Assembly: GCF_000406145.1 (NCBI RefSeq)
Contig: NZ_CM001976.1
Location: 867,260-899,259 of the forward strand
Direction of reading: 5' to 3'
Length of the DNA stretch: 32,000 bases
DNA from: Dickeya dadantii NCPPB 898
GTDB taxonomy: Bacteria > Pseudomonadota > Gammaproteobacteria > Enterobacterales > Enterobacteriaceae
Shown here: positions 1 to 32,000 of the stretch, piece after piece
Layout of the letters: each line of letters opens with the position of its first letter
Numbering within the stretch: the stretch's first letter is position 1
The notes under the pieces: generated by a model
Database searches by the model: none
Seen by the model: the letters and a program-made list of their open reading frames with translations, nothing else
What the model was told of the DNA's origin: nothing
Translations under genes and position numbers: made by a program

Positions 1-867
1 CAGGAGGGGGTGACCGTGGGGCCGGAAGAGAAGGCTGCCATTTGGTCGGCGCTGGAGAGCCTGGCGGGTGCGCCGGTTGAACAGCGTACCCTGACCGGCC
101 TGTCGGTCCTGTTGCAGTCGCTGACGTTGCGTCAGGCACTGGCGCCGTATGTGCTGGGCGGGGCGTACGGCAACCTGCTGGATGCCGATCGGGAACGGCT
201 GGGCGACGCTGATGTGCAGTGCTTTGAAATGGAGGCGCTGATGCCCAGCAAGGCCGCGGTACTGGCGGTGCTGGAATACCTGTTCGCCCGGCTGGAAAAC
301 CGTTTTGACGGCGCGCCGACGCTGTTGCTCTTGGATGAATCCTGGCTGTTTCTTGATGAACCGGTGTTTGCGGCGCGTATCCGGCAGTGGCTCAAGACAC
401 TGCGCAAGAAAAACGTCAGTGTGATATTCGCCACCCAGTCGTTGGCGGATATCCAACGCTCTGCCCTGGCACCGGCCATCATCGAAAGTTGCCTCAGCCG
501 GATTTTCCTGCCCAATCCACAGGCCAGCGAACCCCAGATCCGGGTCATCTATGAGGGGTTTGGTCTTAACGCCCGGCAGATAGCCATGCTGGCTGCCGCA
601 GAGCCCAAACGGGATTACTACTACCAGTCCCGACAGGGCAACCGCCGGTTCGATCTCGATTTGGGGCCGGTGGCGCTGGCGTTTGCCGCGGCGGCCTCAC
701 CACAGAGTCAGCGTGATATAGACCGCCTGCTGGCACAGGACCCTCGTCCGGATTTCGCCAGCGCCTGGTTGCGTCACCGGGGGCTGGCGTGGGCGGCCGA
801 CCTGCTGCCGGGGTTTACTCCAGCAGCGCAGCCGATTTCCTCTCCACCGTGCAGGGGGACACCGTGA
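1..867 (+). CDS. trbE: TrbE/VirB4 T4SS ATPase, C-terminal part (5' end outside window)
   Basis: The frame is open from nt 1 to the TGA at 865-867. It contains VirB4-type motifs LLLLDESWLFLDEP and VIFATQSLADI. It is followed directly by trbJ. Confidence 0.85.
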   Translation, partial: QEGVTVGPEEKAAIWSALESLAGAPVEQRTLTGLSVLLQSLTLRQALAPYVLGGAYGNLLDADRERLGDADVQCFEMEALMPSKAAVLAVLEYLFARLENRFDGAPTLLLLDESWLFLDEPVFAARIRQWLKTLRKKNVSVIFATQSLADIQRSALAPAIIESCLSRIFLPNPQASEPQIRVIYEGFGLNARQIAMLAAAEPKRDYYYQSRQGNRRFDLDLGPVALAFAAAASPQSQRDIDRLLAQDPRPDFASAWLRHRGLAWAADLLPGFTPAAQPISSPPCRGTP

Positions 868-1598
868 TGAAAACTGTGTGGCTTGTCATCCTGCTGGCGT
901 TGCTGCCGCTGCGTCCAGCGCAGGCACTGACGGTATTTGATCCTGCCAACTATGCGCAGAACACGCTGAGCGCCGCCCGGGCATTGGATCAGATCAACAA
1001 TCAGGTCATCCAGTTGCAGAACGAGGCGCAGATGCTGATTTATCAGGCCCGCAACTTGACTAGTCTGCCGTTCACGGTAACCGATCAACTGCGTACCACG
1101 CTGGCGGGCACGGACCGGTTGATCGCCCAGGCGCGTGGACTGGCCTATGAGGTGCAGCGCATGGACTCGGATTTTGCGCGGCTCTACCCCGAACAGTATG
1201 CCGCCACGGTGGGCCACGATCGCCTGTATCAGGATGCCCGCGCGCGCTGGGTCAACACGCTGGCAGGCTTGCATACCGCTTTGCAGATGCAGGCACAGAT
1301 GGTGCAGAGCCTGTCGGCGGACGAAAGCACGCTGTCCGCGCTGGTCGGGCAAAGTCAGGCGGCCACCGGTGCCCTGCAGGCCATGCAGGCGACAAACCAG
1401 TTGCTGGCGTTGCAGGCGAAACAAACGATGCAAGGCCAGCAGCTCCAATTGACGCAGGACCGGGCGGTTGCGCTGGAGTTGGCGCGACAGGCAGCGGCGG
1501 TTGAACGCGGCCGGGAAATCACGCGACGTTTTCTGGGTACGGGAACCCCTTACACGCCGCAGCCGGTGAACTTTTACGGTAAGGACGGCGGTGAGTGA
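867..1598 (+). CDS. trbJ: TrbJ (VirB5-like) T4SS periplasmic protein
   Basis: The ATG at 867 overlaps the trbE stop (GTGATGA). The N-terminus is a signal peptide, MKTVWLVILLALLPLRPAQA. The mature part is coiled-coil rich (VFDPANYAQNTLSAARALDQINNQVIQLQNEAQML). The track ORF starts at 789, but the signal peptide favours 867. Confidence 0.8.
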   Translation: MKTVWLVILLALLPLRPAQALTVFDPANYAQNTLSAARALDQINNQVIQLQNEAQMLIYQARNLTSLPFTVTDQLRTTLAGTDRLIAQARGLAYEVQRMDSDFARLYPEQYAATVGHDRLYQDARARWVNTLAGLHTALQMQAQMVQSLSADESTLSALVGQSQAATGALQAMQATNQLLALQAKQTMQGQQLQLTQDRAVALELARQAAAVERGREITRRFLGTGTPYTPQPVNFYGKDGGE

Positions 1599-2761
1599 TG
1601 GACGATGTGTCGGTGATTGACCGCTTCCTCGATACCTTTTCGACCTACATCGACTCTGGGTTTGGGTTGGTTCGCGGTGAAGTCTCCTTTCTGACCGCCA
1701 CGCTGGTGGCGATCGACATGACGCTGGCGGGGTTGTACTGGGCGCTGTCGCAGGCGGGCGGGCAGGGAGAGGATGTGATGGCACGGCTGATCCGCAAGGT
1801 GCTCTATGTCGGCGCGTTTGCTTACATACTCAACAACTTCAACGGGCTGTCGGGAATAGTGTTTCGCTCATTTGCCGGGCTGGGCCTGCAGGCCGGTGGC
1901 GCGGCGTTGACTCTGGCGACGTTTTTACAACCCGGGCGGTTAGCCAAAACCGGTATAGAGACGGCTGCCCCTCTGCTGCATCAAATCGACCGCTTGAGTG
2001 GCTTCCCAGATGTGTTCATCAATATTGTGCCCGTCACCGTCATGCTGCTGGCCTGGTTGGTGGTGGTCCTGAGTTTCTTCGCACTGGCGATACAGCTGTT
2101 CGTCACGTTGGTGGAGTTCAGGCTGACCACACTGGCGGGGTTTGTGCTGGTGCCGTTCGCACTGTGGAACAAGACGGCGTTTCTGGCAGAAAAAGTGCTG
2201 GGTAATGTGGTGGCCTCCGGCGTGAAGGTGCTGGTACTGGCGGTGATCGTGGGGATCGGCACCGGTCTGTTCGGTTCGCTGACCCTGAACCCGGATGACC
2301 CGTCGATGGATCAGGCGCTGGTCGCCATGCTGGCGTCGCTTGCGCTGCTGGCCCTGGGGATTTTCGGACCGGGGATTGCCACCGGGCTGGTCAGTGGCGC
2401 GCCGCAACTGGGAGCCGGAACGCTGGCCGGAACGGCGCTGGGAGTGGCCGGCGTCGCGGCGGGAACCGGCGTGCTGGCGGGGCGGATAGGCAGTGCGGTG
2501 GGGGCCGGGGCGCGTCTGCTGCCGACGGCGTTACGCGGGCCGCAAGCCAATACGACCCCGTCGGCTACCGGACAACCGGGGCGGGAGGCCGGTTCATCCG
2601 GTTCGTCAGCCACGGCACAGCCGGACTGGGCGAAGCGGCTATATCGCCGTCAGCAACTGGCGCAGGCGGCGGGCACGGTGGCGCATACGCTGCGCAGTGC
2701 CGAGCACGGTGGCGGCAGCAGCGGCCCGACTCTGCGTGAATCCGACCGGGAAGGGGGCTGA
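1595..2761 (+). CDS. trbL: TrbL (VirB6-like) polytopic inner-membrane T4SS protein
   Basis: The start (GTG 1595 or ATG 1598) overlaps the trbJ stop. The protein has multiple hydrophobic helices and a Gly/Ala/Pro-rich C-terminal tail. It sits between trbJ and trbF. Confidence 0.8.
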   Translation: MMDDVSVIDRFLDTFSTYIDSGFGLVRGEVSFLTATLVAIDMTLAGLYWALSQAGGQGEDVMARLIRKVLYVGAFAYILNNFNGLSGIVFRSFAGLGLQAGGAALTLATFLQPGRLAKTGIETAAPLLHQIDRLSGFPDVFINIVPVTVMLLAWLVVVLSFFALAIQLFVTLVEFRLTTLAGFVLVPFALWNKTAFLAEKVLGNVVASGVKVLVLAVIVGIGTGLFGSLTLNPDDPSMDQALVAMLASLALLALGIFGPGIATGLVSGAPQLGAGTLAGTALGVAGVAAGTGVLAGRIGSAVGAGARLLPTALRGPQANTTPSATGQPGREAGSSGSSATAQPDWAKRLYRRQQLAQAAGTVAHTLRSAEHGGGSSGPTLRESDREGG

Positions 2762-2763
2762 CC

Positions 2764-3468
2764 ATGCGTTTTCGGCGACCGCAGGTGCACTACGGCGAAA
2801 CGCCATCCCCCGCCACGCCGTATCAGGCGGCCGCCGAGGTGTGGGATACCCGTATCGGCACCGCCCGGGTGCAAGCCAGGAACTGGCGATTGATGGCCTT
2901 TGGCTGCCTGCTGCTGGCGTTGCTGATGGCGGCCGGTCTGGTCTGGCGGGCGACGCAATCGGCTCTCGTTCCCTATGTGGTGGAGGTGGAGAAATCCGGC
3001 GAGGTGCGGGCGGTGGCCCCGGCGGTGACGACGTACCAGCCCAGCGAGGCGCAAATCGCCTACCATCTGGCGCGTTTTATCACGCTGGTGCGTTCACTCT
3101 CGCTTGACCCGGTTGTGGTGCGGCAGAACTGGCTGGAGGCCTATGCCTATACCACCGATCAGGGTGCAGCGGTGCTCAACGCCTATGCCCGCGCCCAAGA
3201 TCCCTTTGGCCGTATTGGTAACGAGTCCGTCACGGTGCAGATTGCCAGTGTGGTGCGCTCCAGCGATCGATCGTTTGAAGTGCGCTGGAGCGAACAACAC
3301 TTTGCCCAAGGCACTCCGTCGGAGACCGAACGCTGGACTGCCATGCTGACCGTTGTGCAGCACACGCCGCGTACCGAGCAGCAGTTACGGCTGAACCCGT
3401 TGGGCATCTATATCAACGGCCTGTCGTGGAGCCGGGAACTGGCGATGCCGGAAGGCGGCCAGCCATGA
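2764..3468 (+). CDS. trbF: TrbF (VirB8-like) T4SS protein
   Basis: The ATG lies 3 nt after the trbL stop. There is a single N-terminal TM helix (WRLMAFGCLLLALLMAAGLVW) followed by a periplasmic domain. The position is canonical for trbF. Confidence 0.8.
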   Translation: MRFRRPQVHYGETPSPATPYQAAAEVWDTRIGTARVQARNWRLMAFGCLLLALLMAAGLVWRATQSALVPYVVEVEKSGEVRAVAPAVTTYQPSEAQIAYHLARFITLVRSLSLDPVVVRQNWLEAYAYTTDQGAAVLNAYARAQDPFGRIGNESVTVQIASVVRSSDRSFEVRWSEQHFAQGTPSETERWTAMLTVVQHTPRTEQQLRLNPLGIYINGLSWSRELAMPEGGQP

Positions 3469-4363
3469 CAACGTGGCGGCATTACGGTCCTGGTCTGTTA
3501 CCTGATACTGGCACTGACCGGGTGTCGTGGTATGGGAAACCGGCCACCGGTCGTCGATCTGGACGAACCGGCTCCCACAGCCCCGGTTCCCGGTGCCACC
3601 AGCTTCCATAGTGGTGGGGAAGGGGGAGAACGGAGGGGGCGGACGAATGGGGAGCGAACTGTCGGGTGGTAATACCGGGCGCGCCGCGGATAACAGCGAC
3701 CTGTCGTCCTGGCGCTACGCTGAGGGGACGATGTATCGGCTTTATACGGCACCGGAGCGCGTCACCGTGATTGCCCTGCAACCGGGGGAAACACTGACAA
3801 ATGTGGCGGCCGGTGATACGGCGCGCTGGATTGTCGGCGATACCACCAGCGGCTCGGGCAGCGAACAGCGCGTCAATATCATGGTCAAGCCGGTGCGGGC
3901 CGGGCTGAAAACCAACCTGGTGATCACCACCAGTCGGCGGGTTTATCTGTTGCTGATGACCTCCGGCGGCACGCGCTGGATGGCGACGGTGTCGTGGCAG
4001 TACCCGGCCGACCCGGCGTCGATACCCTCACCAGCCACATCGCCCCGGTCACCGGAAAGCACTCTGGCACCGGACAGACTCCACTTTCGTTACGCTATCA
4101 GCGGTGATCGCCCGCCGTGGTGCCCCCGACAGGTGTTTGATGACGGGGAAAAGGTCTATATCCGGTTTCCGGCCGGTATCGCGCAGGGTGAACTGCCACC
4201 GCTGTTCGTCATCGGCCCACAGGGGGACGGACAACTGGTGAATTACCGGTTCCAGCCGCCGTACTACGTGGTGGACCGGTTGTTCGGGGCGGCCGAGCTG
4301 CGGCTGGGCAATGACAGCGCCGAGGTGGTGCGCATTACGCGTACCGACGGACGGAGCCCGTGA
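3465..4363 (+). pseudogene. trbG: TrbG (VirB9-like) T4SS protein, apparently split over three reading frames (frameshifted or affected by sequence error)
   Basis: The ATG at 3465 overlaps the trbF stop (ATGA), but that frame ends at 3611. The lipoprotein signal ITVLVCYLILALTGC and a Pro-rich linker are read only in the next frame (3481-3669). The conserved TrbG core (MYRLYTAPERVTVIALQPGE, ARWIVGDTTSGSG, VITTSRRVYLLLM) is in the third frame (3527-4363). Confidence 0.6.
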
Positions 4364-5604
4364 ATATGCAACCGGAATCACAGGCGGATAGCACGCCAGC
4401 ACCGTCAGAGAAGGTGGCCTCCGAGACACTGGTGCTGCGCAGCAGGCCACGCCCGGTGACCCGGCTGAACCGGCGCTCGCTGTTCATCCTGACCGGCGGT
4501 TTGGCGCTGGCGGTGCTGGCGGCGACGCTGTGGGCGTTACAGCGCCCCAGGCCGCATGATAACGGTGAACTGGCTGAACGCTATAACGTCGAGCGGGTGG
4601 CGAAAACCGAAGCACTGAACCGGTTGCCGGCGGATTACACCCGGTTGCCGACGAAACCTGCGGAGGTGACGCCTGTGTTGGGGCCGCCGCTGCCGGGGGA
4701 TATGGGGCCGCCCATGATCCGTGCCGCTAAGGCGGTCACACCATCCGGGCCAGATGCTTATGAGTCGGCGAGTCAGGCACGCCTGAAAGAAGCCGAAGAC
4801 GCCGCCGCCTCGCCGGTGTTCTTTCGTCGTGGCAGCCAGCCGGCACCACCACCGGCGTCCACCAGCCCATCTCCGGCCCCGATTGCGACTGACCCTATGG
4901 CCGAGCAGGGGGCGGTTTCCGGTATCCGGCAGGATCAGAAAGAGGCGTTCCTGCTCGGTGACATGACCGATACCCGAAATCACGGCGATCTGCGGCTACC
5001 GGCTTCGCCTTATCAGGTGATGGCGGGAACGGTGATTGCCGGGGCGCTGGTGACCGGTATTCGTTCCGACCTGCCGGGGCCGGTGATCGCCACCGTCACC
5101 GAACCGGTCTACGACAGCGCGACCGGACATTATCTGCTAATCCCGCAAGGCTCGCGCTTGCTGGGGAAATACAATAGCCAGGTCAGCTATGGGCAAAGCC
5201 GGGTTCAGGTGGTCTGGAACCGCATTATCCTGCCGGATACGTCATCGCTGACGCTGGATAATCTGGCCGGTGCCGACCCGGCCGGTTACGTCGGGCTGGA
5301 AGATCAGGTGGACTGGCATTGGGATCGTGTGATTGCCGGTGCAGCAATGACCACACTACTGGGGGTGGGAGCCGAACTCGCTGCCCCGGAGAACCGACAG
5401 CATGGCGATCGTATTATCCTTGCCGGACGTGACAGTTTGCAGGATTCGGTCAGTCAGGTGGGACAAGAGCTCACCCGGCGTAACCTCGATATTCAGCCGA
5501 CACTGACCGAACGGCCAGGTCTGCCGGTTCGTATCATCGTCAACAGGGATTTGGTGTTAAGGCCGTATCAACCACTGTTTTTTAATCAGGGGAGTGCACG
5601 TTGA
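4360..5604 (+). CDS. trbI: TrbI (VirB10-like) T4SS protein
   Basis: GTG 4360 or ATG 4366 overlaps the trbG stop. The protein has an N-terminal TM helix and a Pro-rich region. The conserved C-terminal domain reads YQVMAGTVIAGALVTGIRSDLPGPVIATVTEPVYDSATGHYLLIPQGSRLLGKY...VVWNRIILPD. Confidence 0.9.
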   Translation: MNMQPESQADSTPAPSEKVASETLVLRSRPRPVTRLNRRSLFILTGGLALAVLAATLWALQRPRPHDNGELAERYNVERVAKTEALNRLPADYTRLPTKPAEVTPVLGPPLPGDMGPPMIRAAKAVTPSGPDAYESASQARLKEAEDAAASPVFFRRGSQPAPPPASTSPSPAPIATDPMAEQGAVSGIRQDQKEAFLLGDMTDTRNHGDLRLPASPYQVMAGTVIAGALVTGIRSDLPGPVIATVTEPVYDSATGHYLLIPQGSRLLGKYNSQVSYGQSRVQVVWNRIILPDTSSLTLDNLAGADPAGYVGLEDQVDWHWDRVIAGAAMTTLLGVGAELAAPENRQHGDRIILAGRDSLQDSVSQVGQELTRRNLDIQPTLTERPGLPVRIIVNRDLVLRPYQPLFFNQGSAR

Positions 5605-5651
5605 ATGGGGTATGGACGAGAAGGAACGAAGCAGGGGCCCTGAATGGGCGT

Positions 5652-6197
5652 TTATCTGGAACGGTAGCGTGCCGACACATCCCGGGCGGTATGCAATAGC
5701 CGTAAGATATGTACGTCGCCGCTGTGGCGTTTCAGCGCATAGACCAAAATAAACGGCAGCCGGGCCAGCACCAGTTTACGCCGTTCTCCCGATTTCCCTA
5801 TGCTGACGCCCGCTTCCGGGGTGGTTTCCAGCAACGCCACTGCGGCGGCGAATTTGTCATCGGTGGCATTGGCGACCTCCAGTCCCGCGTTCTGGTACAG
5901 GTAACGGTAAATGTCTTCGCGGTCAGCGATAGCTTGCCTTTCCCAGCGAACCGTTGCCGTCACAGTTCCCCCCGGGCGGCTTGCGCTTTCAGTCGCCGCC
6001 ATACGTTGACTGGCCTCATCATTGCTGATGAACTGGACCTCACCAGCATCGTAACGGGCGAAAGCCTCCTGAATTTTCGCTTCCAGCCATTCATCACCGG
6101 TATGGCGCTGGTACTGCCGCTCTTCCTCGGCCAGTTCTTCCGCACGCTGGCGCATCAGTTCGGTAAGACTGACCTGCTGACGCTCAGCAGCCTTCAT
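5652..6197 (-). CDS. ParE/RelE-family toxin-like domain fused in frame to an upstream ParD-like (stability-determinant type) antitoxin-like region
   Basis: This is one uninterrupted ORF (the track gives 5652-6299). The C-terminal half resembles ParE toxins (VRWERQAIADREDIYRYL...RKLVLARLPFILVYALKRHSGDVHILRLLHTARD). The N-terminal half resembles small helical antitoxins (WLEAKIQEAFARYDAGEVQFISNDEASQRM). No stop codon separates the two parts. The start is uncertain: ATG 6197, ATG 6290 or TTG 6299. An internal ATG at 6002 could initiate the toxin part alone. Confidence 0.6.
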   Translation of the reverse strand: MKAAERQQVSLTELMRQRAEELAEEERQYQRHTGDEWLEAKIQEAFARYDAGEVQFISNDEASQRMAATESASRPGGTVTATVRWERQAIADREDIYRYLYQNAGLEVANATDDKFAAAVALLETTPEAGVSIGKSGERRKLVLARLPFILVYALKRHSGDVHILRLLHTARDVSARYRSR

Positions 6198-6687
6198 AGC
6201 CAGTACGTTTGGTTTCCTCGTCAATTCTGAAGTGTATTGTCCCCATGACAGCCTCCAATAGATTGCATGTGTTGTCACTTGTGGTGTCATTTTATCCAAT
6301 CTCGTCAGTTTTTGCTGCTTTTTTGAAGGGGAGAATCGGCTTACCGTGTAACGCTGCTCTCAGGATACAGTGGCGGTTTTGTTGTAGAGGCTAGCATCTA
6401 ACATAATGTATATTAGCTCAGACCTGAACTGGCACTGTTTACTGCGCAGAACTAAACTTAATCTGACAGGCTGCTTTGTGCTAGGAGCGGGCATACAATA
6501 TCAGTCTAATTGGAATCGGAATTGCCGTTTTTAGCTACATCGACTTAGTGGACATCGAAACACGTATCAGTCAATTTCCCTAAAGCCAGCCCTTATACAT
6601 GGATGCATGGCATTAGCCTTTTCAGAGCTTGCGCTTTGGCAGTATCGCAGTTTCATAGGTTTTTAAAATAAGGGGTTAAGGGTACAG

Positions 6688-7956
6688 GTGTTGCTAATCA
6701 AATTCCTTCGAATAATGGCATACTTTCCCAACCATACGGCGAGTTTCCTTAAAACTTATAATAACTTTATGACGAATATTCCTGCTTTTAATGAGAAAGG
6801 GTATCTGCCAGAAGGCACCCACAGTTGTTCTGAGCAACAATTTATTGAGCGCTTCTGTACGATCAGCGAAGAACGCTCGGATCTAAAACAAGCATTTATC
6901 GATATTCTGGATTTCGCAAACACGCGCAATGCAATATGTGTTTACGTCGGCGGTTCTTATGTTACAAGGAAACAAAATCCAAACGATTTGGATGTCGTAA
7001 TCGTATTTCGGAACAAAGAGCACATCCCATCGAGATCTGAACGATGGATTATTGATGGAAAGCGTACAGATATTATGTTTTGCTCGGCTGACGATCCCGT
7101 CGTTACCGCGTCATTTATAAAACTGCTGTCTTTCGAGCGCTACGGCAGTAGCGTGGGTGTAATTCAAATCAATCTTGACCACACAGATGAACCGTGGACG
7201 ACTCATCATGAACCAGATGACAATACCTACGAAGTCATCAAAAGAACCTATTTCAACCGACATCTGGTCGACTTGAACAAGGCATCGGGGGTGCTGGTTA
7301 CTATCCACGGGATAATGACGCATGCGGAATGGAATGCGAATATTATCCCTATTGCGAGCAGTCAAGGGTGGATCGTCGCCCCTTACATTTACGGTTATAC
7401 CACTCCTGACATCCTTTTGAATAAAGGGAAACGAAAAGAAGCGGTGGACGCCTTTAGGGACTGGATTTATTCGATTAAGCAGGATTTTTGCCGGAACGGT
7501 GAAGCGATTTCAGTGATTGCACACTCCTTTGGAACCTATCTGATAGGTGCTTACCTTGATGGTTTCAATGAAGTTTCTCCGGTCCGTTTCAACACAATTA
7601 TTCTTACCGGCAGCATTCTGAATGAAGGCTATGATTGGGAAAGTTGTATCGGCTATAAAGTTGCGCGGGTCAGAAACGAAATAGCACCCAACGACCAGTG
7701 GGTAAGCTTGATGCAGAGGAATCCATCAGAATGGCTTGGCCTCGATCCACTCTTTGGCCAAGCAGGAGCAAAAGGCTTTACCTCTCAGAGTCGTATTCTT
7801 ACGCAGCACACCAATAAAATTTTCGATCACAATAATGTCATTAAAAAAGATGTCATAACATCAATGTGGATGCCGTTTCTGAACAGCAATAAGTACGCGT
7901 CAGATGAAGAATATTATAAGCGCTACATGGGGCATTCTAAAAATGGCGGCCAATAA
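6688..7956 (+). CDS. Fusion protein: N-terminal Pol-beta-superfamily nucleotidyltransferase (DUF6932/MNT-like) plus C-terminal alpha/beta-hydrolase (serine esterase/lipase-like)
   Basis: The N-terminal part reads FNEKGYLPEGTHSCSEQQFIERF ... VYVGGSYVTRKQNPNDLDVVIVF, which matches the hG[GS]-x9-13-Dh[DE]h NTase signature. The C-terminal part has an HG oxyanion-type motif (VLVTIHGIMTHAEW), a nucleophile elbow (VIAHSFGTYLIG) and later candidate Asp/His residues (APNDQW, FDHNNV). GTG 6688 is preceded by AAGGG; an alternative start is ATG 6769 (MTNIPAFNEKG). Confidence 0.7.
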   Translation: MLLIKFLRIMAYFPNHTASFLKTYNNFMTNIPAFNEKGYLPEGTHSCSEQQFIERFCTISEERSDLKQAFIDILDFANTRNAICVYVGGSYVTRKQNPNDLDVVIVFRNKEHIPSRSERWIIDGKRTDIMFCSADDPVVTASFIKLLSFERYGSSVGVIQINLDHTDEPWTTHHEPDDNTYEVIKRTYFNRHLVDLNKASGVLVTIHGIMTHAEWNANIIPIASSQGWIVAPYIYGYTTPDILLNKGKRKEAVDAFRDWIYSIKQDFCRNGEAISVIAHSFGTYLIGAYLDGFNEVSPVRFNTIILTGSILNEGYDWESCIGYKVARVRNEIAPNDQWVSLMQRNPSEWLGLDPLFGQAGAKGFTSQSRILTQHTNKIFDHNNVIKKDVITSMWMPFLNSNKYASDEEYYKRYMGHSKNGGQ

Positions 7957-8079
7957 TGAGGAAGCCAGACTCGCACGATTTCTTATGACCGGGATGAGTC
8001 TTTTCAGCAGATAACTGACCATTATTAATGAGAGGCTTCTGTCTAGCGATAATAGTGTTCACTCAACGTAAAGAGTAAT

Positions 8080-8982
8080 ATGACTAATAATCAGTTTTAT
8101 GAACTTTATAGTCGGCTTGCTGCATTACAAACCAGTAACGCTGATTGTCATCCCATTATTGAGGAGCTGACCCGGCTGTGTCTCGAAACAATTAGGAACT
8201 CCTCCTTGCAAGAATGCCTAGCGGTCGCAGCTCTCTGCTTCCGTGAAATTGGTCAGTCAGAGCAGCTTTTCACAGTAGCCCTAGCCTGCTGGCTTACCGA
8301 GGATAAATGTATCGACCTGGCAAAAGTGCTTACGCATGAAGCGAGTGTAAGCCACTTACAGGCAAACAGCCCAGTTGCGTATGATCTTTCTTCCACAGAA
8401 GAATCACGCGCCAGACTGGCAGCGTGCCGGCTTTGTGCACTTCATGTTTCTCCGGCGATATCCCTCGGCTGGACCTTAAGTCTGGCAACCTCCTTCCCTG
8501 CAAGCGCAACTACACTCAACACGGCTCAGGCGCTCCTGCAGCATCATATGAAGGATTATCCGTCGACCACGCTACGACTTCTTTCCAGCCCGAACTCCTC
8601 GTTTTCTTCATTGTTACTGGCGCAAACCGTGCTCAAACGACTGGAACAACAACGAAGCCATCTGAACGCACTGCCGAAACTTCGCGAGCTTGTGATGCCA
8701 CCTGAAATGCGCCTGATATACGCCAGTCTGAAGCGCAGCGAGAACCGGGATATTCAAAGGCAGTCAGAAGAAAAATCGATTTTTGACCAGTTCATCACCA
8801 GGCAGCATTTCAAGTACGCCAGTAAGACAGCTATTGAGGTTCTTACCGGCGATGATGTCAGGGAAACCACCCTGGAGATGATGCCATTTCAGATCGCGAC
8901 AGAGCTACCTTCGACCTGGCTTACCGATCCGGTTTCCGGAGACCTTGCCATGAACAGACAGTGGGAAGGAGTGTTGGAATGA
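8080..8982 (+). CDS. Hypothetical protein, 300 aa, no recognisable domain (composition suggests helical); translationally coupled to the next gene
   Basis: The ORF is clean, with an ATG start. Its stop overlaps the start of the downstream gene (ATGA at 8979-8982). I recognised no family. Confidence 0.6.
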   Translation: MTNNQFYELYSRLAALQTSNADCHPIIEELTRLCLETIRNSSLQECLAVAALCFREIGQSEQLFTVALACWLTEDKCIDLAKVLTHEASVSHLQANSPVAYDLSSTEESRARLAACRLCALHVSPAISLGWTLSLATSFPASATTLNTAQALLQHHMKDYPSTTLRLLSSPNSSFSSLLLAQTVLKRLEQQRSHLNALPKLRELVMPPEMRLIYASLKRSENRDIQRQSEEKSIFDQFITRQHFKYASKTAIEVLTGDDVRETTLEMMPFQIATELPSTWLTDPVSGDLAMNRQWEGVLE

Positions 8983-10658
8983 GCATTCAACTGGTTCTTT
9001 CTCATTATCTGGCCGGTCTGCGCGAGCGCAACGAGCTCGATGCACTGCTGCCTGAATTACTTAAAGCCATGGGGCACTCCGTGCTCAGCCGCCCGCAGAT
9101 TGGCCCAGGGCAGGCAGGCGTTGATGTGTTATCGACCAGACCGGATGGGAACGGTGTCGATGAAGTGTACGCCTTCATCATTAAATTTGGCGATCTCGGA
9201 CGTGCAGACTTTTATGGCGGTCAGCAGTCCATCGATCCGTCCGTGCGAGAAGCATGCACCGACTTCCTCCGAAATCGCCTGCCGGAACACCTCAAGCCTT
9301 TGCGCAAAAAGATTATTCTAGTGTCGAATGGCGTGTTGTTACAGGAAGCTCAGGCTGGCTTTTCAGCCCTGACGGAAGACGTCGCTGAACGGCCGCTCTG
9401 TAGACTCGAATTCTGGGGTAGCGATCAGCTCACACCCTTGATAGAGCGGTTTCTGTTCGACGAAACATTGCTGTTGGCCCAAGGAAAATCCGATTTGCGT
9501 GCAGCCCTTGCGGGTCTTGAAGAGTCGGGAGCAGCAATAGGTCGTTTCGTTCGCTTTGTTGATGCCTGTTTTGAATGCCCTACCGAGGAAATGAAGCAGA
9601 GTAAAGCAACGCGCAAGAAAAAGTTTTTGAGACGCTGCGCTGCAGCCGCTATGGGCTGGGCGGTACTACTAGTCTGGGGCAAAAGCGAGGGGAATCTAAA
9701 ACCTGGCGTTGTTACTGGGGAGTATTTGCTACTGCGCATGTGGGCCGAGGCGGTAAAACTTCAGCTAGATGCTGACCGCGCGTTTATCAACCGATTTGAA
9801 ACCATGGTGGACATGCAGACGCAGGCTCTGGTGGACTACTTTGAGAAGGTGATGCCCACACTAGAGATACCGCGTGCGGTCCTCTCGTATCGTCCGGAAC
9901 GCATCTTCTATCTGGAGCTTATGTTTGAGGAACTGGGACGCTTGGCCACCCTTCTGTTACTACTCCAGCGAAAACCCGATCAGGAGGAGTTTCGGACACG
10001 GATCCTGACGGCCATCATTCACCTGGTGAACCAGCATCCGGGTGTACGGCTTCCTCTGTATGACGGACATACCATTGACCTCACCCTGATCTTCTGTGCA
10101 CTGATGGGGGAGTCGGACTGGAGCAACACCCAGATTCTTGCTGGTGAAGTTGTCGCCCGGCTCCTCTGTGCACTGAAAACAGATTGCTACCTGCCTGTCG
10201 ACACCGACTCTCTGGAAGATGCCATCGCGCTCGACAGAGGACATGCCGCCAGCCGGGATTTCTTCCAGACATCAACGCTTGTACCGGCACTGGCTACTGT
10301 GGCGTCAGTGCTCGATGACGAAGAAAATCTTGAAGCCTTGCGCAGTCACGTGCTGCCATTGATGAAAGGAGTCACGCTTGAGCGCTGGTATCCCACTTCG
10401 TTACTCGAAACGCTCAGCGGATCACTGCGGGGGGTTCAGAGTGTCGGTATATCCAGAGCGCTGTCCGGACTCAGGCCTTCAACAAGGGAAGAGGCTGAGG
10501 CGTCAATTAAAACATTTGACGGTATGGCGTCCCCCTCGGACTTCAGATGGTCAGGTCGCTGGCAGGTGCTGATCGCGCTGTCAGCACGCCTGCATCGACA
10601 TCCCTTACCCACCTGGTTTATTGCTGAGTACAGGCGACCGGAACATTTCACTGAGTAG
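8979..10658 (+). CDS. Hypothetical 559-aa protein with an N-terminal Mrr-like / PD-(D/E)xK restriction-endonuclease-like domain and a long unassigned C-terminal region
   Basis: The ATG at 8979 is preceded by GGGAAGGAG. The N-terminus reads LDALLPELLKAMGHSVLSRPQIGPGQAGVDVLS...EVYAFIIKFGD...KKIILVSNGVLLQEAQ...LEFWGSDQLTPLIERFL. This follows the Mrr_cat pattern (helix, G-x-D, x-x-K, core strand, trailing helix), although the usual E/Q-x-K reads I-I-K. Confidence 0.65.
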   Translation: MSIQLVLSHYLAGLRERNELDALLPELLKAMGHSVLSRPQIGPGQAGVDVLSTRPDGNGVDEVYAFIIKFGDLGRADFYGGQQSIDPSVREACTDFLRNRLPEHLKPLRKKIILVSNGVLLQEAQAGFSALTEDVAERPLCRLEFWGSDQLTPLIERFLFDETLLLAQGKSDLRAALAGLEESGAAIGRFVRFVDACFECPTEEMKQSKATRKKKFLRRCAAAAMGWAVLLVWGKSEGNLKPGVVTGEYLLLRMWAEAVKLQLDADRAFINRFETMVDMQTQALVDYFEKVMPTLEIPRAVLSYRPERIFYLELMFEELGRLATLLLLLQRKPDQEEFRTRILTAIIHLVNQHPGVRLPLYDGHTIDLTLIFCALMGESDWSNTQILAGEVVARLLCALKTDCYLPVDTDSLEDAIALDRGHAASRDFFQTSTLVPALATVASVLDDEENLEALRSHVLPLMKGVTLERWYPTSLLETLSGSLRGVQSVGISRALSGLRPSTREEAEASIKTFDGMASPSDFRWSGRWQVLIALSARLHRHPLPTWFIAEYRRPEHFTE

Positions 10659-10872
10659 CTGACCAGTTCCCCGTAGAGCAACACGCGTCAATGTTAGGGT
10701 CTGTCCCTTAACCTCCCTACACGCTAAAAAGTGCTGCAAGAATCATTTCCGAGATTTGATTTTTGGTTAAATATCCGTCTATTTTGGTCATTCTTTATCG
10801 CTTAAAAGCGTTTTTTTGCACAGTTATAGCAATGCTGAACTGTACAAAAAATAGTTACGGGACACAGCCTAG

Positions 10873-10936
10873 TCATACCTTCATACCTTCATACCTTCAT
10901 ACCTTCATACCTTCATACCTTCATACCTTCATACCT
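10873..10936. repeat. Perfect tandem octanucleotide repeat, (TCATACCT) x 8
   Basis: Counted directly: eight contiguous identical 8-bp units from 10873 to 10936. The repeat lies in the 464-bp spacer between two convergent genes. Confidence 0.95.
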
Positions 10937-11080
10937 ATGCGAGAACTTTCGCTTCATGCCCTGAGGTATTCAGCAAGCTTTTTATGGCTTCAGTAAGGGC
11001 GATTTCCTCTGTCCAAGTGCCAACAAATATCTCGCTTTGCTATAACGGGTTTTGGTCTTCCAAGAGTGATAAATAATTAT

Positions 11081-11116
11081 CCCCTGCTCAGCTATATTAA
11101 AGAAGGAAAGCAGGGG
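11081..11116. terminator. Hairpin between convergent genes, a possible terminator
   Basis: CCCCTGCT (11081-11088) pairs with AGCAGGGG (11109-11116) across a 20-nt loop. On the + strand it is followed by CGATTTTTATTT, and on the - strand by ATAATTATTTAT. It lies just 3' of the NACHT gene stop. Confidence 0.35.
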
Positions 11117-11122
11117 CGATTT

Positions 11123-14100
11123 TTATTTACTACACTTAGCGAATCTGTCTTCTAAAGATTGGCGCAAAGTTTTAAGTTCCCTGACTGATTCAACAACCTG
11201 AGGTGTTGGGGAAGGTTTTCTTGCCTTCAAACACATAGGTCTTAGTTTATCTGGATTTTCACCAGCATAATTTTCATGTCGTAAAAAACTCATGATAAAA
11301 CTTGAAAAGGAACGAATTGAATGCGTATTACTAATCAAACCGTCATCATGGTGAAGCCAGAAAATCAGTTGCTCATAACTTTCGGCAGAGTAGAGAATTG
11401 ATAAATCAGAGATTTGCTTATTTTTTTCATCTCTCAACTTAAAAGCTGAATCTTTATTCATCACCCTAATTCGTTTGTAATTAGCCAAAAAATTAAAAAC
11501 AATATATAAGTAAAAAATCCCAATGACATTAACTAACCCTATCAAGAAGATGATATTTAAAGTCACCTCACCCAAGTCAAAAATATGTGCAGGGATAAAC
11601 TTTTTGACCAGCCAGCACAAGCTATACCCCAGCGCCAAGCAAATTGATAGAAAAACAGCCCCAAAAAAAATTAAAATAGTTGAAGCTTTCAAAAAAACCT
11701 TGATATTTAGATGTTTGATAATCCAGATCATAACATCATGAAATTTAATCTTCTTGCCTTGATGGCGAACCAAAAAAGGAGAAAACATAATAATAACTAG
11801 CAATATCAAAAGTGAAAATAAAATAAAAGATATTACTGTTAAGTTTGTTGGTTTGTTTACTAAATTTACTGTAATTATAATCCAAGAGGCCAGCAGAATC
11901 GCGAAAGAAAACGTGAAATCTATTTCAATTTTTGAGCTTTGGTAATTATTTTTAATGTGCCTTAACGAGTGTCGTGGTAGCATATCCATTGCAACAAGCA
12001 TTGAGTTTGCTACAGTGGTAATAATAGAAAAGGGGTTAATTAATAAGAACCGTGGTAGAGATTTTTTGAAAAATTCAAGGTTGTTTCTCAAACGCTTACC
12101 TCGCGAGACAACAATATTTGCCCCCATATCTGAAGGTAACCTCGCCGCCAAAGCTTCAATAGTTAGTAATTCCTCTCTATTTTTAGCGAGTATAACTTGG
12201 TCTGAGAGCATTCTCAAAACAACCGCTCTTGCCTCGTCTGGAAGCTTAGAAGCAAATGCCGCTTGCCTGAAAGCATTTTGCCGCTCAGATTTTGTACCAT
12301 GATTGAACGTCTCTACAAGACAGGCAACTAAAGTATCCTGTGGCAAAAGCCCACCTAAACGAAGTACCTCGCATCGATCCCATGAATCGCCTTTTTCCCA
12401 ACGAGGCATTAGAAACTTAGACGCAGCCAGAGAGAGGTATTCAGGTACGTCATGAATGCGATGAGCTAGTCCTTCCTGTAGCAAACTAAGAAGAGGAATT
12501 GCCTTTTCAGAGGTCCAGTCAAAATAGATCAAATCTTCTGGAAGAGGGGGAGTCCCACAGTGAGTATATTTATTTACCGTACAACTTTCTTCCAGTATGA
12601 CACTGGCTTGCACTAAGATGCTGTTTATTGCTTCAAAACTACAGGTTTGCAAAAGCGTAACAGTGTATTCACGCCAACGGTCCTGTGTAAGAAGCTCTGT
12701 CGCTGAGAGAATATTCGGGTGGCCTGTAAGGTAGCGGACAAATAGAGCTTCCTGATAACGACGGTGAGCAAAAGCAAAACGACGGTCGCCCGGAGCTGCA
12801 TTAGGAACATCGGCCCTTCCAATTTTAGAATCAACTAGTGCAGAAATGAGATTCTCAAGAGATTTCCCAGGAAGCTCTTCATTTTTTAATTTCACCCGTA
12901 TCTGGTCGAGAGAAGGTGCCAGACTCAATGTATCATCTTCTGCAAATAGCCTGGCTAAGCGCTCGGCCCCGATGATCAGTTCTTCAGGATTTAACGTATA
13001 CTTACGAAACAAATAATCTGGTTCACGTTTTGCCAGCCTTTCAATATGCTGCAGCAATATGTCATGATCGTTACTAGGAGCATGTTGCTCATCCCTGACG
13101 TATCGGCACAGTAGTGTTAAGAATAGTGGTGTTGAACCTATACTGCTATGAGAGCCAGCAAGGTGTTGACGAACCAAATTCATATGTTCTTCTTTAAGGA
13201 AAGAATTACGTATCAGTTCATCTTGCTTATCCCCACTCAGTGGTAGAATCCTCAGTTTTTTCCAGGGGAGAGCTTCAGGGCCTTTAAATTCCCGTGATGC
13301 TAATATCCCTTTGCATTCTCCCATGCCCTCCAAGAACTGCCTGAGTGCTTGAGAGTAACTTCTTATTATGTTGTCTCCACTTACCGAATGGAGAACGGCG
13401 GGAATTTCATCAAATGAATCAAATAGGAATAGCCATAATCCTCTGTTACAGTAGTCGTCCCAGTTTTCTTTAACAAATGCTGAAGTATCAGCATCTCCTC
13501 GACGAATATTATCGAGTATGAATTCACGCACGGTATCCACGTTTACTGCATCAGCATTACTGAATTCCATCTCACGAAGGTTGATATAAAGCGGGACTGT
13601 TGCATTTTTATCATTTGATTTTTTACCTTGCTCAGCTAACTGCTTTGCAAGATGCCGTAATGCCACACTTTTCCCTGACCCAGGTTCACCGACCAGTTGC
13701 ATCGCACGCTCAGTACTGGATGTGATGGCTCGAACAAGCGAGCGTTCCTTACGTAATCCAAAAGATTTTTTTCTGCGCAACTTGTCTATGGCAGAAGCAT
13801 AATACCCTCCCTCAGATTCCACCTCAGCTTCAAGGTCAGTAAAATATTGATCATTCCAGTTTTCTGCTTTAGCCAAATAAGCAAGGTCTGCTTCAAGTAC
13901 TGCACAAAATTGCTTTCTTCTTCTAACTCTTTTTTCATTGTCTTTGCTTAACCAAACAGGAAGGCCACTGGTTTTGTATATCTCAATGAATTTTATGAGA
14001 AGCTCAATTACTTCCCCAAACGATTTTAATAAAAATATTACTATACATCCCCCTATTGTAATAATAAATAAAGCCAAAATCAACCAGTGCCATATATCTT

Positions 14101-14194
14101 GAGATGTATTATTAGACCATAATGAATTAAATATTCTTTCAATGATTTCCAATCCTTTTTCTGAAATGCTAACTGATTCATCTTCTTTTGCCAC
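11123..14194 (-). CDS. Membrane-embedded NACHT/STAND NTPase (1023 aa): N-terminal TM helix, NACHT module, helical repeat region, four C-terminal TM helices and a ~120-aa tail
   Basis: Motifs present: Walker A LVGEPGSGKSVALRHLA, VPLYINLREM, Walker B LWLFLFDSFDEIP, GILASREF...LRILPLSGDKQDELIRNSF, and winged-helix-like RRFAFAHRRYQEALFVRYL. Hydrophobic helices are WHWLILALFIITIGGCIVIFLL (aa ~35-57) and four more at aa ~755-904 (FAILLASWIIITVNLV, VISFILFSLLILLVIIMFSPFLV, ASTILIFFGAVFLSICLALGYSLCWLV, VTLNIIFLIGLVNVIGIFYLYIVFNFL). Confidence 0.85.
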   Translation of the reverse strand: MAKEDESVSISEKGLEIIERIFNSLWSNNTSQDIWHWLILALFIITIGGCIVIFLLKSFGEVIELLIKFIEIYKTSGLPVWLSKDNEKRVRRRKQFCAVLEADLAYLAKAENWNDQYFTDLEAEVESEGGYYASAIDKLRRKKSFGLRKERSLVRAITSSTERAMQLVGEPGSGKSVALRHLAKQLAEQGKKSNDKNATVPLYINLREMEFSNADAVNVDTVREFILDNIRRGDADTSAFVKENWDDYCNRGLWLFLFDSFDEIPAVLHSVSGDNIIRSYSQALRQFLEGMGECKGILASREFKGPEALPWKKLRILPLSGDKQDELIRNSFLKEEHMNLVRQHLAGSHSSIGSTPLFLTLLCRYVRDEQHAPSNDHDILLQHIERLAKREPDYLFRKYTLNPEELIIGAERLARLFAEDDTLSLAPSLDQIRVKLKNEELPGKSLENLISALVDSKIGRADVPNAAPGDRRFAFAHRRYQEALFVRYLTGHPNILSATELLTQDRWREYTVTLLQTCSFEAINSILVQASVILEESCTVNKYTHCGTPPLPEDLIYFDWTSEKAIPLLSLLQEGLAHRIHDVPEYLSLAASKFLMPRWEKGDSWDRCEVLRLGGLLPQDTLVACLVETFNHGTKSERQNAFRQAAFASKLPDEARAVVLRMLSDQVILAKNREELLTIEALAARLPSDMGANIVVSRGKRLRNNLEFFKKSLPRFLLINPFSIITTVANSMLVAMDMLPRHSLRHIKNNYQSSKIEIDFTFSFAILLASWIIITVNLVNKPTNLTVISFILFSLLILLVIIMFSPFLVRHQGKKIKFHDVMIWIIKHLNIKVFLKASTILIFFGAVFLSICLALGYSLCWLVKKFIPAHIFDLGEVTLNIIFLIGLVNVIGIFYLYIVFNFLANYKRIRVMNKDSAFKLRDEKNKQISDLSILYSAESYEQLIFWLHHDDGLISNTHSIRSFSSFIMSFLRHENYAGENPDKLRPMCLKARKPSPTPQVVESVRELKTLRQSLEDRFAKCSK

Positions 14195-14587
14195 AACAAC
14201 TCCTTGCTAATAATTTGTTATCTTTGAGGCGAAGGCATTTTCTGACATCTAAAGTGTTAGCTCATTATTTGCAACACCCAAGTATTTAAGTCAATAGTAA
14301 AATTTATCTTATTTATATATGAAAATTAAAAGAATTTTCAAACAAACTGCCCGCTATCCATTGATTGAAAAACCGATATTAATAATGTCTTCATTAGTAC
14401 CTAACAGTTATTTTGGATTAGAATGTTAAAATGTCCGCTTCACGCTCTGAGGCGCTCGACAAGGTTTTTATTCTTTCAGCAAAGACTCGCCTCAACGAGT
14501 TTTTGTATTTCTTTATCGTTGGGTAGATCAAGGCTGCTTAGTGAGCCGATGGTATTGGTGCTGCAGATATAGAGGGAGTACATCTAT

Positions 14588-14887
14588 TCAATCAGATGTT
14601 ATTGTTGGCCAACCTTGTACTATTTTTCCACCGTGAGCACATCCATCGCCCATTCTTACAACTGGCTTGCCTTCAATAGTAAAGAGAGATGACCCCGAAA
14701 CCAGTCCATCCTGCATGCCTACACCAGTACACAACGCTTTTCCCCCGACAACGGCAACAGGGGTTCCATTGATAGTAACAACTGACTGTCCTGCATCAAT
14801 AATTGGGCCACCTACATGCGGTACTGGGCCGGGTTCGACTTTTGGACAGACATGCATGTGACCGAGTATTGCGACGGGTTTTCCCAT
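14588..14887 (-). CDS. PAAR-domain T6SS spike-tip protein (stand-alone, 99 aa)
   Basis: The sequence shows PAAR-like repeats (VVTINGTPVAVVGGKALC, FTIEGKPVVRMGDGCAHGG) and an HMHVC metal-ligand-like motif. It is the last gene of the hcp-vgrG operon. Confidence 0.85.
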   Translation of the reverse strand: MGKPVAILGHMHVCPKVEPGPVPHVGGPIIDAGQSVVTINGTPVAVVGGKALCTGVGMQDGLVSGSSLFTIEGKPVVRMGDGCAHGGKIVQGWPTITSD

Positions 14888-14898
14888 GGATATTTCTC

Positions 14899-15663
14899 CT
14901 ATAGTAGATAAGGCCTTCTGCGCTTTTCTGCCAACGCATCCGCCTGACTAAGATTCACTCTTATGCGGCCATTAAAATCCCCGCCATTCAGCCAGGAAAA
15001 CAGGCAGGCATCAGTACGCTGAATAAACGGATTAAGTTCGATCAACATTGTGTCGTATTGTCCGTTCTGATGGGTAATTGCGATATCTGCAACAACACTA
15101 TCCATATGTAGTAACGGTATCAATTTTTGCAGAAACTGAATGATTTGTTGGCGTATTTCATCGGCATGTTCGGTTAAGAAAGGAAAATATTCCAGACAAT
15201 GATATTGGGATACACCGACGACGTTACCATCCTTTATAAAGCACCTGAATTCGCTCCATCGTGGAATATCATGCCATCCCCGCAAAAATAGCCAGGCTGG
15301 TGTTGATGATTGCAGACAATCCCAAAGATAGGATGCCACTCGATGACTGGAAACAGACAATTGCCTGATCACGTCATCCACGCTGTTGGCCCGCGGAATG
15401 GTTGCTTCATGATAACTGACACCACCAAATCTCACGAAAACCGGCGTAGTAAATTTCGACAATATATACTCGATATCATCGCGTAATTGTTCAGAAAATA
15501 GTGGCTTTTCCAGTAATCGTTTCGCATCCATGAACTCGCTAGTACAAGCACCGATCGCTATAACGTCCCGTTCATGAAGCTCAATGCCTTCGCTCTGGAA
15601 AGAAAGCGTCAAAAGCGTTTCCGGCCAGTTTTCGATAAAAGTCTGTTTGTGCTCAGTGTACAT
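14899..15663 (-). CDS. Cdc123/D123-family (R2K clade) ATP-grasp protein
   Basis: It aligns by eye to eukaryotic CDC123. [14 protein letters not shown] matches [45 protein letters not shown] matches [50 protein letters not shown] matches WLIDFNPFGEVTDSLLFTW. Confidence 0.8.
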   Translation of the reverse strand: [254 protein letters not shown]

Positions 15664-15711
15664 ACCAACTCAGCCTTGACGTTATAATGTTATTGCGCCT
15701 GCGTACCAAAA

Positions 15712-16236
15712 TTACAACTTATCTTCTGACGTTGGTGTGTATAGAAATTCTTTTAGCGATAGAGCTAACAATCCTAACCCATCACCAACCGATAGATTGT
15801 CGATGTAATATCGCCAGTGAAATACACTTTTATATGTTGGGGAGTTGGGTCTTACGTCGTATATAATATATGCATCACCATCATCGTCATAGTCTGAACC
15901 AATTGCGATAAGACCAGTCGGTAATAGTGATCTGTTTTCGTATATTGATTCTTTTAAAAGATTAGTCGAGCTGATTACCTGTTCTGTGGGGAATAAGATA
16001 GCCATTAATGCTTTTCTCACTCTTCCATCATACCGCACTAAAAAATGATCTATATCTTCTAGCGGACCGCAAGCTTGATCGGCAACCAGATGAATATAAT
16101 CTTTATATTCATCTGGCAAGTGAACCTGAAGTTTTTCTTCGATATCCCCGATTCTTTTGTTGATCGTTACAGATTCAATAACTAAATCAGGATCATCCGT
16201 TTCCCACTTAACCAAATCTTCTTTCTGTATTTCCAT
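15712..16236 (-). CDS. SMI1/KNR4 (SUKH-superfamily) immunity protein
   Basis: The ATG at 16236 lies 1 nt after the toxin stop (TAG 16238-16240). It carries the SUKH-type motif IEEKLQVHLPDEYKDYIHLV. It sits immediately 3' of the nuclease effector. Confidence 0.7.
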   Translation of the reverse strand: MEIQKEDLVKWETDDPDLVIESVTINKRIGDIEEKLQVHLPDEYKDYIHLVADQACGPLEDIDHFLVRYDGRVRKALMAILFPTEQVISSTNLLKESIYENRSLLPTGLIAIGSDYDDDGDAYIIYDVRPNSPTYKSVFHWRYYIDNLSVGDGLGLLALSLKEFLYTPTSEDKL

Positions 16237-16237
16237 A

Positions 16238-17203
16238 CTAAAAATCCTCGCTGCGCCACATTGAGTCACCGCCTACATGTGGTGTTCCACTATTTACACT
16301 ACCTGTTTCACTATTTTTATATGCAGTGTGTATATCTTTGTCGACTAAGCTCATTGTAACGCCATCCGGTTCATGGTGCCATGTGCCAAGCCGCTCTTGG
16401 TCTTTAGGTAGTTTTTTGCCGTATTTTTCTGAAAAGGCATTTCTTGCTGAGCTGAAATCGCTTCCATTACCTTTCATATCAATTTCTACTTGATAGGGCT
16501 TGCCCCCATCACCGATGGGTTTGCCATCTTTTAATGGTGGGAAACCTGAAAAATCGGGGTGTCCGTCTTTGAAAGGAACACCTTCTTTGCCATGGCGTGT
16601 AACCACTTCATAGAGACTTTTATTCTTCTCTGGATCAGGCTTGTACATACCCGTACCGGGTGGGCAGGGTTTACCATCAGGTCCCACCCAACTCCCTTTT
16701 TCGGAGGAGGGGAGGCGTCCTGGATCCATTGATTTATCTTTCTCAAATTTTTCTTTGGCCAGTTTTTTACATTCTTCTGTTTTACATTTCCCCAGCTCTT
16801 TATCCAGTTTTTCCTGCTTTCTTTTTGCTATTAGCTCTTTCCAGTATTTCTTGGCGTTTTCCCGTGTTGTCGCAAATACTTTTGTATTCAGGGCTGCTTT
16901 GGCTTTCGACAGCGCAGCGGTGACTTTTTCCACTTTTGCCGCGATTTTTCCAGCTTTAGCCCCATCACCCAGTATCGGGATAAACCCTAAAGCATCAAGG
17001 GCGGCTCCGCCCCAGTCACCTTTAAATAATGAACGTCCTAACGATACGACGTCCGCCGCCGTACCAAACGGCGGTGGCGCAGCCCCTGCCGCTGCCAGAC
17101 CGCTATCCACGATCAGGTCGTTATATTGTGACTCCATATCCATCACTTTTTTGCGATCGGCTTCGATCTCCGGGCTTTCGCTTCGCGATCTGATATTCGC
17201 CAT
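16238..17203 (-). CDS. T6SS polymorphic-toxin effector: Gly/Ala-rich pre-toxin N-region plus C-terminal WHH-type HNH/EndoVII nuclease
   Basis: The C-terminus reads GTWHHEPDGVTMSLVDKDIHTAYKNSETGSVNSGTPHVGGDSMW, i.e. W-H-H ... H ... H-x-GG. The N-terminal region reads DVVSLGRSLFKGDWGGAALDALGFIPILGDGAKAGK. The gene lies downstream of vgrG and DUF4123 and upstream of the SUKH gene. Confidence 0.75.
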   Translation of the reverse strand: MANIRSRSESPEIEADRKKVMDMESQYNDLIVDSGLAAAGAAPPPFGTAADVVSLGRSLFKGDWGGAALDALGFIPILGDGAKAGKIAAKVEKVTAALSKAKAALNTKVFATTRENAKKYWKELIAKRKQEKLDKELGKCKTEECKKLAKEKFEKDKSMDPGRLPSSEKGSWVGPDGKPCPPGTGMYKPDPEKNKSLYEVVTRHGKEGVPFKDGHPDFSGFPPLKDGKPIGDGGKPYQVEIDMKGNGSDFSSARNAFSEKYGKKLPKDQERLGTWHHEPDGVTMSLVDKDIHTAYKNSETGSVNSGTPHVGGDSMWRSEDF

Positions 17204-17231
17204 GGCTTTCTCCTTTGATGGTCTAACCGGT

Positions 17232-17618
17232 TCACTCCGGAAACCAGTAATTCGGGTGACTCTTCATAACGGCATCTGCACCTTGATCTTCGCTGACGTC
17301 GGTGAAGAGTGCCTCCAGCCGCTCATCTTCACTCCGCTCTGTATCCGTAAGGATTTGCTTAAAGCCATCAAATTCAAAGAAGTTCGATCCGATACCCCAC
17401 ATGAAATACAGGAATTTCGCCTGGTTAGTCGGCTTGTGGATATTGAGTTTTTTAGCGATTTCCCTGCCATTCAGCGTCATCGTATACAGCGTTTCCGGCG
17501 TATGCCCTTGCTTGTGTTCCGGCAGCGATGCTTCCATCACCTCGTCGACAAACCATCGGGAGAAGTCTTTATCGCTCATCAAATGCGATTCCATTTGCAG
17601 GTCGTCAAAGTGCCACAT
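17232..17618 (-). CDS. Hypothetical 128-aa protein between the DUF4123 adaptor and the effector (possible co-chaperone or accessory)
   Basis: The ATG at 17618 is preceded by AGGAG at about 10 nt. It overlaps the 3' end of the DUF4123 gene by 14 nt. I recognised no family. Confidence 0.5.
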   Translation of the reverse strand: MWHFDDLQMESHLMSDKDFSRWFVDEVMEASLPEHKQGHTPETLYTMTLNGREIAKKLNIHKPTNQAKFLYFMWGIGSNFFEFDGFKQILTDTERSEDERLEALFTDVSEDQGADAVMKSHPNYWFPE

Positions 17619-18216
17619 GCGTTGGGCTCTCCTTATGTGATGGTGTGATAGGCAAGACCAGTTGCGCCACATGCAATTTATTCGTGTCATGGGTGTAATA
17701 CATCAATCGCTCTGGCTCATCCGTGGTTTCCGCATATACCGCATAAAGCGGGGCAAAGAATGCCGCCAACTGTTCCTGCGTCAGGCGTGGAATAAACTGG
17801 TTAAACGTCTTCGGCTGATAGAAACGGAAAAAGTAGGTTTTTCCACCATTAGTCACTTTGGTGAATTTTTTGAAATGCCTGACCAGTGGTATCAGTGACA
17901 AGGAACTGCGCACGATGATTCCCCACTGCCGCATATAGCCGTCTGCCAGCCACCAGTCCAGCACATCGCTGTGCGCATCAACCTGCACTAGGTAAGGTGC
18001 GACATGGCCGAGATTATCCAGAACGGACACATCGAATAACGAGCGGTAGATCGGTGCAAAACCCTCCAGGCAGACAGCAATGTCTGGACTGGCTGCTGCA
18101 TTCAGTAACAGAAAGGTGTGTAACGTTTTTTCCTGGTCATCTTCATGGATCATTGCAGGCGTGAATACCGTTGTTTTCAGGCTATCACTCACCGCGTCAT
18201 ACGGATTTTCCAGCAT
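17605..18216 (-). CDS. DUF4123 T6SS effector adaptor/chaperone (Tap/Tec family)
   Basis: Motifs: FLLLNAAASP...APIYRSLF...GHVAPYLVQV...WGIIVRSSLSLIPLVRHFKKF...YFFRFYQPKTF. The ATG at 18216 has GGGAG 6 nt upstream and lies 15 nt after the vgrG stop. The track ORF begins at 18252. Confidence 0.8.
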   Translation of the reverse strand: MLENPYDAVSDSLKTTVFTPAMIHEDDQEKTLHTFLLLNAAASPDIAVCLEGFAPIYRSLFDVSVLDNLGHVAPYLVQVDAHSDVLDWWLADGYMRQWGIIVRSSLSLIPLVRHFKKFTKVTNGGKTYFFRFYQPKTFNQFIPRLTQEQLAAFFAPLYAVYAETTDEPERLMYYTHDTNKLHVAQLVLPITPSHKESPTHVAL

Positions 18217-18230
18217 GGTTAGCTCCCTGC

Positions 18231-20540
18231 TTATTTCTTTTTGTACGGGCATTCTTCCGAGAATGGTTTATCACTGCTCAGTGCTGCTGCCTGTTCTGCC
18301 GCGCCACCGGACATATCAATTGATGAGGCTTTCATCTTGATTGTCTTCGCCTTGATGGTGATACCGCTGTCATCAATAGTGATCGAGCCCCCTGGACCAC
18401 CGATGACGACTTTCTCTTTGGCATACAGCGTATGTTTCAATGTGCGGGAGAAAATAGAGCCTTTGGTTTCGATGTCATATTTATCGCCAACCAACAGTTT
18501 CAATACCTGACCGACGGACAGTGTCTGGGTGTGGCCCACCAGCGTATTTTTATAAAGCCCGACCTGTTCGGTACTGGCAATTCCTGTTGTATCCGAACGA
18601 AACTTTTCGACTACCGTATTAAAAATACCAGAGCCCGGCATCAGGCTGGAAAGTAGCCCGGCCAGCGATGTGCCTTTCGATACCATATCCACGCCAGCGT
18701 TGGACCTGAAGCCGCCTGCATCAGTAAATGATTTTCCTGCTGTTAATGACAGGGTTTCTGCGGCTGCACCGACTTTATTGATGTCATCCGCAAACTGTTC
18801 CACACCCGGCTCACCAACCTTGGCCGATTCTTTCTTCATAAACTTGCCGCTATTGGATATCAGGCTGAACAATCCCCCTAACAGTCCGAGCCCTTGTCCT
18901 CCTACCGTCAGATTCATATTACCGCCAACACGGTGCTGGTGATGCTTACCGATTTCTGTACTTCGGTTTTCTCCAATGCTTTCCACTGCGCTGGAATCCA
19001 CCCGTGTCGTCATGTCGTGCAATATCTTCACTGACATATCCTTCTGGGCATGAATATGAATATTCTCCTGTCCTGACTCATCCTCAAAAGAGAGCTCGTT
19101 GTATCCGCTCCCACGGTGGGAGTCTGAACGAATAACCGTTTTGGTTTTATGTTCCGGCAGGGTATACGGAGACGGGTTGGTGGCGTGAAAGGTGCGCCCG
19201 GTGACGATGGGCTGGTCCGGGTCCCCTTCCAGAAAGCTCACCACCACTTCATGACCGATGCGCGGAATGGCAATCAGGCCGTACTGACCACCGGCCCAGC
19301 CCTGACTGACCCGCACCCAGCAGGAGCTCTGGTCGTCGCTGGCACCGTAGCGGTCCCACGGGAATTGCAGTTTCACCCGGCCAAACTCGTCGCAGTAAAT
19401 CTCTTCGCCCGCCGGGCCGACCACGGTGGCAATCTGCGGGCCGTCCACCATCGGCTTGTACGGCATGGCCGCCCGCCAGGTGGTGGTGGCTTTCACCACC
19501 TCGAAACTGTTGCTGATGGTGGTCGGCTCGCCACCGCTTTCCTCTTCCAGCGCCTGCGGCTGCTGCCCGCTGTGGGTCACCGCCACCACCTGCCAGGCCA
19601 GGTTGAATGCCGGGTTCGGGTGCTCGGTGAGGGTAAAGGTGCCACCCGGCATCAGTTCGGCGGCGTTGGATTCACCCGCCCCGGTCATCGCCCCGGCACG
19701 CAGCGCGTCCAGCCGGTAGCCGGTAAACGCCTTGCCGCTCGGGTCCTGCTTGAAGCGGCCGGGGTAATCAAAGTGCTGGTAGGATTCACGCTGATGGTCC
19801 AGCTCGCTGCTCATCCTGTTGTGCAGCAGCCCGTAGGCAGGGGTCTTGAAGCTGTAATCCTTCAGCGCCACCTCAGCGGTACTCACCGCCTCGGCATAAC
19901 GGAAACGGCGCACATACGCCCCTTCGCTCAGCCCCTGCGTGGCGAGATTGAAGAACAGCTCCGGGCCTTTGGTCAGCGCACCGGCGTCATCGGCAAACAC
20001 CACCCGGTGCTTGCCGGCTTCGAATTCGTGGAAGTAGAACAGCCCTTCTTCTGCGGCCAGCCGGTTGATGAACGCCAGGTCGCTTTCGCGGTACTGCACG
20101 CAGTACTCGCGCACCGCGTGGTCGTGGCGCAGGGCAAAGGCAAAATCGCTGATACCGGCTTCCTGCAACAGTTCGGTGATGATCTCATCCGGTTTTTTGG
20201 TCTGGAAGATACGGGCGTTGGTGCGCAGACCGAGCCGCCACAGCGCCGGGCGTACCTCGGCCTGGTAGCGGGTGCGGCGAAAACCGGTGTCGCCCTGGGC
20301 AAAGCGGCTGACGATACCGCTGACCCGGCGCTGCAGTTCGCCTTCGTACCACACCAGCAGCTCGCATGGCTGGTCCAGCACCGCGCCGAAGTCGATATCC
20401 GCCTGACTGCTGGCAAGGCTCAGCGACAGCGCAAACGGCTGGTTCAGCGCCTCGCTCAGCTCAAAATCCACCACCGCGAAGGTGGTGTCCGCCAATGCGC
20501 CGATTTTCACGGTAAACTGCAATCCTGTACTGTTGGCCAC
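18231..20540 (-). CDS. vgrG: VgrG T6SS spike protein with an AT-rich variable C-terminal region
   Basis: The sequence shows the canonical N-terminus ([36 protein letters not shown]), the gp5 OB-fold ([21 protein letters not shown]) and beta-helix repeats. GTG 20540 is preceded by AAGGAGG; the track start is ATG 20567. Confidence 0.95.
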
Positions 20541-20659
20541 CCTGCTTCCTCCTTTCCCCGGCTCCATAGCTACCGCACACCCGGTCTGTGCCGTGTGTCA
20601 GTGCACTATCACAATGAATGCGCCTGCACTCAGAGATGGGCACACCATCGCTCAGCGCA

Positions 20660-20695
20660 GACAAAAACAGAAAAACCCGGACCGGAGTCCGGGTT
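20660..20695 (-). terminator. Rho-independent terminator or attenuator between hcp and vgrG
   Basis: The minus strand reads AACCCGGAC-TCCG-GTCCGGGTT followed by TTTTCTGTTTTTG. It begins 9 nt after the hcp stop. Confidence 0.7.
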
Positions 20696-20703
20696 GATGG
20701 CAA

Positions 20704-21222
20704 TTACGCTTCGATCGGCGCGCGCCAGTCGTCAGAGCCGGAAGTCCCGGCCACGGTGTGTTCCCAGTCGATTTTGCGGTACGCCAGCGACACTTCGATC
20801 AGCTGGGTGTAATCCTGCTTGGACGGGTCCTGGCAGTGCGGCATCTGGTTGTTGATGTCGACAATGGTGGCGTCGGTCAGTTTGGTGGTGAAGAAATGCT
20901 CCTGCTTGCCTTCGACGGAGGTGCGGTACCACTTCAGGGTCACGGTCGGCAGCATTTCGCCGGAGGCCAGCGCGTTATACAGCAGCGGGACGGCCTTGTT
21001 CAGCGCGACGGTGAACTTGAACGGTTTGTGCACGCGCTGACCGGCAGGCTGGCCGGACTGCGGGTCGGTCGGGACGGTGACGATGTGTTTGAATTCCTGC
21101 ACCAGCATCTCGTCTTCGTGGCCCTGCACGTAGATGTTGCCGACGGAGTCGGAGGTGAAGGCACCGGCGGTGATGTTGCCCTGCGTTTTACCTTCGATGC
21201 TGATATAGCATGGGGTTGGCAT
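20704..21222 (-). CDS. hcp: Hcp T6SS tube protein
   Basis: The 172-aa product is Hcp1-like (MPTPCYISIEGKTQGNITAGAF...VHKPFKFTVALNKAVPLLYNALASGEMLPTVTLKWYRT...). GGAG lies 7 nt upstream of the ATG. Confidence 0.95.
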   Translation of the reverse strand: MPTPCYISIEGKTQGNITAGAFTSDSVGNIYVQGHEDEMLVQEFKHIVTVPTDPQSGQPAGQRVHKPFKFTVALNKAVPLLYNALASGEMLPTVTLKWYRTSVEGKQEHFFTTKLTDATIVDINNQMPHCQDPSKQDYTQLIEVSLAYRKIDWEHTVAGTSGSDDWRAPIEA

Positions 21223-21271
21223 AGTCTTGCTCCTTGTTGTTGAACGGTTAGTGTGACTTCACCGTTTACAA

Positions 21272-21287
21272 AGCAATGACTGTGCCA
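21272..21287 (-). promoter_or_regulatory. Sigma54 (-24/-12) promoter upstream of hcp
   Basis: The minus strand reads TGGCAC-AGTCA-TTGCT, a full match to TGGCAC-N5-TTGCW. It lies about 50 nt upstream of the hcp ATG. Confidence 0.55.
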
Positions 21288-21347
21288 GTTTTTATTCTAT
21301 TGTTTTTAAAGAGAAAAATAATATCGCCATTTTCCCTAAGTCAAATT

Positions 21348-21438
21348 TGAGCAAAAAATTGCGCAGACTTCCCGAAAAAACGGCATCCATTGCGCAAACA
21401 GGGATTTATGCTGGAAAGTGAGCAAGAAATTGCGCAGA
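21348..21438. promoter_or_regulatory. Two 20-bp direct repeats plus a third related palindromic site; candidate enhancer (bEBP) binding sites for the sigma54 promoter
   Basis: TGAGCAAAAAATTGCGCAGA (21348-21367) and TGAGCAAGAAATTGCGCAGA (21419-21438) differ at one position and start 71 bp apart. Between them, ATTGCGCAAA (21389-21398) contains the palindrome TTGCGCAA. The sites lie 60-150 bp upstream of the -24/-12 element. Confidence 0.5.
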
Positions 21439-21840
21439 TTTTGCATTTGTTCTGTTGGTGGTTGTTTTGTGAGCATCTGACACCTGTTTTTATGTGACAA
21501 ATATCACGTAATGTGTTCTGTGCGATCGCTGGAGTCTGGCAGAGGAATGTGCGTCAGGAAGCGCGATAAACAGGAAGCAAGTACATCTACTTCACTCTAT
21601 TCGCGGTTGTCTGGTTTTGGTGAAGCTTTGCTGTTTGTTGAGGAAAGGCGTTCAGATCCGCCATCCGCACTATTGAGATAATACAGAGAGAGGAACATCA
21701 GGATTCCAGCGTGTTTGCAGTACATTGTCACACCGTATATATCCTGCCAATCGATAGAGAAAGGTATTCCGGCATGGGAAAAAGCAGCACTCGATTCGGG
21801 TAAGGATAGCAGTGCAGGATTTCTTATTTCATTTTCTTAC

Positions 21841-21873
21841 AAACAGAAAACCCCTGATTTCGACTCAGGGGTT
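21841..21873 (-). terminator. Rho-independent terminator downstream of ssrA
   Basis: The minus strand reads AACCCCTGA-GTCGAAA-TCAGGGGTT followed by TTCTGTTT. It lies about 130 nt beyond the mature tmRNA 3' CCA. Confidence 0.55.
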
Positions 21874-22005
21874 GTCGGGATAGACGTGAAATGCACGTGC
21901 AGTTCACGTGCATAATCTAGTCCTTTTATAGTCCAGTCACTGTCAGGCCTGTGTCTTTAATTGGTTGTATTTAAAGACGTTGTCCTGCTGCTGTCCTATC
22001 AAATG

Positions 22006-22386
22006 TGGTGGAGCTGGCGGGAGTTGAACCCGCGTCCGAAATTCCTACACCGTCGGTACTACATGCTTAGTCTGGTCTTTACATTCGCTTGCCAGCTGCG
22101 GACAGACACGCCACTAACAAACTAGCCTGATTGGATTTAACGCTTCAACCCCAGGCAGGGCATCCACGCGATCTCTTTTAGGTTTGACCTCTCTTGATCC
22201 CCGTCCTAAGAGCGGAGGCTAGGGAGAGAGGACACCTTCAGTTTCTTAGGCTGATTAAGCTGCTAAAGCAGCAGGTGCGAAGTTTTCGTCGTTTGCGACT
22301 ATTTTTTTGCGGCTTTTTACGAGGCCAACCGCCCCTCGGCATGCACCTTGGGTTTCGCGAATCCCGTCGAATCCAGAATCAGCCCC
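22006..22386 (-). ncRNA. ssrA: tmRNA (SsrA)
   Basis: The minus strand starts GGGGCTGATTCTGGATTCGACGGGATTCGCGAAACC and ends GGACGCGGGTTCAACTCCCGCCAGCTCCACCA. The tag reading frame is GCAAACGACGAAAACTTCGCACCTGCTGCTTTAGCAGCTTAA, giving ANDENFAPAALAA*. It lies directly downstream of smpB. Confidence 0.95.
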
Positions 22387-22436
22387 AAGATATTCTTTTA
22401 TTATAACAGAAAGATGGCGTACTAAGCTAGCGACCG

Positions 22437-22919
22437 TTAGCGGGCGGCATTTTTCATGATGCGCGCTTTATCCAGCTTCCATTCGCGCTCTTTGATGTCG
22501 TCACGCTTGTCGTGCTCTTTTTTACCCTTGGCGACGCCAACCTTGACCTTGCACCAGGCATTTTTCCAGTACAGCGACAGTGCCACTACCGTATAGCCTT
22601 CACGATTGACACGGCCGTACAGCGAATCCAACTCGCGCTGGTTCAGCAGCAGTTTGCGGGTACGCGTCGGATCGCAAACCACATGGCTGGAGGCGCCGTG
22701 CAGCGGTGTGAATGTGGCGCCGAAAAGGTAAGCTTCGCCATCACGCATCAACACATAGCTGTCGCTAATATTGGCTTTGCCTGCGCGCAGTGATTTGACT
22801 TCCCACCCCTGAAGTGCCAATCCCGCTTCAATCTCTTCTTCTATGAAGTATTCATGGCGGGCGCGCTTGTTGAGCGCAATGGTGGCAGAACCGGGTTTAT
22901 GTGCTTTTTTCTTTGTCAT
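22437..22919 (-). CDS. smpB: SsrA-binding protein SmpB
   Basis: The 160-aa product is near-identical in pattern to enterobacterial SmpB ([54 protein letters not shown]). Confidence 0.97.
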
Positions 22920-23074
22920 AGTGCCGTCATTATACTGGTTGTCGTCGTGAATGAAATCCCTCGCCGGGATTCATACCGTTCTTTGTGAACGGGTGCGATG
23001 CCCCTCGCAGAATTTTTGTCTGACCGCTCATCGATGGTATTATTTTGCGCGTTTTATGAATCACGGAAAATTGT

Positions 23075-23509
23075 ATGCCTAAAATCAGCCGGTCTGCGCT
23101 GGTCCCGTTCAGTGCCGAGCAGATGTATAAATTAGTGAATGATGTCTCGTCTTACCCGGCTTTTCTGCCTGGATGCACTGGTAGCCGGGTACTGTCTTCC
23201 TCCGGGAGTGAAATGACGGCGGCGGTTGATGTGTCGAAAGCCGGTATCAGTAAGACGTTTACCACCCGCAATACGCTTATTGATAATCAATGTATTTTAA
23301 TGCAACTGGTGGACGGTCCGTTCCGTCAGTTGACCGGTGACTGGCGTTTTATACCGCTGAGCGATGACGCCTGTAAGGTCGAGCTGAATCTGGATTTTGA
23401 ATTCAAGAATGTGTTGATTGAAATGGCATTTGGCAAAATTTTCAAAGAATTGGCCAATAATATGGTGCAGGCGTTCACCCTGCGCGCCAAAGAGGTTTAT
23501 TGTGCCTGA
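23075..23509 (+). CDS. ratA: RatA/PasT (YfjG) SRPBCC-family ribosome-association / CoQ-binding protein
   Basis: The 144-aa product has a conserved N-terminus ([30 protein letters not shown]). It is divergent from smpB as in E. coli. Confidence 0.9.
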
Positions 23510-23795
23510 AATTCGTGTCGAAGTGGTCTACGCGTTGCCGGAGCGCCAGTACTTGCGATCGCTGACGCTGGAAGAAGGGAGTACAGCGGAGCAGGCTATT
23601 CAGGCTTCCGGCTTGCTGGCCCTGCGCCCGGATATCGATCTTGGCATCAATAAAATCGGCATTTTTAGCCGCCCGGCGAAACTGACCGATGTGCTCAGCG
23701 ATGGTGATCGGGTGGAAATTTATCGGCCGTTACTGGCGGATCCCAAGGAGTTACGCCGTCAGCGCGCGGAACGTTCAAAAAATAAGGCACGGTAA
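23502..23795 (+). CDS. rnfH: RnfH (YfjF) ubiquitin-fold protein
   Basis: The GTG at 23502 overlaps the ratA end. The sequence reads [17 protein letters not shown]...[23 protein letters not shown], matching E. coli RnfH. Confidence 0.9.
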
Positions 23796-23810
23796 CGTGC
23801 CTTATTTTTT
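23784..23810 (+). terminator. Rho-independent terminator of ratA-rnfH
   Basis: AAGGCACG-GTAA-CGTGCCTT is followed by ATTTTTT. The hairpin overlaps the rnfH stop codon. Confidence 0.75.
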
Positions 23811-23851
23811 CTGGGTCAGCCAGCGAGGCTAACCTCACCGGGCCTGTTCAC

Positions 23852-24196
23852 TTACTGCGTCTGCAACGTGGGCTTGTTGTCCACATTAGCCAACACGCCC
23901 TGACTGTTGAAGGTCAGAGTCAGTGTTTGCTGTTTCACGGCTTCGTGCCCCGGTTGCTGACGGAAGACATAGTACCAGGTGTCTGATCCAAACGGATCCT
24001 GCAGCATGGGAGTGCCCAACGTGTAGATAACCTGTTGTTTGGTCATTCCGTTACGGATCTTGGCAACGTCAGCGGGTGCCAGATAGTTCCCCTGATTGAT
24101 GTCAGGCCGATAGACTACACGTTCCAATGTGGAACAACCGGCAGTCAACATAACAACAACCACCGCGGCGACGACAGTCAGCGTTTTACAGCGCAT
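23852..24196 (-). CDS. bamE: Outer-membrane protein assembly factor BamE (SmpA)
   Basis: It begins with the lipoprotein signal [22 protein letters not shown], followed by [10 protein letters not shown]...[16 protein letters not shown]. The start at ATG 24196 lies inside the longer track ORF. Confidence 0.9.
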
Positions 24197-24307
24197 AGTG
24201 ATTACATTCCTTAAGGGCATAGGTTGCAGATGATAATAGACCTTGCCTGACTTGAAAACCTGCAAGACGTCTGTAAGACCGCGGGAATTCGAAAAAGTTG
24301 AGCCTCA

Positions 24308-25969
24308 CTATGCCGCCAGCAATTCTCTGGCGTTTGCCAGCGTGTTTTTGGTGACGGCCGAACCGCCGAGCAGGCGCGCCAGTTCCTGCAGACGCTCGCG
24401 TTTACCCAATGGCTGCATCAGCGTTTCGGTCGCAGCGCCGTCAGTGTGCTTGCTGACAAAGTAGTGGTGATGGCCGCATCCTGCTACCTGCGGCAGATGG
24501 GTGACGCACATCACCTGAGTGGATTGCCCAAGCTGACGCAGCATCTTGCCGACAATCGCCGCGGTCGGGCCGCTGATACCGACATCCACTTCGTCGAAAA
24601 TCAGGGCTGGGGTGTCCATCTTGCGGGCGGTAATAACCTGAATAATTAGCGCGATACGAGACAGTTCACCGCCCGACGCCACTTTGATCAGCGGCTGATG
24701 CGGCTGGCCGGGGTTGGTAGTGACGCAGAACTCAATGTGGTCGGCGCCGTTGGCGGTCAGCGAATCCGGCGTGAAGGTCACATCAATCGTGAAATGGCCG
24801 TGCGGCATCGCCAGTTCATGCATATTGGTGGTGATTAACTCCGCCAGTTCATTGGCGTGCTGACTGCGTCGGGCGTGAAGTTGTTCGGCCACATGTAGGG
24901 CTTGCTGGTGGAACTCTTGCACCGCGCGATTCAGCGTTTCATGATCGCTTTCCTGCTGCTCCAGCTGTTGTTGTTCCTGCAATAACTGCTGATGAAACGC
25001 GGGAAGTTCTTCCGGCGTCACGTGATGCTTACGCGCCAGCGTTAACTGACGCGACAGGCGCTGTTCCAGTTCGTACAGTCGGATTGGGTCCAGATCCATA
25101 CTGTCACAGTAATGGCGCAGTTCGTCGCTGGCCTCGCTGATCTGGATGCCGGCTTCTTCCAGCATGGAAAACACGCCGGAGAGTTTTTCATCCAGGCTCA
25201 CCAGTTCTGAAAGTTGGTGTCTGGCGCTGTGCAGCATGCTCAGCAGGTTTTGATCTTCGCTTTCGCTGAGAATCTGCAACGTCTGCTGGCTGAGGGACAT
25301 CAGTTGTCCGCTGTTGGCGAGCCGCTTGTATTCGACGTCAATCTGCTCGTACTCGCCCGACTGGGGCGCAAATTCGTTCAGCTCTTTGAGCTGATATTGC
25401 AGCAATTCCCGGCGCGCTTCCCGCTCGATGGTGGCTTGCTGGAGCTGCGCCAGTTCGCGGCAGCTTTGATGCCACTGCTGCCAGATCTGGCGCATGGCGC
25501 TGAGCAGTTGCGATTCATCGGCATAGGCATCCAGCAGATGGCGTTGATGTTCCGGCTTGAGCAGCAACTGGTGGGCATGCTGCCCATGAAGCTGAATCAG
25601 ATGCTGGCCCAGTTCACGCAGTTGCGACAGCGGCACCGCCGTGCCGTTGATAAAGGCGCGGGAGCGGCCGTCGGCGCTGATAACCCGGCGCAGCAGGCAT
25701 TCATTGTTGTCATCAAGCTGGTTGTGTTCGAGCCAGCGCAACGCGGCCGGGGTGTCCGCCAGCGAAAAGCGGGCGCAGATGTCGGCGCGGCTGGCGCCGG
25801 GGCGAACCATGCTGGCGTCGGAGCGATTGCCGAGACAGAGGCCAAGGGCGTCAATAGCAATGGATTTTCCCGCCCCGGTCTCGCCGGTAATGACGCTCAT
25901 CCCTGCCTGAAAATCAATTTCCAGTTCGCGCACAATGGCGAAGTTACTGATTGTGAGTTGCGCCAGCAT
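24308..25969 (-). CDS. recN: DNA repair protein RecN
   Basis: The 553-aa product has the N-terminal Walker A ([36 protein letters not shown]), coiled coils and the C-terminal SMC signature ([11 protein letters not shown]). Confidence 0.97.
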
Positions 25970-25994
25970 GATAGTTTCCTGTATGTAACAACAA

Positions 25995-26032
25995 CTGTTA
26001 TTACGTACAGTATAGACTGGTTTTTTGTACAG
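25995..26032. promoter_or_regulatory. Two LexA (SOS) boxes in the recN promoter
   Basis: CTGTTATTACGTACAG (25995-26010) and CTGGTTTTTTGTACAG (26017-26032) both fit CTG-N10-CAG. They lie 26-63 nt upstream of the recN ATG. Confidence 0.8.
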
Positions 26033-26052
26033 TAAAGTAGCAAGCGCTACTT

Positions 26053-26931
26053 TCAGAATAATTTTTTCGACCAGCCGAGCTTGCTGCTTAATGTATTGAA
26101 GTAACTGTAATTTTCAGGATGTATTAGGTTCAGATGATACTGGCTGCGCTGGATTAGCACCTCTTCGCCCTCCTGTACCGGCAGCGAAATCTGGCTGTCG
26201 CAGCTGATTTCCAGGTCCTGGGTGATGTGGGAAAACTTCAGCCGGATAGAACTGCTGCTGTTTATCACCAGCGGCCGCGCCGACAAGGTGTGCGGAAACA
26301 TCGGCACCAGCGCGATCGCATCCAGCGAAGGGGTTAGGATCGGACCGCCGCCGGATAGCGAATAGGCGGTGGAGCCGGTAGGCGTAGAGATGATCAGACC
26401 GTCGGAGCGCTGGGAGAACGCGAATCTATCGTCAATATAGACTTCAAATTCAATCATGTGCGCTACTTTGCCCGGGTGCAGCACCACCTCGTTGATGGCG
26501 GTGCTGCTGCTGTTGGGGTGATTAGCGCGGCACACCTGTGCTTCCAGCATAAAACGCTGTTCGCGGATGTAACGCCCGGCCAGCACTTCGCTTAGCTGTT
26601 GCTGGGTATGATCCGGATCGAGGTCGGTAAGGAAACCGAGATTGCCGCGGTTGACGCCAATGACGTTGATATCGTAGCGCGACAGCACCCGCGCCGCGCC
26701 CAGCATGTTGCCGTCGCCGCCGACCACCACCGCCAGGTCCGCCTGCTGACCGATTTCCGACAGGCTGCCGGTGGCGGCGTCCGTTAGCTGCAACTCGCGG
26801 GCGATCTGCTGCTCGATCACCACGCGGTAACCCTGTGCGCGCAGCCAGTGATACAGCATTTCGTGGGTGGTCAGGGCATTTGGATGACGCGGGTGACCGA
26901 CAATGCCAATGCAGTTAAACGATCTGTTCAT
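26053..26931 (-). CDS. nadK: NAD kinase
   Basis: The 292-aa product carries the GGDGN motif ([18 protein letters not shown]) and the conserved C-terminal half. Confidence 0.95.
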
Positions 26932-27011
26932 TTGGGTGCCTTATCCTCATGAGAGCACCGGAGGCTCACGGTTTTTGGACCGATAGCCGGACCAACAATA
27001 TGTGAGTGGTT

Positions 27012-27042
27012 CCCTTGAAACCCCGGTTTTGATCCCCATAAT
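27012..27042 (+). promoter_or_regulatory. Sigma32 heat-shock promoter of grpE
   Basis: CCCTTGAAA (27012-27020), a 13-nt spacer, then CCCCATAAT (27034-27042). This matches the sigma32 consensus CCCTTGAA-N13-14-CCCCATnT. Confidence 0.7.
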
Positions 27043-27084
27043 AAGCGAACTAGCGAGATGAATGCGAAAAACGCGGAGAATTTC

Positions 27085-27672
27085 ATGAGTAGTAAAGAAC
27101 AGAAGTCGCCTGACGAGCAAGTCTTGGATCAAAAGGGAGCAGCGGAAGGTCAGCAAACGGATGCCGTGCCTGAGACGACAGATGTCGCTGACCCGCGTGA
27201 TGAGCGTATCGCAGAATTGGAAGCTCAGCTGAACGATGCTCAGCAGCGTGAACGTGAAAGCGCGCTGCGCGCCCGCGCCGAAATGGAGAACATTCGCCGC
27301 CGTGCCGAGCTGGATGTGGAAAAAGCACATAAATTTGCCCTGGAGAAGTTTGCGGGCGAAATGTTGCCGGTGATCGACAATCTGGAGCGTGCGCTGGAGA
27401 TGGCGGACAAATCCAATGAAGCACTGTCGGGCATGATTGAAGGGGTCGAGCTGACGCTGAAAGCGATGCTTTCCGCCGTGAACAAGTTCGGTATTGAGGT
27501 AGTGGCGGATGTGAACGTGCCGTTTAATCCGGAAATTCATCAGGCCATGACCCTGCTTGAATCCGCCGATCACGCGCCGAACCATGTCATGATGGTGATG
27601 CAGAAGGGTTATACCCTGAATGGTCGTTTGTTGCGCCCGGCGATGGTTGCGGTGTCCAAAGCTAAGGAATAA
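27085..27672 (+). CDS. grpE: Nucleotide exchange factor GrpE
   Basis: The product starts [12 protein letters not shown] at ATG 27085, with GGAGAA 4 nt upstream. It is collinear with E. coli GrpE ([24 protein letters not shown] ... [17 protein letters not shown]). Confidence 0.95.
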
Positions 27673-28008
27673 TCGTTTTCCGGCTTTCTCCGGGAAGCGG
27701 CCAGCAGGCTTCTTCCCGGATGCGTGTTGAGTGAATCGGCTCTGGTCGGTCTTTCTCTTCCTTTATTTCCCCTGGTATTTCCCTCGCCGCTCTCTCCCGG
27801 TGATTTCACGAAAACATTTTCCTGTTACTTATGCGTTTTTTCCTGACGTCATCACATGGTCGTTATTTATCCGCGTAATGCCGTGCCGGTCGTTTTTTTG
27901 TTTGTATTTTGTTAATCTTTATGTATTAAAACGTGTGTCGTTTGTCGGGTGAATGCATCATTATCATAGCCTATCAGAGCAATCATCGTTTCCATTCTAA
28001 ATGCACTT

Positions 28009-28021
28009 GATAATCATTATC
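28009..28021. promoter_or_regulatory. Fur-box-like element upstream of mntH
   Basis: GATAATCATTATC matches the 3' 13 nt of the Fur consensus GATAATGATAATCATTATC. It lies 47 nt upstream of the mntH ATG. Confidence 0.5.
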
Positions 28022-28067
28022 AACTTTGCGAGAGTAATAAAACAATAGTGTTAGAAGGGTTACTCAT

Positions 28068-29303
28068 ATGCCGGGGAGTCGTGTAGTGGAGTCAGTCAGC
28101 CGTACGTCAAGGAAGCTCAAGCTTTCACTGATGGGGCCGGCCTTTATCGCGGCGATCGGGTATATCGATCCCGGTAATTTCGCCACCAATATTCAGTCGG
28201 GCGCCGCCTACGGATATCAGTTGCTGTGGGTGGTGGTGTGGGCCAACCTGATGGCGATGTTGATTCAATTACTCTCCGCCAAACTGGGGATCGCCACCGG
28301 CAAGAATCTGGCGGAGCATATTCGCGATCGCTTTCCGAGACCCGCGGTCTGGGCCTACTGGGTGCAAGCCGAAATCATCGCTATGGCGACCGACCTGGCG
28401 GAGTTCATCGGCGCGGCGATCGGCTTTAAGTTATTGCTTGGCGTGTCGTTGCTGGAAGGCGCGATTCTCACCGGGATTGCCACTTTTCTGATTCTGACGT
28501 TGCAACAACGCGGGCAAAAACCGCTGGAGATGGTGATCGGCGGGTTGTTGCTGTTCGTGGCGGCGGCCTATATCGTCGAGCTGATTTTCTCTCGCCCGGA
28601 GCTGGCATCGCTGGCGAAAGGCATGGTGGTGCCGAGCCTGCCCAATTCCGACGCGGTGCTGCTGGCCGCCGGCGTGCTGGGTGCGACTATTATGCCGCAC
28701 GTGATTTACCTGCATTCGTCGCTGACGCAGCAACAAAGCAACATCACCCGTGCCGAGCGCTATTCCGCCACTAAGGTGGATGTCGCGGTGGCGATGACTA
28801 TCGCCGGGTTTGTGAATCTGGCGATGATGGCGACGGCGGCGGCGGCGTTTCACTTCAGCGGCAACACGTCGATTGCCGAGCTGGATCAGGCGTATCTGAC
28901 GCTGAAGCCCTTGCTGGGTCAGGCGGCGGCGACGATTTTCGGTTTGAGTCTGGTGGTGGCGGGGCTGTCTTCCACAGTGGTGGGGACGCTGGCCGGCCAG
29001 GTGGTGATGCAAGGGTTTGTGCGCTTCCATATTCCGCTGTGGGTTCGCCGCGTCGTGACCATGCTGCCGTCTTTTATCGTCATTCTGTCCGGGATGAATC
29101 CCACCCGGGTGTTGGTGTTAAGCCAGGTGCTGTTGAGTTTCGGTATTGCGCTGGCGTTGATTCCGCTGCTGGTTTTTACCGGCAACCGCGAACTGATGGG
29201 GTGCCTGGTGAACAGCCGCCGGGTACAGAATATTGGTAAAGTGATCGTCTGTATGGTGATCGCGCTCAATCTGTATCTGGTGCTGGATACGCTGCTGGGT
29301 TAA
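28068..29303 (+). CDS. mntH: NRAMP-family Mn2+/H+ symporter MntH
   Basis: The 411-aa product is collinear with E. coli MntH ([23 protein letters not shown] ... [17 protein letters not shown]). Confidence 0.95.
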
Positions 29304-29324
29304 TTCGCTCGCTTGTGGTTTACG

Positions 29325-29362
29325 ACGCCTCCGCCGGTGATGGTCGGGGGCGTTTGTCTTTT
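29325..29362 (+). terminator. Rho-independent terminator after mntH
   Basis: ACGCCTCCG (29325-29333) pairs with CGGGGGCGT (29345-29353), with one G-U pair. It is followed by TTGTCTTTT. Confidence 0.6.
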
Positions 29363-29458
29363 CCGGTTCCGACTTTTCTGGTTTCGTCTTACGATCACGT
29401 GCATTCCGGTAAGCTCCGTCCTATTATCTGGGACTGATTTTTTTGATACAGAGATTCA

Positions 29459-30046
29459 ATGATGTCGTCGCCCATTACTATCCTTGATAAGCAATTGTTA
29501 TCCGATCACTGGTTCGTGCTGCATAAATATGTGTTCGATTTGAAACGTAAGAATGGCGGCATCGTGCGCCAGATGCGGGAAGTGTATGACCGTGGCAACG
29601 GCGCCGCGATCCTGCTTTACAACCGTGTCCGGGGAACCGTTGTACTGACAAGACAGTTCAGGATGCCGACGTACCTGAATGGCAATGAAAGCGGGATGCT
29701 GCTGGAAGCGTGCGCCGGTTTGCTGGATGATCAGTCGCCGGAACAGTGCATTCGTAATGAGGCGATCGAAGAAACCGGCTACCAGATAGGCGAAGTGGAG
29801 AAGTTGTTTGAAGCCTACATGTCGCCGGGCGGTATCACCGAGCTGGTGCACTTTTTTGCCGCGGAATATGACGATTCACAGCGTAAAACCAACGGCGGCG
29901 GCGTGGACGATGAAGATATCGAAGTGCTGGAACTGCCGTTTAACAATGCGCTGGCGATGATCAAGGACGGGCGTATCCGTGATGGTAAAACCATCATGCT
30001 GCTGCAGCATGCGCAAATTAACGGCTGGTTCGCCAACGTGCGCTAA
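29459..30046 (+). CDS. nudK: GDP-mannose pyrophosphatase NudK (Nudix hydrolase)
   Basis: It contains the Nudix box ([22 protein letters not shown]). It is collinear with E. coli NudK ([27 protein letters not shown]). Confidence 0.9.
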
Positions 30047-30080
30047 CGACATATAAAAACTATAATATCAATACGATAGA

Positions 30081-30108
30081 CAACAAGGGGCCGGCTGGCC
30101 CCTTGTTG
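30081..30108. terminator. Hairpin terminator between convergent nudK and talA
   Basis: CAACAAGGGGCC-GGCT-GGCCCCTTGTTG is a 12-bp perfect stem. On the + strand it is followed by TTTGT. Confidence 0.7.
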
Positions 30109-30126
30109 TTTGTGGCGGAACCGTGT

Positions 30127-31077
30127 TTACAACCGGGCGGCCAGCAGATCTTCCAGTTTTTGCTGGTCGGCGGCAAACAGACGGATGCCTTCGGACAGTT
30201 TCTCCACCGCCATCGGATCCTGATTATGCTGCCAGCGGAATTCGGTTTCCGACAGCGGCGCCGGCTGATGGAAGCCTTCGGTTGACGGGCTGAGAATGCG
30301 TTCCACTGGCGTGGTGCTGTTTTTCAACTGTTCCAGTAACGGCGGGGCAATAGTCAGGCGATCGCACCCGGCCAGCGCCAGAATCTGTTCCACCTTGCGG
30401 AAGCTGGCGCCCATCACGATGGTGCGATAGCGATGCTGTTTGTAGTACTCGTAAATACGCCGCACCGACAGCACGCCCGGATCCTGTTCGGCATCGTAGT
30501 CGGCGGAGGGTTGTCTGGCCTGATACCAGTCGTAGATGCGGCCGACAAACGGCGAAATCAGATAGACGCCGGCTTCGGCGCAGGCGCGGGCCTGTGCAAA
30601 CGAAAACAGCAGCGTCAGGTTGCAGTTAATCCCTTCCTTTTCCAGTTCTTCGGCGGCGCGGATCCCTTCCCAGGTAGCCGCCAGCTTGATCAGAATTCGC
30701 GAGCGATGTACGTCCTTTTCCTCGTACATCGTCACCAGTTTGCGCGCTTTAGCCACACACATTCCGCGATCGAACGACAAACGGGCGTCCACTTCGGTGG
30801 AAATCCGTCCGGGAATACTTTTCAGCACTTCGGCGCCGATATTGACCGCCAGACGGTCGCCGGCGTTAATGAGCAGGGTTTCTCTGGACCCGCCCTGCTG
30901 GTGGGCGTAAGCCAGCGCATCGGCAAACAGCGGCTGATAAACCGGCAGGCTGGCGGCTTTTAGAATCAGGGATGGGTTGGTGGTGGCGTCCTGCGGTGAA
31001 AAGTGGCGAATAGATTCGATATCGCCGCTGTCTGCCACTACCACGGTGAATTGTTTCAATGCGTCTAGTTGGTTCAT
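30127..31077 (-). CDS. talA: Transaldolase A
   Basis: The product starts [37 protein letters not shown] and ends EDLLAARL, as in E. coli TalA. It is divergent from maeB as in E. coli. The start at ATG 31077 lies inside the longer track ORF. Confidence 0.9.
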
Positions 31078-31450
31078 GGTTTGGCTCCCAGAAGAGAAAA
31101 TTGGCGGAACCACCCTGCAGGATTCTGTGGCGCAATGACATGCGTTTTTTCTGATTGCAGTTATCAGCAGGGTGATCTCCGATGCCGTAACACAGGCTAA
31201 GCATAGTCAATTTGTGTTGGGCTCGGCTGGTGACAGGGGAGAGCACAGGGAGCGATATCATCGATATTTGGTGATGTTTGGCCAGGAAAACAGTCGTTAT
31301 GGTGAGTGATTTTCAATCTCATTAATTAACTATATTAAGCGGTATTCCGTTGCGGATTTTGTAATGCTTCATGGTTTCGAAAATCACAGACACGGTACAC
31401 TGAGCGACTCGCCACCCTACCCACAAAGCGATAAGACAAGGTAATAAACT

Positions 31451-32000
31451 ATGGATGAACAACTGAAGCAAAGCGCACTGGACTTCCATCAATATCCGGT
31501 GCCGGGAAAAATCCAGGTCTCCCCGACCAAACCGCTGGCCACGCAGCGCGACCTGGCGCTGGCCTATTCCCCGGGCGTTGCTGCGCCTTGTCTGGAAATA
31601 GCTGAAGACCCGCTGGCGGCTTACAAATATACCGCGCGCGGCAATCTGGTGGCGGTGATCTCCAACGGTACCGCGGTGCTGGGGCTGGGCAACATCGGCG
31701 CGCTGGCCGGCAAGCCGGTGATGGAAGGCAAAGGGGTGCTGTTCAAGAAGTTCTCCGGCGTCGATGTGTTCGATATCGAAGTGGACGAGCAGGATCCGGA
31801 CAAGCTGATCGACGTGATCGCGGCGCTGGAGCCCACTTTCGGCGGCATCAACCTGGAAGATATCAAGGCGCCCGAGTGCTTCTACATCGAGCAGAAGCTG
31901 CGTGAGCGCATGAAGATTCCGGTATTCCACGACGATCAGCACGGCACAGCTATCATCTGTACCGCGGCGGTGCTTAACGGCCTGCGCGTGGTGGAAAAAC
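31451..32000 (+). CDS. maeB: NADP-dependent malic enzyme MaeB, N-terminal part (3' end outside window)
   Basis: The ATG at 31451 gives [50 protein letters not shown]..., near-identical to E. coli MaeB. The frame is open to the window edge. The gene is absent from the ORF track; a spurious antisense ORF is listed there instead. Confidence 0.95.

Follow-up and report, generated by a model that had tools for sequence, protein, structure and literature searches.

The window analysed here is the whole 32,000-nt stretch of DNA from Dickeya dadantii NCPPB 898. It contains a gene that encodes a minimal nucleotidyltransferase (NTase) joined to an alpha/beta-hydrolase in one polypeptide. The locus raises the question of what a protein composed of these two enzymes may do, and whether it does so alone or together with the two genes that follow it.

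Start codon and domain structure of the fusion protein

The mechanically derived open reading frame at positions 6688–7956 (plus strand) is confirmed to exist. It has a GTG start at 6688. The start of the gene, however, is almost certainly the ATG at 6769, because the DUF6932 profile begins only at residue 32 of the long reading frame, homologs are 385–400 aa in length and begin MxxIP, the Klebsiella and Dickeya annotations use the same start, and DNA similarity with the Klebsiella gene begins at 6763. The 27-codon 5' extension (6688–6768, plus strand) takes no part in the conservation among homologs and is probably not translated. The coding sequence at 6769–7956 (plus strand, stop codon included) specifies 395 aa and is a 100% match to a D. 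dadantii protein annotated as 'DUF6932 family protein'. A consensus scan of positions 6250–8150 shows no plus-strand promoter, and the sole plus-strand terminator-like site in this interval falls within the fusion gene.

The N-terminal domain (aa 5–135; 6781–7173, plus strand) is a minimal Pol-beta-type NTase domain of the DUF6932 family. It matches Pfam PF22014 with an E value of 2e-20 over profile positions 1–142 of 142. The score of 74.1 bits (cut-off 27), together with invariant catalytic motifs, bears out the assignment to this family that had been made in the initial annotation. The PADLOC profile PDC-M63A also matches the N-terminal domain (4.5e-9). A conserved leader, FNEKGYLPEGTH (6787–6822, plus strand), has the pattern F-x3-G-x-L-P-x-G-x-H. 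It is followed by the NTase catalytic core (6949–6993, plus strand), which consists of G61-G62-S63 (6949–6957) and D73-L-D75 (6985–6993). The third acidic residue of the triad, D101 (7069–7071, plus strand), is on a neighbouring beta-strand. The AlphaFold2 (AF2) model of the domain (pLDDT 79.5, pTM 0.78) places these motifs on strands E55-61, E74-80 and E98-106. The fusion protein has the signature hG[GS]-x9-13-D-x-[DE] as well as the third carboxylate expected on the strand next to it. The motifs of the NTase signature originally described are present, but the spacing of ten residues between G-S and D-x-D is not correct: there are nine residues between S63 and D73. The core residues G61-G62-S63, D73/D75 and D101 are found in 32 of 32 homologs and in all 15 two-domain members of a wider alignment.

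Structural comparisons of this domain give weak matches. The top 50 Foldseek matches of the N-domain model are almost all Pol-beta NTases, each with low significance (best E 0.036, TM 0.3–0.44, none with E ≤ 1e-3). Prominent in this weak list are hydroxyl-acceptor minimal NMP-transferases (2rff, ANT(4'), LinB, MNT/MntA), and CCA-adding enzymes rank alongside them. Sequence searches of the PDB with full-length and N-domain profiles give nothing significant, only uL13 (E 0.78) and the AMPylation domain of DrrA (E 1.3). The DrrA alignment extends across G-S...D-x-D and is a lead only. An NCBIfam search of the fusion protein gives no meaningful match. The MNT profiles are below threshold, with Polbeta PF18765 at 17.5 bits (cut-off 26.9) and NTP_transf_2 also below. 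From the conservation of its sites and their placement in the model, the N-terminal half is predicted to be a catalytically competent minimal NTase of the DUF6932 family.

An inter-domain linker (aa 136–172; 7174–7284, plus strand) is modeled by AF2 with low confidence. Two of its residues, Y161 (7249–7251, plus strand) and R164 (7258–7260, plus strand), do not vary among two-domain proteins, and the first of them, Y161, is speculatively a candidate acceptor for self-nucleotidylylation.

The C-terminal domain (aa 173–375; 7285–7893, plus strand) is a lid-less, lipase/esterase-like alpha/beta-hydrolase domain. The full-length AF2 model has a pLDDT of 83, with values mostly above 90 in the hydrolase half. 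Foldseek comparison of this half with the PDB gives 55 matches with E ≤ 1e-3, all with a probability of 1.0 and the best with an E of about 2e-5. These include B. subtilis LipA (1i6w/1t4m, TM 0.61–0.69), carboxylesterase 4fhz and dienelactone hydrolase. The fold is confirmed by both methods. The features that had been noticed in the sequence alone, i.e., the HG motif, the AHSFG elbow and an Asp and a His further downstream, are all in place. The oxyanion-hole motif H180-G181 (7306–7311) follows strand E174-179, the nucleophile elbow A-H-S253-F-G (7519–7533) follows E247-252, the catalytic acid D309 (7693–7695) follows E298-305 and the catalytic histidine H354 (7828–7830) follows E344-348, all on the plus strand. 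This placement is canonical in the AF2 model, i.e., HG after beta3, elbow after beta5, acid after beta7 and His after beta8. The motif residues are invariant or nearly so in the 32-homolog and wider alignments. The curated Pfam hydrolase families (Ser_hydrolase, DUF900, Hydrolase_4, Lipase_2) are all sub-threshold, the best with 14.6 bits against 22, and PF12146 is precomputed in some homologs only. Comparison with viral structures by Foldseek shows generic alpha/beta hydrolases only. The C-terminal half is thus modeled as a serine hydrolase of the lipase/esterase type with a Ser253-Asp309-His354 triad, and its activity is a predicted one.

Family distribution and domain partners

The joining of these two domains was initially regarded as unusual. 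However, the fusion is shared by at least 243 protein clusters (90% identity), of about 390 aa, from many phyla: Proteobacteria, Bacillota, Bacteroidota, Chlorobi and Campylobacterota. It makes up approximately 30 of the best 150 representatives of DUF6932, a family with about 480 representative clusters in total. Both catalytic sets are retained from phylum to phylum, and every proposed catalytic residue is unchanged in 32 homologs that are 43–83% identical to the fusion protein. The DUF6932-hydrolase fusion is not described in Kaur et al. 2020 (PMC7159879), and literature searches for DUF6932, PF22014 and NTase plus hydrolase defence fusions found the architecture in none of the searchable papers. 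The fusion family is conserved, widespread and previously uncharacterised.

DUF6932 is elsewhere joined to TIR and also to a cpYpsA-SLOG domain. Related hydrolase modules are joined to TIR-fn3-WD40, to EAD1/EAD7-trypsin and to HEAT repeats, and such hydrolase-module architectures are characteristic of the conflict systems that Kaur et al. 2020 (PMC7159879) compiled. NTase catalytic residues are degraded in two of the three TIR-containing triple fusions and nowhere else. The hydrolase triad is never degraded.

These patterns bear on which half may be the effector. The NTase could itself be the toxic component, a MenT/AbiEii-like enzyme whose target for modification is tRNA or some other essential molecule. 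The hydrolase would then be a cooperating enzyme of the same pathway, e.g., one that strips an ester-linked group before nucleotide addition, and not a killer gated by the NTase. Stand-alone DUF6932 genes in cyanobacterial plasmids are consistent with this, as they are translationally coupled to an HTH plus ImmA/IrrE-type regulator and DUF6932 is the only payload there. The SLOG-DUF6932 layout also recalls sensor-effector proteins such as ThsA, and NTase catalytic residues are strictly conserved in the fusion. The loss of NTase residues, but not of the hydrolase triad, in TIR-containing fusions argues in the other direction, as do the many other architectures in which the hydrolase module is a terminal domain of the effector type. 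Pfam, PDB-sequence and Foldseek searches also show no similarity, in sequence or fold, that is specific to MenT/AbiEii (DUF1814). An NTase effector is considered unlikely.

The domain partners also weigh against a bifunctional enzyme that modifies an antibiotic or xenobiotic, whose ANT/Lnu-like NTase and esterase would share a single substrate. Matches of the N-domain to ANT(4'), LinB, AAD(9) and AadA, the likeness of the hydrolase to carboxylesterases and lipases, and carriage on plasmids would agree with such a role. Yet the NTase domain, with just some 135 aa, has no helical substrate-binding domain such as ANT/Lnu enzymes possess, and relatives occur as fusions with TIR, SLOG, EAD and WD40. 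NCBIfam shows no resistance-family match, and the loci examined have no integron, transposon or resistance-cassette context. This role is hardly credible.

Genomic context and the downstream Olokun-like pair

The fusion gene is in a variable cargo block, which is AT-rich as originally annotated. The fusion loci in general are variable islands, often adjoining Gabija, Pycsar or Bub systems, P4 satellites or prophages. The Dickeya window also encodes a NACHT protein in addition to the Olokun-like gene pair described below. In Klebsiella plasmids the neighbours include an ATP-binding protein and UvrD-helicase pair, Gabija-like in appearance, and a RES toxin. GajA/GajB are present at the Radiobacillus locus, a Gabija-like OLD protein and CTD10/MC6 genes at the Yersinia locus, and at locus P0010 the fusion gene is between Pycsar and Bub systems. 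Further copies are in one P4-like satellite, one prophage early region and three IMG/VR viral contigs. Many loci have housekeeping-looking neighbours, e.g., Clp protease, SAICAR synthetase and ZnuA, and several large neighbours match no PADLOC model. The association with defence islands is therefore partial and qualitative. On the best explanation, which taken as a whole has about an even chance of being right, an integrated conjugative element brought the gene into D. dadantii as part of its cargo. No att-like direct repeats that might bound the island were found, and blastn of 5,426 complete E. coli genomes did not find the fusion gene.

An Hcp/VgrG/DUF4123 cluster is located 9 kb away in Dickeya, and an RHS toxin adjoins homolog P0008. 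A role as a type VI secretion lipase (Tle) effector was considered and rejected, as there is no PAAR, MIX or Rhs delivery domain, no adaptor or immunity gene, and most loci are without T6SS genes.

Carriage on conjugative plasmids and an integrated element would also suit a factor by which mobile elements counter defence or establish themselves, one that is made soon after a plasmid or prophage enters the cell and neutralises host immunity. In a Pantoea plasmid the fusion gene immediately precedes ardA, psiB, psiA and a DNA methylase gene, all oriented alike, an arrangement like that of a leading region, and the Alcaligenes copy shares the early region of a prophage with ERF, YqaJ, RdgC and a methylase. 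Phage sequences provide little for this reading, however: tblastn of 50,697 phage genomes finds no homolog, and 2.9 million viral contigs (IMG/VR) contain only three full-length matches. Many copies are chromosomal and adjoin defence systems, and TIR and SLOG fusions are typical of host immune proteins. In addition, Olokun, a validated defence system, is found at the same kind of plasmid position, so that position cannot separate defence from anti-defence. An anti-defence function is judged quite improbable.

The pair of genes downstream of the fusion gene is Olokun-like OloA/OloB as identified by PADLOC profiles, on the same strand and separated from it by a 123-nt gap. The initial annotation suggested that the fusion protein might be a third component of this module. 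It could in that case be, e.g., a sensor or second effector that stands in for a missing part of OloA. The OloA of this locus is indeed short (300 aa) and spans just positions 343–587 of the 596-position profile, leaving the N-terminal half unaccounted for. The order and strand of the fusion gene, the 300-aa gene and the gene of about 560 aa are identical in Dickeya, five Klebsiella plasmids, Citrobacter freundii and Rahnella. No consensus terminator is detected in the 123-nt gap. With this and the conservation of the trio in four genera, local co-transcription may occur.

The distribution of the genes nevertheless separates them. Of 21 plasmids with an OloB of at least 78% identity, 16 have the short-OloA/OloB pair and the fusion gene nowhere on the plasmid. 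Conversely, about 26 fusion loci are without the pair (including L003, L005–L023, L082, L089, L091, L093 and L094). Copies in Yersinia (79%) and Pantoea (78%), which are just as close, have no such pair beside them, and nor does any more distant copy. In Rahnella an IS21 element splits the fusion gene, and the adjoining pair is intact. The stretch of approximately 100 nt that precedes oloA can be aligned even in a plasmid that has no fusion gene. The OloA and OloB profiles show no match to the fusion protein at E ≤ 0.1, the GC content of the fusion gene is 44% compared with 50–55% for the pair, and published Olokun is a 2:2 OloA-OloB complex. The third-component reading is largely refuted by this distribution, and we hold it to be very improbable. 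The caution voiced in the initial annotation, that co-function with the next two genes was not assured, was well placed. The idea that OloA is split, with the fusion gene supplying its missing N-terminal half, was also rejected: the fusion has no OloA-profile similarity, and the short 300-aa OloA is kept where the fusion is absent.

The fusion gene and the Olokun-like pair are independent modules that are merely co-travelling in one enterobacterial island lineage. This corrects the annotation of the island, which contains two separate modules, one of them a fusion whose architecture is not unique. When the 234 flanking ORFs of 22 loci are all compared with one another, no partner ORF recurs apart from those of close enterobacterial relatives.

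Proposed function and comparison with known systems

The active sites are intact and conserved, no partner gene is conserved with the fusion gene, it is independent of Olokun, and its contexts are islands and mobile elements, all of which favours an autonomous conflict module. The fusion gene may represent a single-polypeptide module of this type, most likely directed against phages or mobile elements, and we give this proposal an even chance. The self-contained sensor-effector put forward in the initial annotation is the preferred model and is compatible with all findings. From architecture and context only, we infer a defence role with the hydrolase as the putative killing effector and the NTase as its putative gate. 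The hydrolase would be the constant effector of the family and would cut ester bonds, e.g., those of membrane lipids, so that the infected cell is halted or killed. The NTase would act as a trigger or regulator by nucleotide transfer. The acceptor could be the protein itself (e.g., the conserved linker residue Tyr161), an oligomer partner or a molecule derived from the invader. Such gating would resemble the control of HEPN toxins by MNT enzymes through AMPylation. The module would act independently of the adjacent OloA/OloB.

Several points run counter to the autonomous conflict module, among them the partial association with defence islands, the weak fold matches of the N-domain and the conservation of the trio in four genera. 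An all-enzymatic protein without an obvious sensor is atypical. In addition, PDC-M63AB, a stand-alone DUF6932 protein with its partner and the only relative of the N-domain to have been tested, had no defence phenotype when assayed in E. coli, its native host (bioRxiv 10.1101/2024.12.20.629700).

A more specific form of the model is possible but doubtful. It would be a widespread, hitherto unrecognised one-protein immune system in which the NTase turns the fused lipase-like killer off or on by self-nucleotidylylation, e.g., of the invariant Tyr161. The logic would be analogous to that of type VII (MNT-HEPN) modules, but with the two parts covalently fused and an effector directed at membranes or esters, and TIR would take over the role of the NTase in some lineages.

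Current defence-finder models recognise only the N-terminal domain of the fusion. If the autonomous module proves correct, two common enzyme folds would form a compact, one-gene and phylogenetically broad defence or abortive-infection module, and the known nucleotide-based immune mechanisms would gain a serine-esterase effector with a minimal NTase as its gate. It would also provide the first functional handle for DUF6932.

Among known systems, Olokun (an adaptin-like OloA and a PD-(D/E)xK nuclease OloB) is a downstream neighbour on the same strand, with the linkage kept in Dickeya, Klebsiella, Citrobacter and Rahnella, and has no homology to the fusion protein. The similarity to DUF6932 PF22014/PDC-M63A, which are stand-alone NTases of about 140 aa, is direct. 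The N-terminal 135 aa of the fusion match the profile end to end, with a shared leader G-x-L-P-x-G-x-H, G-S, D-x-D and third Asp. The fusion protein differs in the addition of a 200-aa serine hydrolase. PDC-M63 is a candidate system of which the A profile matches here, and the HTH plus ImmA/IrrE-type (M78-type) partner of the stand-alone members is absent near the fusion gene.

The hydrolase half is similar to LipA and to the hydrolase modules of Kaur et al. 2020 (PMC7159879) in its lid-less minimal alpha/beta fold and A-H-S-x-G elbow. It differs from the LipA-type families (Lipase_2, DUF676, DUF900) in that the fusion protein is below every curated Pfam hydrolase threshold.

CBASS (a CD-NTase with the patatin phospholipase CapV) and HalB of Hailong resemble the fusion in that an NTase of the Pol-beta superfamily is paired with a killing effector aimed at lipids or membranes, a role that for the fusion is a proposed one. 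HalB is among the weak fold matches of the N-domain, and the DUF6932-TIR and DUF6932-SLOG fusions point to nucleotide-centred conflict systems. However, the fusion has no CD-NTase/SMODS or HalB match in Pfam, PADLOC or NCBIfam, and its NTase is approximately 135 aa with no helical lobe. Its second enzyme is an alpha/beta hydrolase and not a patatin or an ion channel, and the whole is one polypeptide, in which neither a sensor nor a receptor forms a separate domain.

The type VII toxin-antitoxin system MNT-HEPN (MntA-HepT) also has a minimal Pol-beta NTase with G-S...D-x-D, and 1no5, 7bxo, 6m6w and 7ae9 are among the weak fold matches. A HEPN (R-x4-6-H) toxin has no Pfam match in the fusion protein, and the family assignments of 135 neighbour proteins do not include HEPN. 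The partner here is instead an alpha/beta hydrolase, and it is covalently joined to the NTase. By analogy the proposed logic would be the same in the two cases, with an NTase that gates a toxic enzyme by nucleotidylylation.

The fusion gene and its two domains

The fusion gene is at positions 6769–7956 (+) and encodes 395 aa. The ORF at 6688–7956 (+), as it was initially annotated, exists but its start codon is misplaced. The DUF6932 profile match begins at residue 32 of this mechanical ORF in a Pfam search, homologs are 385–400 aa in length with the N-terminus MxxIP, and the Klebsiella copy is annotated at 392 aa, with nucleotide similarity to the window from 6763 onward; the start is therefore placed at 6769, and residues are numbered from this Met. 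A Dickeya dadantii database protein annotated as "DUF6932 family protein" is 100% identical to the fusion protein. Its cluster has only two member sequences, so that the gene represents a rare accessory gene of the species.

Assignment of the N-terminal half to DUF6932 is firm (Pfam, 74.1 bits with a cut-off of 27, E=2e-20), and the generic Polbeta Pfam model is below threshold. The AlphaFold2 model of the N-domain alone (pLDDT 79.5, pTM 0.78) has G61-G62-S63, D73-x-D75 and D101 on three adjacent strands, a placement of catalytic residues like that in Pol-beta NTases. Nine residues intervene between the S and the first D of this signature, not ten as first counted. Foldseek matches of the model are individually non-significant (best E 0.036), but the top 50 are almost all Pol-beta-superfamily enzymes. 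Prominent among them are minimal NMP-transferases with hydroxyl acceptors, i.e., the Sulfolobus 2rff protein, ANT(4'), LinB, AAD(9) and MNT/MntA antitoxins; CCA-adding enzymes, Hailong HalB and Cid1 are also present. An NTase fold is supported by this convergence of weak and strong evidence. That the protein is a small-molecule resistance enzyme is highly improbable. The N-domain profile (window 6769–7218) has a single PDB sequence match, to the AMPylation (adenylyltransferase) domain of Legionella DrrA/SidM (3nku), which is non-significant (E=1.3); the alignment spans G-S...D-x-D and would fit an enzyme that AMPylates proteins.

The C-terminal half has only sub-threshold Pfam matches (Ser_hydrolase, DUF900). 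The model of the full-length protein has a pLDDT of 83, with values >90 across most of the C-terminal half, and Foldseek at E≤1e-3 pairs it with 55 alpha/beta hydrolases of solved structure. The best structural fits are lid-less minimal enzymes, e.g., B. subtilis LipA (TM 0.61–0.69), carboxylesterases and dienelactone hydrolase. In the model H180-G181, S253 (A-H-S-F-G), D309 and H354 are on the canonical loops after beta3, beta5, beta7 and beta8, respectively. These residues and the NTase residues G61-G62-S63, D73/D75 and D101 are invariant in 32/32 homologs, which have 43–83% identity to the window protein. The Pfam, modeling and Foldseek data, together with the residue invariance, confirm the fusion of an NTase with an alpha/beta-hydrolase that was noted in the initial annotation.

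Genomic setting and the Olokun-like pair

The fusion gene is part of an AT-rich cargo between Trb/VirB-type conjugation genes (TraG, TrbL, VirB8, VirB9 and VirB10, positions 10–5604 (+), 63% GC) and a T6SS hcp-vgrG-toxin cluster adjoining the tmRNA gene ssrA (22006–22386 (-)), which is followed by smpB-region genes. The arrangement is compatible with integration of one or more elements at an ssrA hotspot; within the window neither an att duplication nor an integrase was found. The T6SS cluster (14899–21222) is on the (-) strand and encodes Hcp (20704–21222), VgrG (18231–20567), a DUF4123 adaptor (17605–18252), a 152-aa ORF, a WHH/HNH-type nuclease toxin (16238–17203), a SUKH immunity protein (15712–16269) and, after it, a D123/R2K ATP-grasp protein (14899–15663). 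The cargo also carries a ParE-type toxin, the Olokun-like pair and a NACHT protein. The toxin ORF (5652–6299 (-), 215 aa) has a ParE domain only at aa 117–207, preceded in frame by ~115 aa; either the start was called wrongly or an antitoxin-like region is joined in frame to the toxin. The NACHT gene (11123–14194 (-), 1023 aa, 39% GC), with its NTPase at aa 165–332, is probably another defence gene of the same cargo block. Its product has a long, very hydrophobic C-terminal region that is multi-transmembrane in appearance, and there is a weak match to the antiphage NACHT protein EruA (26 bits vs a cut-off of 1000). The spacer that separates oloB from the convergent NACHT gene contains a perfect octamer microsatellite, (TCATACCT) x ~8–9, at 10865–10944.

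The Olokun-like pair (8080–10658 (+), detected by PADLOC) consists of oloA and oloB, which overlap by 22 nt. OloB (565 aa) matches the Olokun OloB profile at 1e-83, and OloA (300 aa) covers only the C-terminal half (343–587) of the OloA profile, which has 596 positions. This short OloA is conserved on 21 enterobacterial plasmids. Olokun is described as a 2:2 complex of an adaptin-like OloA and a PD-(D/E)xK nuclease OloB (bioRxiv 10.1101/2025.07.10.664194). The fusion gene had been considered as a possible third component of the pair. The three genes are found together in five Klebsiella plasmids (aa identities to the window: fusion protein 84%, OloA 67%, OloB 80%), in a Citrobacter freundii chromosome and in Rahnella. 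A terminator scan of the gap between the fusion gene and oloA detected none, so that transcription may read through locally. However, the linkage is broken in both directions. The fusion gene is nowhere on 16/21 plasmids carrying OloB at ≥78% identity; in pKp1050-2 a 300-aa and 559-aa pair is alone between parG and umuD, and ~100 nt upstream of oloA can be aligned even in a plasmid without the fusion gene. Conversely, the fusion gene is without the pair in Pantoea (78% identity), Yersinia (79%), two further homologs, P0008 (73%) and P0010 (69%), Alcaligenes (60%), an Aliarcobacter plasmid and 19/19 diverse genome loci. In Rahnella laticis an IS21 element (IstA 340 aa and IstB 260 aa, locus L004 8934–10887, opposite strand) interrupts it after codon 311, and the downstream pair is intact. 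Base composition also differs, as initially noted, with 44% GC in the fusion gene vs 50–55% in the pair. The fusion gene and the pair are therefore independent modules hitch-hiking in one enterobacterial island lineage, and a third Olokun component is very unlikely.

An all-against-all comparison of 234 ORFs within 5 kb at 22 loci shows no recurrent neighbour beyond close enterobacterial relatives, and the family has the behaviour of a one-gene module. Qualitatively, its members are clearly associated with defence and mobile islands. The Klebsiella gene adjoins a RES toxin and an ATP-binding protein and UvrD-helicase pair, Gabija-like in appearance; the UvrD-type protein is homologous to a neighbour of the Radiobacillus copy, and GajA and GajB have one match each in the neighbour protein set. 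The P0010 copy is flanked by Pycsar and Bub ubiquitin-like systems, and the Yersinia copy, in a CP4-57-type island, has as neighbours a Gabija-like OLD protein and conflict genes of the CTD10/MC6 type. The P0008 copy is in a P4-like satellite adjoining an RHS toxin, the Alcaligenes copy in a prophage early region, and the Pantoea plasmid copy in a stretch that resembles a plasmid leading region and includes ardA and psiB. That the fusion protein serves anti-defence or establishment is improbable. The remaining loci have ordinary-looking neighbours. No locus examined has a conserved metabolic operon around the gene. Three IMG/VR viral contigs carry family members; searches of 50,697 phage genomes (tblastn) and 5,426 complete E. 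coli genomes (blastn) found none.

Distribution and domain architectures

The fusion was first described as unusual, but the full-length architecture is common: clustering at 90% identity gives at least 243 clusters, with members in Enterobacterales, Vibrio, Aeromonas, Pseudomonas, Alcaligenes, Aliarcobacter and Geomonas, and also in Chlorobaculum, Hymenobacter and other Bacteroidota, Paenibacillus, Bacillus and Priestia. An exhaustive search with the N-domain alone matches 481 representative clusters (50% identity). The best 150 of these include ~30 proteins of 340–420 aa with an N-terminal DUF6932, and the hydrolase is present in every one scanned or aligned; the remainder are mostly stand-alone proteins of ~140 aa. 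In cyanobacterial plasmids the stand-alone gene is translationally coupled to an HTH and ImmA/IrrE-peptidase regulator gene (145 aa and 487 aa, HTH_3 + Peptidase_M78; positions 3498–5401 in both Tolypothrix locus L084, DUF6932 E=1.6e-42, and Nostoc locus L085). The 487-aa partner resembles the RmrA and CapH/CapP regulators, and a CHAT-domain protein is upstream of the Tolypothrix pair.

Further architectures are TIR-DUF6932, TIR-DUF6932-hydrolase and cpYpsA(SLOG)-DUF6932. The hydrolase module (HG...AHSFG...D...H; 23–35% identity) is present without DUF6932 at ~55 loci, fused to TIR-fn3-WD40, EAD1/EAD7-trypsin, HEAT repeats, unknown C-terminal domains or transmembrane tails, e.g., TIR-hydrolase-fn3 x2-WD40 (1388 aa, L029 7455–11621), EAD1/EAD7-trypsin-hydrolase-TM (732 aa, L047 6843–9041) and HEAT-hydrolase-TM (755 aa, L037 6462–8729), all distant relatives. 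Many alphaproteobacterial copies (~384 aa) have an additional C-terminal domain of ~180 aa. Such fusions of the hydrolase module typify prokaryotic conflict systems, and alpha/beta hydrolases are catalogued among the effectors of these systems (PMC7159879).

Proposed function and comparison with known systems

In the fusion protein, a predicted two-domain enzyme, both active sites are conserved; its gene is autonomous and lies in variable islands. Every full-length member of a wider alignment retains the hydrolase triad. The G-S/D-x-D/D residues of the NTase are all retained in 15/15 two-domain proteins and are degenerate in 2/3 TIR-containing triple fusions, both from Bacillales: P0164 (Evansella, L019 7476–9128) has GGA, E-I-N and His for D101, and P0192 has N-A-T for D-x-D; P0136 keeps the motifs. 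In this small sample the pattern suggests that the hydrolase is the indispensable output and that the catalytic role of the NTase may be replaced or made redundant by TIR. A toxic NTase with which the hydrolase cooperates is an unlikely alternative. The model tentatively preferred is that the hydrolase half would be a cell-stopping esterase/lipase effector, gated by the minimal NTase half through nucleotidyl transfer. Many of the fold neighbours are hydroxyl-directed NMP-transferases, and the N-domain, unlike oligonucleotide-signal synthases, has no helical lobe. These properties favour protein or self-nucleotidylylation, by an MNT-HEPN-like logic, over a diffusible signal as the product. The linker (aa 148–172) is flexible in the model, yet Y161 and R164 are invariant in the two-domain form; Y161 as the nucleotidylylation acceptor is speculative.

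The family is already present and named in databases. PADLOC covers only the N-domain, through an unvalidated candidate (PDC-M63A, 4.5e-9). The sole experimental datum on relatives is for PDC-M63AB, a relative of the N-domain, which showed no defence phenotype when tested in the E. coli host it comes from (bioRxiv 10.1101/2024.12.20.629700). The searchable literature has no paper that mentions DUF6932 or PF22014 or describes an NTase-hydrolase fusion. The fusion gene is neither unique nor part of Olokun; it is a good, testable candidate for a one-gene defence system, of the well-known kind in which conflict systems pair an NTase with an effector.

Follow-up and report, generated by a model that had tools for sequence, protein, structure and literature searches.

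A two-gene cassette in Dickeya dadantii NCPPB 898, lying within the 32,000-nucleotide stretch of DNA that we analyzed (the window), is probably a compact subtype of the Olokun anti-phage defense system, marked by a short form of OloA, borne by an integrative conjugative element (ICE) at the 3' end of ssrA, and acting through an OloA-OloB complex that would cut phage DNA. The cassette does not represent a novel kind of system but a variant of one that already has a name. Olokun, which consists of OloA and OloB, is reportedly the system of Millman et al. 2022; the name is absent from the 2022 preprint of those authors, and the system could not be located in its text.

Identification and anatomy of the gene pair

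The family assignment comes from the PADLOC models of the Olokun proteins. The downstream protein matches the OloB model PDLC03926 with E=1.1e-83 and 280 bits (residues 4-478 on model positions 2-480 of 556), and the 300-aa upstream protein matches the OloA model PDLC03925 with E=6.1e-16 (residues 54-292 on positions 343-587 of 596), a coverage of 41% that takes in only the C-terminal ~245 positions of the model. Canonical loci match both models over their full length, with 418 bits for OloA and 684 bits for OloB in Aliivibrio fischeri ES114. In two short-type relatives, L016 and L030, the alignment extends over OloB model positions 2-549 and 2-553, respectively, and the Dickeya OloB itself aligns collinearly with canonical OloB from end to end. 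Searches of Pfam and NCBIfam with both proteins gave no matches, and all of the annotated records that were inspected, whether from Dickeya, E. coli, or Klebsiella (IncF conjugative plasmids included), label the cassette "hypothetical". The PADLOC matches revise the preliminary description of this DNA, which had presented the pair as a module of unknown function that fits no named system: both proteins fall in a known family, OloA/OloB. Likewise, the upstream product is not the orphan it was taken for: it and other proteins of ~300 aa make up a family whose homology is to the C-terminal module of canonical OloA. The suggestion of a defense or toxin-immunity pair survives in its first half, the locus being a defense-type two-gene cassette, whereas a toxin-immunity function is not favored over phage defense.

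The coordinates of the two genes and of their principal features are collected in Table 1. The program-made list of open reading frames begins the second frame at a GTG at position 8961, giving 565 aa; we prefer the ATG at 8979 because the homologues start there with MSIQLVL and because the 4-bp stop/start overlap that it creates recurs in all 29 of the related, short-type loci. The same overlap is seen in a majority of the long-type loci. Both the overlap and the Shine-Dalgarno-like element within the upstream gene, which had been pointed out earlier, are confirmed in the sequence, an arrangement giving translational coupling of oloA with oloB. The remark that the pair differs in base composition from its AT-richer flanks also stands: the GC content is 52-55% over positions 8200-10800, against 42-45% upstream (6200-8400) and 31-42% downstream (10600-12400). 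A consensus scan for promoters and terminators found none on the forward strand near the pair, with counts that do not rise above those of shuffled sequences.

Table 1. Features of the Dickeya dadantii Olokun cassette (positions are those of the window)
Feature	Position	Strand	Description and basis
oloA-short	8080..8982	+	ATG start; 300 aa, 33.7 kDa; all-helical repeat protein; homology to the C-terminal ~250-280 residues of canonical OloA
Shine-Dalgarno-like GGGAAGGAG inside oloA	8963..8971	+	AGGAG ends 7 nt before the oloB ATG
ATGA stop/start overlap	8979..8982	+	ATG 8979-8981 on TGA 8980-8982; read from sequence
oloB	8979..10658	+	559 aa, 62.7 kDa; predicted N-terminal nuclease domain and C-terminal helical domain
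OloB residues 1-165, predicted restriction-endonuclease-like (PD-(D/E)xK-type) domain	8979..9473	+	AF2 topology, Foldseek BFVD
E16/E19/D21 codons, candidate metal ligands	9024-9026, 9033-9035, 9039-9041	+	Invariance
D49 codon, GVD motif, candidate catalytic Asp, start of strand 2	9123..9125	+	Invariance, AF2
K69 codon, candidate catalytic Lys, end of strand 3	9183..9185	+	Invariance
OloB residues 166-559, predicted helical-repeat (TPR-like) domain	9474..10655	+	AF2, weak Foldseek

Short and long forms of OloA define two clades

Across 185,579 species genomes that were scanned, the loci fall into two clades, one with a short partner of 288-325 aa and one with the canonical OloA of 576-698 aa. 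In all 29 loci with an OloB 47-81% identical to the Dickeya protein, the partner is short, whereas the OloB proteins paired with a long OloA are 24-32% identical to it and form a separate clade. Against canonical OloB, the identity of the Dickeya protein is only 22-25%; the gap in OloB identity between 32% and 47% splits the short clade from the long one. The short-type loci span Enterobacterales to Xanthomonadales and Betaproteobacteria. OloA-short has 80 homologues of ~300 aa, which group at 50% identity into about 35 clusters; OloB has at least 232 homologues. The pairing is strictly kept, in line with the earlier treatment of the two genes as one module: both proteins have many full-length homologues, and the genes are adjacent in all homologues found. 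Within OloA proteins of 560-690 aa, a profile of the short form aligns with the C-terminal 150-280 residues and nowhere else, both in the fetched loci, with E values as low as 7e-17, and when 1.84 billion representatives are searched exhaustively. The Dickeya locus lacks a full-length OloA, in that the N-terminal HEAT/adaptin-like half, which shows weak HEAT_2 matches in long OloA, is missing from its 300-aa protein. The AlphaFold2 (AF2) model of this protein (pLDDT 84) is all-alpha and includes, at residues 252-263, a hairpin of low confidence, and a Foldseek search of the PDB with it yielded only insignificant matches of the ARM/HEAT/TOG type (best E=0.18).

A protein of half the canonical length that covers 41% of its PADLOC model could be read as a relic, that is, as a canonical Olokun whose oloA lost its 5' half and whose locus no longer functions. 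However, the ~300-aa form is a coherent family conserved over its full length, with the start and the 4-bp overlap kept in all 29 loci, and the DNA upstream varies among loci and contains no remnant of the OloA N-terminus. Further, the OloB of Dickeya is 80% identical to that of E. coli ET350 in protein and 75% in nucleotide sequence, and this excess of protein over nucleotide identity is consistent with purifying selection. The conservation data effectively refute decay, which we regard as scarcely credible. Conservation is highest in the OloB nuclease domain, lower in the OloB helical domain, and lowest in OloA, a gradient of rates compatible with a conserved effector whose partner evolves faster.

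The Dickeya cassette has several features of canonical Olokun: oloA precedes oloB with an overlapping stop and start, the setting is a mobile or defense island, OloB is collinear over its full length, the C-terminal module of OloA is homologous, and neither protein has an NTPase motif. With half of OloA absent, the trigger, the regulation, or even the target of the short type could differ. The short clade might accordingly be a functionally distinct, minimal Olokun, a minimal OloB-activating module with a trigger or target range possibly other than the canonical one, such as conjugative DNA, or phage without the sensor half; we consider this a possible, if on balance doubtful, extension of the short-subtype reading.

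The nuclease-like domain of OloB

The AF2 model of OloB (pLDDT 87) depicts an N-terminal domain, residues 1-165, with the topology alpha-alpha-beta-beta-beta-alpha-beta-alpha-beta-alpha. The sequence blocks on which the preliminary description had based an Mrr-like PD-(D/E)xK domain fall on successive elements of this model: LLKAMGH at the end of the helix formed by residues 17-30, GVDVLS on the strand 50-55, VYAFIIK on the strand 61-69, IILVSNG on the strand 110-116, and LEFWG on the strand 141-146. Domain-sized Foldseek matches in BFVD include phage proteins annotated as 'restriction endonuclease' (probability 1.00 at E 0.07-0.17, with 142-147 columns superposed at an rmsd of ~4 A), as well as an endonuclease I-like protein, RPB5, and UL24, although even the best matches overall, at E 0.02-0.6, are below formal significance. 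In a Foldseek search of the PDB with full-length OloB, the top 50 matches are all TPR or other helical-repeat proteins aligned to the C-terminal domain (best E=0.05), which masks the nuclease domain. Sequence profiles of the OloB N-domain, full-length OloB, and OloA-short retrieved nothing meaningful and no solved structure from the PDB, and they linked the N-domain to no characterized nuclease family. Taken together, the predicted structure leans towards a restriction-endonuclease-like fold of the PD-(D/E)xK type. The helices of the following domain are predicted through residues 167-462, with pLDDT mostly above 85. The earlier proposal is upheld insofar as the model places a restriction-endonuclease-like domain before ~390 helical residues; its narrower attribution to Mrr is not. 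Pfam gives no Mrr_cat match for the Dickeya OloB and only one, at E=0.023, among 36 family members, and an hhalign comparison of the N-domain with the E. coli Mrr family returned a probability of 0.12% (E=0.47), a weak negative given the shallow alignment (>=70% identity).

In both clades (28 OloB proteins and 36 N-domains), no variation is seen at residues E16, E19, D21, G47, V48, D49, and K69. Where the helix before strand 1 begins, E16, E19, and D21 form a cluster of acidic residues, and these three, together with D49 and K69, are the candidate catalytic residues by virtue of their conservation. The acidic residue of the canonical (D/E)-x-K motif is absent, residue 67 being Ile in Dickeya. 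This absence, along with the lack of a nuclease match in Pfam and the sub-significant structural matches, would suit a catalytically dead DNA-binding or sensing module, in which case the pair would be a sensor, a scaffold, or serve some other non-cleavage role such as element maintenance or exclusion. Several observations make such a reading highly improbable. A dead site would hardly account for the strict invariance, across phyla, of D49, K69, and the three acidic residues of the preceding helix. Active PD-(D/E)xK enzymes that take the acidic residue from another structural element, such as Cfr10I and NgoMIV, are established. Moreover, all but one of the 28 aligned OloB proteins have I, V, S, T, or K at position 67; the exception has F, and none has an acidic residue there, the canonical systems included. 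The I-I-K configuration is thus found family-wide and is no evidence of inactivation. The earlier suspicion that the domain may be inactivated loses its ground, since canonical Olokun, which shares the non-acidic residue, is reported to cleave DNA (bioRxiv 10.1101/2025.07.10.664194).

Genomic setting and mobility

The Dickeya cassette is cargo of an integrative conjugative island inserted at the 3' end of ssrA, and its relatives occur on ICEs, on genomic islands, and on conjugative plasmids. A total of 36 plasmids encode the protein, and 18 of these are conjugative. Among phage genomes, no OloB homologue was found. Neighbors include integrases, methyltransferases, AbiU2, MkoC, IS elements, and transfer genes, as judged by a descriptive survey; at that descriptive level, they bear out the earlier statement that the pair sits amid mobile-element and defense genes. 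No third conserved gene accompanies the pair within 5 kb in 31 short-type loci, and no neighbor family recurs in more than three of the 31. By this measure, two candidates for a third component were set aside, namely, the upstream 422-aa DUF6932/hydrolase gene and the CHAT gene of E. coli ET350.

A proposed mechanism and its alternatives

The biochemistry of Olokun has been described for the long-type system. In a panel that included Olokun, each operon tested defended against at least one phage, and PfOlokun forms a ~278-kDa 2:2 OloA-OloB complex that degrades T7, SECphi17, and SPO1 DNA while sparing E. coli genomic DNA (bioRxiv 10.1101/2025.07.10.664194). The intact OloAB complex is the active nuclease and only nicks plasmid DNA, and cleavage in vitro is concentration-dependent (bioRxiv 10.1101/2025.07.10.664194). 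Mutation of the OloB active site also broke the OloA-OloB complex (bioRxiv 10.1101/2025.07.10.664194); hence, catalysis by those residues has not been cleanly demonstrated even in canonical Olokun. The masses that we computed for 2:2 assemblies of long-type pairs, 267-293 kDa, fit the measured ~278 kDa, whereas that of the Dickeya pair, 193 kDa, does not.

By analogy with these data, we infer for the short-type locus a complex of OloA with OloB, DNA cleavage, and an anti-phage phenotype. Through translational coupling, OloA-short and OloB are made together; they would then form a hetero-oligomer, most simply of 2:2 stoichiometry and ~193 kDa, placing two OloB nuclease domains side by side. Upon infection, such a complex would cut the invading phage DNA and spare that of the host, with catalysis presumably effected by the OloB N-domain through D49, K69, and one acidic residue of E16/E19/D21. 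The N-terminal HEAT-repeat half of canonical OloA would be dispensable in the short clade. As OloA-short retains nothing beyond the module common to all OloA proteins, that module most likely serves in OloB binding or in regulation.

The same anatomy could also serve a toxin-antitoxin-like (TA-like) or abortive-infection module, in which OloB would be a latent nuclease toxin restrained by OloA-short. Infection or loss of the element would free OloB, host DNA would be degraded, the cell would be killed or arrested, and the plasmid or ICE would thereby be stabilized. The tight coupling of the genes with the smaller protein encoded first, the carriage on conjugative plasmids and ICEs beside partition and TA genes, and the faster evolution of OloA than of OloB are all in keeping with this, as is the close interdependence of the two proteins implied by the disruption of the complex upon OloB mutation (bioRxiv 10.1101/2025.07.10.664194). 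However, a restrained toxin is difficult to reconcile with an intact OloAB complex that is itself the active nuclease, leaves E. coli genomic DNA uncut in vitro, and does no more than nick plasmid DNA (bioRxiv 10.1101/2025.07.10.664194). Further, at 300 aa, OloA-short is large for an antitoxin, being a large helical repeat protein without a DNA-binding autoregulator domain, and neither protein matches a TA family in Pfam, NCBIfam, or PADLOC. We therefore judge a TA-like role unlikely and retain phage defense by an OloA-OloB nuclease as the preferred reading.

Relationship to other nuclease-based defense systems

Beyond Olokun, the closest parallels are with systems that deploy nucleases of the general type predicted for OloB. 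Like Mrr and the type IV restriction endonucleases (PF04471), OloB has a predicted alpha-beta-beta-beta-alpha-beta core in which strand 2 bears a G-x-D motif and strand 3 ends in a Lys, and a role in defense is common to both. Unlike Mrr, OloB has a hydrophobic residue or Ser where the (E/Q)-x-K motif has its acidic or amide residue; it lacks a winged-helix DNA-recognition domain, works with a partner protein, and has a helical domain of ~390 aa. The control of a PD-(D/E)xK-type effector, as predicted for OloB, by assembly with helical or accessory parts is likewise a theme of oligomeric defense effectors such as Shedu (PD-T4-8) and Hachiman HamA-HamB, as is a concentration dependence of cleavage in vitro. 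Yet no sequence relationship to either was detected, PADLOC matching only the Olo models, and Olokun differs from them in having no helicase or NTPase partner, with no Walker A motif in either protein.

Implications

Olokun is a validated defense system whose mechanism is barely understood, the available data being the stoichiometry and the in vitro DNA cleavage described in one preprint. The short subtype, truncated by nature and conserved widely, reveals the part of OloA that cannot be dispensed with, and its smaller complex (~193 kDa if 2:2) lends itself to structural and biochemical work. The recognition of these cassettes as Olokun should improve censuses of defense systems and make phage resistance easier to interpret in plant-pathogenic and clinical Enterobacterales. 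If the short clade is indeed a functionally distinct, minimal Olokun, it would be the simplest handle on how the system senses infection and discriminates phage DNA from that of the host.

Identification of the pair as Olokun

The two overlapping ORFs of the preliminary description, which had flagged an unnamed Mrr-like nuclease with an orphan partner, are present as described in their coordinates, their ATGA overlap and the AGGAG site (see the table). A GTG at 8961 is the alternative start of the downstream ORF in a mechanical ORF list; ATG 8979 is preferable, because homologs open with MSIQLVL there and the 4-bp overlap is conserved. The pair has a GC content of 52-55%, with 42-45% in the 5' flank and 31-42% in the 3' flank. 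Each product is 100% identical to a Dickeya dadantii hypothetical protein, the label that both genes carry in the annotated records inspected, and neither matched Pfam or NCBIfam. In the PADLOC library, however, the downstream product matches the OloB model PDLC03926 (E=1.1e-83, model positions 2-480 of 556) and the upstream product the OloA model PDLC03925 (E=6.1e-16), the latter limited to positions 343-587 of 596. OloA and OloB together make up Olokun, a defense system that the literature attributes to Millman et al. 2022; hence, the earlier statement that no named system matches was wrong. The Dickeya locus is thus of a known kind, but its architecture departs from the usual one in that only half of OloA is present, and its OloB falls in a deep, separate clade. 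We found neither a description nor a test of such a short-OloA subtype in the searchable literature.

Features of the Olokun locus and its surroundings in the window
Feature	Position	Strand	Remarks
T4SS genes	10-5604		
215-aa ORF	5652-6299	-	ParE toxin domain confined to residues 117-207
422-aa protein	6688-7956	+	DUF6932 and nucleotidyltransferase-like region (PF22014, E=2e-20; weak Polbeta, NTP_transf_2) fused to alpha/beta-hydrolase-like C-terminal half
ORF A (OloA-short)	8080-8982	+	ATG start; 300 aa; read from sequence
GGGAAGGAG	8963-8971	+	AGGAG end 7 nt 5' of ATG of ORF B
ATGA overlap	8979-8982	+	ATG of B (8979-8981) over TGA of A (8980-8982)
ORF B (OloB)	8979-10658	+	Chosen ATG start; 559 aa; stop ends at 10658
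Perfect tandem repeat, (TCATACCT) x 8	10873-10936		Convergent intergenic region, oloB/NACHT gene
NACHT NTPase	11123-14194	-	1023 aa; PF05729, E=1e-9; AT-rich (31-46% GC); convergent with oloB
Orphan T6SS effector cluster	14899-21222	-	Includes DUF4123 chaperone and the next five entries
D123/ATP-grasp R2K protein	14899-15663	-	
SUKH-family immunity protein	15712-16269	-	
WHH toxin protein	16238-17203	-	C-terminal WHH/colicin-DNase domain
VgrG	18231-20567	-	
Hcp	20704-21222	-	
tmRNA gene (ssrA)	22006-22386	-	Tag ANDENFAPAALAA; adjoins smpB
smpB	22437-22919	-	

Short and long types of Olokun

A profile of OloB, scanned over 185,579 genomes (one per species), recovered 75 loci, which fall into two groups when the gene 5' of each match is read. 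In the short type, to which the window belongs, OloB is 47-81% identical to that of the window, the partner has 288-325 aa and all 29 loci show a 4-bp stop/start overlap; the hosts include Enterobacterales, Pseudomonas, Betaproteobacteria, Xanthomonadales, and others. Tahibacter aquaticus DSM 21667 has two such loci on different contigs, both with OloB 48% identical to the window's. In the long type, OloB is 24-32% identical to the window's, the overlap is usually 4 bp and, across the 27 uninterrupted loci, the partner measures 576-698 aa, with shorter readings in a few others; hosts include Aliivibrio fischeri ES114, Acinetobacter, Shewanella, Paenibacillus, cyanobacteria, Rubrobacter, and others. 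OloA ORFs of intermediate length (401 and 430 aa) occur in Alishewanella and Acinetobacter lwoffii (L065 5799-7004 and L076 5712-7004 of the fetched loci), and Giesbergeria has an OloB ORF truncated to 332 aa (L032 7001-7999); these could be frameshifts, pseudogenes or alternative starts.

The long group represents canonical Olokun: A. fischeri ES114 matches the OloA model nearly over its full length (418 bits, positions 7-594 of 596), along with 684 bits for OloB. Two short loci, L016 and L030, resemble the window instead (OloA 55-62 bits on positions ~302-588; OloB 240-260 bits). Sequence searches show that OloA-short is the counterpart of the OloA C-terminal module, because the short family matches the long partners solely at their C-terminus: its profile hits only their C-terminal 100-250 residues, with E down to 7.5e-17. 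When 1.84 billion representative proteins were searched exhaustively by HMM, ~35 of the 270 matches at E ≤ 0.001 are full-length ~300-aa proteins (E < 1e-30), and below a gap in the ranking came 560-690-aa proteins matched at their C-termini only, the best of which cover nearly the whole short protein (e.g., query 12-286 against residues 355-632 of a 649-aa protein). The N-terminal half absent from OloA-short is the region of weak HEAT_2 matches in long OloA, in agreement with the term "adaptin-like" applied to OloA (bioRxiv 10.1101/2025.07.10.664194). A decayed remnant is excluded by the coherence and wide conservation of the 300-aa family, with its fixed start and overlap. AF2 models OloA-short (pLDDT 84) as a repeat protein made wholly of alpha helices, two of them terminal; a hairpin at 252-263 is of low confidence, and a structure search gave no significant neighbor, the best being ARM/HEAT-like (E=0.18). 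Its conservation is concentrated past residue 53 and peaks in residues 195-296, where the resemblance to long OloA is likewise greatest.

The N-terminal domain of OloB

In the AF2 model of OloB (mean pLDDT 87), residues 1-160 form two helices and three strands, then alternate as helix, strand, helix, strand, helix, followed by a helical domain to about residue 460 and a mixed C-terminal region. Neither OloB nor OloA-short has a Walker A motif. Membership in Mrr_cat has no support: one of 36 family members matched it (E=0.023), and hhalign against the E. coli Mrr family profile gave a probability of 0.1%, with the G-x-D...V-Y block alone aligned. At the sequence level we found no link of the domain to a characterized nuclease family, and OloB profiles gave no meaningful match in the PDB. 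Structure search of the PDB was flooded by TPR-like matches to the C-domain. In BFVD, the best domain-sized matches (140-150 columns) are RPB5, UL24, an endonuclease I-like protein and two phage "restriction endonuclease" proteins, the phage pair with probability 1.00, E 0.07-0.17 and rmsd ~4 A. All of them belong to the restriction-endonuclease-like fold class, but the E-values are not significant. Together with the model, this makes a good but not conclusive case for a PD-(D/E)xK-type fold.

Across 28 aligned OloB sequences from both clades, E16, E19, L20, D21, G42, G47, V48, D49, K69, G118 and W146 are invariant, as they are among 36 aligned N-domains. Residue 67, the "E/Q" of E/Q-x-K, is never acidic, even in canonical systems: 27 of the 28 sequences carry I, V, S, T or K there and the other carries F. 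The I-I-K of the window, previously read as a possible sign of inactivation, is therefore a family trait and no evidence of inactivation at this locus. A dead nuclease or sensor is unlikely, because the candidate catalytic residues are strictly invariant across phyla. The most likely source of the acidic ligand is the invariant E16/E19/D21 cluster, in the helix ahead of strand 1.

Mechanistic implications

The only mechanistic data on Olokun that we found are those of the same preprint, in which every operon of the panel, including Olokun, protected against at least one phage (bioRxiv 10.1101/2025.07.10.664194). There, PfOlokun formed a complex of ~278 kDa, modeled as 2:2 OloA-OloB with two adjacent PD-(D/E)xK domains. 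It degraded T7, SECphi17 and SPO1 genomic DNA but not that of E. coli, nicked plasmid DNA, was active solely at high protein concentration and was disrupted as a complex by mutation of the OloB active site. Long-type pairs would weigh 267-293 kDa as 2:2 assemblies, in accord with the measured mass, whereas the Dickeya pair would weigh 193 kDa; the characterized PfOlokun is thus of the long type. By homology, OloA-short and OloB of Dickeya would form a hetero-oligomer that cuts invading DNA, with OloA-short supplying an OloB-binding or regulatory module. That OloA instead holds back a toxic OloB, as in a TA-like or abortive-infection module, is improbable and hard to square with a complex that is reported to be active when intact and to spare host DNA. 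Between the window and L016, identity is 64% in the nuclease domain, 50% in the helical domain and 31% in OloA, a gradient that would fit a conserved effector whose partner evolves faster.

Genomic neighborhood and mobility

The order in the window is T4SS genes, ParE-type locus, DUF6932/hydrolase gene, Olokun pair, NACHT NTPase and T6SS Hcp-VgrG-toxin-immunity cluster (WHH toxin, SUKH immunity), all at lower coordinates on the 3' side of ssrA, a classic site of island integration. The DUF6932 gene, directly 5' of the pair, shows weak similarity to the PADLOC candidate PDC-M63A (E=4.5e-9); this gene is not kept beside the pair in other loci and may therefore be a separate candidate defense gene. 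The ParE ORF may be a fused antitoxin-toxin, or else its N-terminal part may belong to an antitoxin gene of its own that was merged by the mechanical ORF call. The C-terminal ~300 residues of the NACHT NTPase resemble several hydrophobic, membrane-spanning segments, and its match to the NCBIfam antiphage EruA model is weak (26 bits, far below cutoff).

The short cassette is self-contained and mobile: among 31 short-type loci, no neighbor family within 5 kb is common to more than three. E. coli ET350 has the same pair (903 plus 1680 nt) within an integrase-bounded island; adjoining the pair on the 5' side (L001 1158-9821) are a CHAT-domain protein (763 aa) and a gene pair for AAA-domain (1156 aa) and phospholipase-D-like (584 aa) proteins. 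This dense, defense-like island also holds the CP4-57-type genes AlpA and YeeU/CbtA. In a Pseudomonas chromosome the pair comes after T4SS genes, and on the Klebsiella IncFII plasmid pKp1050-2 it is flanked by parAG and umuD. By tblastn with OloB, 36 plasmids were positive, 18 of them conjugative; phage genomes gave no match. Neighbors across loci include integrases, DNA methyltransferases, AbiU2, MkoC, IS and transfer genes, as well as housekeeping genes marking island borders; in this survey, which is descriptive and not an enrichment statistic, the neighborhood fits a defense or mobile-island location. The short-OloA subtype would be of use chiefly in two ways, as a pared-down system in which to study the workings of Olokun and in improving the defense annotation of Enterobacterales plasmids and ICEs.

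Follow-up and report, generated by a model that had tools for sequence, protein, structure and literature searches.

The reverse-strand gene at positions 11123-14194 of the window (the whole 32,000-nucleotide stretch of Dickeya dadantii NCPPB 898 DNA analysed here) encodes a NACHT protein that is predicted to be embedded in the membrane and belongs to the family of the catalogued protein bNACHT13. The reading we favour, at a probability of roughly 0.4, is that it constitutes a single-protein, membrane-integral, NLR-like conflict system of the bNACHT13/Kibby clade 8 type, most likely directed against phages, whose oligomers would disturb the membrane. The gene and its parts are laid out as follows.

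11123..14194, minus strand: complete gene for a 1023-residue membrane-embedded NACHT protein, with a GTG start and its stop codon at 11123-11125
14200..14204, minus strand: AGGAG ribosome-binding site, 5 nt ahead of the GTG start, read directly from the sequence
14090..14194, minus strand: acidic N-terminal tail (residues 1-35), predicted to be periplasmic from its charge; a variable region
14027..14089, minus strand: TM helix 1 (residues 36-56), Kyte-Doolittle peak 3.08, within an AlphaFold2 helix spanning residues 34-75
13715..14026, minus strand: highly conserved pre-NACHT region (residues 57-160) with a near-invariant AENWNDQYFTDLEAEVE..GGYY motif
13190..13714, minus strand: NACHT nucleotide-binding domain (residues 161-335), recognised by Pfam PF05729, invariant catalytic residues and Foldseek
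13667-13690, minus strand: Walker A of the NACHT domain, GEPGSGKS (residues 169-176)
within 13406-13432, minus strand: Walker B DSFDE of the NACHT domain, in LFLFDSFDE (residues 255-263)
within 13289-13306, minus strand: sensor-1 arginine of the NACHT domain, in ILASRE (residues 297-302)
12695..13189, minus strand: helical and winged-helix part of the NACHT module (residues 336-500), with a conserved FAHRRYQE
12728-12775, minus strand: FAHRRYQE histidine motif, AFAHRRYQEALFVRYL (residues 474-489)
12095..12694, minus strand: conserved all-helical cytoplasmic domain (residues 501-700), a candidate sensor or regulatory domain
11924..12094, minus strand: variable linker (residues 701-757), entropy 3.19, pLDDT ~65
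11486..11923, minus strand: four-helix membrane module, TM2-TM5, predicted from hydrophobicity, the AlphaFold2 model and the charge pattern
11126..11485, minus strand: cytoplasmic helical tail (residues 904-1023), NCH3-like by its conserved motifs and clade 8 relatives

An identical protein (100%) is annotated in the database as "NACHT domain-containing protein [Dickeya dadantii]", and the GTG (valine) start is found at the same position in the bNACHT13 orthologue. The GC content of the gene is 0.39 against 0.526 for the window, which indicates horizontal acquisition, and it falls to the window minimum of 0.32 in the stretch coding for the TM region and the tail. A scan for sigma-70 promoters and terminators around the gene gave no excess over shuffled sequence.

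Judged from its sequence, the protein is a genuine NACHT/STAND NTPase in which the residues of the NTPase switch are intact. The Pfam NACHT profile (PF05729) matches residues 165-332 with 38.7 bits (cut-off 26.7), and an alignment of 84 sequences shows complete invariance in Walker A (G169, G172, G174, K175 and S176), at D259, S260, F261, D262, E263 and R301, and across the histidine motif (F475, H477, R478, R479, Y480, Q481 and E482). Walker A (GxxxxGK[ST]) and Walker B (D259-S-F-D-E263) both satisfy the NACHT signatures, the latter being given as D[GAS]hDE by Kibby et al. (bioRxiv 10.1101/2022.07.19.500537). When the AlphaFold2 model was compared with the PDB using Foldseek, the best match was NOD2 (E 8e-9), followed by NLRP3, NLRC4 and NAIP5, and the alignments to these animal NLRs span 555-797 columns, well past the ~170-residue nucleotide-binding domain.

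The NACHT module is flanked by hydrophobic segments that AlphaFold2 renders as long helices. Besides the single helix ahead of the NTPase, windows of 19 residues on the Kyte-Doolittle scale reveal four peaks within residues 756-905 (2.08, 3.10, 2.45 and 2.62), corresponding to TM2 (approximately residues 758-779), TM3 (784-806), TM4 (834-862) and TM5 (876-903); the outer loops of this module measure just 4 and 13 residues. A further, weakly hydrophobic helix in the linker (residues 716-735; 1.63 over 716-734) is probably interfacial. Conservation within the membrane module is confined to R810 and G813 (in PF[LIM]VRxxGxK), G856 and G886. The mean net charge is -3.2 for the N-terminal tail (over 34 orthologues) and +4.6 after TM5, values that fit a topology in which the N-terminus would lie outside and both the NACHT module and the tail inside; the N-terminal tail is placed outside because the NTPase must be cytoplasmic. 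On this charge pattern, the helical domain and the NCH3-like tail are predicted to be cytoplasmic and only about 50 residues to be periplasmic. The initial annotation had described a full set of NACHT motifs in a very AT-rich gene, one hydrophobic helix before the NTPase, four more towards the C-terminus and a soluble tail of ~120 residues behind them, and each of these observations stands, with all four motifs in place and the Pfam match above threshold.

In the pre-NACHT region the residues F96, D103, L104, E111, W113, N114, D115, F118, L121, E122 and E126 are invariant and the mean frequency of the major residue is 0.71, although pLDDT drops below 50 at residues 114-121 of the AlphaFold2 model. 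The helical domain at residues 501-700, for which a Pfam search returned no match, is modelled with confidence (most 10-residue blocks between residues ~520 and 700 have a pLDDT near or above 90, within a range of 83-95), shares 53-90% identity among orthologues and contains the invariant residues W599, G602, D606 and P687. The tail retains two conserved stretches (SDxxILYSA..QLxxWL..IRxFSSF and LRQxLEDR) and aligns through its motifs to orthologues that include 1011-residue Pseudomonas putida proteins; Kibby et al. annotated NCH3 at residues 930-1011 of a clade 8 protein of this length from P. putida. Neither Pfam, PADLOC nor NCBIfam detected an enzymatic effector domain anywhere in the protein.

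The membrane module appears to be particular to this family. A phmmer search over 1.84 billion representative proteins found no homologue of it beyond the family: with the C-terminal 323 residues as query there were seven matches, one of which is a full-length member (P0049), the other six being short proteins of 105-353 residues that are putative family fragments, and we consequently gave up the notion of a module common to several systems. Comparisons with Foldseek yielded no structural analogue of the C-terminal model in the PDB (best E-value 2.5) and only generic AAA+ matches of the full model among viral structures.

The arrangement of one plus four helices recurs in nearly all of ~120 close homologues (distant members have up to seven helices) and in ~65 loci from six phyla, TM helix 1 keeping roughly its place in almost every homologue. 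The scored homologues number more than 1,100, and the range of the family runs from Enterobacterales to Actinobacteria, Cyanobacteria and Chloroflexi. Identity among orthologues is 77-93% in the NACHT core and 17-40% in the TM helices, the N-terminal tail, TM helices and C-terminal tail all diverging several-fold faster than the core. The distribution of the gene is patchy and strain-specific: a blastn search across 5,426 complete E. coli genomes found no match. Archangium has three paralogues. Searches with tblastn returned no match to the window protein in 50,697 phage records and only two weak, NACHT-level matches in 72,556 plasmids, indicating that sequenced phages and plasmids lack the gene.

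The closest described relative is bNACHT13 (WP_087776413.1, 1021 residues), from Klebsiella quasipneumoniae TUM14048, which Kibby et al. (bioRxiv 10.1101/2022.07.19.500537) assigned to NACHT clade 8. The window protein is 76% identical to it across the first 399 residues, the part given in Table S2, and ~61% identical at full length and 100% coverage to P0027, a cluster representative that matches those 399 residues of bNACHT13 at 99.5%. The two proteins are alike in length (1021 and 1023 residues), in their GTG start, in their NACHT motifs and in having one TM helix at the front and four towards the C-terminus, and they differ in host and locus as well as in the membrane module (~27% identity) and the tail (~40%). 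By these comparisons the window protein is an orthologue of bNACHT13 and hence belongs to clade 8, an assignment made through orthology to a listed member. Clade 8 relatives were annotated by Kibby et al. as NACHT+NCH3 or NACHT+DUF2070+NCH3, and "TM regions" form one of the five classes of C-terminal region that they describe in bacterial NACHT proteins (bioRxiv 10.1101/2022.07.19.500537). The family was thus already catalogued in 2022-23 and the window gene represents no new class. The initial annotation had not recognised this architecture among the bNACHT proteins, a statement that does not survive the comparison, and its claim of novelty largely falls with the placement of the protein in a known bNACHT family; its separation from Tmn, Avs and the functionally validated bNACHT proteins is upheld by the PADLOC and NCBIfam comparisons.

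bNACHT13 was cloned by Kibby et al. for a phage screen in E. coli (T2-T7, lambda-vir, M13, MS2 and Q-beta), and its entry under "Phage Defense" in Table S2 is blank (bioRxiv 10.1101/2022.07.19.500537), which could stand for either no defence or insufficient growth. The 2026 paper that defines Avs6-24 makes no mention of bNACHT13, nor do the supplements examined. Since no defence is on record for bNACHT13, no function can be carried over from it to the window protein.

The neighbourhoods of the gene are consistent with a role in defence or conflict. In the window, which further has a ParE toxin as well as a tmRNA-linked island, an Olokun-like pair directly adjoins the NACHT gene, and the genes directly upstream on the same strand encode PAAR, a SUKH immunity protein, a WHH toxin, DUF4123, VgrG and Hcp. 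The Klebsiella orthologue sits with a PARIS-like AAA_15/21 and DUF4435 pair inside a P2-like prophage remnant; the Enterobacter hormaechei locus contains CBASS together with PAAR, two FGE-sulfatase genes and VgrG; that of Morganella has TssF, Hcp and IcmF; and that of P. fluorescens has a Tle1-like effector with four DUF2931 immunity genes. In P. putida an integrase precedes the NACHT gene, which is followed by SMODS and S_4TM and by an AAA_15/21 pair, with PAAR also present, while the P. tussilaginis locus has an integrase and a KAP NTPase. Neighbours of distant loci include a retron RT-Toprim, MADS and PifA matches, although the enrichment for defence there is modest (~5 of 122) and some contexts show no defence genes. 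Across ~70 loci there is no conserved operon partner, any one neighbour family occurring in at most 6 loci, all of them syntenic relatives, and the gene thus stands alone, as had been proposed.

These observations can be assembled into a tentative mechanism. At rest, the protein would be ADP-bound and autoinhibited in the membrane. An infection cue, perceived by the cytoplasmic helical domain, by the tail or within the bilayer, would trigger nucleotide exchange and oligomerisation through the NACHT module, gathering the N-terminal helices and four-helix bundles of several protomers into an assembly that may leak ions or otherwise disturb the membrane, leading to arrest of the infected cell. 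The N-terminal helix occupies the usual effector position of bacterial NACHT and Avs proteins. This reading is supported by the intact NACHT core, by the TM layout kept across phyla, by the topology predicted from the charge bias, by the lack of any other domain or partner, and by the horizontally acquired islands with known defence systems alongside. Several points weigh against it: bNACHT13, the one orthologue put through a phage screen, has a blank defence entry for E. coli; where NACHT proteins carry TM regions, Kibby et al. and Kaur et al. interpret these as sensors; no part of the protein is conserved less well than the TM helices; and the four fixed residues of the module offer little for a defined channel.

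In a rival reading, the membrane module would be the sensor and register events in or at the membrane (such as the injection of a phage genome, holins, proteins of superinfection exclusion, or changes in lipids or potential). The NACHT module would then oligomerise and pass the signal on, through the conserved domain at residues 501-700 or the NCH3-like tail, to host factors whose genes lie elsewhere. We consider this the less likely assignment of the helices, albeit one to be taken seriously: the fastest-evolving part of conflict STANDs is usually the sensor, which here would be the N-terminal tail, TM helices and C-terminal tail; the C-terminus is the canonical sensor position; and it is what Kibby et al. 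and Kaur et al. proposed for TM-bearing NACHT proteins. However, the protein would then be left with no recognisable effector or conserved partner gene, its predicted periplasmic segments of 35, 4 and 13 residues leave no room for a domain that binds a ligand, and lipid-facing helices also diverge quickly for trivial reasons. Improbable on present evidence is a housekeeping or regulatory role unrelated to conflict, for instance as a membrane-anchored NTPase assisting the assembly of a membrane complex. It would account for the screen result of bNACHT13, the unusually high conservation (for a defence protein) of the NACHT core and helical domain, and the contexts devoid of defence genes, yet it sits poorly with a patchy distribution that leaves all 5,426 complete E. 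coli genomes without the gene, with the low GC and the integrase, prophage or tmRNA islands, and with the three Archangium paralogues and the missing partner gene.

The recurrence of T6SS genes raises the question of interbacterial conflict, in which the protein would guard the membrane against T6SS attack or membrane-targeting effectors, or would be an accessory of T6SS effector/immunity islands. Among close orthologues, T6SS genes lie within ~8 kb in 4-5 of ~11 independent contexts (the window, Enterobacter hormaechei, Morganella, P. fluorescens and P. putida), against a roughly estimated chance expectation of ~3% per locus. Orientation and junctions vary, however (the arrangement is tandem in the window and convergent in Enterobacter), the Klebsiella and other Pseudomonas copies lie in prophage or integrase islands, and no T6SS genes were found in the other ~85 loci retrieved, which include all distant ones. 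The family is moreover present in Actinobacteria, Cyanobacteria and Chloroflexi, which to our knowledge generally lack a T6SS, and since vgrG and defence islands are both acquisition hot spots the co-location may be passive; we therefore regard this role as improbable too. A more specific proposal, an NLR-like guard of envelope integrity that would respond to T6SS spikes or membrane-targeting effectors and perhaps to phage injection, would explain both the T6SS islands beside the Dickeya, Enterobacter, Morganella and Pseudomonas orthologues and the lack of recorded defence in the E. coli coliphage screen, and we judge it very improbable.

Membrane-integral NLR-like proteins are widespread, with over 1,100 homologues and loci in at least six phyla, and their function is so far a prediction only. 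If the helices form a nucleotide-gated membrane effector, the family would provide a bacterial counterpart of resistosome channels in the shape of a permanent membrane protein; if their role is sensing, the family would reveal how an NLR reads intrabilayer events; and a guard of the envelope, if real, would be without precedent as an NLR-type sensor of attack by other bacteria. The window offers a catalogued bNACHT13 orthologue in a tmRNA-linked island, beside an Olokun-like system and a T6SS effector cluster.

Set against known systems, the validated bNACHT proteins (bNACHT01, 09, 11, 12 and 25 among others) and the Avs proteins share with the window protein a STAND/NACHT core, a single gene and an island location. 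They carry soluble N-terminal effectors (nuclease, TIR or SIR2) or a short SNaCT C-terminus together with repeat or helical sensors, whereas in the window protein five TM helices are present and an enzymatic domain is lacking; the matches of PADLOC models to it were weak and at the P-loop level only. Membership of the Avs families covered by PADLOC 2.0 was rejected, as no Avs model was among the matches and the effector domain is missing. EruA (NCBIfam NF058535) was also rejected, its local match to residues 314-460 scoring 26 bits against an equivalog cut-off of 1000. KAP and PifA are likewise membrane-associated P-loop NTPases with a link to defence, PifA causing membrane depolarisation and leakage, but KAP NTPases belong to a different NTPase clade, and this candidate was discarded because neither PF07693 (at E <= 1) nor the PADLOC PifA model matched. 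Tmn, which also joins a P-loop NTPase and TM helices in one large polypeptide, is a membrane-acting decamer whose cytosolic arms sense a phage protein. Its two TM helices lie inside a P-loop domain of the YobI family, whereas those of the window protein flank an uninterrupted NACHT module; with residues 57-715 free of hydrophobic segments and no PADLOC or Pfam match, Tmn/YobI was rejected as a family, although it is the best functional analogy.

Precedents for the logic of the favoured mechanism are the plant ZAR1-type resistosome, the TM effectors of CBASS and type III CRISPR, and Tmn. Other STAND defence proteins reportedly use pore-forming membrane effectors.

In plant ZAR1/NRC-type resistosomes, a STAND NTPase oligomer gathers N-terminal helices into a membrane channel. 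These are soluble AP-ATPase/NB-ARC proteins that insert into the membrane only upon activation, in contrast to the window protein, which is predicted to be permanently membrane-integral.

The NACHT gene of the window (11123-14194, minus strand) opens with a GTG codon, preceded by an AGGAG box 5 nt ahead of the start, and encodes a protein of 1023 aa in which all four motifs quoted in the initial annotation were located:

aa 169-176, GEPGSGKS
aa 255-263, LFLFDSFDE
aa 297-302, ILASRE
aa 474-489, AFAHRRYQEALFVRYL

Residues 165-332 match the Pfam NACHT model at 38.7 bits (cut-off 26.7), every other P-loop model in the scan falls under its own threshold, and no variation is seen across 84 aligned sequences in the Walker A lysine, the D-S-F-D-E of Walker B, the arginine of sensor 1 or the histidine motif of the winged helix. 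In Kyte-Doolittle windows strong hydrophobicity marks aa 36-56 (TM1) and four segments within aa 756-905 (the membrane module, TM2-5), with a weak segment at aa 716-734, confirming the earlier observation of a NACHT NTPase with one N-terminal and four C-terminal helices. The gene is also as AT-rich as had been claimed (GC 0.39 versus 0.526 for the window), and the 3' part coding for the membrane module is the window minimum (0.32).

Topology was read from hydropathy and from charges counted over 34 orthologues. The 35-residue N-tail is acidic (net -3.2) and the stretch following TM1 basic (+3.0); further along, the TM2/3 loop has four residues, a net +3.6 makes the TM3/4 loop basic, the 13-residue TM4/5 loop is neutral, and the tail beyond TM5 is basic (+4.6). 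Because the NTPase must be cytoplasmic and the charge counts agree, we infer five helices with the N terminus out, the C terminus in and about 50 residues outside.

Kibby et al. [quoted passage not shown] Their Table S2 includes bNACHT13, a protein of 1021 aa (WP_087776413.1) from Klebsiella quasipneumoniae TUM14048, which their Table S1 places in clade 8. The window protein is 76% identical to the first 399 residues of bNACHT13 (as printed in Table S2), while P0027, a database homologue standing in for bNACHT13 in the full-length comparison, shares 99.5% identity with those residues and 61% with the window protein over the full length. Judged by this identity and the clade 8 listing, the window protein is a bNACHT13 orthologue and a member of a catalogued clade. 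The interpretation in the initial annotation is borne out in part: the NACHT NTPase with TM helices stands, but the architecture that it did not recognise is not new. Other clade 8 members are annotated as NACHT+NCH3 or NACHT+DUF2070+NCH3, and the tail motifs of the window protein occupy the position matching NCH3 in a P. putida member (aa 930-1011; Kibby et al.). The "Phage Defense" entry for bNACHT13 in Table S2 is blank, which could mean either no defence or a construct unscored for poor growth, as some were in that screen (E. coli host; phages T2-T7, lambda-vir, M13, MS2 and Q-beta). We found no mention of bNACHT13 in the main text of the literature searched, or in the 2026 Avs survey and those of its supplements that were searched.

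An identical protein from Dickeya dadantii is present in the database, and more than 1,100 homologues were scored, the best 120 being nearly all 1000-1050 aa long, with hydropathy peaks at ~38, ~755, 785, 835 and 880 in nearly all. Scanning across phyla, with each species represented by one genome, yielded 79 loci at 30-55% identity in Proteobacteria, Myxococcota, Acidobacteria, Cyanobacteria, Chloroflexi and Actinobacteria; the complete ORFs among them carry a single hydrophobic segment near the N terminus and between four and seven in the C-terminal part. Archangium gephyra SDU49 has three paralogues (L012, L013, L014) at separate chromosomal sites, in line with Kaur et al., who note that systems of this kind have expanded in multicellular bacteria. 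Aligned orthologues indicate that conservation along the protein is sharply uneven:

aa 57-500 (pre-NACHT segment and NACHT module), 77-93% identity
aa 501-700 (helical domain), 53-90% identity
TM1, TM2-5 and the tail (aa 904-1023), 17-40% identity

The membrane module and tail preserve their hydrophobicity among orthologues, with R810 and G813 (PF[LIM]VRxxGxK, on the cytoplasmic side of TM3), G856 and G886 fixed in the module, and SDxxILYSA..QLxxWL..IRxFSSF and LRQxLEDR fixed in the tail. Within a set of 1.84 billion representative proteins the last 323 aa match nothing beyond the bNACHT13-like family, and the C-terminal part modelled separately (pLDDT 76) has no analogue in the PDB (best E 2.5). 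The closest PDB matches of the AlphaFold2 model built from the 84 sequences (mean pLDDT 81.8, pTM 0.72) are NOD2, NLRP3, NLRC4 and NAIP5 (E 8e-9 to 1e-6). Directly ahead of the NACHT domain, AENWNDQYFTDLEAEVE (aa 108-122; 13829-13873, minus strand) is near-invariant even in family members as distant as 37% overall identity; despite this it is modelled at pLDDT below 50, and may be ordered solely in an active or oligomeric state.

The gene lies in a low-GC stretch left of the tmRNA gene and smpB, with T4SS/conjugation genes on one side:

4360-5604, VirB10/TrbI, a T4SS gene (GC 0.63)
5652-6299, minus strand, ParE-domain gene (215 aa, domain at aa 117-207)
6688-7956, plus strand, DUF6932 gene upstream of the Olokun-like pair, matching PADLOC candidate PDC-M63A
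8080-8982, plus strand, OloA-like ORF (C-terminal half of the OloA model only, E 6e-16)
8961-10658, plus strand, OloB (E 1e-83)
10873-10936, octamer TCATACCT repeated eight times in perfect tandem, intergenic between OloB and the NACHT gene 3' end
14588-14887, minus strand, PAAR
14899-15663, minus strand, D123/ATP-grasp R2K protein
15712-16269, minus strand, SUKH/SMI1 immunity
16238-17203, minus strand, WHH-nuclease toxin
between the toxin and DUF4123, minus strand, 152-aa ORF
17605-18252, minus strand, DUF4123 adaptor
18231-20567, minus strand, VgrG
20704-21222, minus strand, Hcp
22006-22386, minus strand, tmRNA gene (tag peptide ANDENFAPAALAA), adjoining smpB and recN
22437-22919, smpB

The Olokun-like pair (8080-10658, plus strand) adjoins the NACHT gene convergently, and its OloA may be a split gene or a short variant; the ParE ORF, with its toxin domain in the C-terminal half only, either starts further downstream or is a fusion. 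On the other side, and on the same strand as the NACHT gene, lies an Hcp-VgrG auxiliary T6SS cluster (14588-21222, minus strand), in which the ATP-grasp gene is unusually placed between the immunity gene and PAAR. From the T4SS genes through ParE, Olokun, NACHT and the T6SS cluster, the stretch resembles a composite island or an ICE integrated at ssrA, a classical site for such elements.

Close orthologues elsewhere have these surroundings:

Klebsiella, P2-like prophage remnant, adjoining a PARIS-like AAA_15/21 + DUF4435 pair
Enterobacter hormaechei, flanked by a CBASS operon and PAAR...VgrG
Morganella, adjoining TssF, Hcp and IcmF
P. fluorescens, adjoining a Tle1-like effector and four DUF2931 genes
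P. putida, island carrying an integrase, SMODS + S_4TM and an AAA_15/21 pair
P. tussilaginis, island carrying an integrase and a KAP NTPase
one further close orthologue, integrase island with DUF927 and DUF3077

The Erwinia pyri and E. roggenkampii neighbourhoods hold no telling genes, while PADLOC on 122 neighbours of 13 distant loci returned a retron RT-Toprim, two MADS proteins, a type II methyltransferase and PifA. Across about 70 loci no neighbour family is common to more than six, those six being syntenic relatives, and the NACHT gene therefore works alone. It was found neither in sequenced phages nor in complete E. coli genomes, and plasmids gave no family-level match.

An intact NTP switch, five conserved hydrophobic helices predicted to span the membrane, the lack of an enzymatic effector or partner gene, and island and defence neighbourhoods are the basis of the mechanism we favour, with a probability of roughly 40%: an infection cue would release autoinhibition, the NACHT protein would oligomerise, and the N-terminal helix (in the usual effector position) would cluster with the four-helix bundles, perturbing the membrane and arresting the cell. 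The main rival is the published reading of the helices as the sensor, which fits their fast divergence but would leave the protein without any effector; we consider it rather unlikely.

T6SS genes lie within about 8 kb of close orthologues in the window (Dickeya), in Enterobacter hormaechei, Morganella and P. fluorescens, and, with PAAR alone, in P. putida. This adjacency recurs in 4-5 of the roughly 11 contexts known for close orthologues and may stem from hot spots that both share or from a functional link, yet a role in T6SS conflict seems improbable, as gene orientations vary between loci, the remaining fetched loci have no T6SS genes, and members of the family are also found in phyla where T6SS is generally absent. 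Equally improbable is a role outside conflict, with which a negative phage screen is compatible but the patchy, island-borne distribution is not.

The window protein is a new member of a catalogued bNACHT clade of unexplained function. PADLOC, proposed as a check in the initial annotation and run here in version 2.0, returned only weak P-loop-level matches. The NCBIfam EruA model reaches 26 bits where its cut-off is 1000, and the KAP_NTPase and YobI/Tmn family models are unmatched. The hallmark of Tmn is TM helices inserted inside the P-loop domain; the window protein, in contrast, lacks it, since aa 57-715 contain no hydrophobic segment.

What the first reader, a model, noticed from the sequence alone, without database searches (positions are those of the whole stretch)
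14899..15663. Cdc123/D123-like ATP-grasp enzyme encoded inside a T6SS effector operon
Seen in sequence: several blocks align by eye with eukaryotic CDC123, including the diagnostic [17 protein letters not shown] and LIELNPF...D..LFSW segments. The gene sits between a SUKH immunity gene and PAAR, on the same strand as hcp-vgrG. Established knowledge: comparative genomics (Burroughs, Zhang and Aravind, R2K-clade ATP-grasp analysis) noted a bacterial CDC123 subgroup associated with T6SS polymorphic-toxin loci. To my knowledge its biochemical target and role are experimentally unresolved. Inference: it has no obvious cognate immunity gene downstream, as PAAR follows directly. It may therefore modify the effector, the immunity protein or the spike rather than act as a classical toxin. 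Alternatively it may target something absent from the producer.
Basis: partly seen in the sequence, partly recalled or inferred. Interest (0 to 1): 0.65.

Follow-up and report, generated by a model that had tools for sequence, protein, structure and literature searches.

The report
Cdc123-like ATP-grasp gene in T6SS cassette
A bacterial relative of the eukaryotic eIF2-assembly factor CDC123 sits in a Dickeya type VI secretion toxin cassette, as claimed, but this association is already published and its role is still untested.

Summary
Confirmed. Window 15663-14899 (minus strand) encodes an intact 254-aa protein. It matches Pfam D123 (E 2.6e-23) and solved Cdc123 structures by sequence and by fold (TM 0.65-0.73).

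It lies in one minus-strand operon: hcp, vgrG, DUF4123 adaptor, a 128-aa ORF, a WHH nuclease effector, SUKH immunity, D123, PAAR.

The catalytic acidic residues are present (D193, E209-x-N211). The strand-2 lysine is Arg78. The second signature basic residue is His85, a change limited to the Enterobacterales/Aeromonas clade.

The same gene set recurs from Dickeya and Aeromonas to Rhodobacteraceae and metagenomes, once in permuted order. No immunity gene follows D123. A natural toxin/immunity allele swap in a sister Dickeya leaves D123 untouched.

Burroughs et al. 2015 described this subgroup. A 2018 Pectobacterium/Dickeya preprint described this cassette and found the ortholog non-toxic in E. 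coli.

My best reading is an immunity-less ATP-dependent accessory factor for the WHH/SUKH cargo module, probably an assembly or hand-over chaperone like eukaryotic CDC123. This role is inferred, not shown.

The novelty class is already known and interest is moderate to low.

The parts
20704..21222 (-). hcp, the T6SS tube protein and first gene of the cassette
   Evidence: Pfam T6SS_HCP E 2e-32. A promoter-like site lies upstream at 21344-21315, and a hairpin followed by a T-run lies after the gene at 20695-20674 (these are consensus matches only).
18231..20567 (-). vgrG spike protein (778 aa)
   Evidence: Pfam Phage_GPD E 8e-95, Gp5_trimer_C and Phage_base_V. GC content falls from about 0.62 (19001-20500) to about 0.49 (18001-19000) inside the gene.
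17605..18216 (-). DUF4123 (Tap/Tec-type) effector adaptor. It is 203 aa from the start shared with orthologs; the longest ORF begins at 18252.
   Evidence: Pfam DUF4123 E 1.2e-21. Weak NCBIfam Tla1 chaperone hit. Orthologs are 203 aa.
17232..17618 (-). Conserved 128-aa all-helical protein, possibly a co-adaptor. The longest ORF begins at 17690.
   Evidence: No Pfam or NCBIfam hit. It is present in nearly all D123 cassettes. The AF2 model has only pLDDT 66. Its single suggestive PDB hit is chain B of the Tke5-Tap3 adaptor complex 9r8g (TMq 0.60, rmsd 2.0 over 91 columns, E 0.12), which is weak evidence.
16238..17203 (-). Cargo effector (321 aa): a conserved N-terminal delivery region (motif APPPFGTAADVVSLGR...IPILGDGAKAGK), a Lys-rich linker, and a C-terminal WHH/colicin-DNase-type nuclease
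   Evidence: Pfam WHH E 1.3e-8 and Colicin-DNase E 6.5e-5 at residues 257-318. Homologs occur in all D123 cassettes.
15712..16236 (-). SUKH (SMI1_KNR4) immunity protein for the WHH nuclease. It is 174 aa from the ATG that follows the effector stop.
   Evidence: Pfam SMI1_KNR4 E 1.4e-10. It is the fastest-diverging gene of the cassette (dN 0.20-0.23). It is swapped together with the toxin domain in D. undicola.
14899..15663 (-). D123/Cdc123-family ATP-grasp protein (254 aa), the finding itself
   Evidence: The residue equivalences to human CDC123 are R78 to K104, S83 to A109, H85 to R111, D193 to D233, and E209-L-N211 to D246-x-N248.
14588..14887 (-). Small PAAR spike tip protein (99 aa), probably translationally coupled to D123
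   Evidence: Pfam PAAR_motif E 3.4e-21. An 11-nt spacer separates it from D123, and its Shine-Dalgarno overlaps the D123 stop codon. The D123-to-PAAR spacer is 3-11 nt in most related loci.

Best explanation
The gene encodes a genuine Cdc123/D123-family ATP-grasp protein that very probably still binds ATP.

It is not a polymorphic toxin. It is a constant, immunity-less accessory component of one specific T6SS cargo module: VgrG, DUF4123 adaptor, a 128-aa helical protein, a WHH nuclease effector, SUKH immunity, D123 and a small PAAR.

The most likely mode of action, inferred but not shown, is inside the producer cell. There it would use ATP binding or hydrolysis as an assembly or hand-over chaperone, as eukaryotic CDC123 does when it holds eIF2-gamma and promotes eIF2 assembly. 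One possibility is taking the WHH nuclease from its tightly bound SUKH immunity protein. Another is handing it to the adaptor/VgrG/PAAR spike.

- **Shown:** family membership, fold, retained acidic catalytic residues, operon position, conserved gene set, absence of a cognate immunity gene, and independence from the toxin/immunity allele.
- **Inferred:** ATP use, site of action in the producer, and the identity of the client.
For: **Identity.** Pfam D123 E 2.6e-23. PDB Cdc123 hits by sequence and by fold (TMq 0.65-0.73).

**Active site.** E138, R140, Q153 and D193 are invariant across 66 diverse relatives, and E209/N211 are more than 90% conserved. The profile alignment equates them with human D233 and D246xN248, and equates R78 with K104.

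**The gene is maintained.** The ORF is intact, with dN 0.16-0.19 against saturated dS and dN/dS 0.07 where measurable.

**Conserved module.**
- The order DUF4123, orf128, WHH effector, SUKH, D123 (then PAAR) recurs in Dickeya, Brenneria, Pectobacterium, Aeromonas, Rhodobacteraceae (about 35% identity) and metagenomes.
- The unit is duplicated in tandem in L019.
- The same gene set appears in a different order in L052: WHH, SUKH, DUF4123, D123.
- SUKH and D123 overlap by 4 bp in many alpha-type loci. D123 and PAAR are 3-11 nt apart.

**Not a toxin/immunity element.**
- No gene fits between D123 and PAAR.
- The window and D. undicola are about 99% identical except for a block running from effector codon ~200 to ~30 nt before the SUKH stop. 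D123 stays about 98% identical.
- The Pectobacterium brasiliense ortholog PCBA_RS05775 was not toxic when expressed in E. coli. It is co-induced in planta with the whole island (bioRxiv 10.1101/391854).

**Chaperone analogy.** Eukaryotic CDC123 is an ATP-dependent eIF2 assembly chaperone, with the first evidence that ATP hydrolysis regulates assembly (PMC12860950, PMC8844851, PMC10898606). D123 diverges at the pace of the cytoplasmic handling proteins (DUF4123 dN 0.14-0.19, SUKH 0.20-0.23). The spike and secreted parts are slower (PAAR, effector and vgrG 0.05-0.11).
Against: - No biochemical or genetic test of any bacterial D123 exists beyond one ectopic toxicity assay. In that assay the WHH nuclease itself was also non-toxic, so the assay may have been insensitive.
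- The client is unknown, and I could not run complex prediction.
- In L009 (second copy) and L052, D123 directly follows a DUF4123 adaptor gene. That position is typical of a cargo effector.
- The second R2K signature residue is His85 in this clade, where 148 of 186 relatives have Lys. ATP handling may therefore differ.
- If D123 contacted the toxin or immunity protein, some co-variation with their alleles might be expected. None is seen.
- Related effectors with the same N-terminal motif but non-WHH toxins lack D123. The factor is therefore dispensable for that delivery route in general.
Confidence: 0.45

Rival explanations
1. D123 is an ATP-dependent ligase, as first proposed for the R2K clade. 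It would covalently modify a cassette protein (the WHH effector, SUKH, the 128-aa protein, PAAR or VgrG) with an amino acid or peptide tag. This would regulate toxin activity, immunity or loading.
For: The ATP-grasp fold and all acidic catalytic residues are retained. The next-best structural neighbours are true ligases: Ddl, RimK and LysX. Burroughs et al. made this proposal. An invariant clade-specific loop, W224...GGDF(D/N)G...R235, is modelled with low confidence and could be a substrate-binding lid. Effector C-termini end in a conserved acidic-aromatic pair such as ..SEDF or ..PEF, and PAAR always ends in Asp. These are only suggestive carboxylate sites.
Against: The papers read here present eukaryotic CDC123 as an ATPase assembly chaperone and give no ligase substrate (abstracts read). 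I am not aware of a demonstrated ligase substrate for any Cdc123-family member. The C-terminal motifs may simply be structural ends of the WHH and PAAR domains. The conserved YW(F/Y)P(E/D) of the 128-aa protein is not C-terminal in alpha-type homologs.
Confidence: 0.2
2. D123 is itself a secreted cargo aimed at eukaryotic cells (plant, protist or animal). It would need no immunity because its target is absent from bacteria. As a CDC123 mimic it could bind eIF2-gamma or interfere with eIF2 assembly.
For: There is no immunity gene and the ortholog is non-toxic in E. coli. The preprint authors proposed a plant-targeted role. The named carriers are plant pathogens (Dickeya, Pectobacterium, Brenneria, Lonsdalea) and Aeromonas. 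Plant CDC123 drives the translational burst of effector-triggered immunity (PMC10898606). Burroughs et al. proposed a host-directed role for Legionella CDC123 homologs. D123 directly follows a DUF4123 adaptor in two loci.
Against: The gene is tied to an antibacterial WHH/SUKH pair in nearly every locus, including free-living marine Rhodobacteraceae and diverse metagenomes. It lacks the eukaryotic inserts and C-terminal domain (254 aa versus 336 aa). Translational coupling to SUKH and PAAR fits a cytoplasmic partner better. The preprint notes, citing Bernal et al. 2018, that no plant-targeting T6SS effector had been identified at that time.
Confidence: 0.2
3. D123 is a secondary antibacterial toxin delivered alongside the nuclease, and the producer is protected by some means other than an adjacent immunity gene.
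For: Burroughs et al. listed this as one possibility. The gene is located inside an effector cassette.
Against: There is no adjacent immunity gene in about 30 loci. The ortholog was non-toxic in E. coli. The gene shows no polymorphism or domain swapping and stays constant across a toxin/immunity swap. It is under purifying selection, with no sign of arms-race diversification.
Confidence: 0.07

Closest known systems
T6SS-associated bacterial CDC123 (R2K.1) subgroup of Burroughs, Zhang and Aravind 2015 (PMC4431377)
   Same: It is a stand-alone ATP-grasp protein of about 250 aa. It is embedded in polymorphic-toxin loci with SUKH immunity, VgrG, Hcp and PAAR. This is exactly the situation in the window.
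   Different: Nothing essential differs. This work adds four points. The partner toxin is consistently a WHH/colicin-DNase cargo effector with a DUF4123 adaptor and a 128-aa helical protein. The strand-2 Lys is Arg in 88% of the bacterial family. The second basic residue is His in the Enterobacterales/Aeromonas clade. D123 lies outside the recombining toxin/immunity block.
PCBA_RS05775 (D123) in the HSI-2 island of Pectobacterium brasiliense 1692 (Bellieny-Rabelo et al., bioRxiv 10.1101/391854)
   Same: It is an orthologous cassette: hcp, vgrG, hypothetical genes, WHH, SMI1_KNR4, D123, PAAR. The same paper reports the cassette in Dickeya strains. Orthologs are 72-78% identical to the window protein.
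   Different: The species differs. Experimental data exist only there: co-induction in planta and no toxicity in E. coli.
Eukaryotic CDC123 (human 8PHD; S. pombe 4ZGN/4ZGQ)
   Same: The fold matches over the full length (TMq 0.65-0.73). The catalytic Asp and the (D/E)xN motif are conserved, as are the EFRCF and NPF...LFSW blocks. It may also share the working principle of an ATP-dependent assembly factor.
   Different: Identity is about 20%. The window protein is 254 aa against 336 aa and lacks the disordered inserts and C-terminal domain. It has Arg for K104 and His for R111. Bacteria have no eIF2, so the client must differ. It also carries an extra invariant GGDF(D/N)G...R motif.
Known T6SS effector adaptors and chaperones (DUF4123/Tap-Tec, Eag/DUF1795, DUF2169)
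   Same: They are also non-secreted, effector-specific accessory proteins encoded inside vgrG cargo cassettes, and they have no immunity partner.
   Different: There is no sequence or fold relationship. To my knowledge none of them uses ATP. D123 occurs in addition to a DUF4123 adaptor, not in place of one.
T3SS ATPase-driven release of effectors from their chaperones (InvC; analogy only, from general knowledge)
   Same: An energy-dependent step strips a tightly bound partner from a secreted protein before export. This is the kind of step proposed here for the WHH-SUKH complex.
   Different: It is an unrelated protein family (a hexameric F1-like ATPase). It is part of the core apparatus rather than a cargo cassette. 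The analogy is untested.

Membership tests
Pfam D123 / Cdc123 family (PF07065; R2K.1) | Profile match above the curated gathering score | tested here: met
   83.1 bits against a cutoff of 24, E 2.6e-23, residues 119-225. A family profile against PDB Cdc123 gives E 3.6e-27 and covers the region from the strand-2 motif to the C-terminal block.
Pfam D123 / Cdc123 family (PF07065; R2K.1) | Full-length fold similarity to solved Cdc123 structures, closer than to other ATP-grasp enzymes | tested here: met
   The AF2 model has pLDDT 87. The top 10 PDB hits are all Cdc123 (E 1e-10 to 1e-12, TMq 0.65-0.73, 250-286 aligned columns). Ddl, RimK and LysX come next at E 1e-5.
ATP-grasp superfamily catalytic template (as listed by Burroughs et al.) | An acidic residue in strand 4 of the kinase-like domain, and an ExN-type motif at the end of the last strand | tested here: met
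   D193 aligns with human D233, and E209-L-N211 aligns with D246-x-N248. Across 186 relatives, D193 is present in 182, E/D209 in 181 and N211 in 176.
ATP-grasp superfamily catalytic template | A positively charged residue (typically Lys) at the end of RAGNYA strand 2 (human K104) | tested here: met
   R78, in strand 75-79 of the model, aligns with K104. The position is Arg in 164 and Lys in 14 of 186 bacterial relatives. The charge is kept but the residue is not Lys.
R2K clade signature (two basic residues in the RAGNYA domain) | A second conserved Lys/Arg in the loop just after strand 2 (human R111; S. pombe Lys) | tested here: not met
   The window has His85. The position is Lys in 148, Arg in 9 and His in 17 of 186 sequences. 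All His cases belong to the window's Enterobacterales/Aeromonas clade, at 63% identity or more. This is a derived substitution within a clade that belongs to the family by descent. Its effect on ATP use is unknown.
Pfam D123 / Cdc123 family | ATP binding or hydrolysis, and binding of a client protein | not testable with these tools
   This needs purified protein. Only the eukaryotic homologs have such data.
T6SS-associated bacterial CDC123 subgroup (Burroughs et al. 2015) | Embedded in a polymorphic-toxin locus with SUKH immunity, VgrG, Hcp and PAAR | tested here: met
   All four are found on the same strand within 6.6 kb. The same holds in related loci.
Classical T6SS antibacterial effector | A cognate immunity gene immediately downstream | tested here: not met
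   An 11-nt spacer leads straight to PAAR. No intervening gene is present in about 30 related loci.
Classical T6SS antibacterial effector | Toxicity on expression in a susceptible bacterium | not tested
   Not tested here. The literature reports the Pectobacterium ortholog as non-toxic in E. coli DH5-alpha. The WHH nuclease was also non-toxic in the same assay.
Polymorphic toxin/immunity module | Co-variation or exchange together with the toxin domain and immunity gene | tested here: not met
   In the window versus D. undicola, the divergent block ends about 30 nt before the SUKH stop. D123 remains about 98% identical.
Known T6SS adaptor families (DUF4123, DUF1795/Eag, DUF2169) | Homology to one of these families | tested here: not met
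   Only D123 and R2K Pfam hits were found. There is no PADLOC or NCBIfam hit.

The most novel reading that the evidence does not exclude
D123 is the first energy-using effector-handling factor of a T6SS. It would be an ATP-driven chaperone, or a ligase, that separates the WHH nuclease from its SUKH immunity protein or loads it onto the VgrG/PAAR spike. That would make it the bacterial prototype of the assembly-chaperone activity that eukaryotes later recruited as CDC123 for eIF2.
Probability: 0.25. Interest if true: 0.75.

Novelty: already known. Interest (0 to 1): 0.35.

Why it matters
How nuclease toxins bound tightly to immunity proteins are made ready for T6SS export is not well understood. 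To my knowledge, no ATP-using accessory factor is known for T6SS cargo loading.

A bacterial D123 with a defined client would address that gap. It would also show what the ancestor of eukaryotic CDC123 did before it was recruited to eIF2 assembly. CDC123 itself matters for the integrated stress response and for plant immunity.

The presence of the gene here is not new. It was described in 2015 and again, for this very cassette type, in 2018. The value of this window is as a clean, intact example for experiments.

Tried and rejected
1. **C-terminal carboxylate substrate (RimK/LysX/TTL logic).** Effector ends (..SEDF..PEF) and PAAR ends (..TSD..RAD) are conserved. The 128-aa protein's YW(F/Y)P(E/D) motif is not terminal in alpha-type homologs. 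Nothing distinguishes these ends from ordinary domain termini. I kept this only as a weak pointer for the ligase rival.

2. **Does D123 track the effector's N-terminal delivery region or the toxin domain?**
   - The search with effector residues 1-160 returned only 5 proteins.
   - The Dickeya ananatis 'non-WHH' effector turned out to be a frameshifted WHH.
   - Two metagenomic cassette types with the same N-terminal motif but non-WHH toxins and non-SUKH immunity lack D123. They carry a 300-aa PAAR upstream instead.
   - This suggests linkage to WHH/SUKH, but the sample is small.

3. **Could the N-terminal extension of those long PAARs replace D123?** hhalign found no similarity (probability 0.1%).

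4. **Wider family context.** Three further representatives sat on contigs too short to be informative. One 456-aa relative lies in a phage-like context with an AcrVA2-like gene.

5. **Broad-alignment locus scan.** This failed because no stretch was conserved enough, so I used the narrower alignment.

6. **Structure prediction of the 128-aa protein with locus-derived homologs.** The shallow-alignment model has only pLDDT 66.

7. **Complex prediction.** Predicting D123 with PAAR, SUKH or the effector was not possible with the tools.

8. **Promoter and terminator scan.** It found no more sites than shuffled controls.

9. **dN/dS.** dS is saturated, so only dN ranks and a few ratios are usable.
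Full report
**1. Observation**

- It matches Pfam D123 (PF07065) at E 2.6e-23, 83 bits against a gathering score of 24. Weaker hits go to the sister families R2K_2 and R2K_3.
- phmmer finds human Cdc123 (8phd, E 3e-13) and S. pombe Cdc123 (4zgn/4zgp, E 4e-9).
- An AlphaFold2 model built on 19 homologs has mean pLDDT 87.
- Its ten best PDB matches are all Cdc123 structures (E 1e-10 to 1e-12, TMq 0.65-0.73, 250-286 aligned columns).
- D-Ala-D-Ala ligases, RimK and LysX follow. Giant-virus Cdc123 proteins lead the viral library.

**2. Anatomy of the locus**

All of these genes are on the minus strand:

| Gene | Coordinates | Note |
|---|---|---|
| hcp | 21222-20704 | |
| vgrG | 20567-18231 | |
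| DUF4123 adaptor | 18216-17605 | |
| conserved helical ORF | 17618-17232 | 128 aa |
| effector | 17203-16238 | 321 aa, C-terminal WHH/colicin-DNase nuclease |
| SUKH/SMI1_KNR4 immunity | 16236-15712 | |
| D123 | 15663-14899 | the finding |
| PAAR | 14887-14588 | 99 aa |

- The spacer from SUKH to D123 is 48 nt.
- The spacer from D123 to PAAR is 11 nt, and the PAAR ribosome-binding site (TAGGAG) overlaps the D123 stop codon.
- The window is from Dickeya. The protein is 98% identical to a Dickeya oryzae protein, and the locus matches D. undicola 2B12.

**3. Active-site check**

Burroughs et al. list the ATP-grasp template, with human CDC123 K104, D233 and D246xN248 as its equivalents. They add a second basic residue in the loop after strand 2, which gives the R2K clade its name.

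A 66-sequence profile aligned to human and S. pombe Cdc123 gives these equivalences:

| Window | Human CDC123 | Note |
|---|---|---|
| R78 | K104 | strand-2 basic residue |
| S83 | A109 | ATP-pocket residue per the section heading of PMC12860950 |
| H85 | R111 | Lys in S. pombe |
| D193 | D233 | |
| E209-L-N211 | D246-x-N248 | |

Counts in 186 relatives:
- Position 78 is Arg in 164 and Lys in 14.
- Position 85 is Lys in 148, Arg in 9 and His in 17.
- E138, R140, Q153, D193, E209 and N211 are essentially invariant.

All 17 His85 sequences belong to the window's Enterobacterales/Aeromonas clade. The acidic catalytic core is intact. One signature basic residue is conservatively changed across the whole bacterial family. 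The other is changed to His only in this clade.

A bacterial-specific motif, W224...GGDF(D/N)G...R235, is nearly invariant. It is modelled with low confidence (pLDDT 56-67), as expected for a mobile lid or partner-binding loop.

**4. Conservation of the gene set**

Genome and metagenome scans, plus contig look-ups, show the same order: (vgrG), DUF4123, ~130-aa ORF, WHH effector, SUKH, D123, then usually PAAR. It occurs in:
- Dickeya, Brenneria and Pectobacterium, plus an Enterobacteriaceae MAG;
- Aeromonas bestiarum;
- Rhodobacteraceae (Sulfitobacter, Actibacterium, Paracoccus), at about 35% identity;
- many metagenomic contigs.

By my count, roughly 27 of 30 D123 genes with enough upstream sequence have the WHH-type effector and an immunity gene within 3 kb.

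Informative variants:
- L019 carries two tandem copies of the unit [small ORF, WHH, immunity, D123].
- L046 has PAAR moved upstream, while D123 still follows SUKH.
- L052, a high-GC genome, has the order WHH, SUKH, DUF4123, D123.
- L009 has a second D123 directly after DUF4123 and before PAAR.

In alpha-type loci SUKH and D123 often overlap by 4 bp. D123 and PAAR are 3-11 nt apart in most loci. A gene set that survives reordering argues for a functional link rather than inherited synteny alone.

The converse does not hold. Two metagenomic cassette types have an effector with the same N-terminal motif (APPPFGTAADVVSLGR...IP..GD.AK). Their toxin is not WHH and their immunity is not SUKH. They lack D123 and carry a 300-aa PAAR upstream. 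D123 is therefore tied to the WHH/SUKH cargo module rather than to T6SS cargo delivery in general.

**5. D123 is not part of the polymorphic toxin/immunity pair**

- The window and the D. undicola locus are about 99% identical across the cassette, apart from one block.
- That block runs from about codon 200 of the effector to about 30 nt before the SUKH stop. There, identity falls to roughly 65-70%.
- The toxin domain and its immunity gene have therefore been exchanged as a unit. D123, the spacer and PAAR stay at 98-99%.
- No locus has a gene between D123 and PAAR that could encode a D123 immunity protein.

Amino-acid divergence against three orthologous cassettes (dN):

| Gene | dN |
|---|---|
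| PAAR | 0.05-0.07 |
| orf128 | 0.06-0.08 |
| effector | 0.05-0.10 |
| vgrG | 0.07-0.11 |
| DUF4123 | 0.14-0.19 |
| D123 | 0.16-0.19 |
| SUKH | 0.20-0.23 |

dS is saturated, and dN/dS is at most 0.12 where measurable. D123 is under purifying selection. It diverges at the pace of the cytoplasmic handling proteins rather than the spike components.

**6. What is already known**

- **Burroughs, Zhang and Aravind 2015 (PMC4431377).**
  - They defined the R2K clade.
  - They proposed a secondary toxin, or an auxiliary protein that regulates toxin, immunity protein or apparatus.
- **Bellieny-Rabelo et al. (bioRxiv 10.1101/391854).**
  - They described this cassette (HSI-2) in P. brasiliense 1692 and in Dickeya strains.
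  - They showed co-induction of the island in potato tubers.
  - They noted that D123 lacks an immunity gene.
  - They expressed D123 (PCBA_RS05775) in E. coli and saw no toxicity. The WHH nuclease alone was also non-toxic.
  - They suggested a plant-targeted effector.
- **Searches.** I found no later experimental work on bacterial D123.
- **Eukaryotic CDC123.** It is an ATP-dependent assembly chaperone for eIF2, with recent evidence that ATP hydrolysis regulates assembly. It also has a role in plant effector-triggered immunity (PMC8844851, PMC12860950, PMC10898606).

**7. Most likely mechanism**

The evidence points to a constant, immunity-less, probably non-toxic, ATP-binding accessory protein dedicated to the WHH/SUKH cargo module.

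- **My preferred reading (inference).** By analogy with CDC123, D123 is an ATP-dependent assembly or hand-over factor acting in the producer. It might free the nuclease from SUKH, or pass it to the DUF4123 adaptor and the VgrG/PAAR spike.
- **Ligase rival.** It rests on the intact catalytic residues and cannot be excluded.
- **Eukaryote-targeted mimic rival.** This fits the lack of immunity and the plant-pathogen carriers. It fits the invariable linkage to an antibacterial toxin, and the marine and metagenomic distribution, less well.
- **Secondary antibacterial toxin rival.** This is the least likely.

None of these can be settled without experiments.

**8. Verdict**

The feature is an already described member of an already described subgroup, and its biochemical role is unresolved.

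New details from this work:
- consistent pairing with WHH cargo effectors, the DUF4123 adaptor and the 128-aa protein;
- persistence of the gene set under reordering and duplication;
- the recombination boundary that excludes D123;
- tight coupling of D123 to SUKH and PAAR;
- the Arg78 and His85 signature changes.

Interest is moderate to low as a discovery. The gene is a reasonable experimental lead.

Noticed in passing
window 11123-14194 (-): A 1023-aa NACHT/STAND NTPase (Pfam NACHT E 1.2e-9) has a long hydrophobic, multi-pass C-terminal region, read by eye from the translation. It sits in a low-GC stretch (0.34-0.44) directly downstream of PAAR. It is absent at this position in D. undicola, D. 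ananatis and the other related loci. It has only marginal PADLOC hits and could be a defence-type gene.
   Followed up: partly
window 8080-10658 (+): Two adjacent ORFs match the PADLOC models OloA (E 6e-16, C-terminal part only) and OloB (E 1e-83). They look like a candidate Olokun-type anti-phage system. Neither ORF has a Pfam hit.
   Followed up: partly
window 6688-7956 (+): A 422-aa protein carries DUF6932 (E 2e-20). It also hits the PADLOC candidate defence model PDC-M63A (E 4.5e-9).
   Followed up: no
window 1-5604 (+): Conjugative T4SS genes are present (TrbL/VirB6, VirB8, VirB9/CagX, VirB10/TrbI) at GC 0.62-0.67. The hcp-vgrG cassette therefore abuts an integrative or conjugative element carrying variable cargo. 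In D. ananatis, a TrbI gene, a ParE toxin and a DDE transposase lie downstream of the same cassette.
   Followed up: partly
window ~15740-16610 (-) versus L001 ~9050-9920: A natural allele swap is visible. The toxin domain of the WHH effector and the SUKH gene are only about 65-70% identical to those of D. undicola, while the flanks are about 99% identical. Both recombination junctions lie inside coding sequence, at about effector codon 200 and about 30 nt before the SUKH stop.
   Followed up: yes
window 18000-20500 (-): GC content drops from about 0.62-0.64 in the 5' two-thirds of vgrG to about 0.49 in its 3' end, then to 0.40-0.45 across the cargo genes. This suggests a mosaic junction inside vgrG, with the cargo module of separate origin.
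   Followed up: no
window 17232-17618 (-): The conserved 128-aa protein has no family assignment and is predicted to be all-helical (pLDDT 66). Its only suggestive structural match is chain B of the P. putida Tke5-Tap3 adaptor complex 9r8g (TMq 0.60, rmsd 2.0, E 0.12). It may be a split-off adaptor domain that works with the short DUF4123 protein.
   Followed up: partly
L019 1-9359; L009 4884-12882: Some loci carry two D123 genes. L019 has a tandem duplication of the whole [small ORF, WHH, immunity, D123] unit, plus extra SUKH genes upstream. L009 has one D123 after the immunity gene and a second one between DUF4123 and PAAR on the opposite strand.
   Followed up: partly
L023 813-2183: A 456-aa D123-family protein with a C-terminal extension lies among small genes that include an AcrVA2-like protein and a zf_Tbcl protein. 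This is a phage-like context. The bacterial D123 family (237 clusters at E<1e-30, 3829 clusters at E<1e-3) is much wider than its T6SS-linked branch.
   Followed up: no
L024 3538-4449 (Dickeya ananatis): The WHH effector is annotated as 276 aa without a WHH domain. The downstream DNA still encodes the rest of the nuclease out of frame, after homopolymer runs. This is either a pseudogene or a sequencing error.
   Followed up: yes
D123 C-termini in L009-L012, L036-L039 and elsewhere: Alpha-type D123 proteins carry 20-40-aa tails. The tails end in an acidic-aromatic motif (DDPWRLPS, DDVWRI, DDYWTSGR). The Enterobacterales/Aeromonas clade ends in KRRRPYLL instead. These may be docking motifs of unknown partner.
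   Followed up: no
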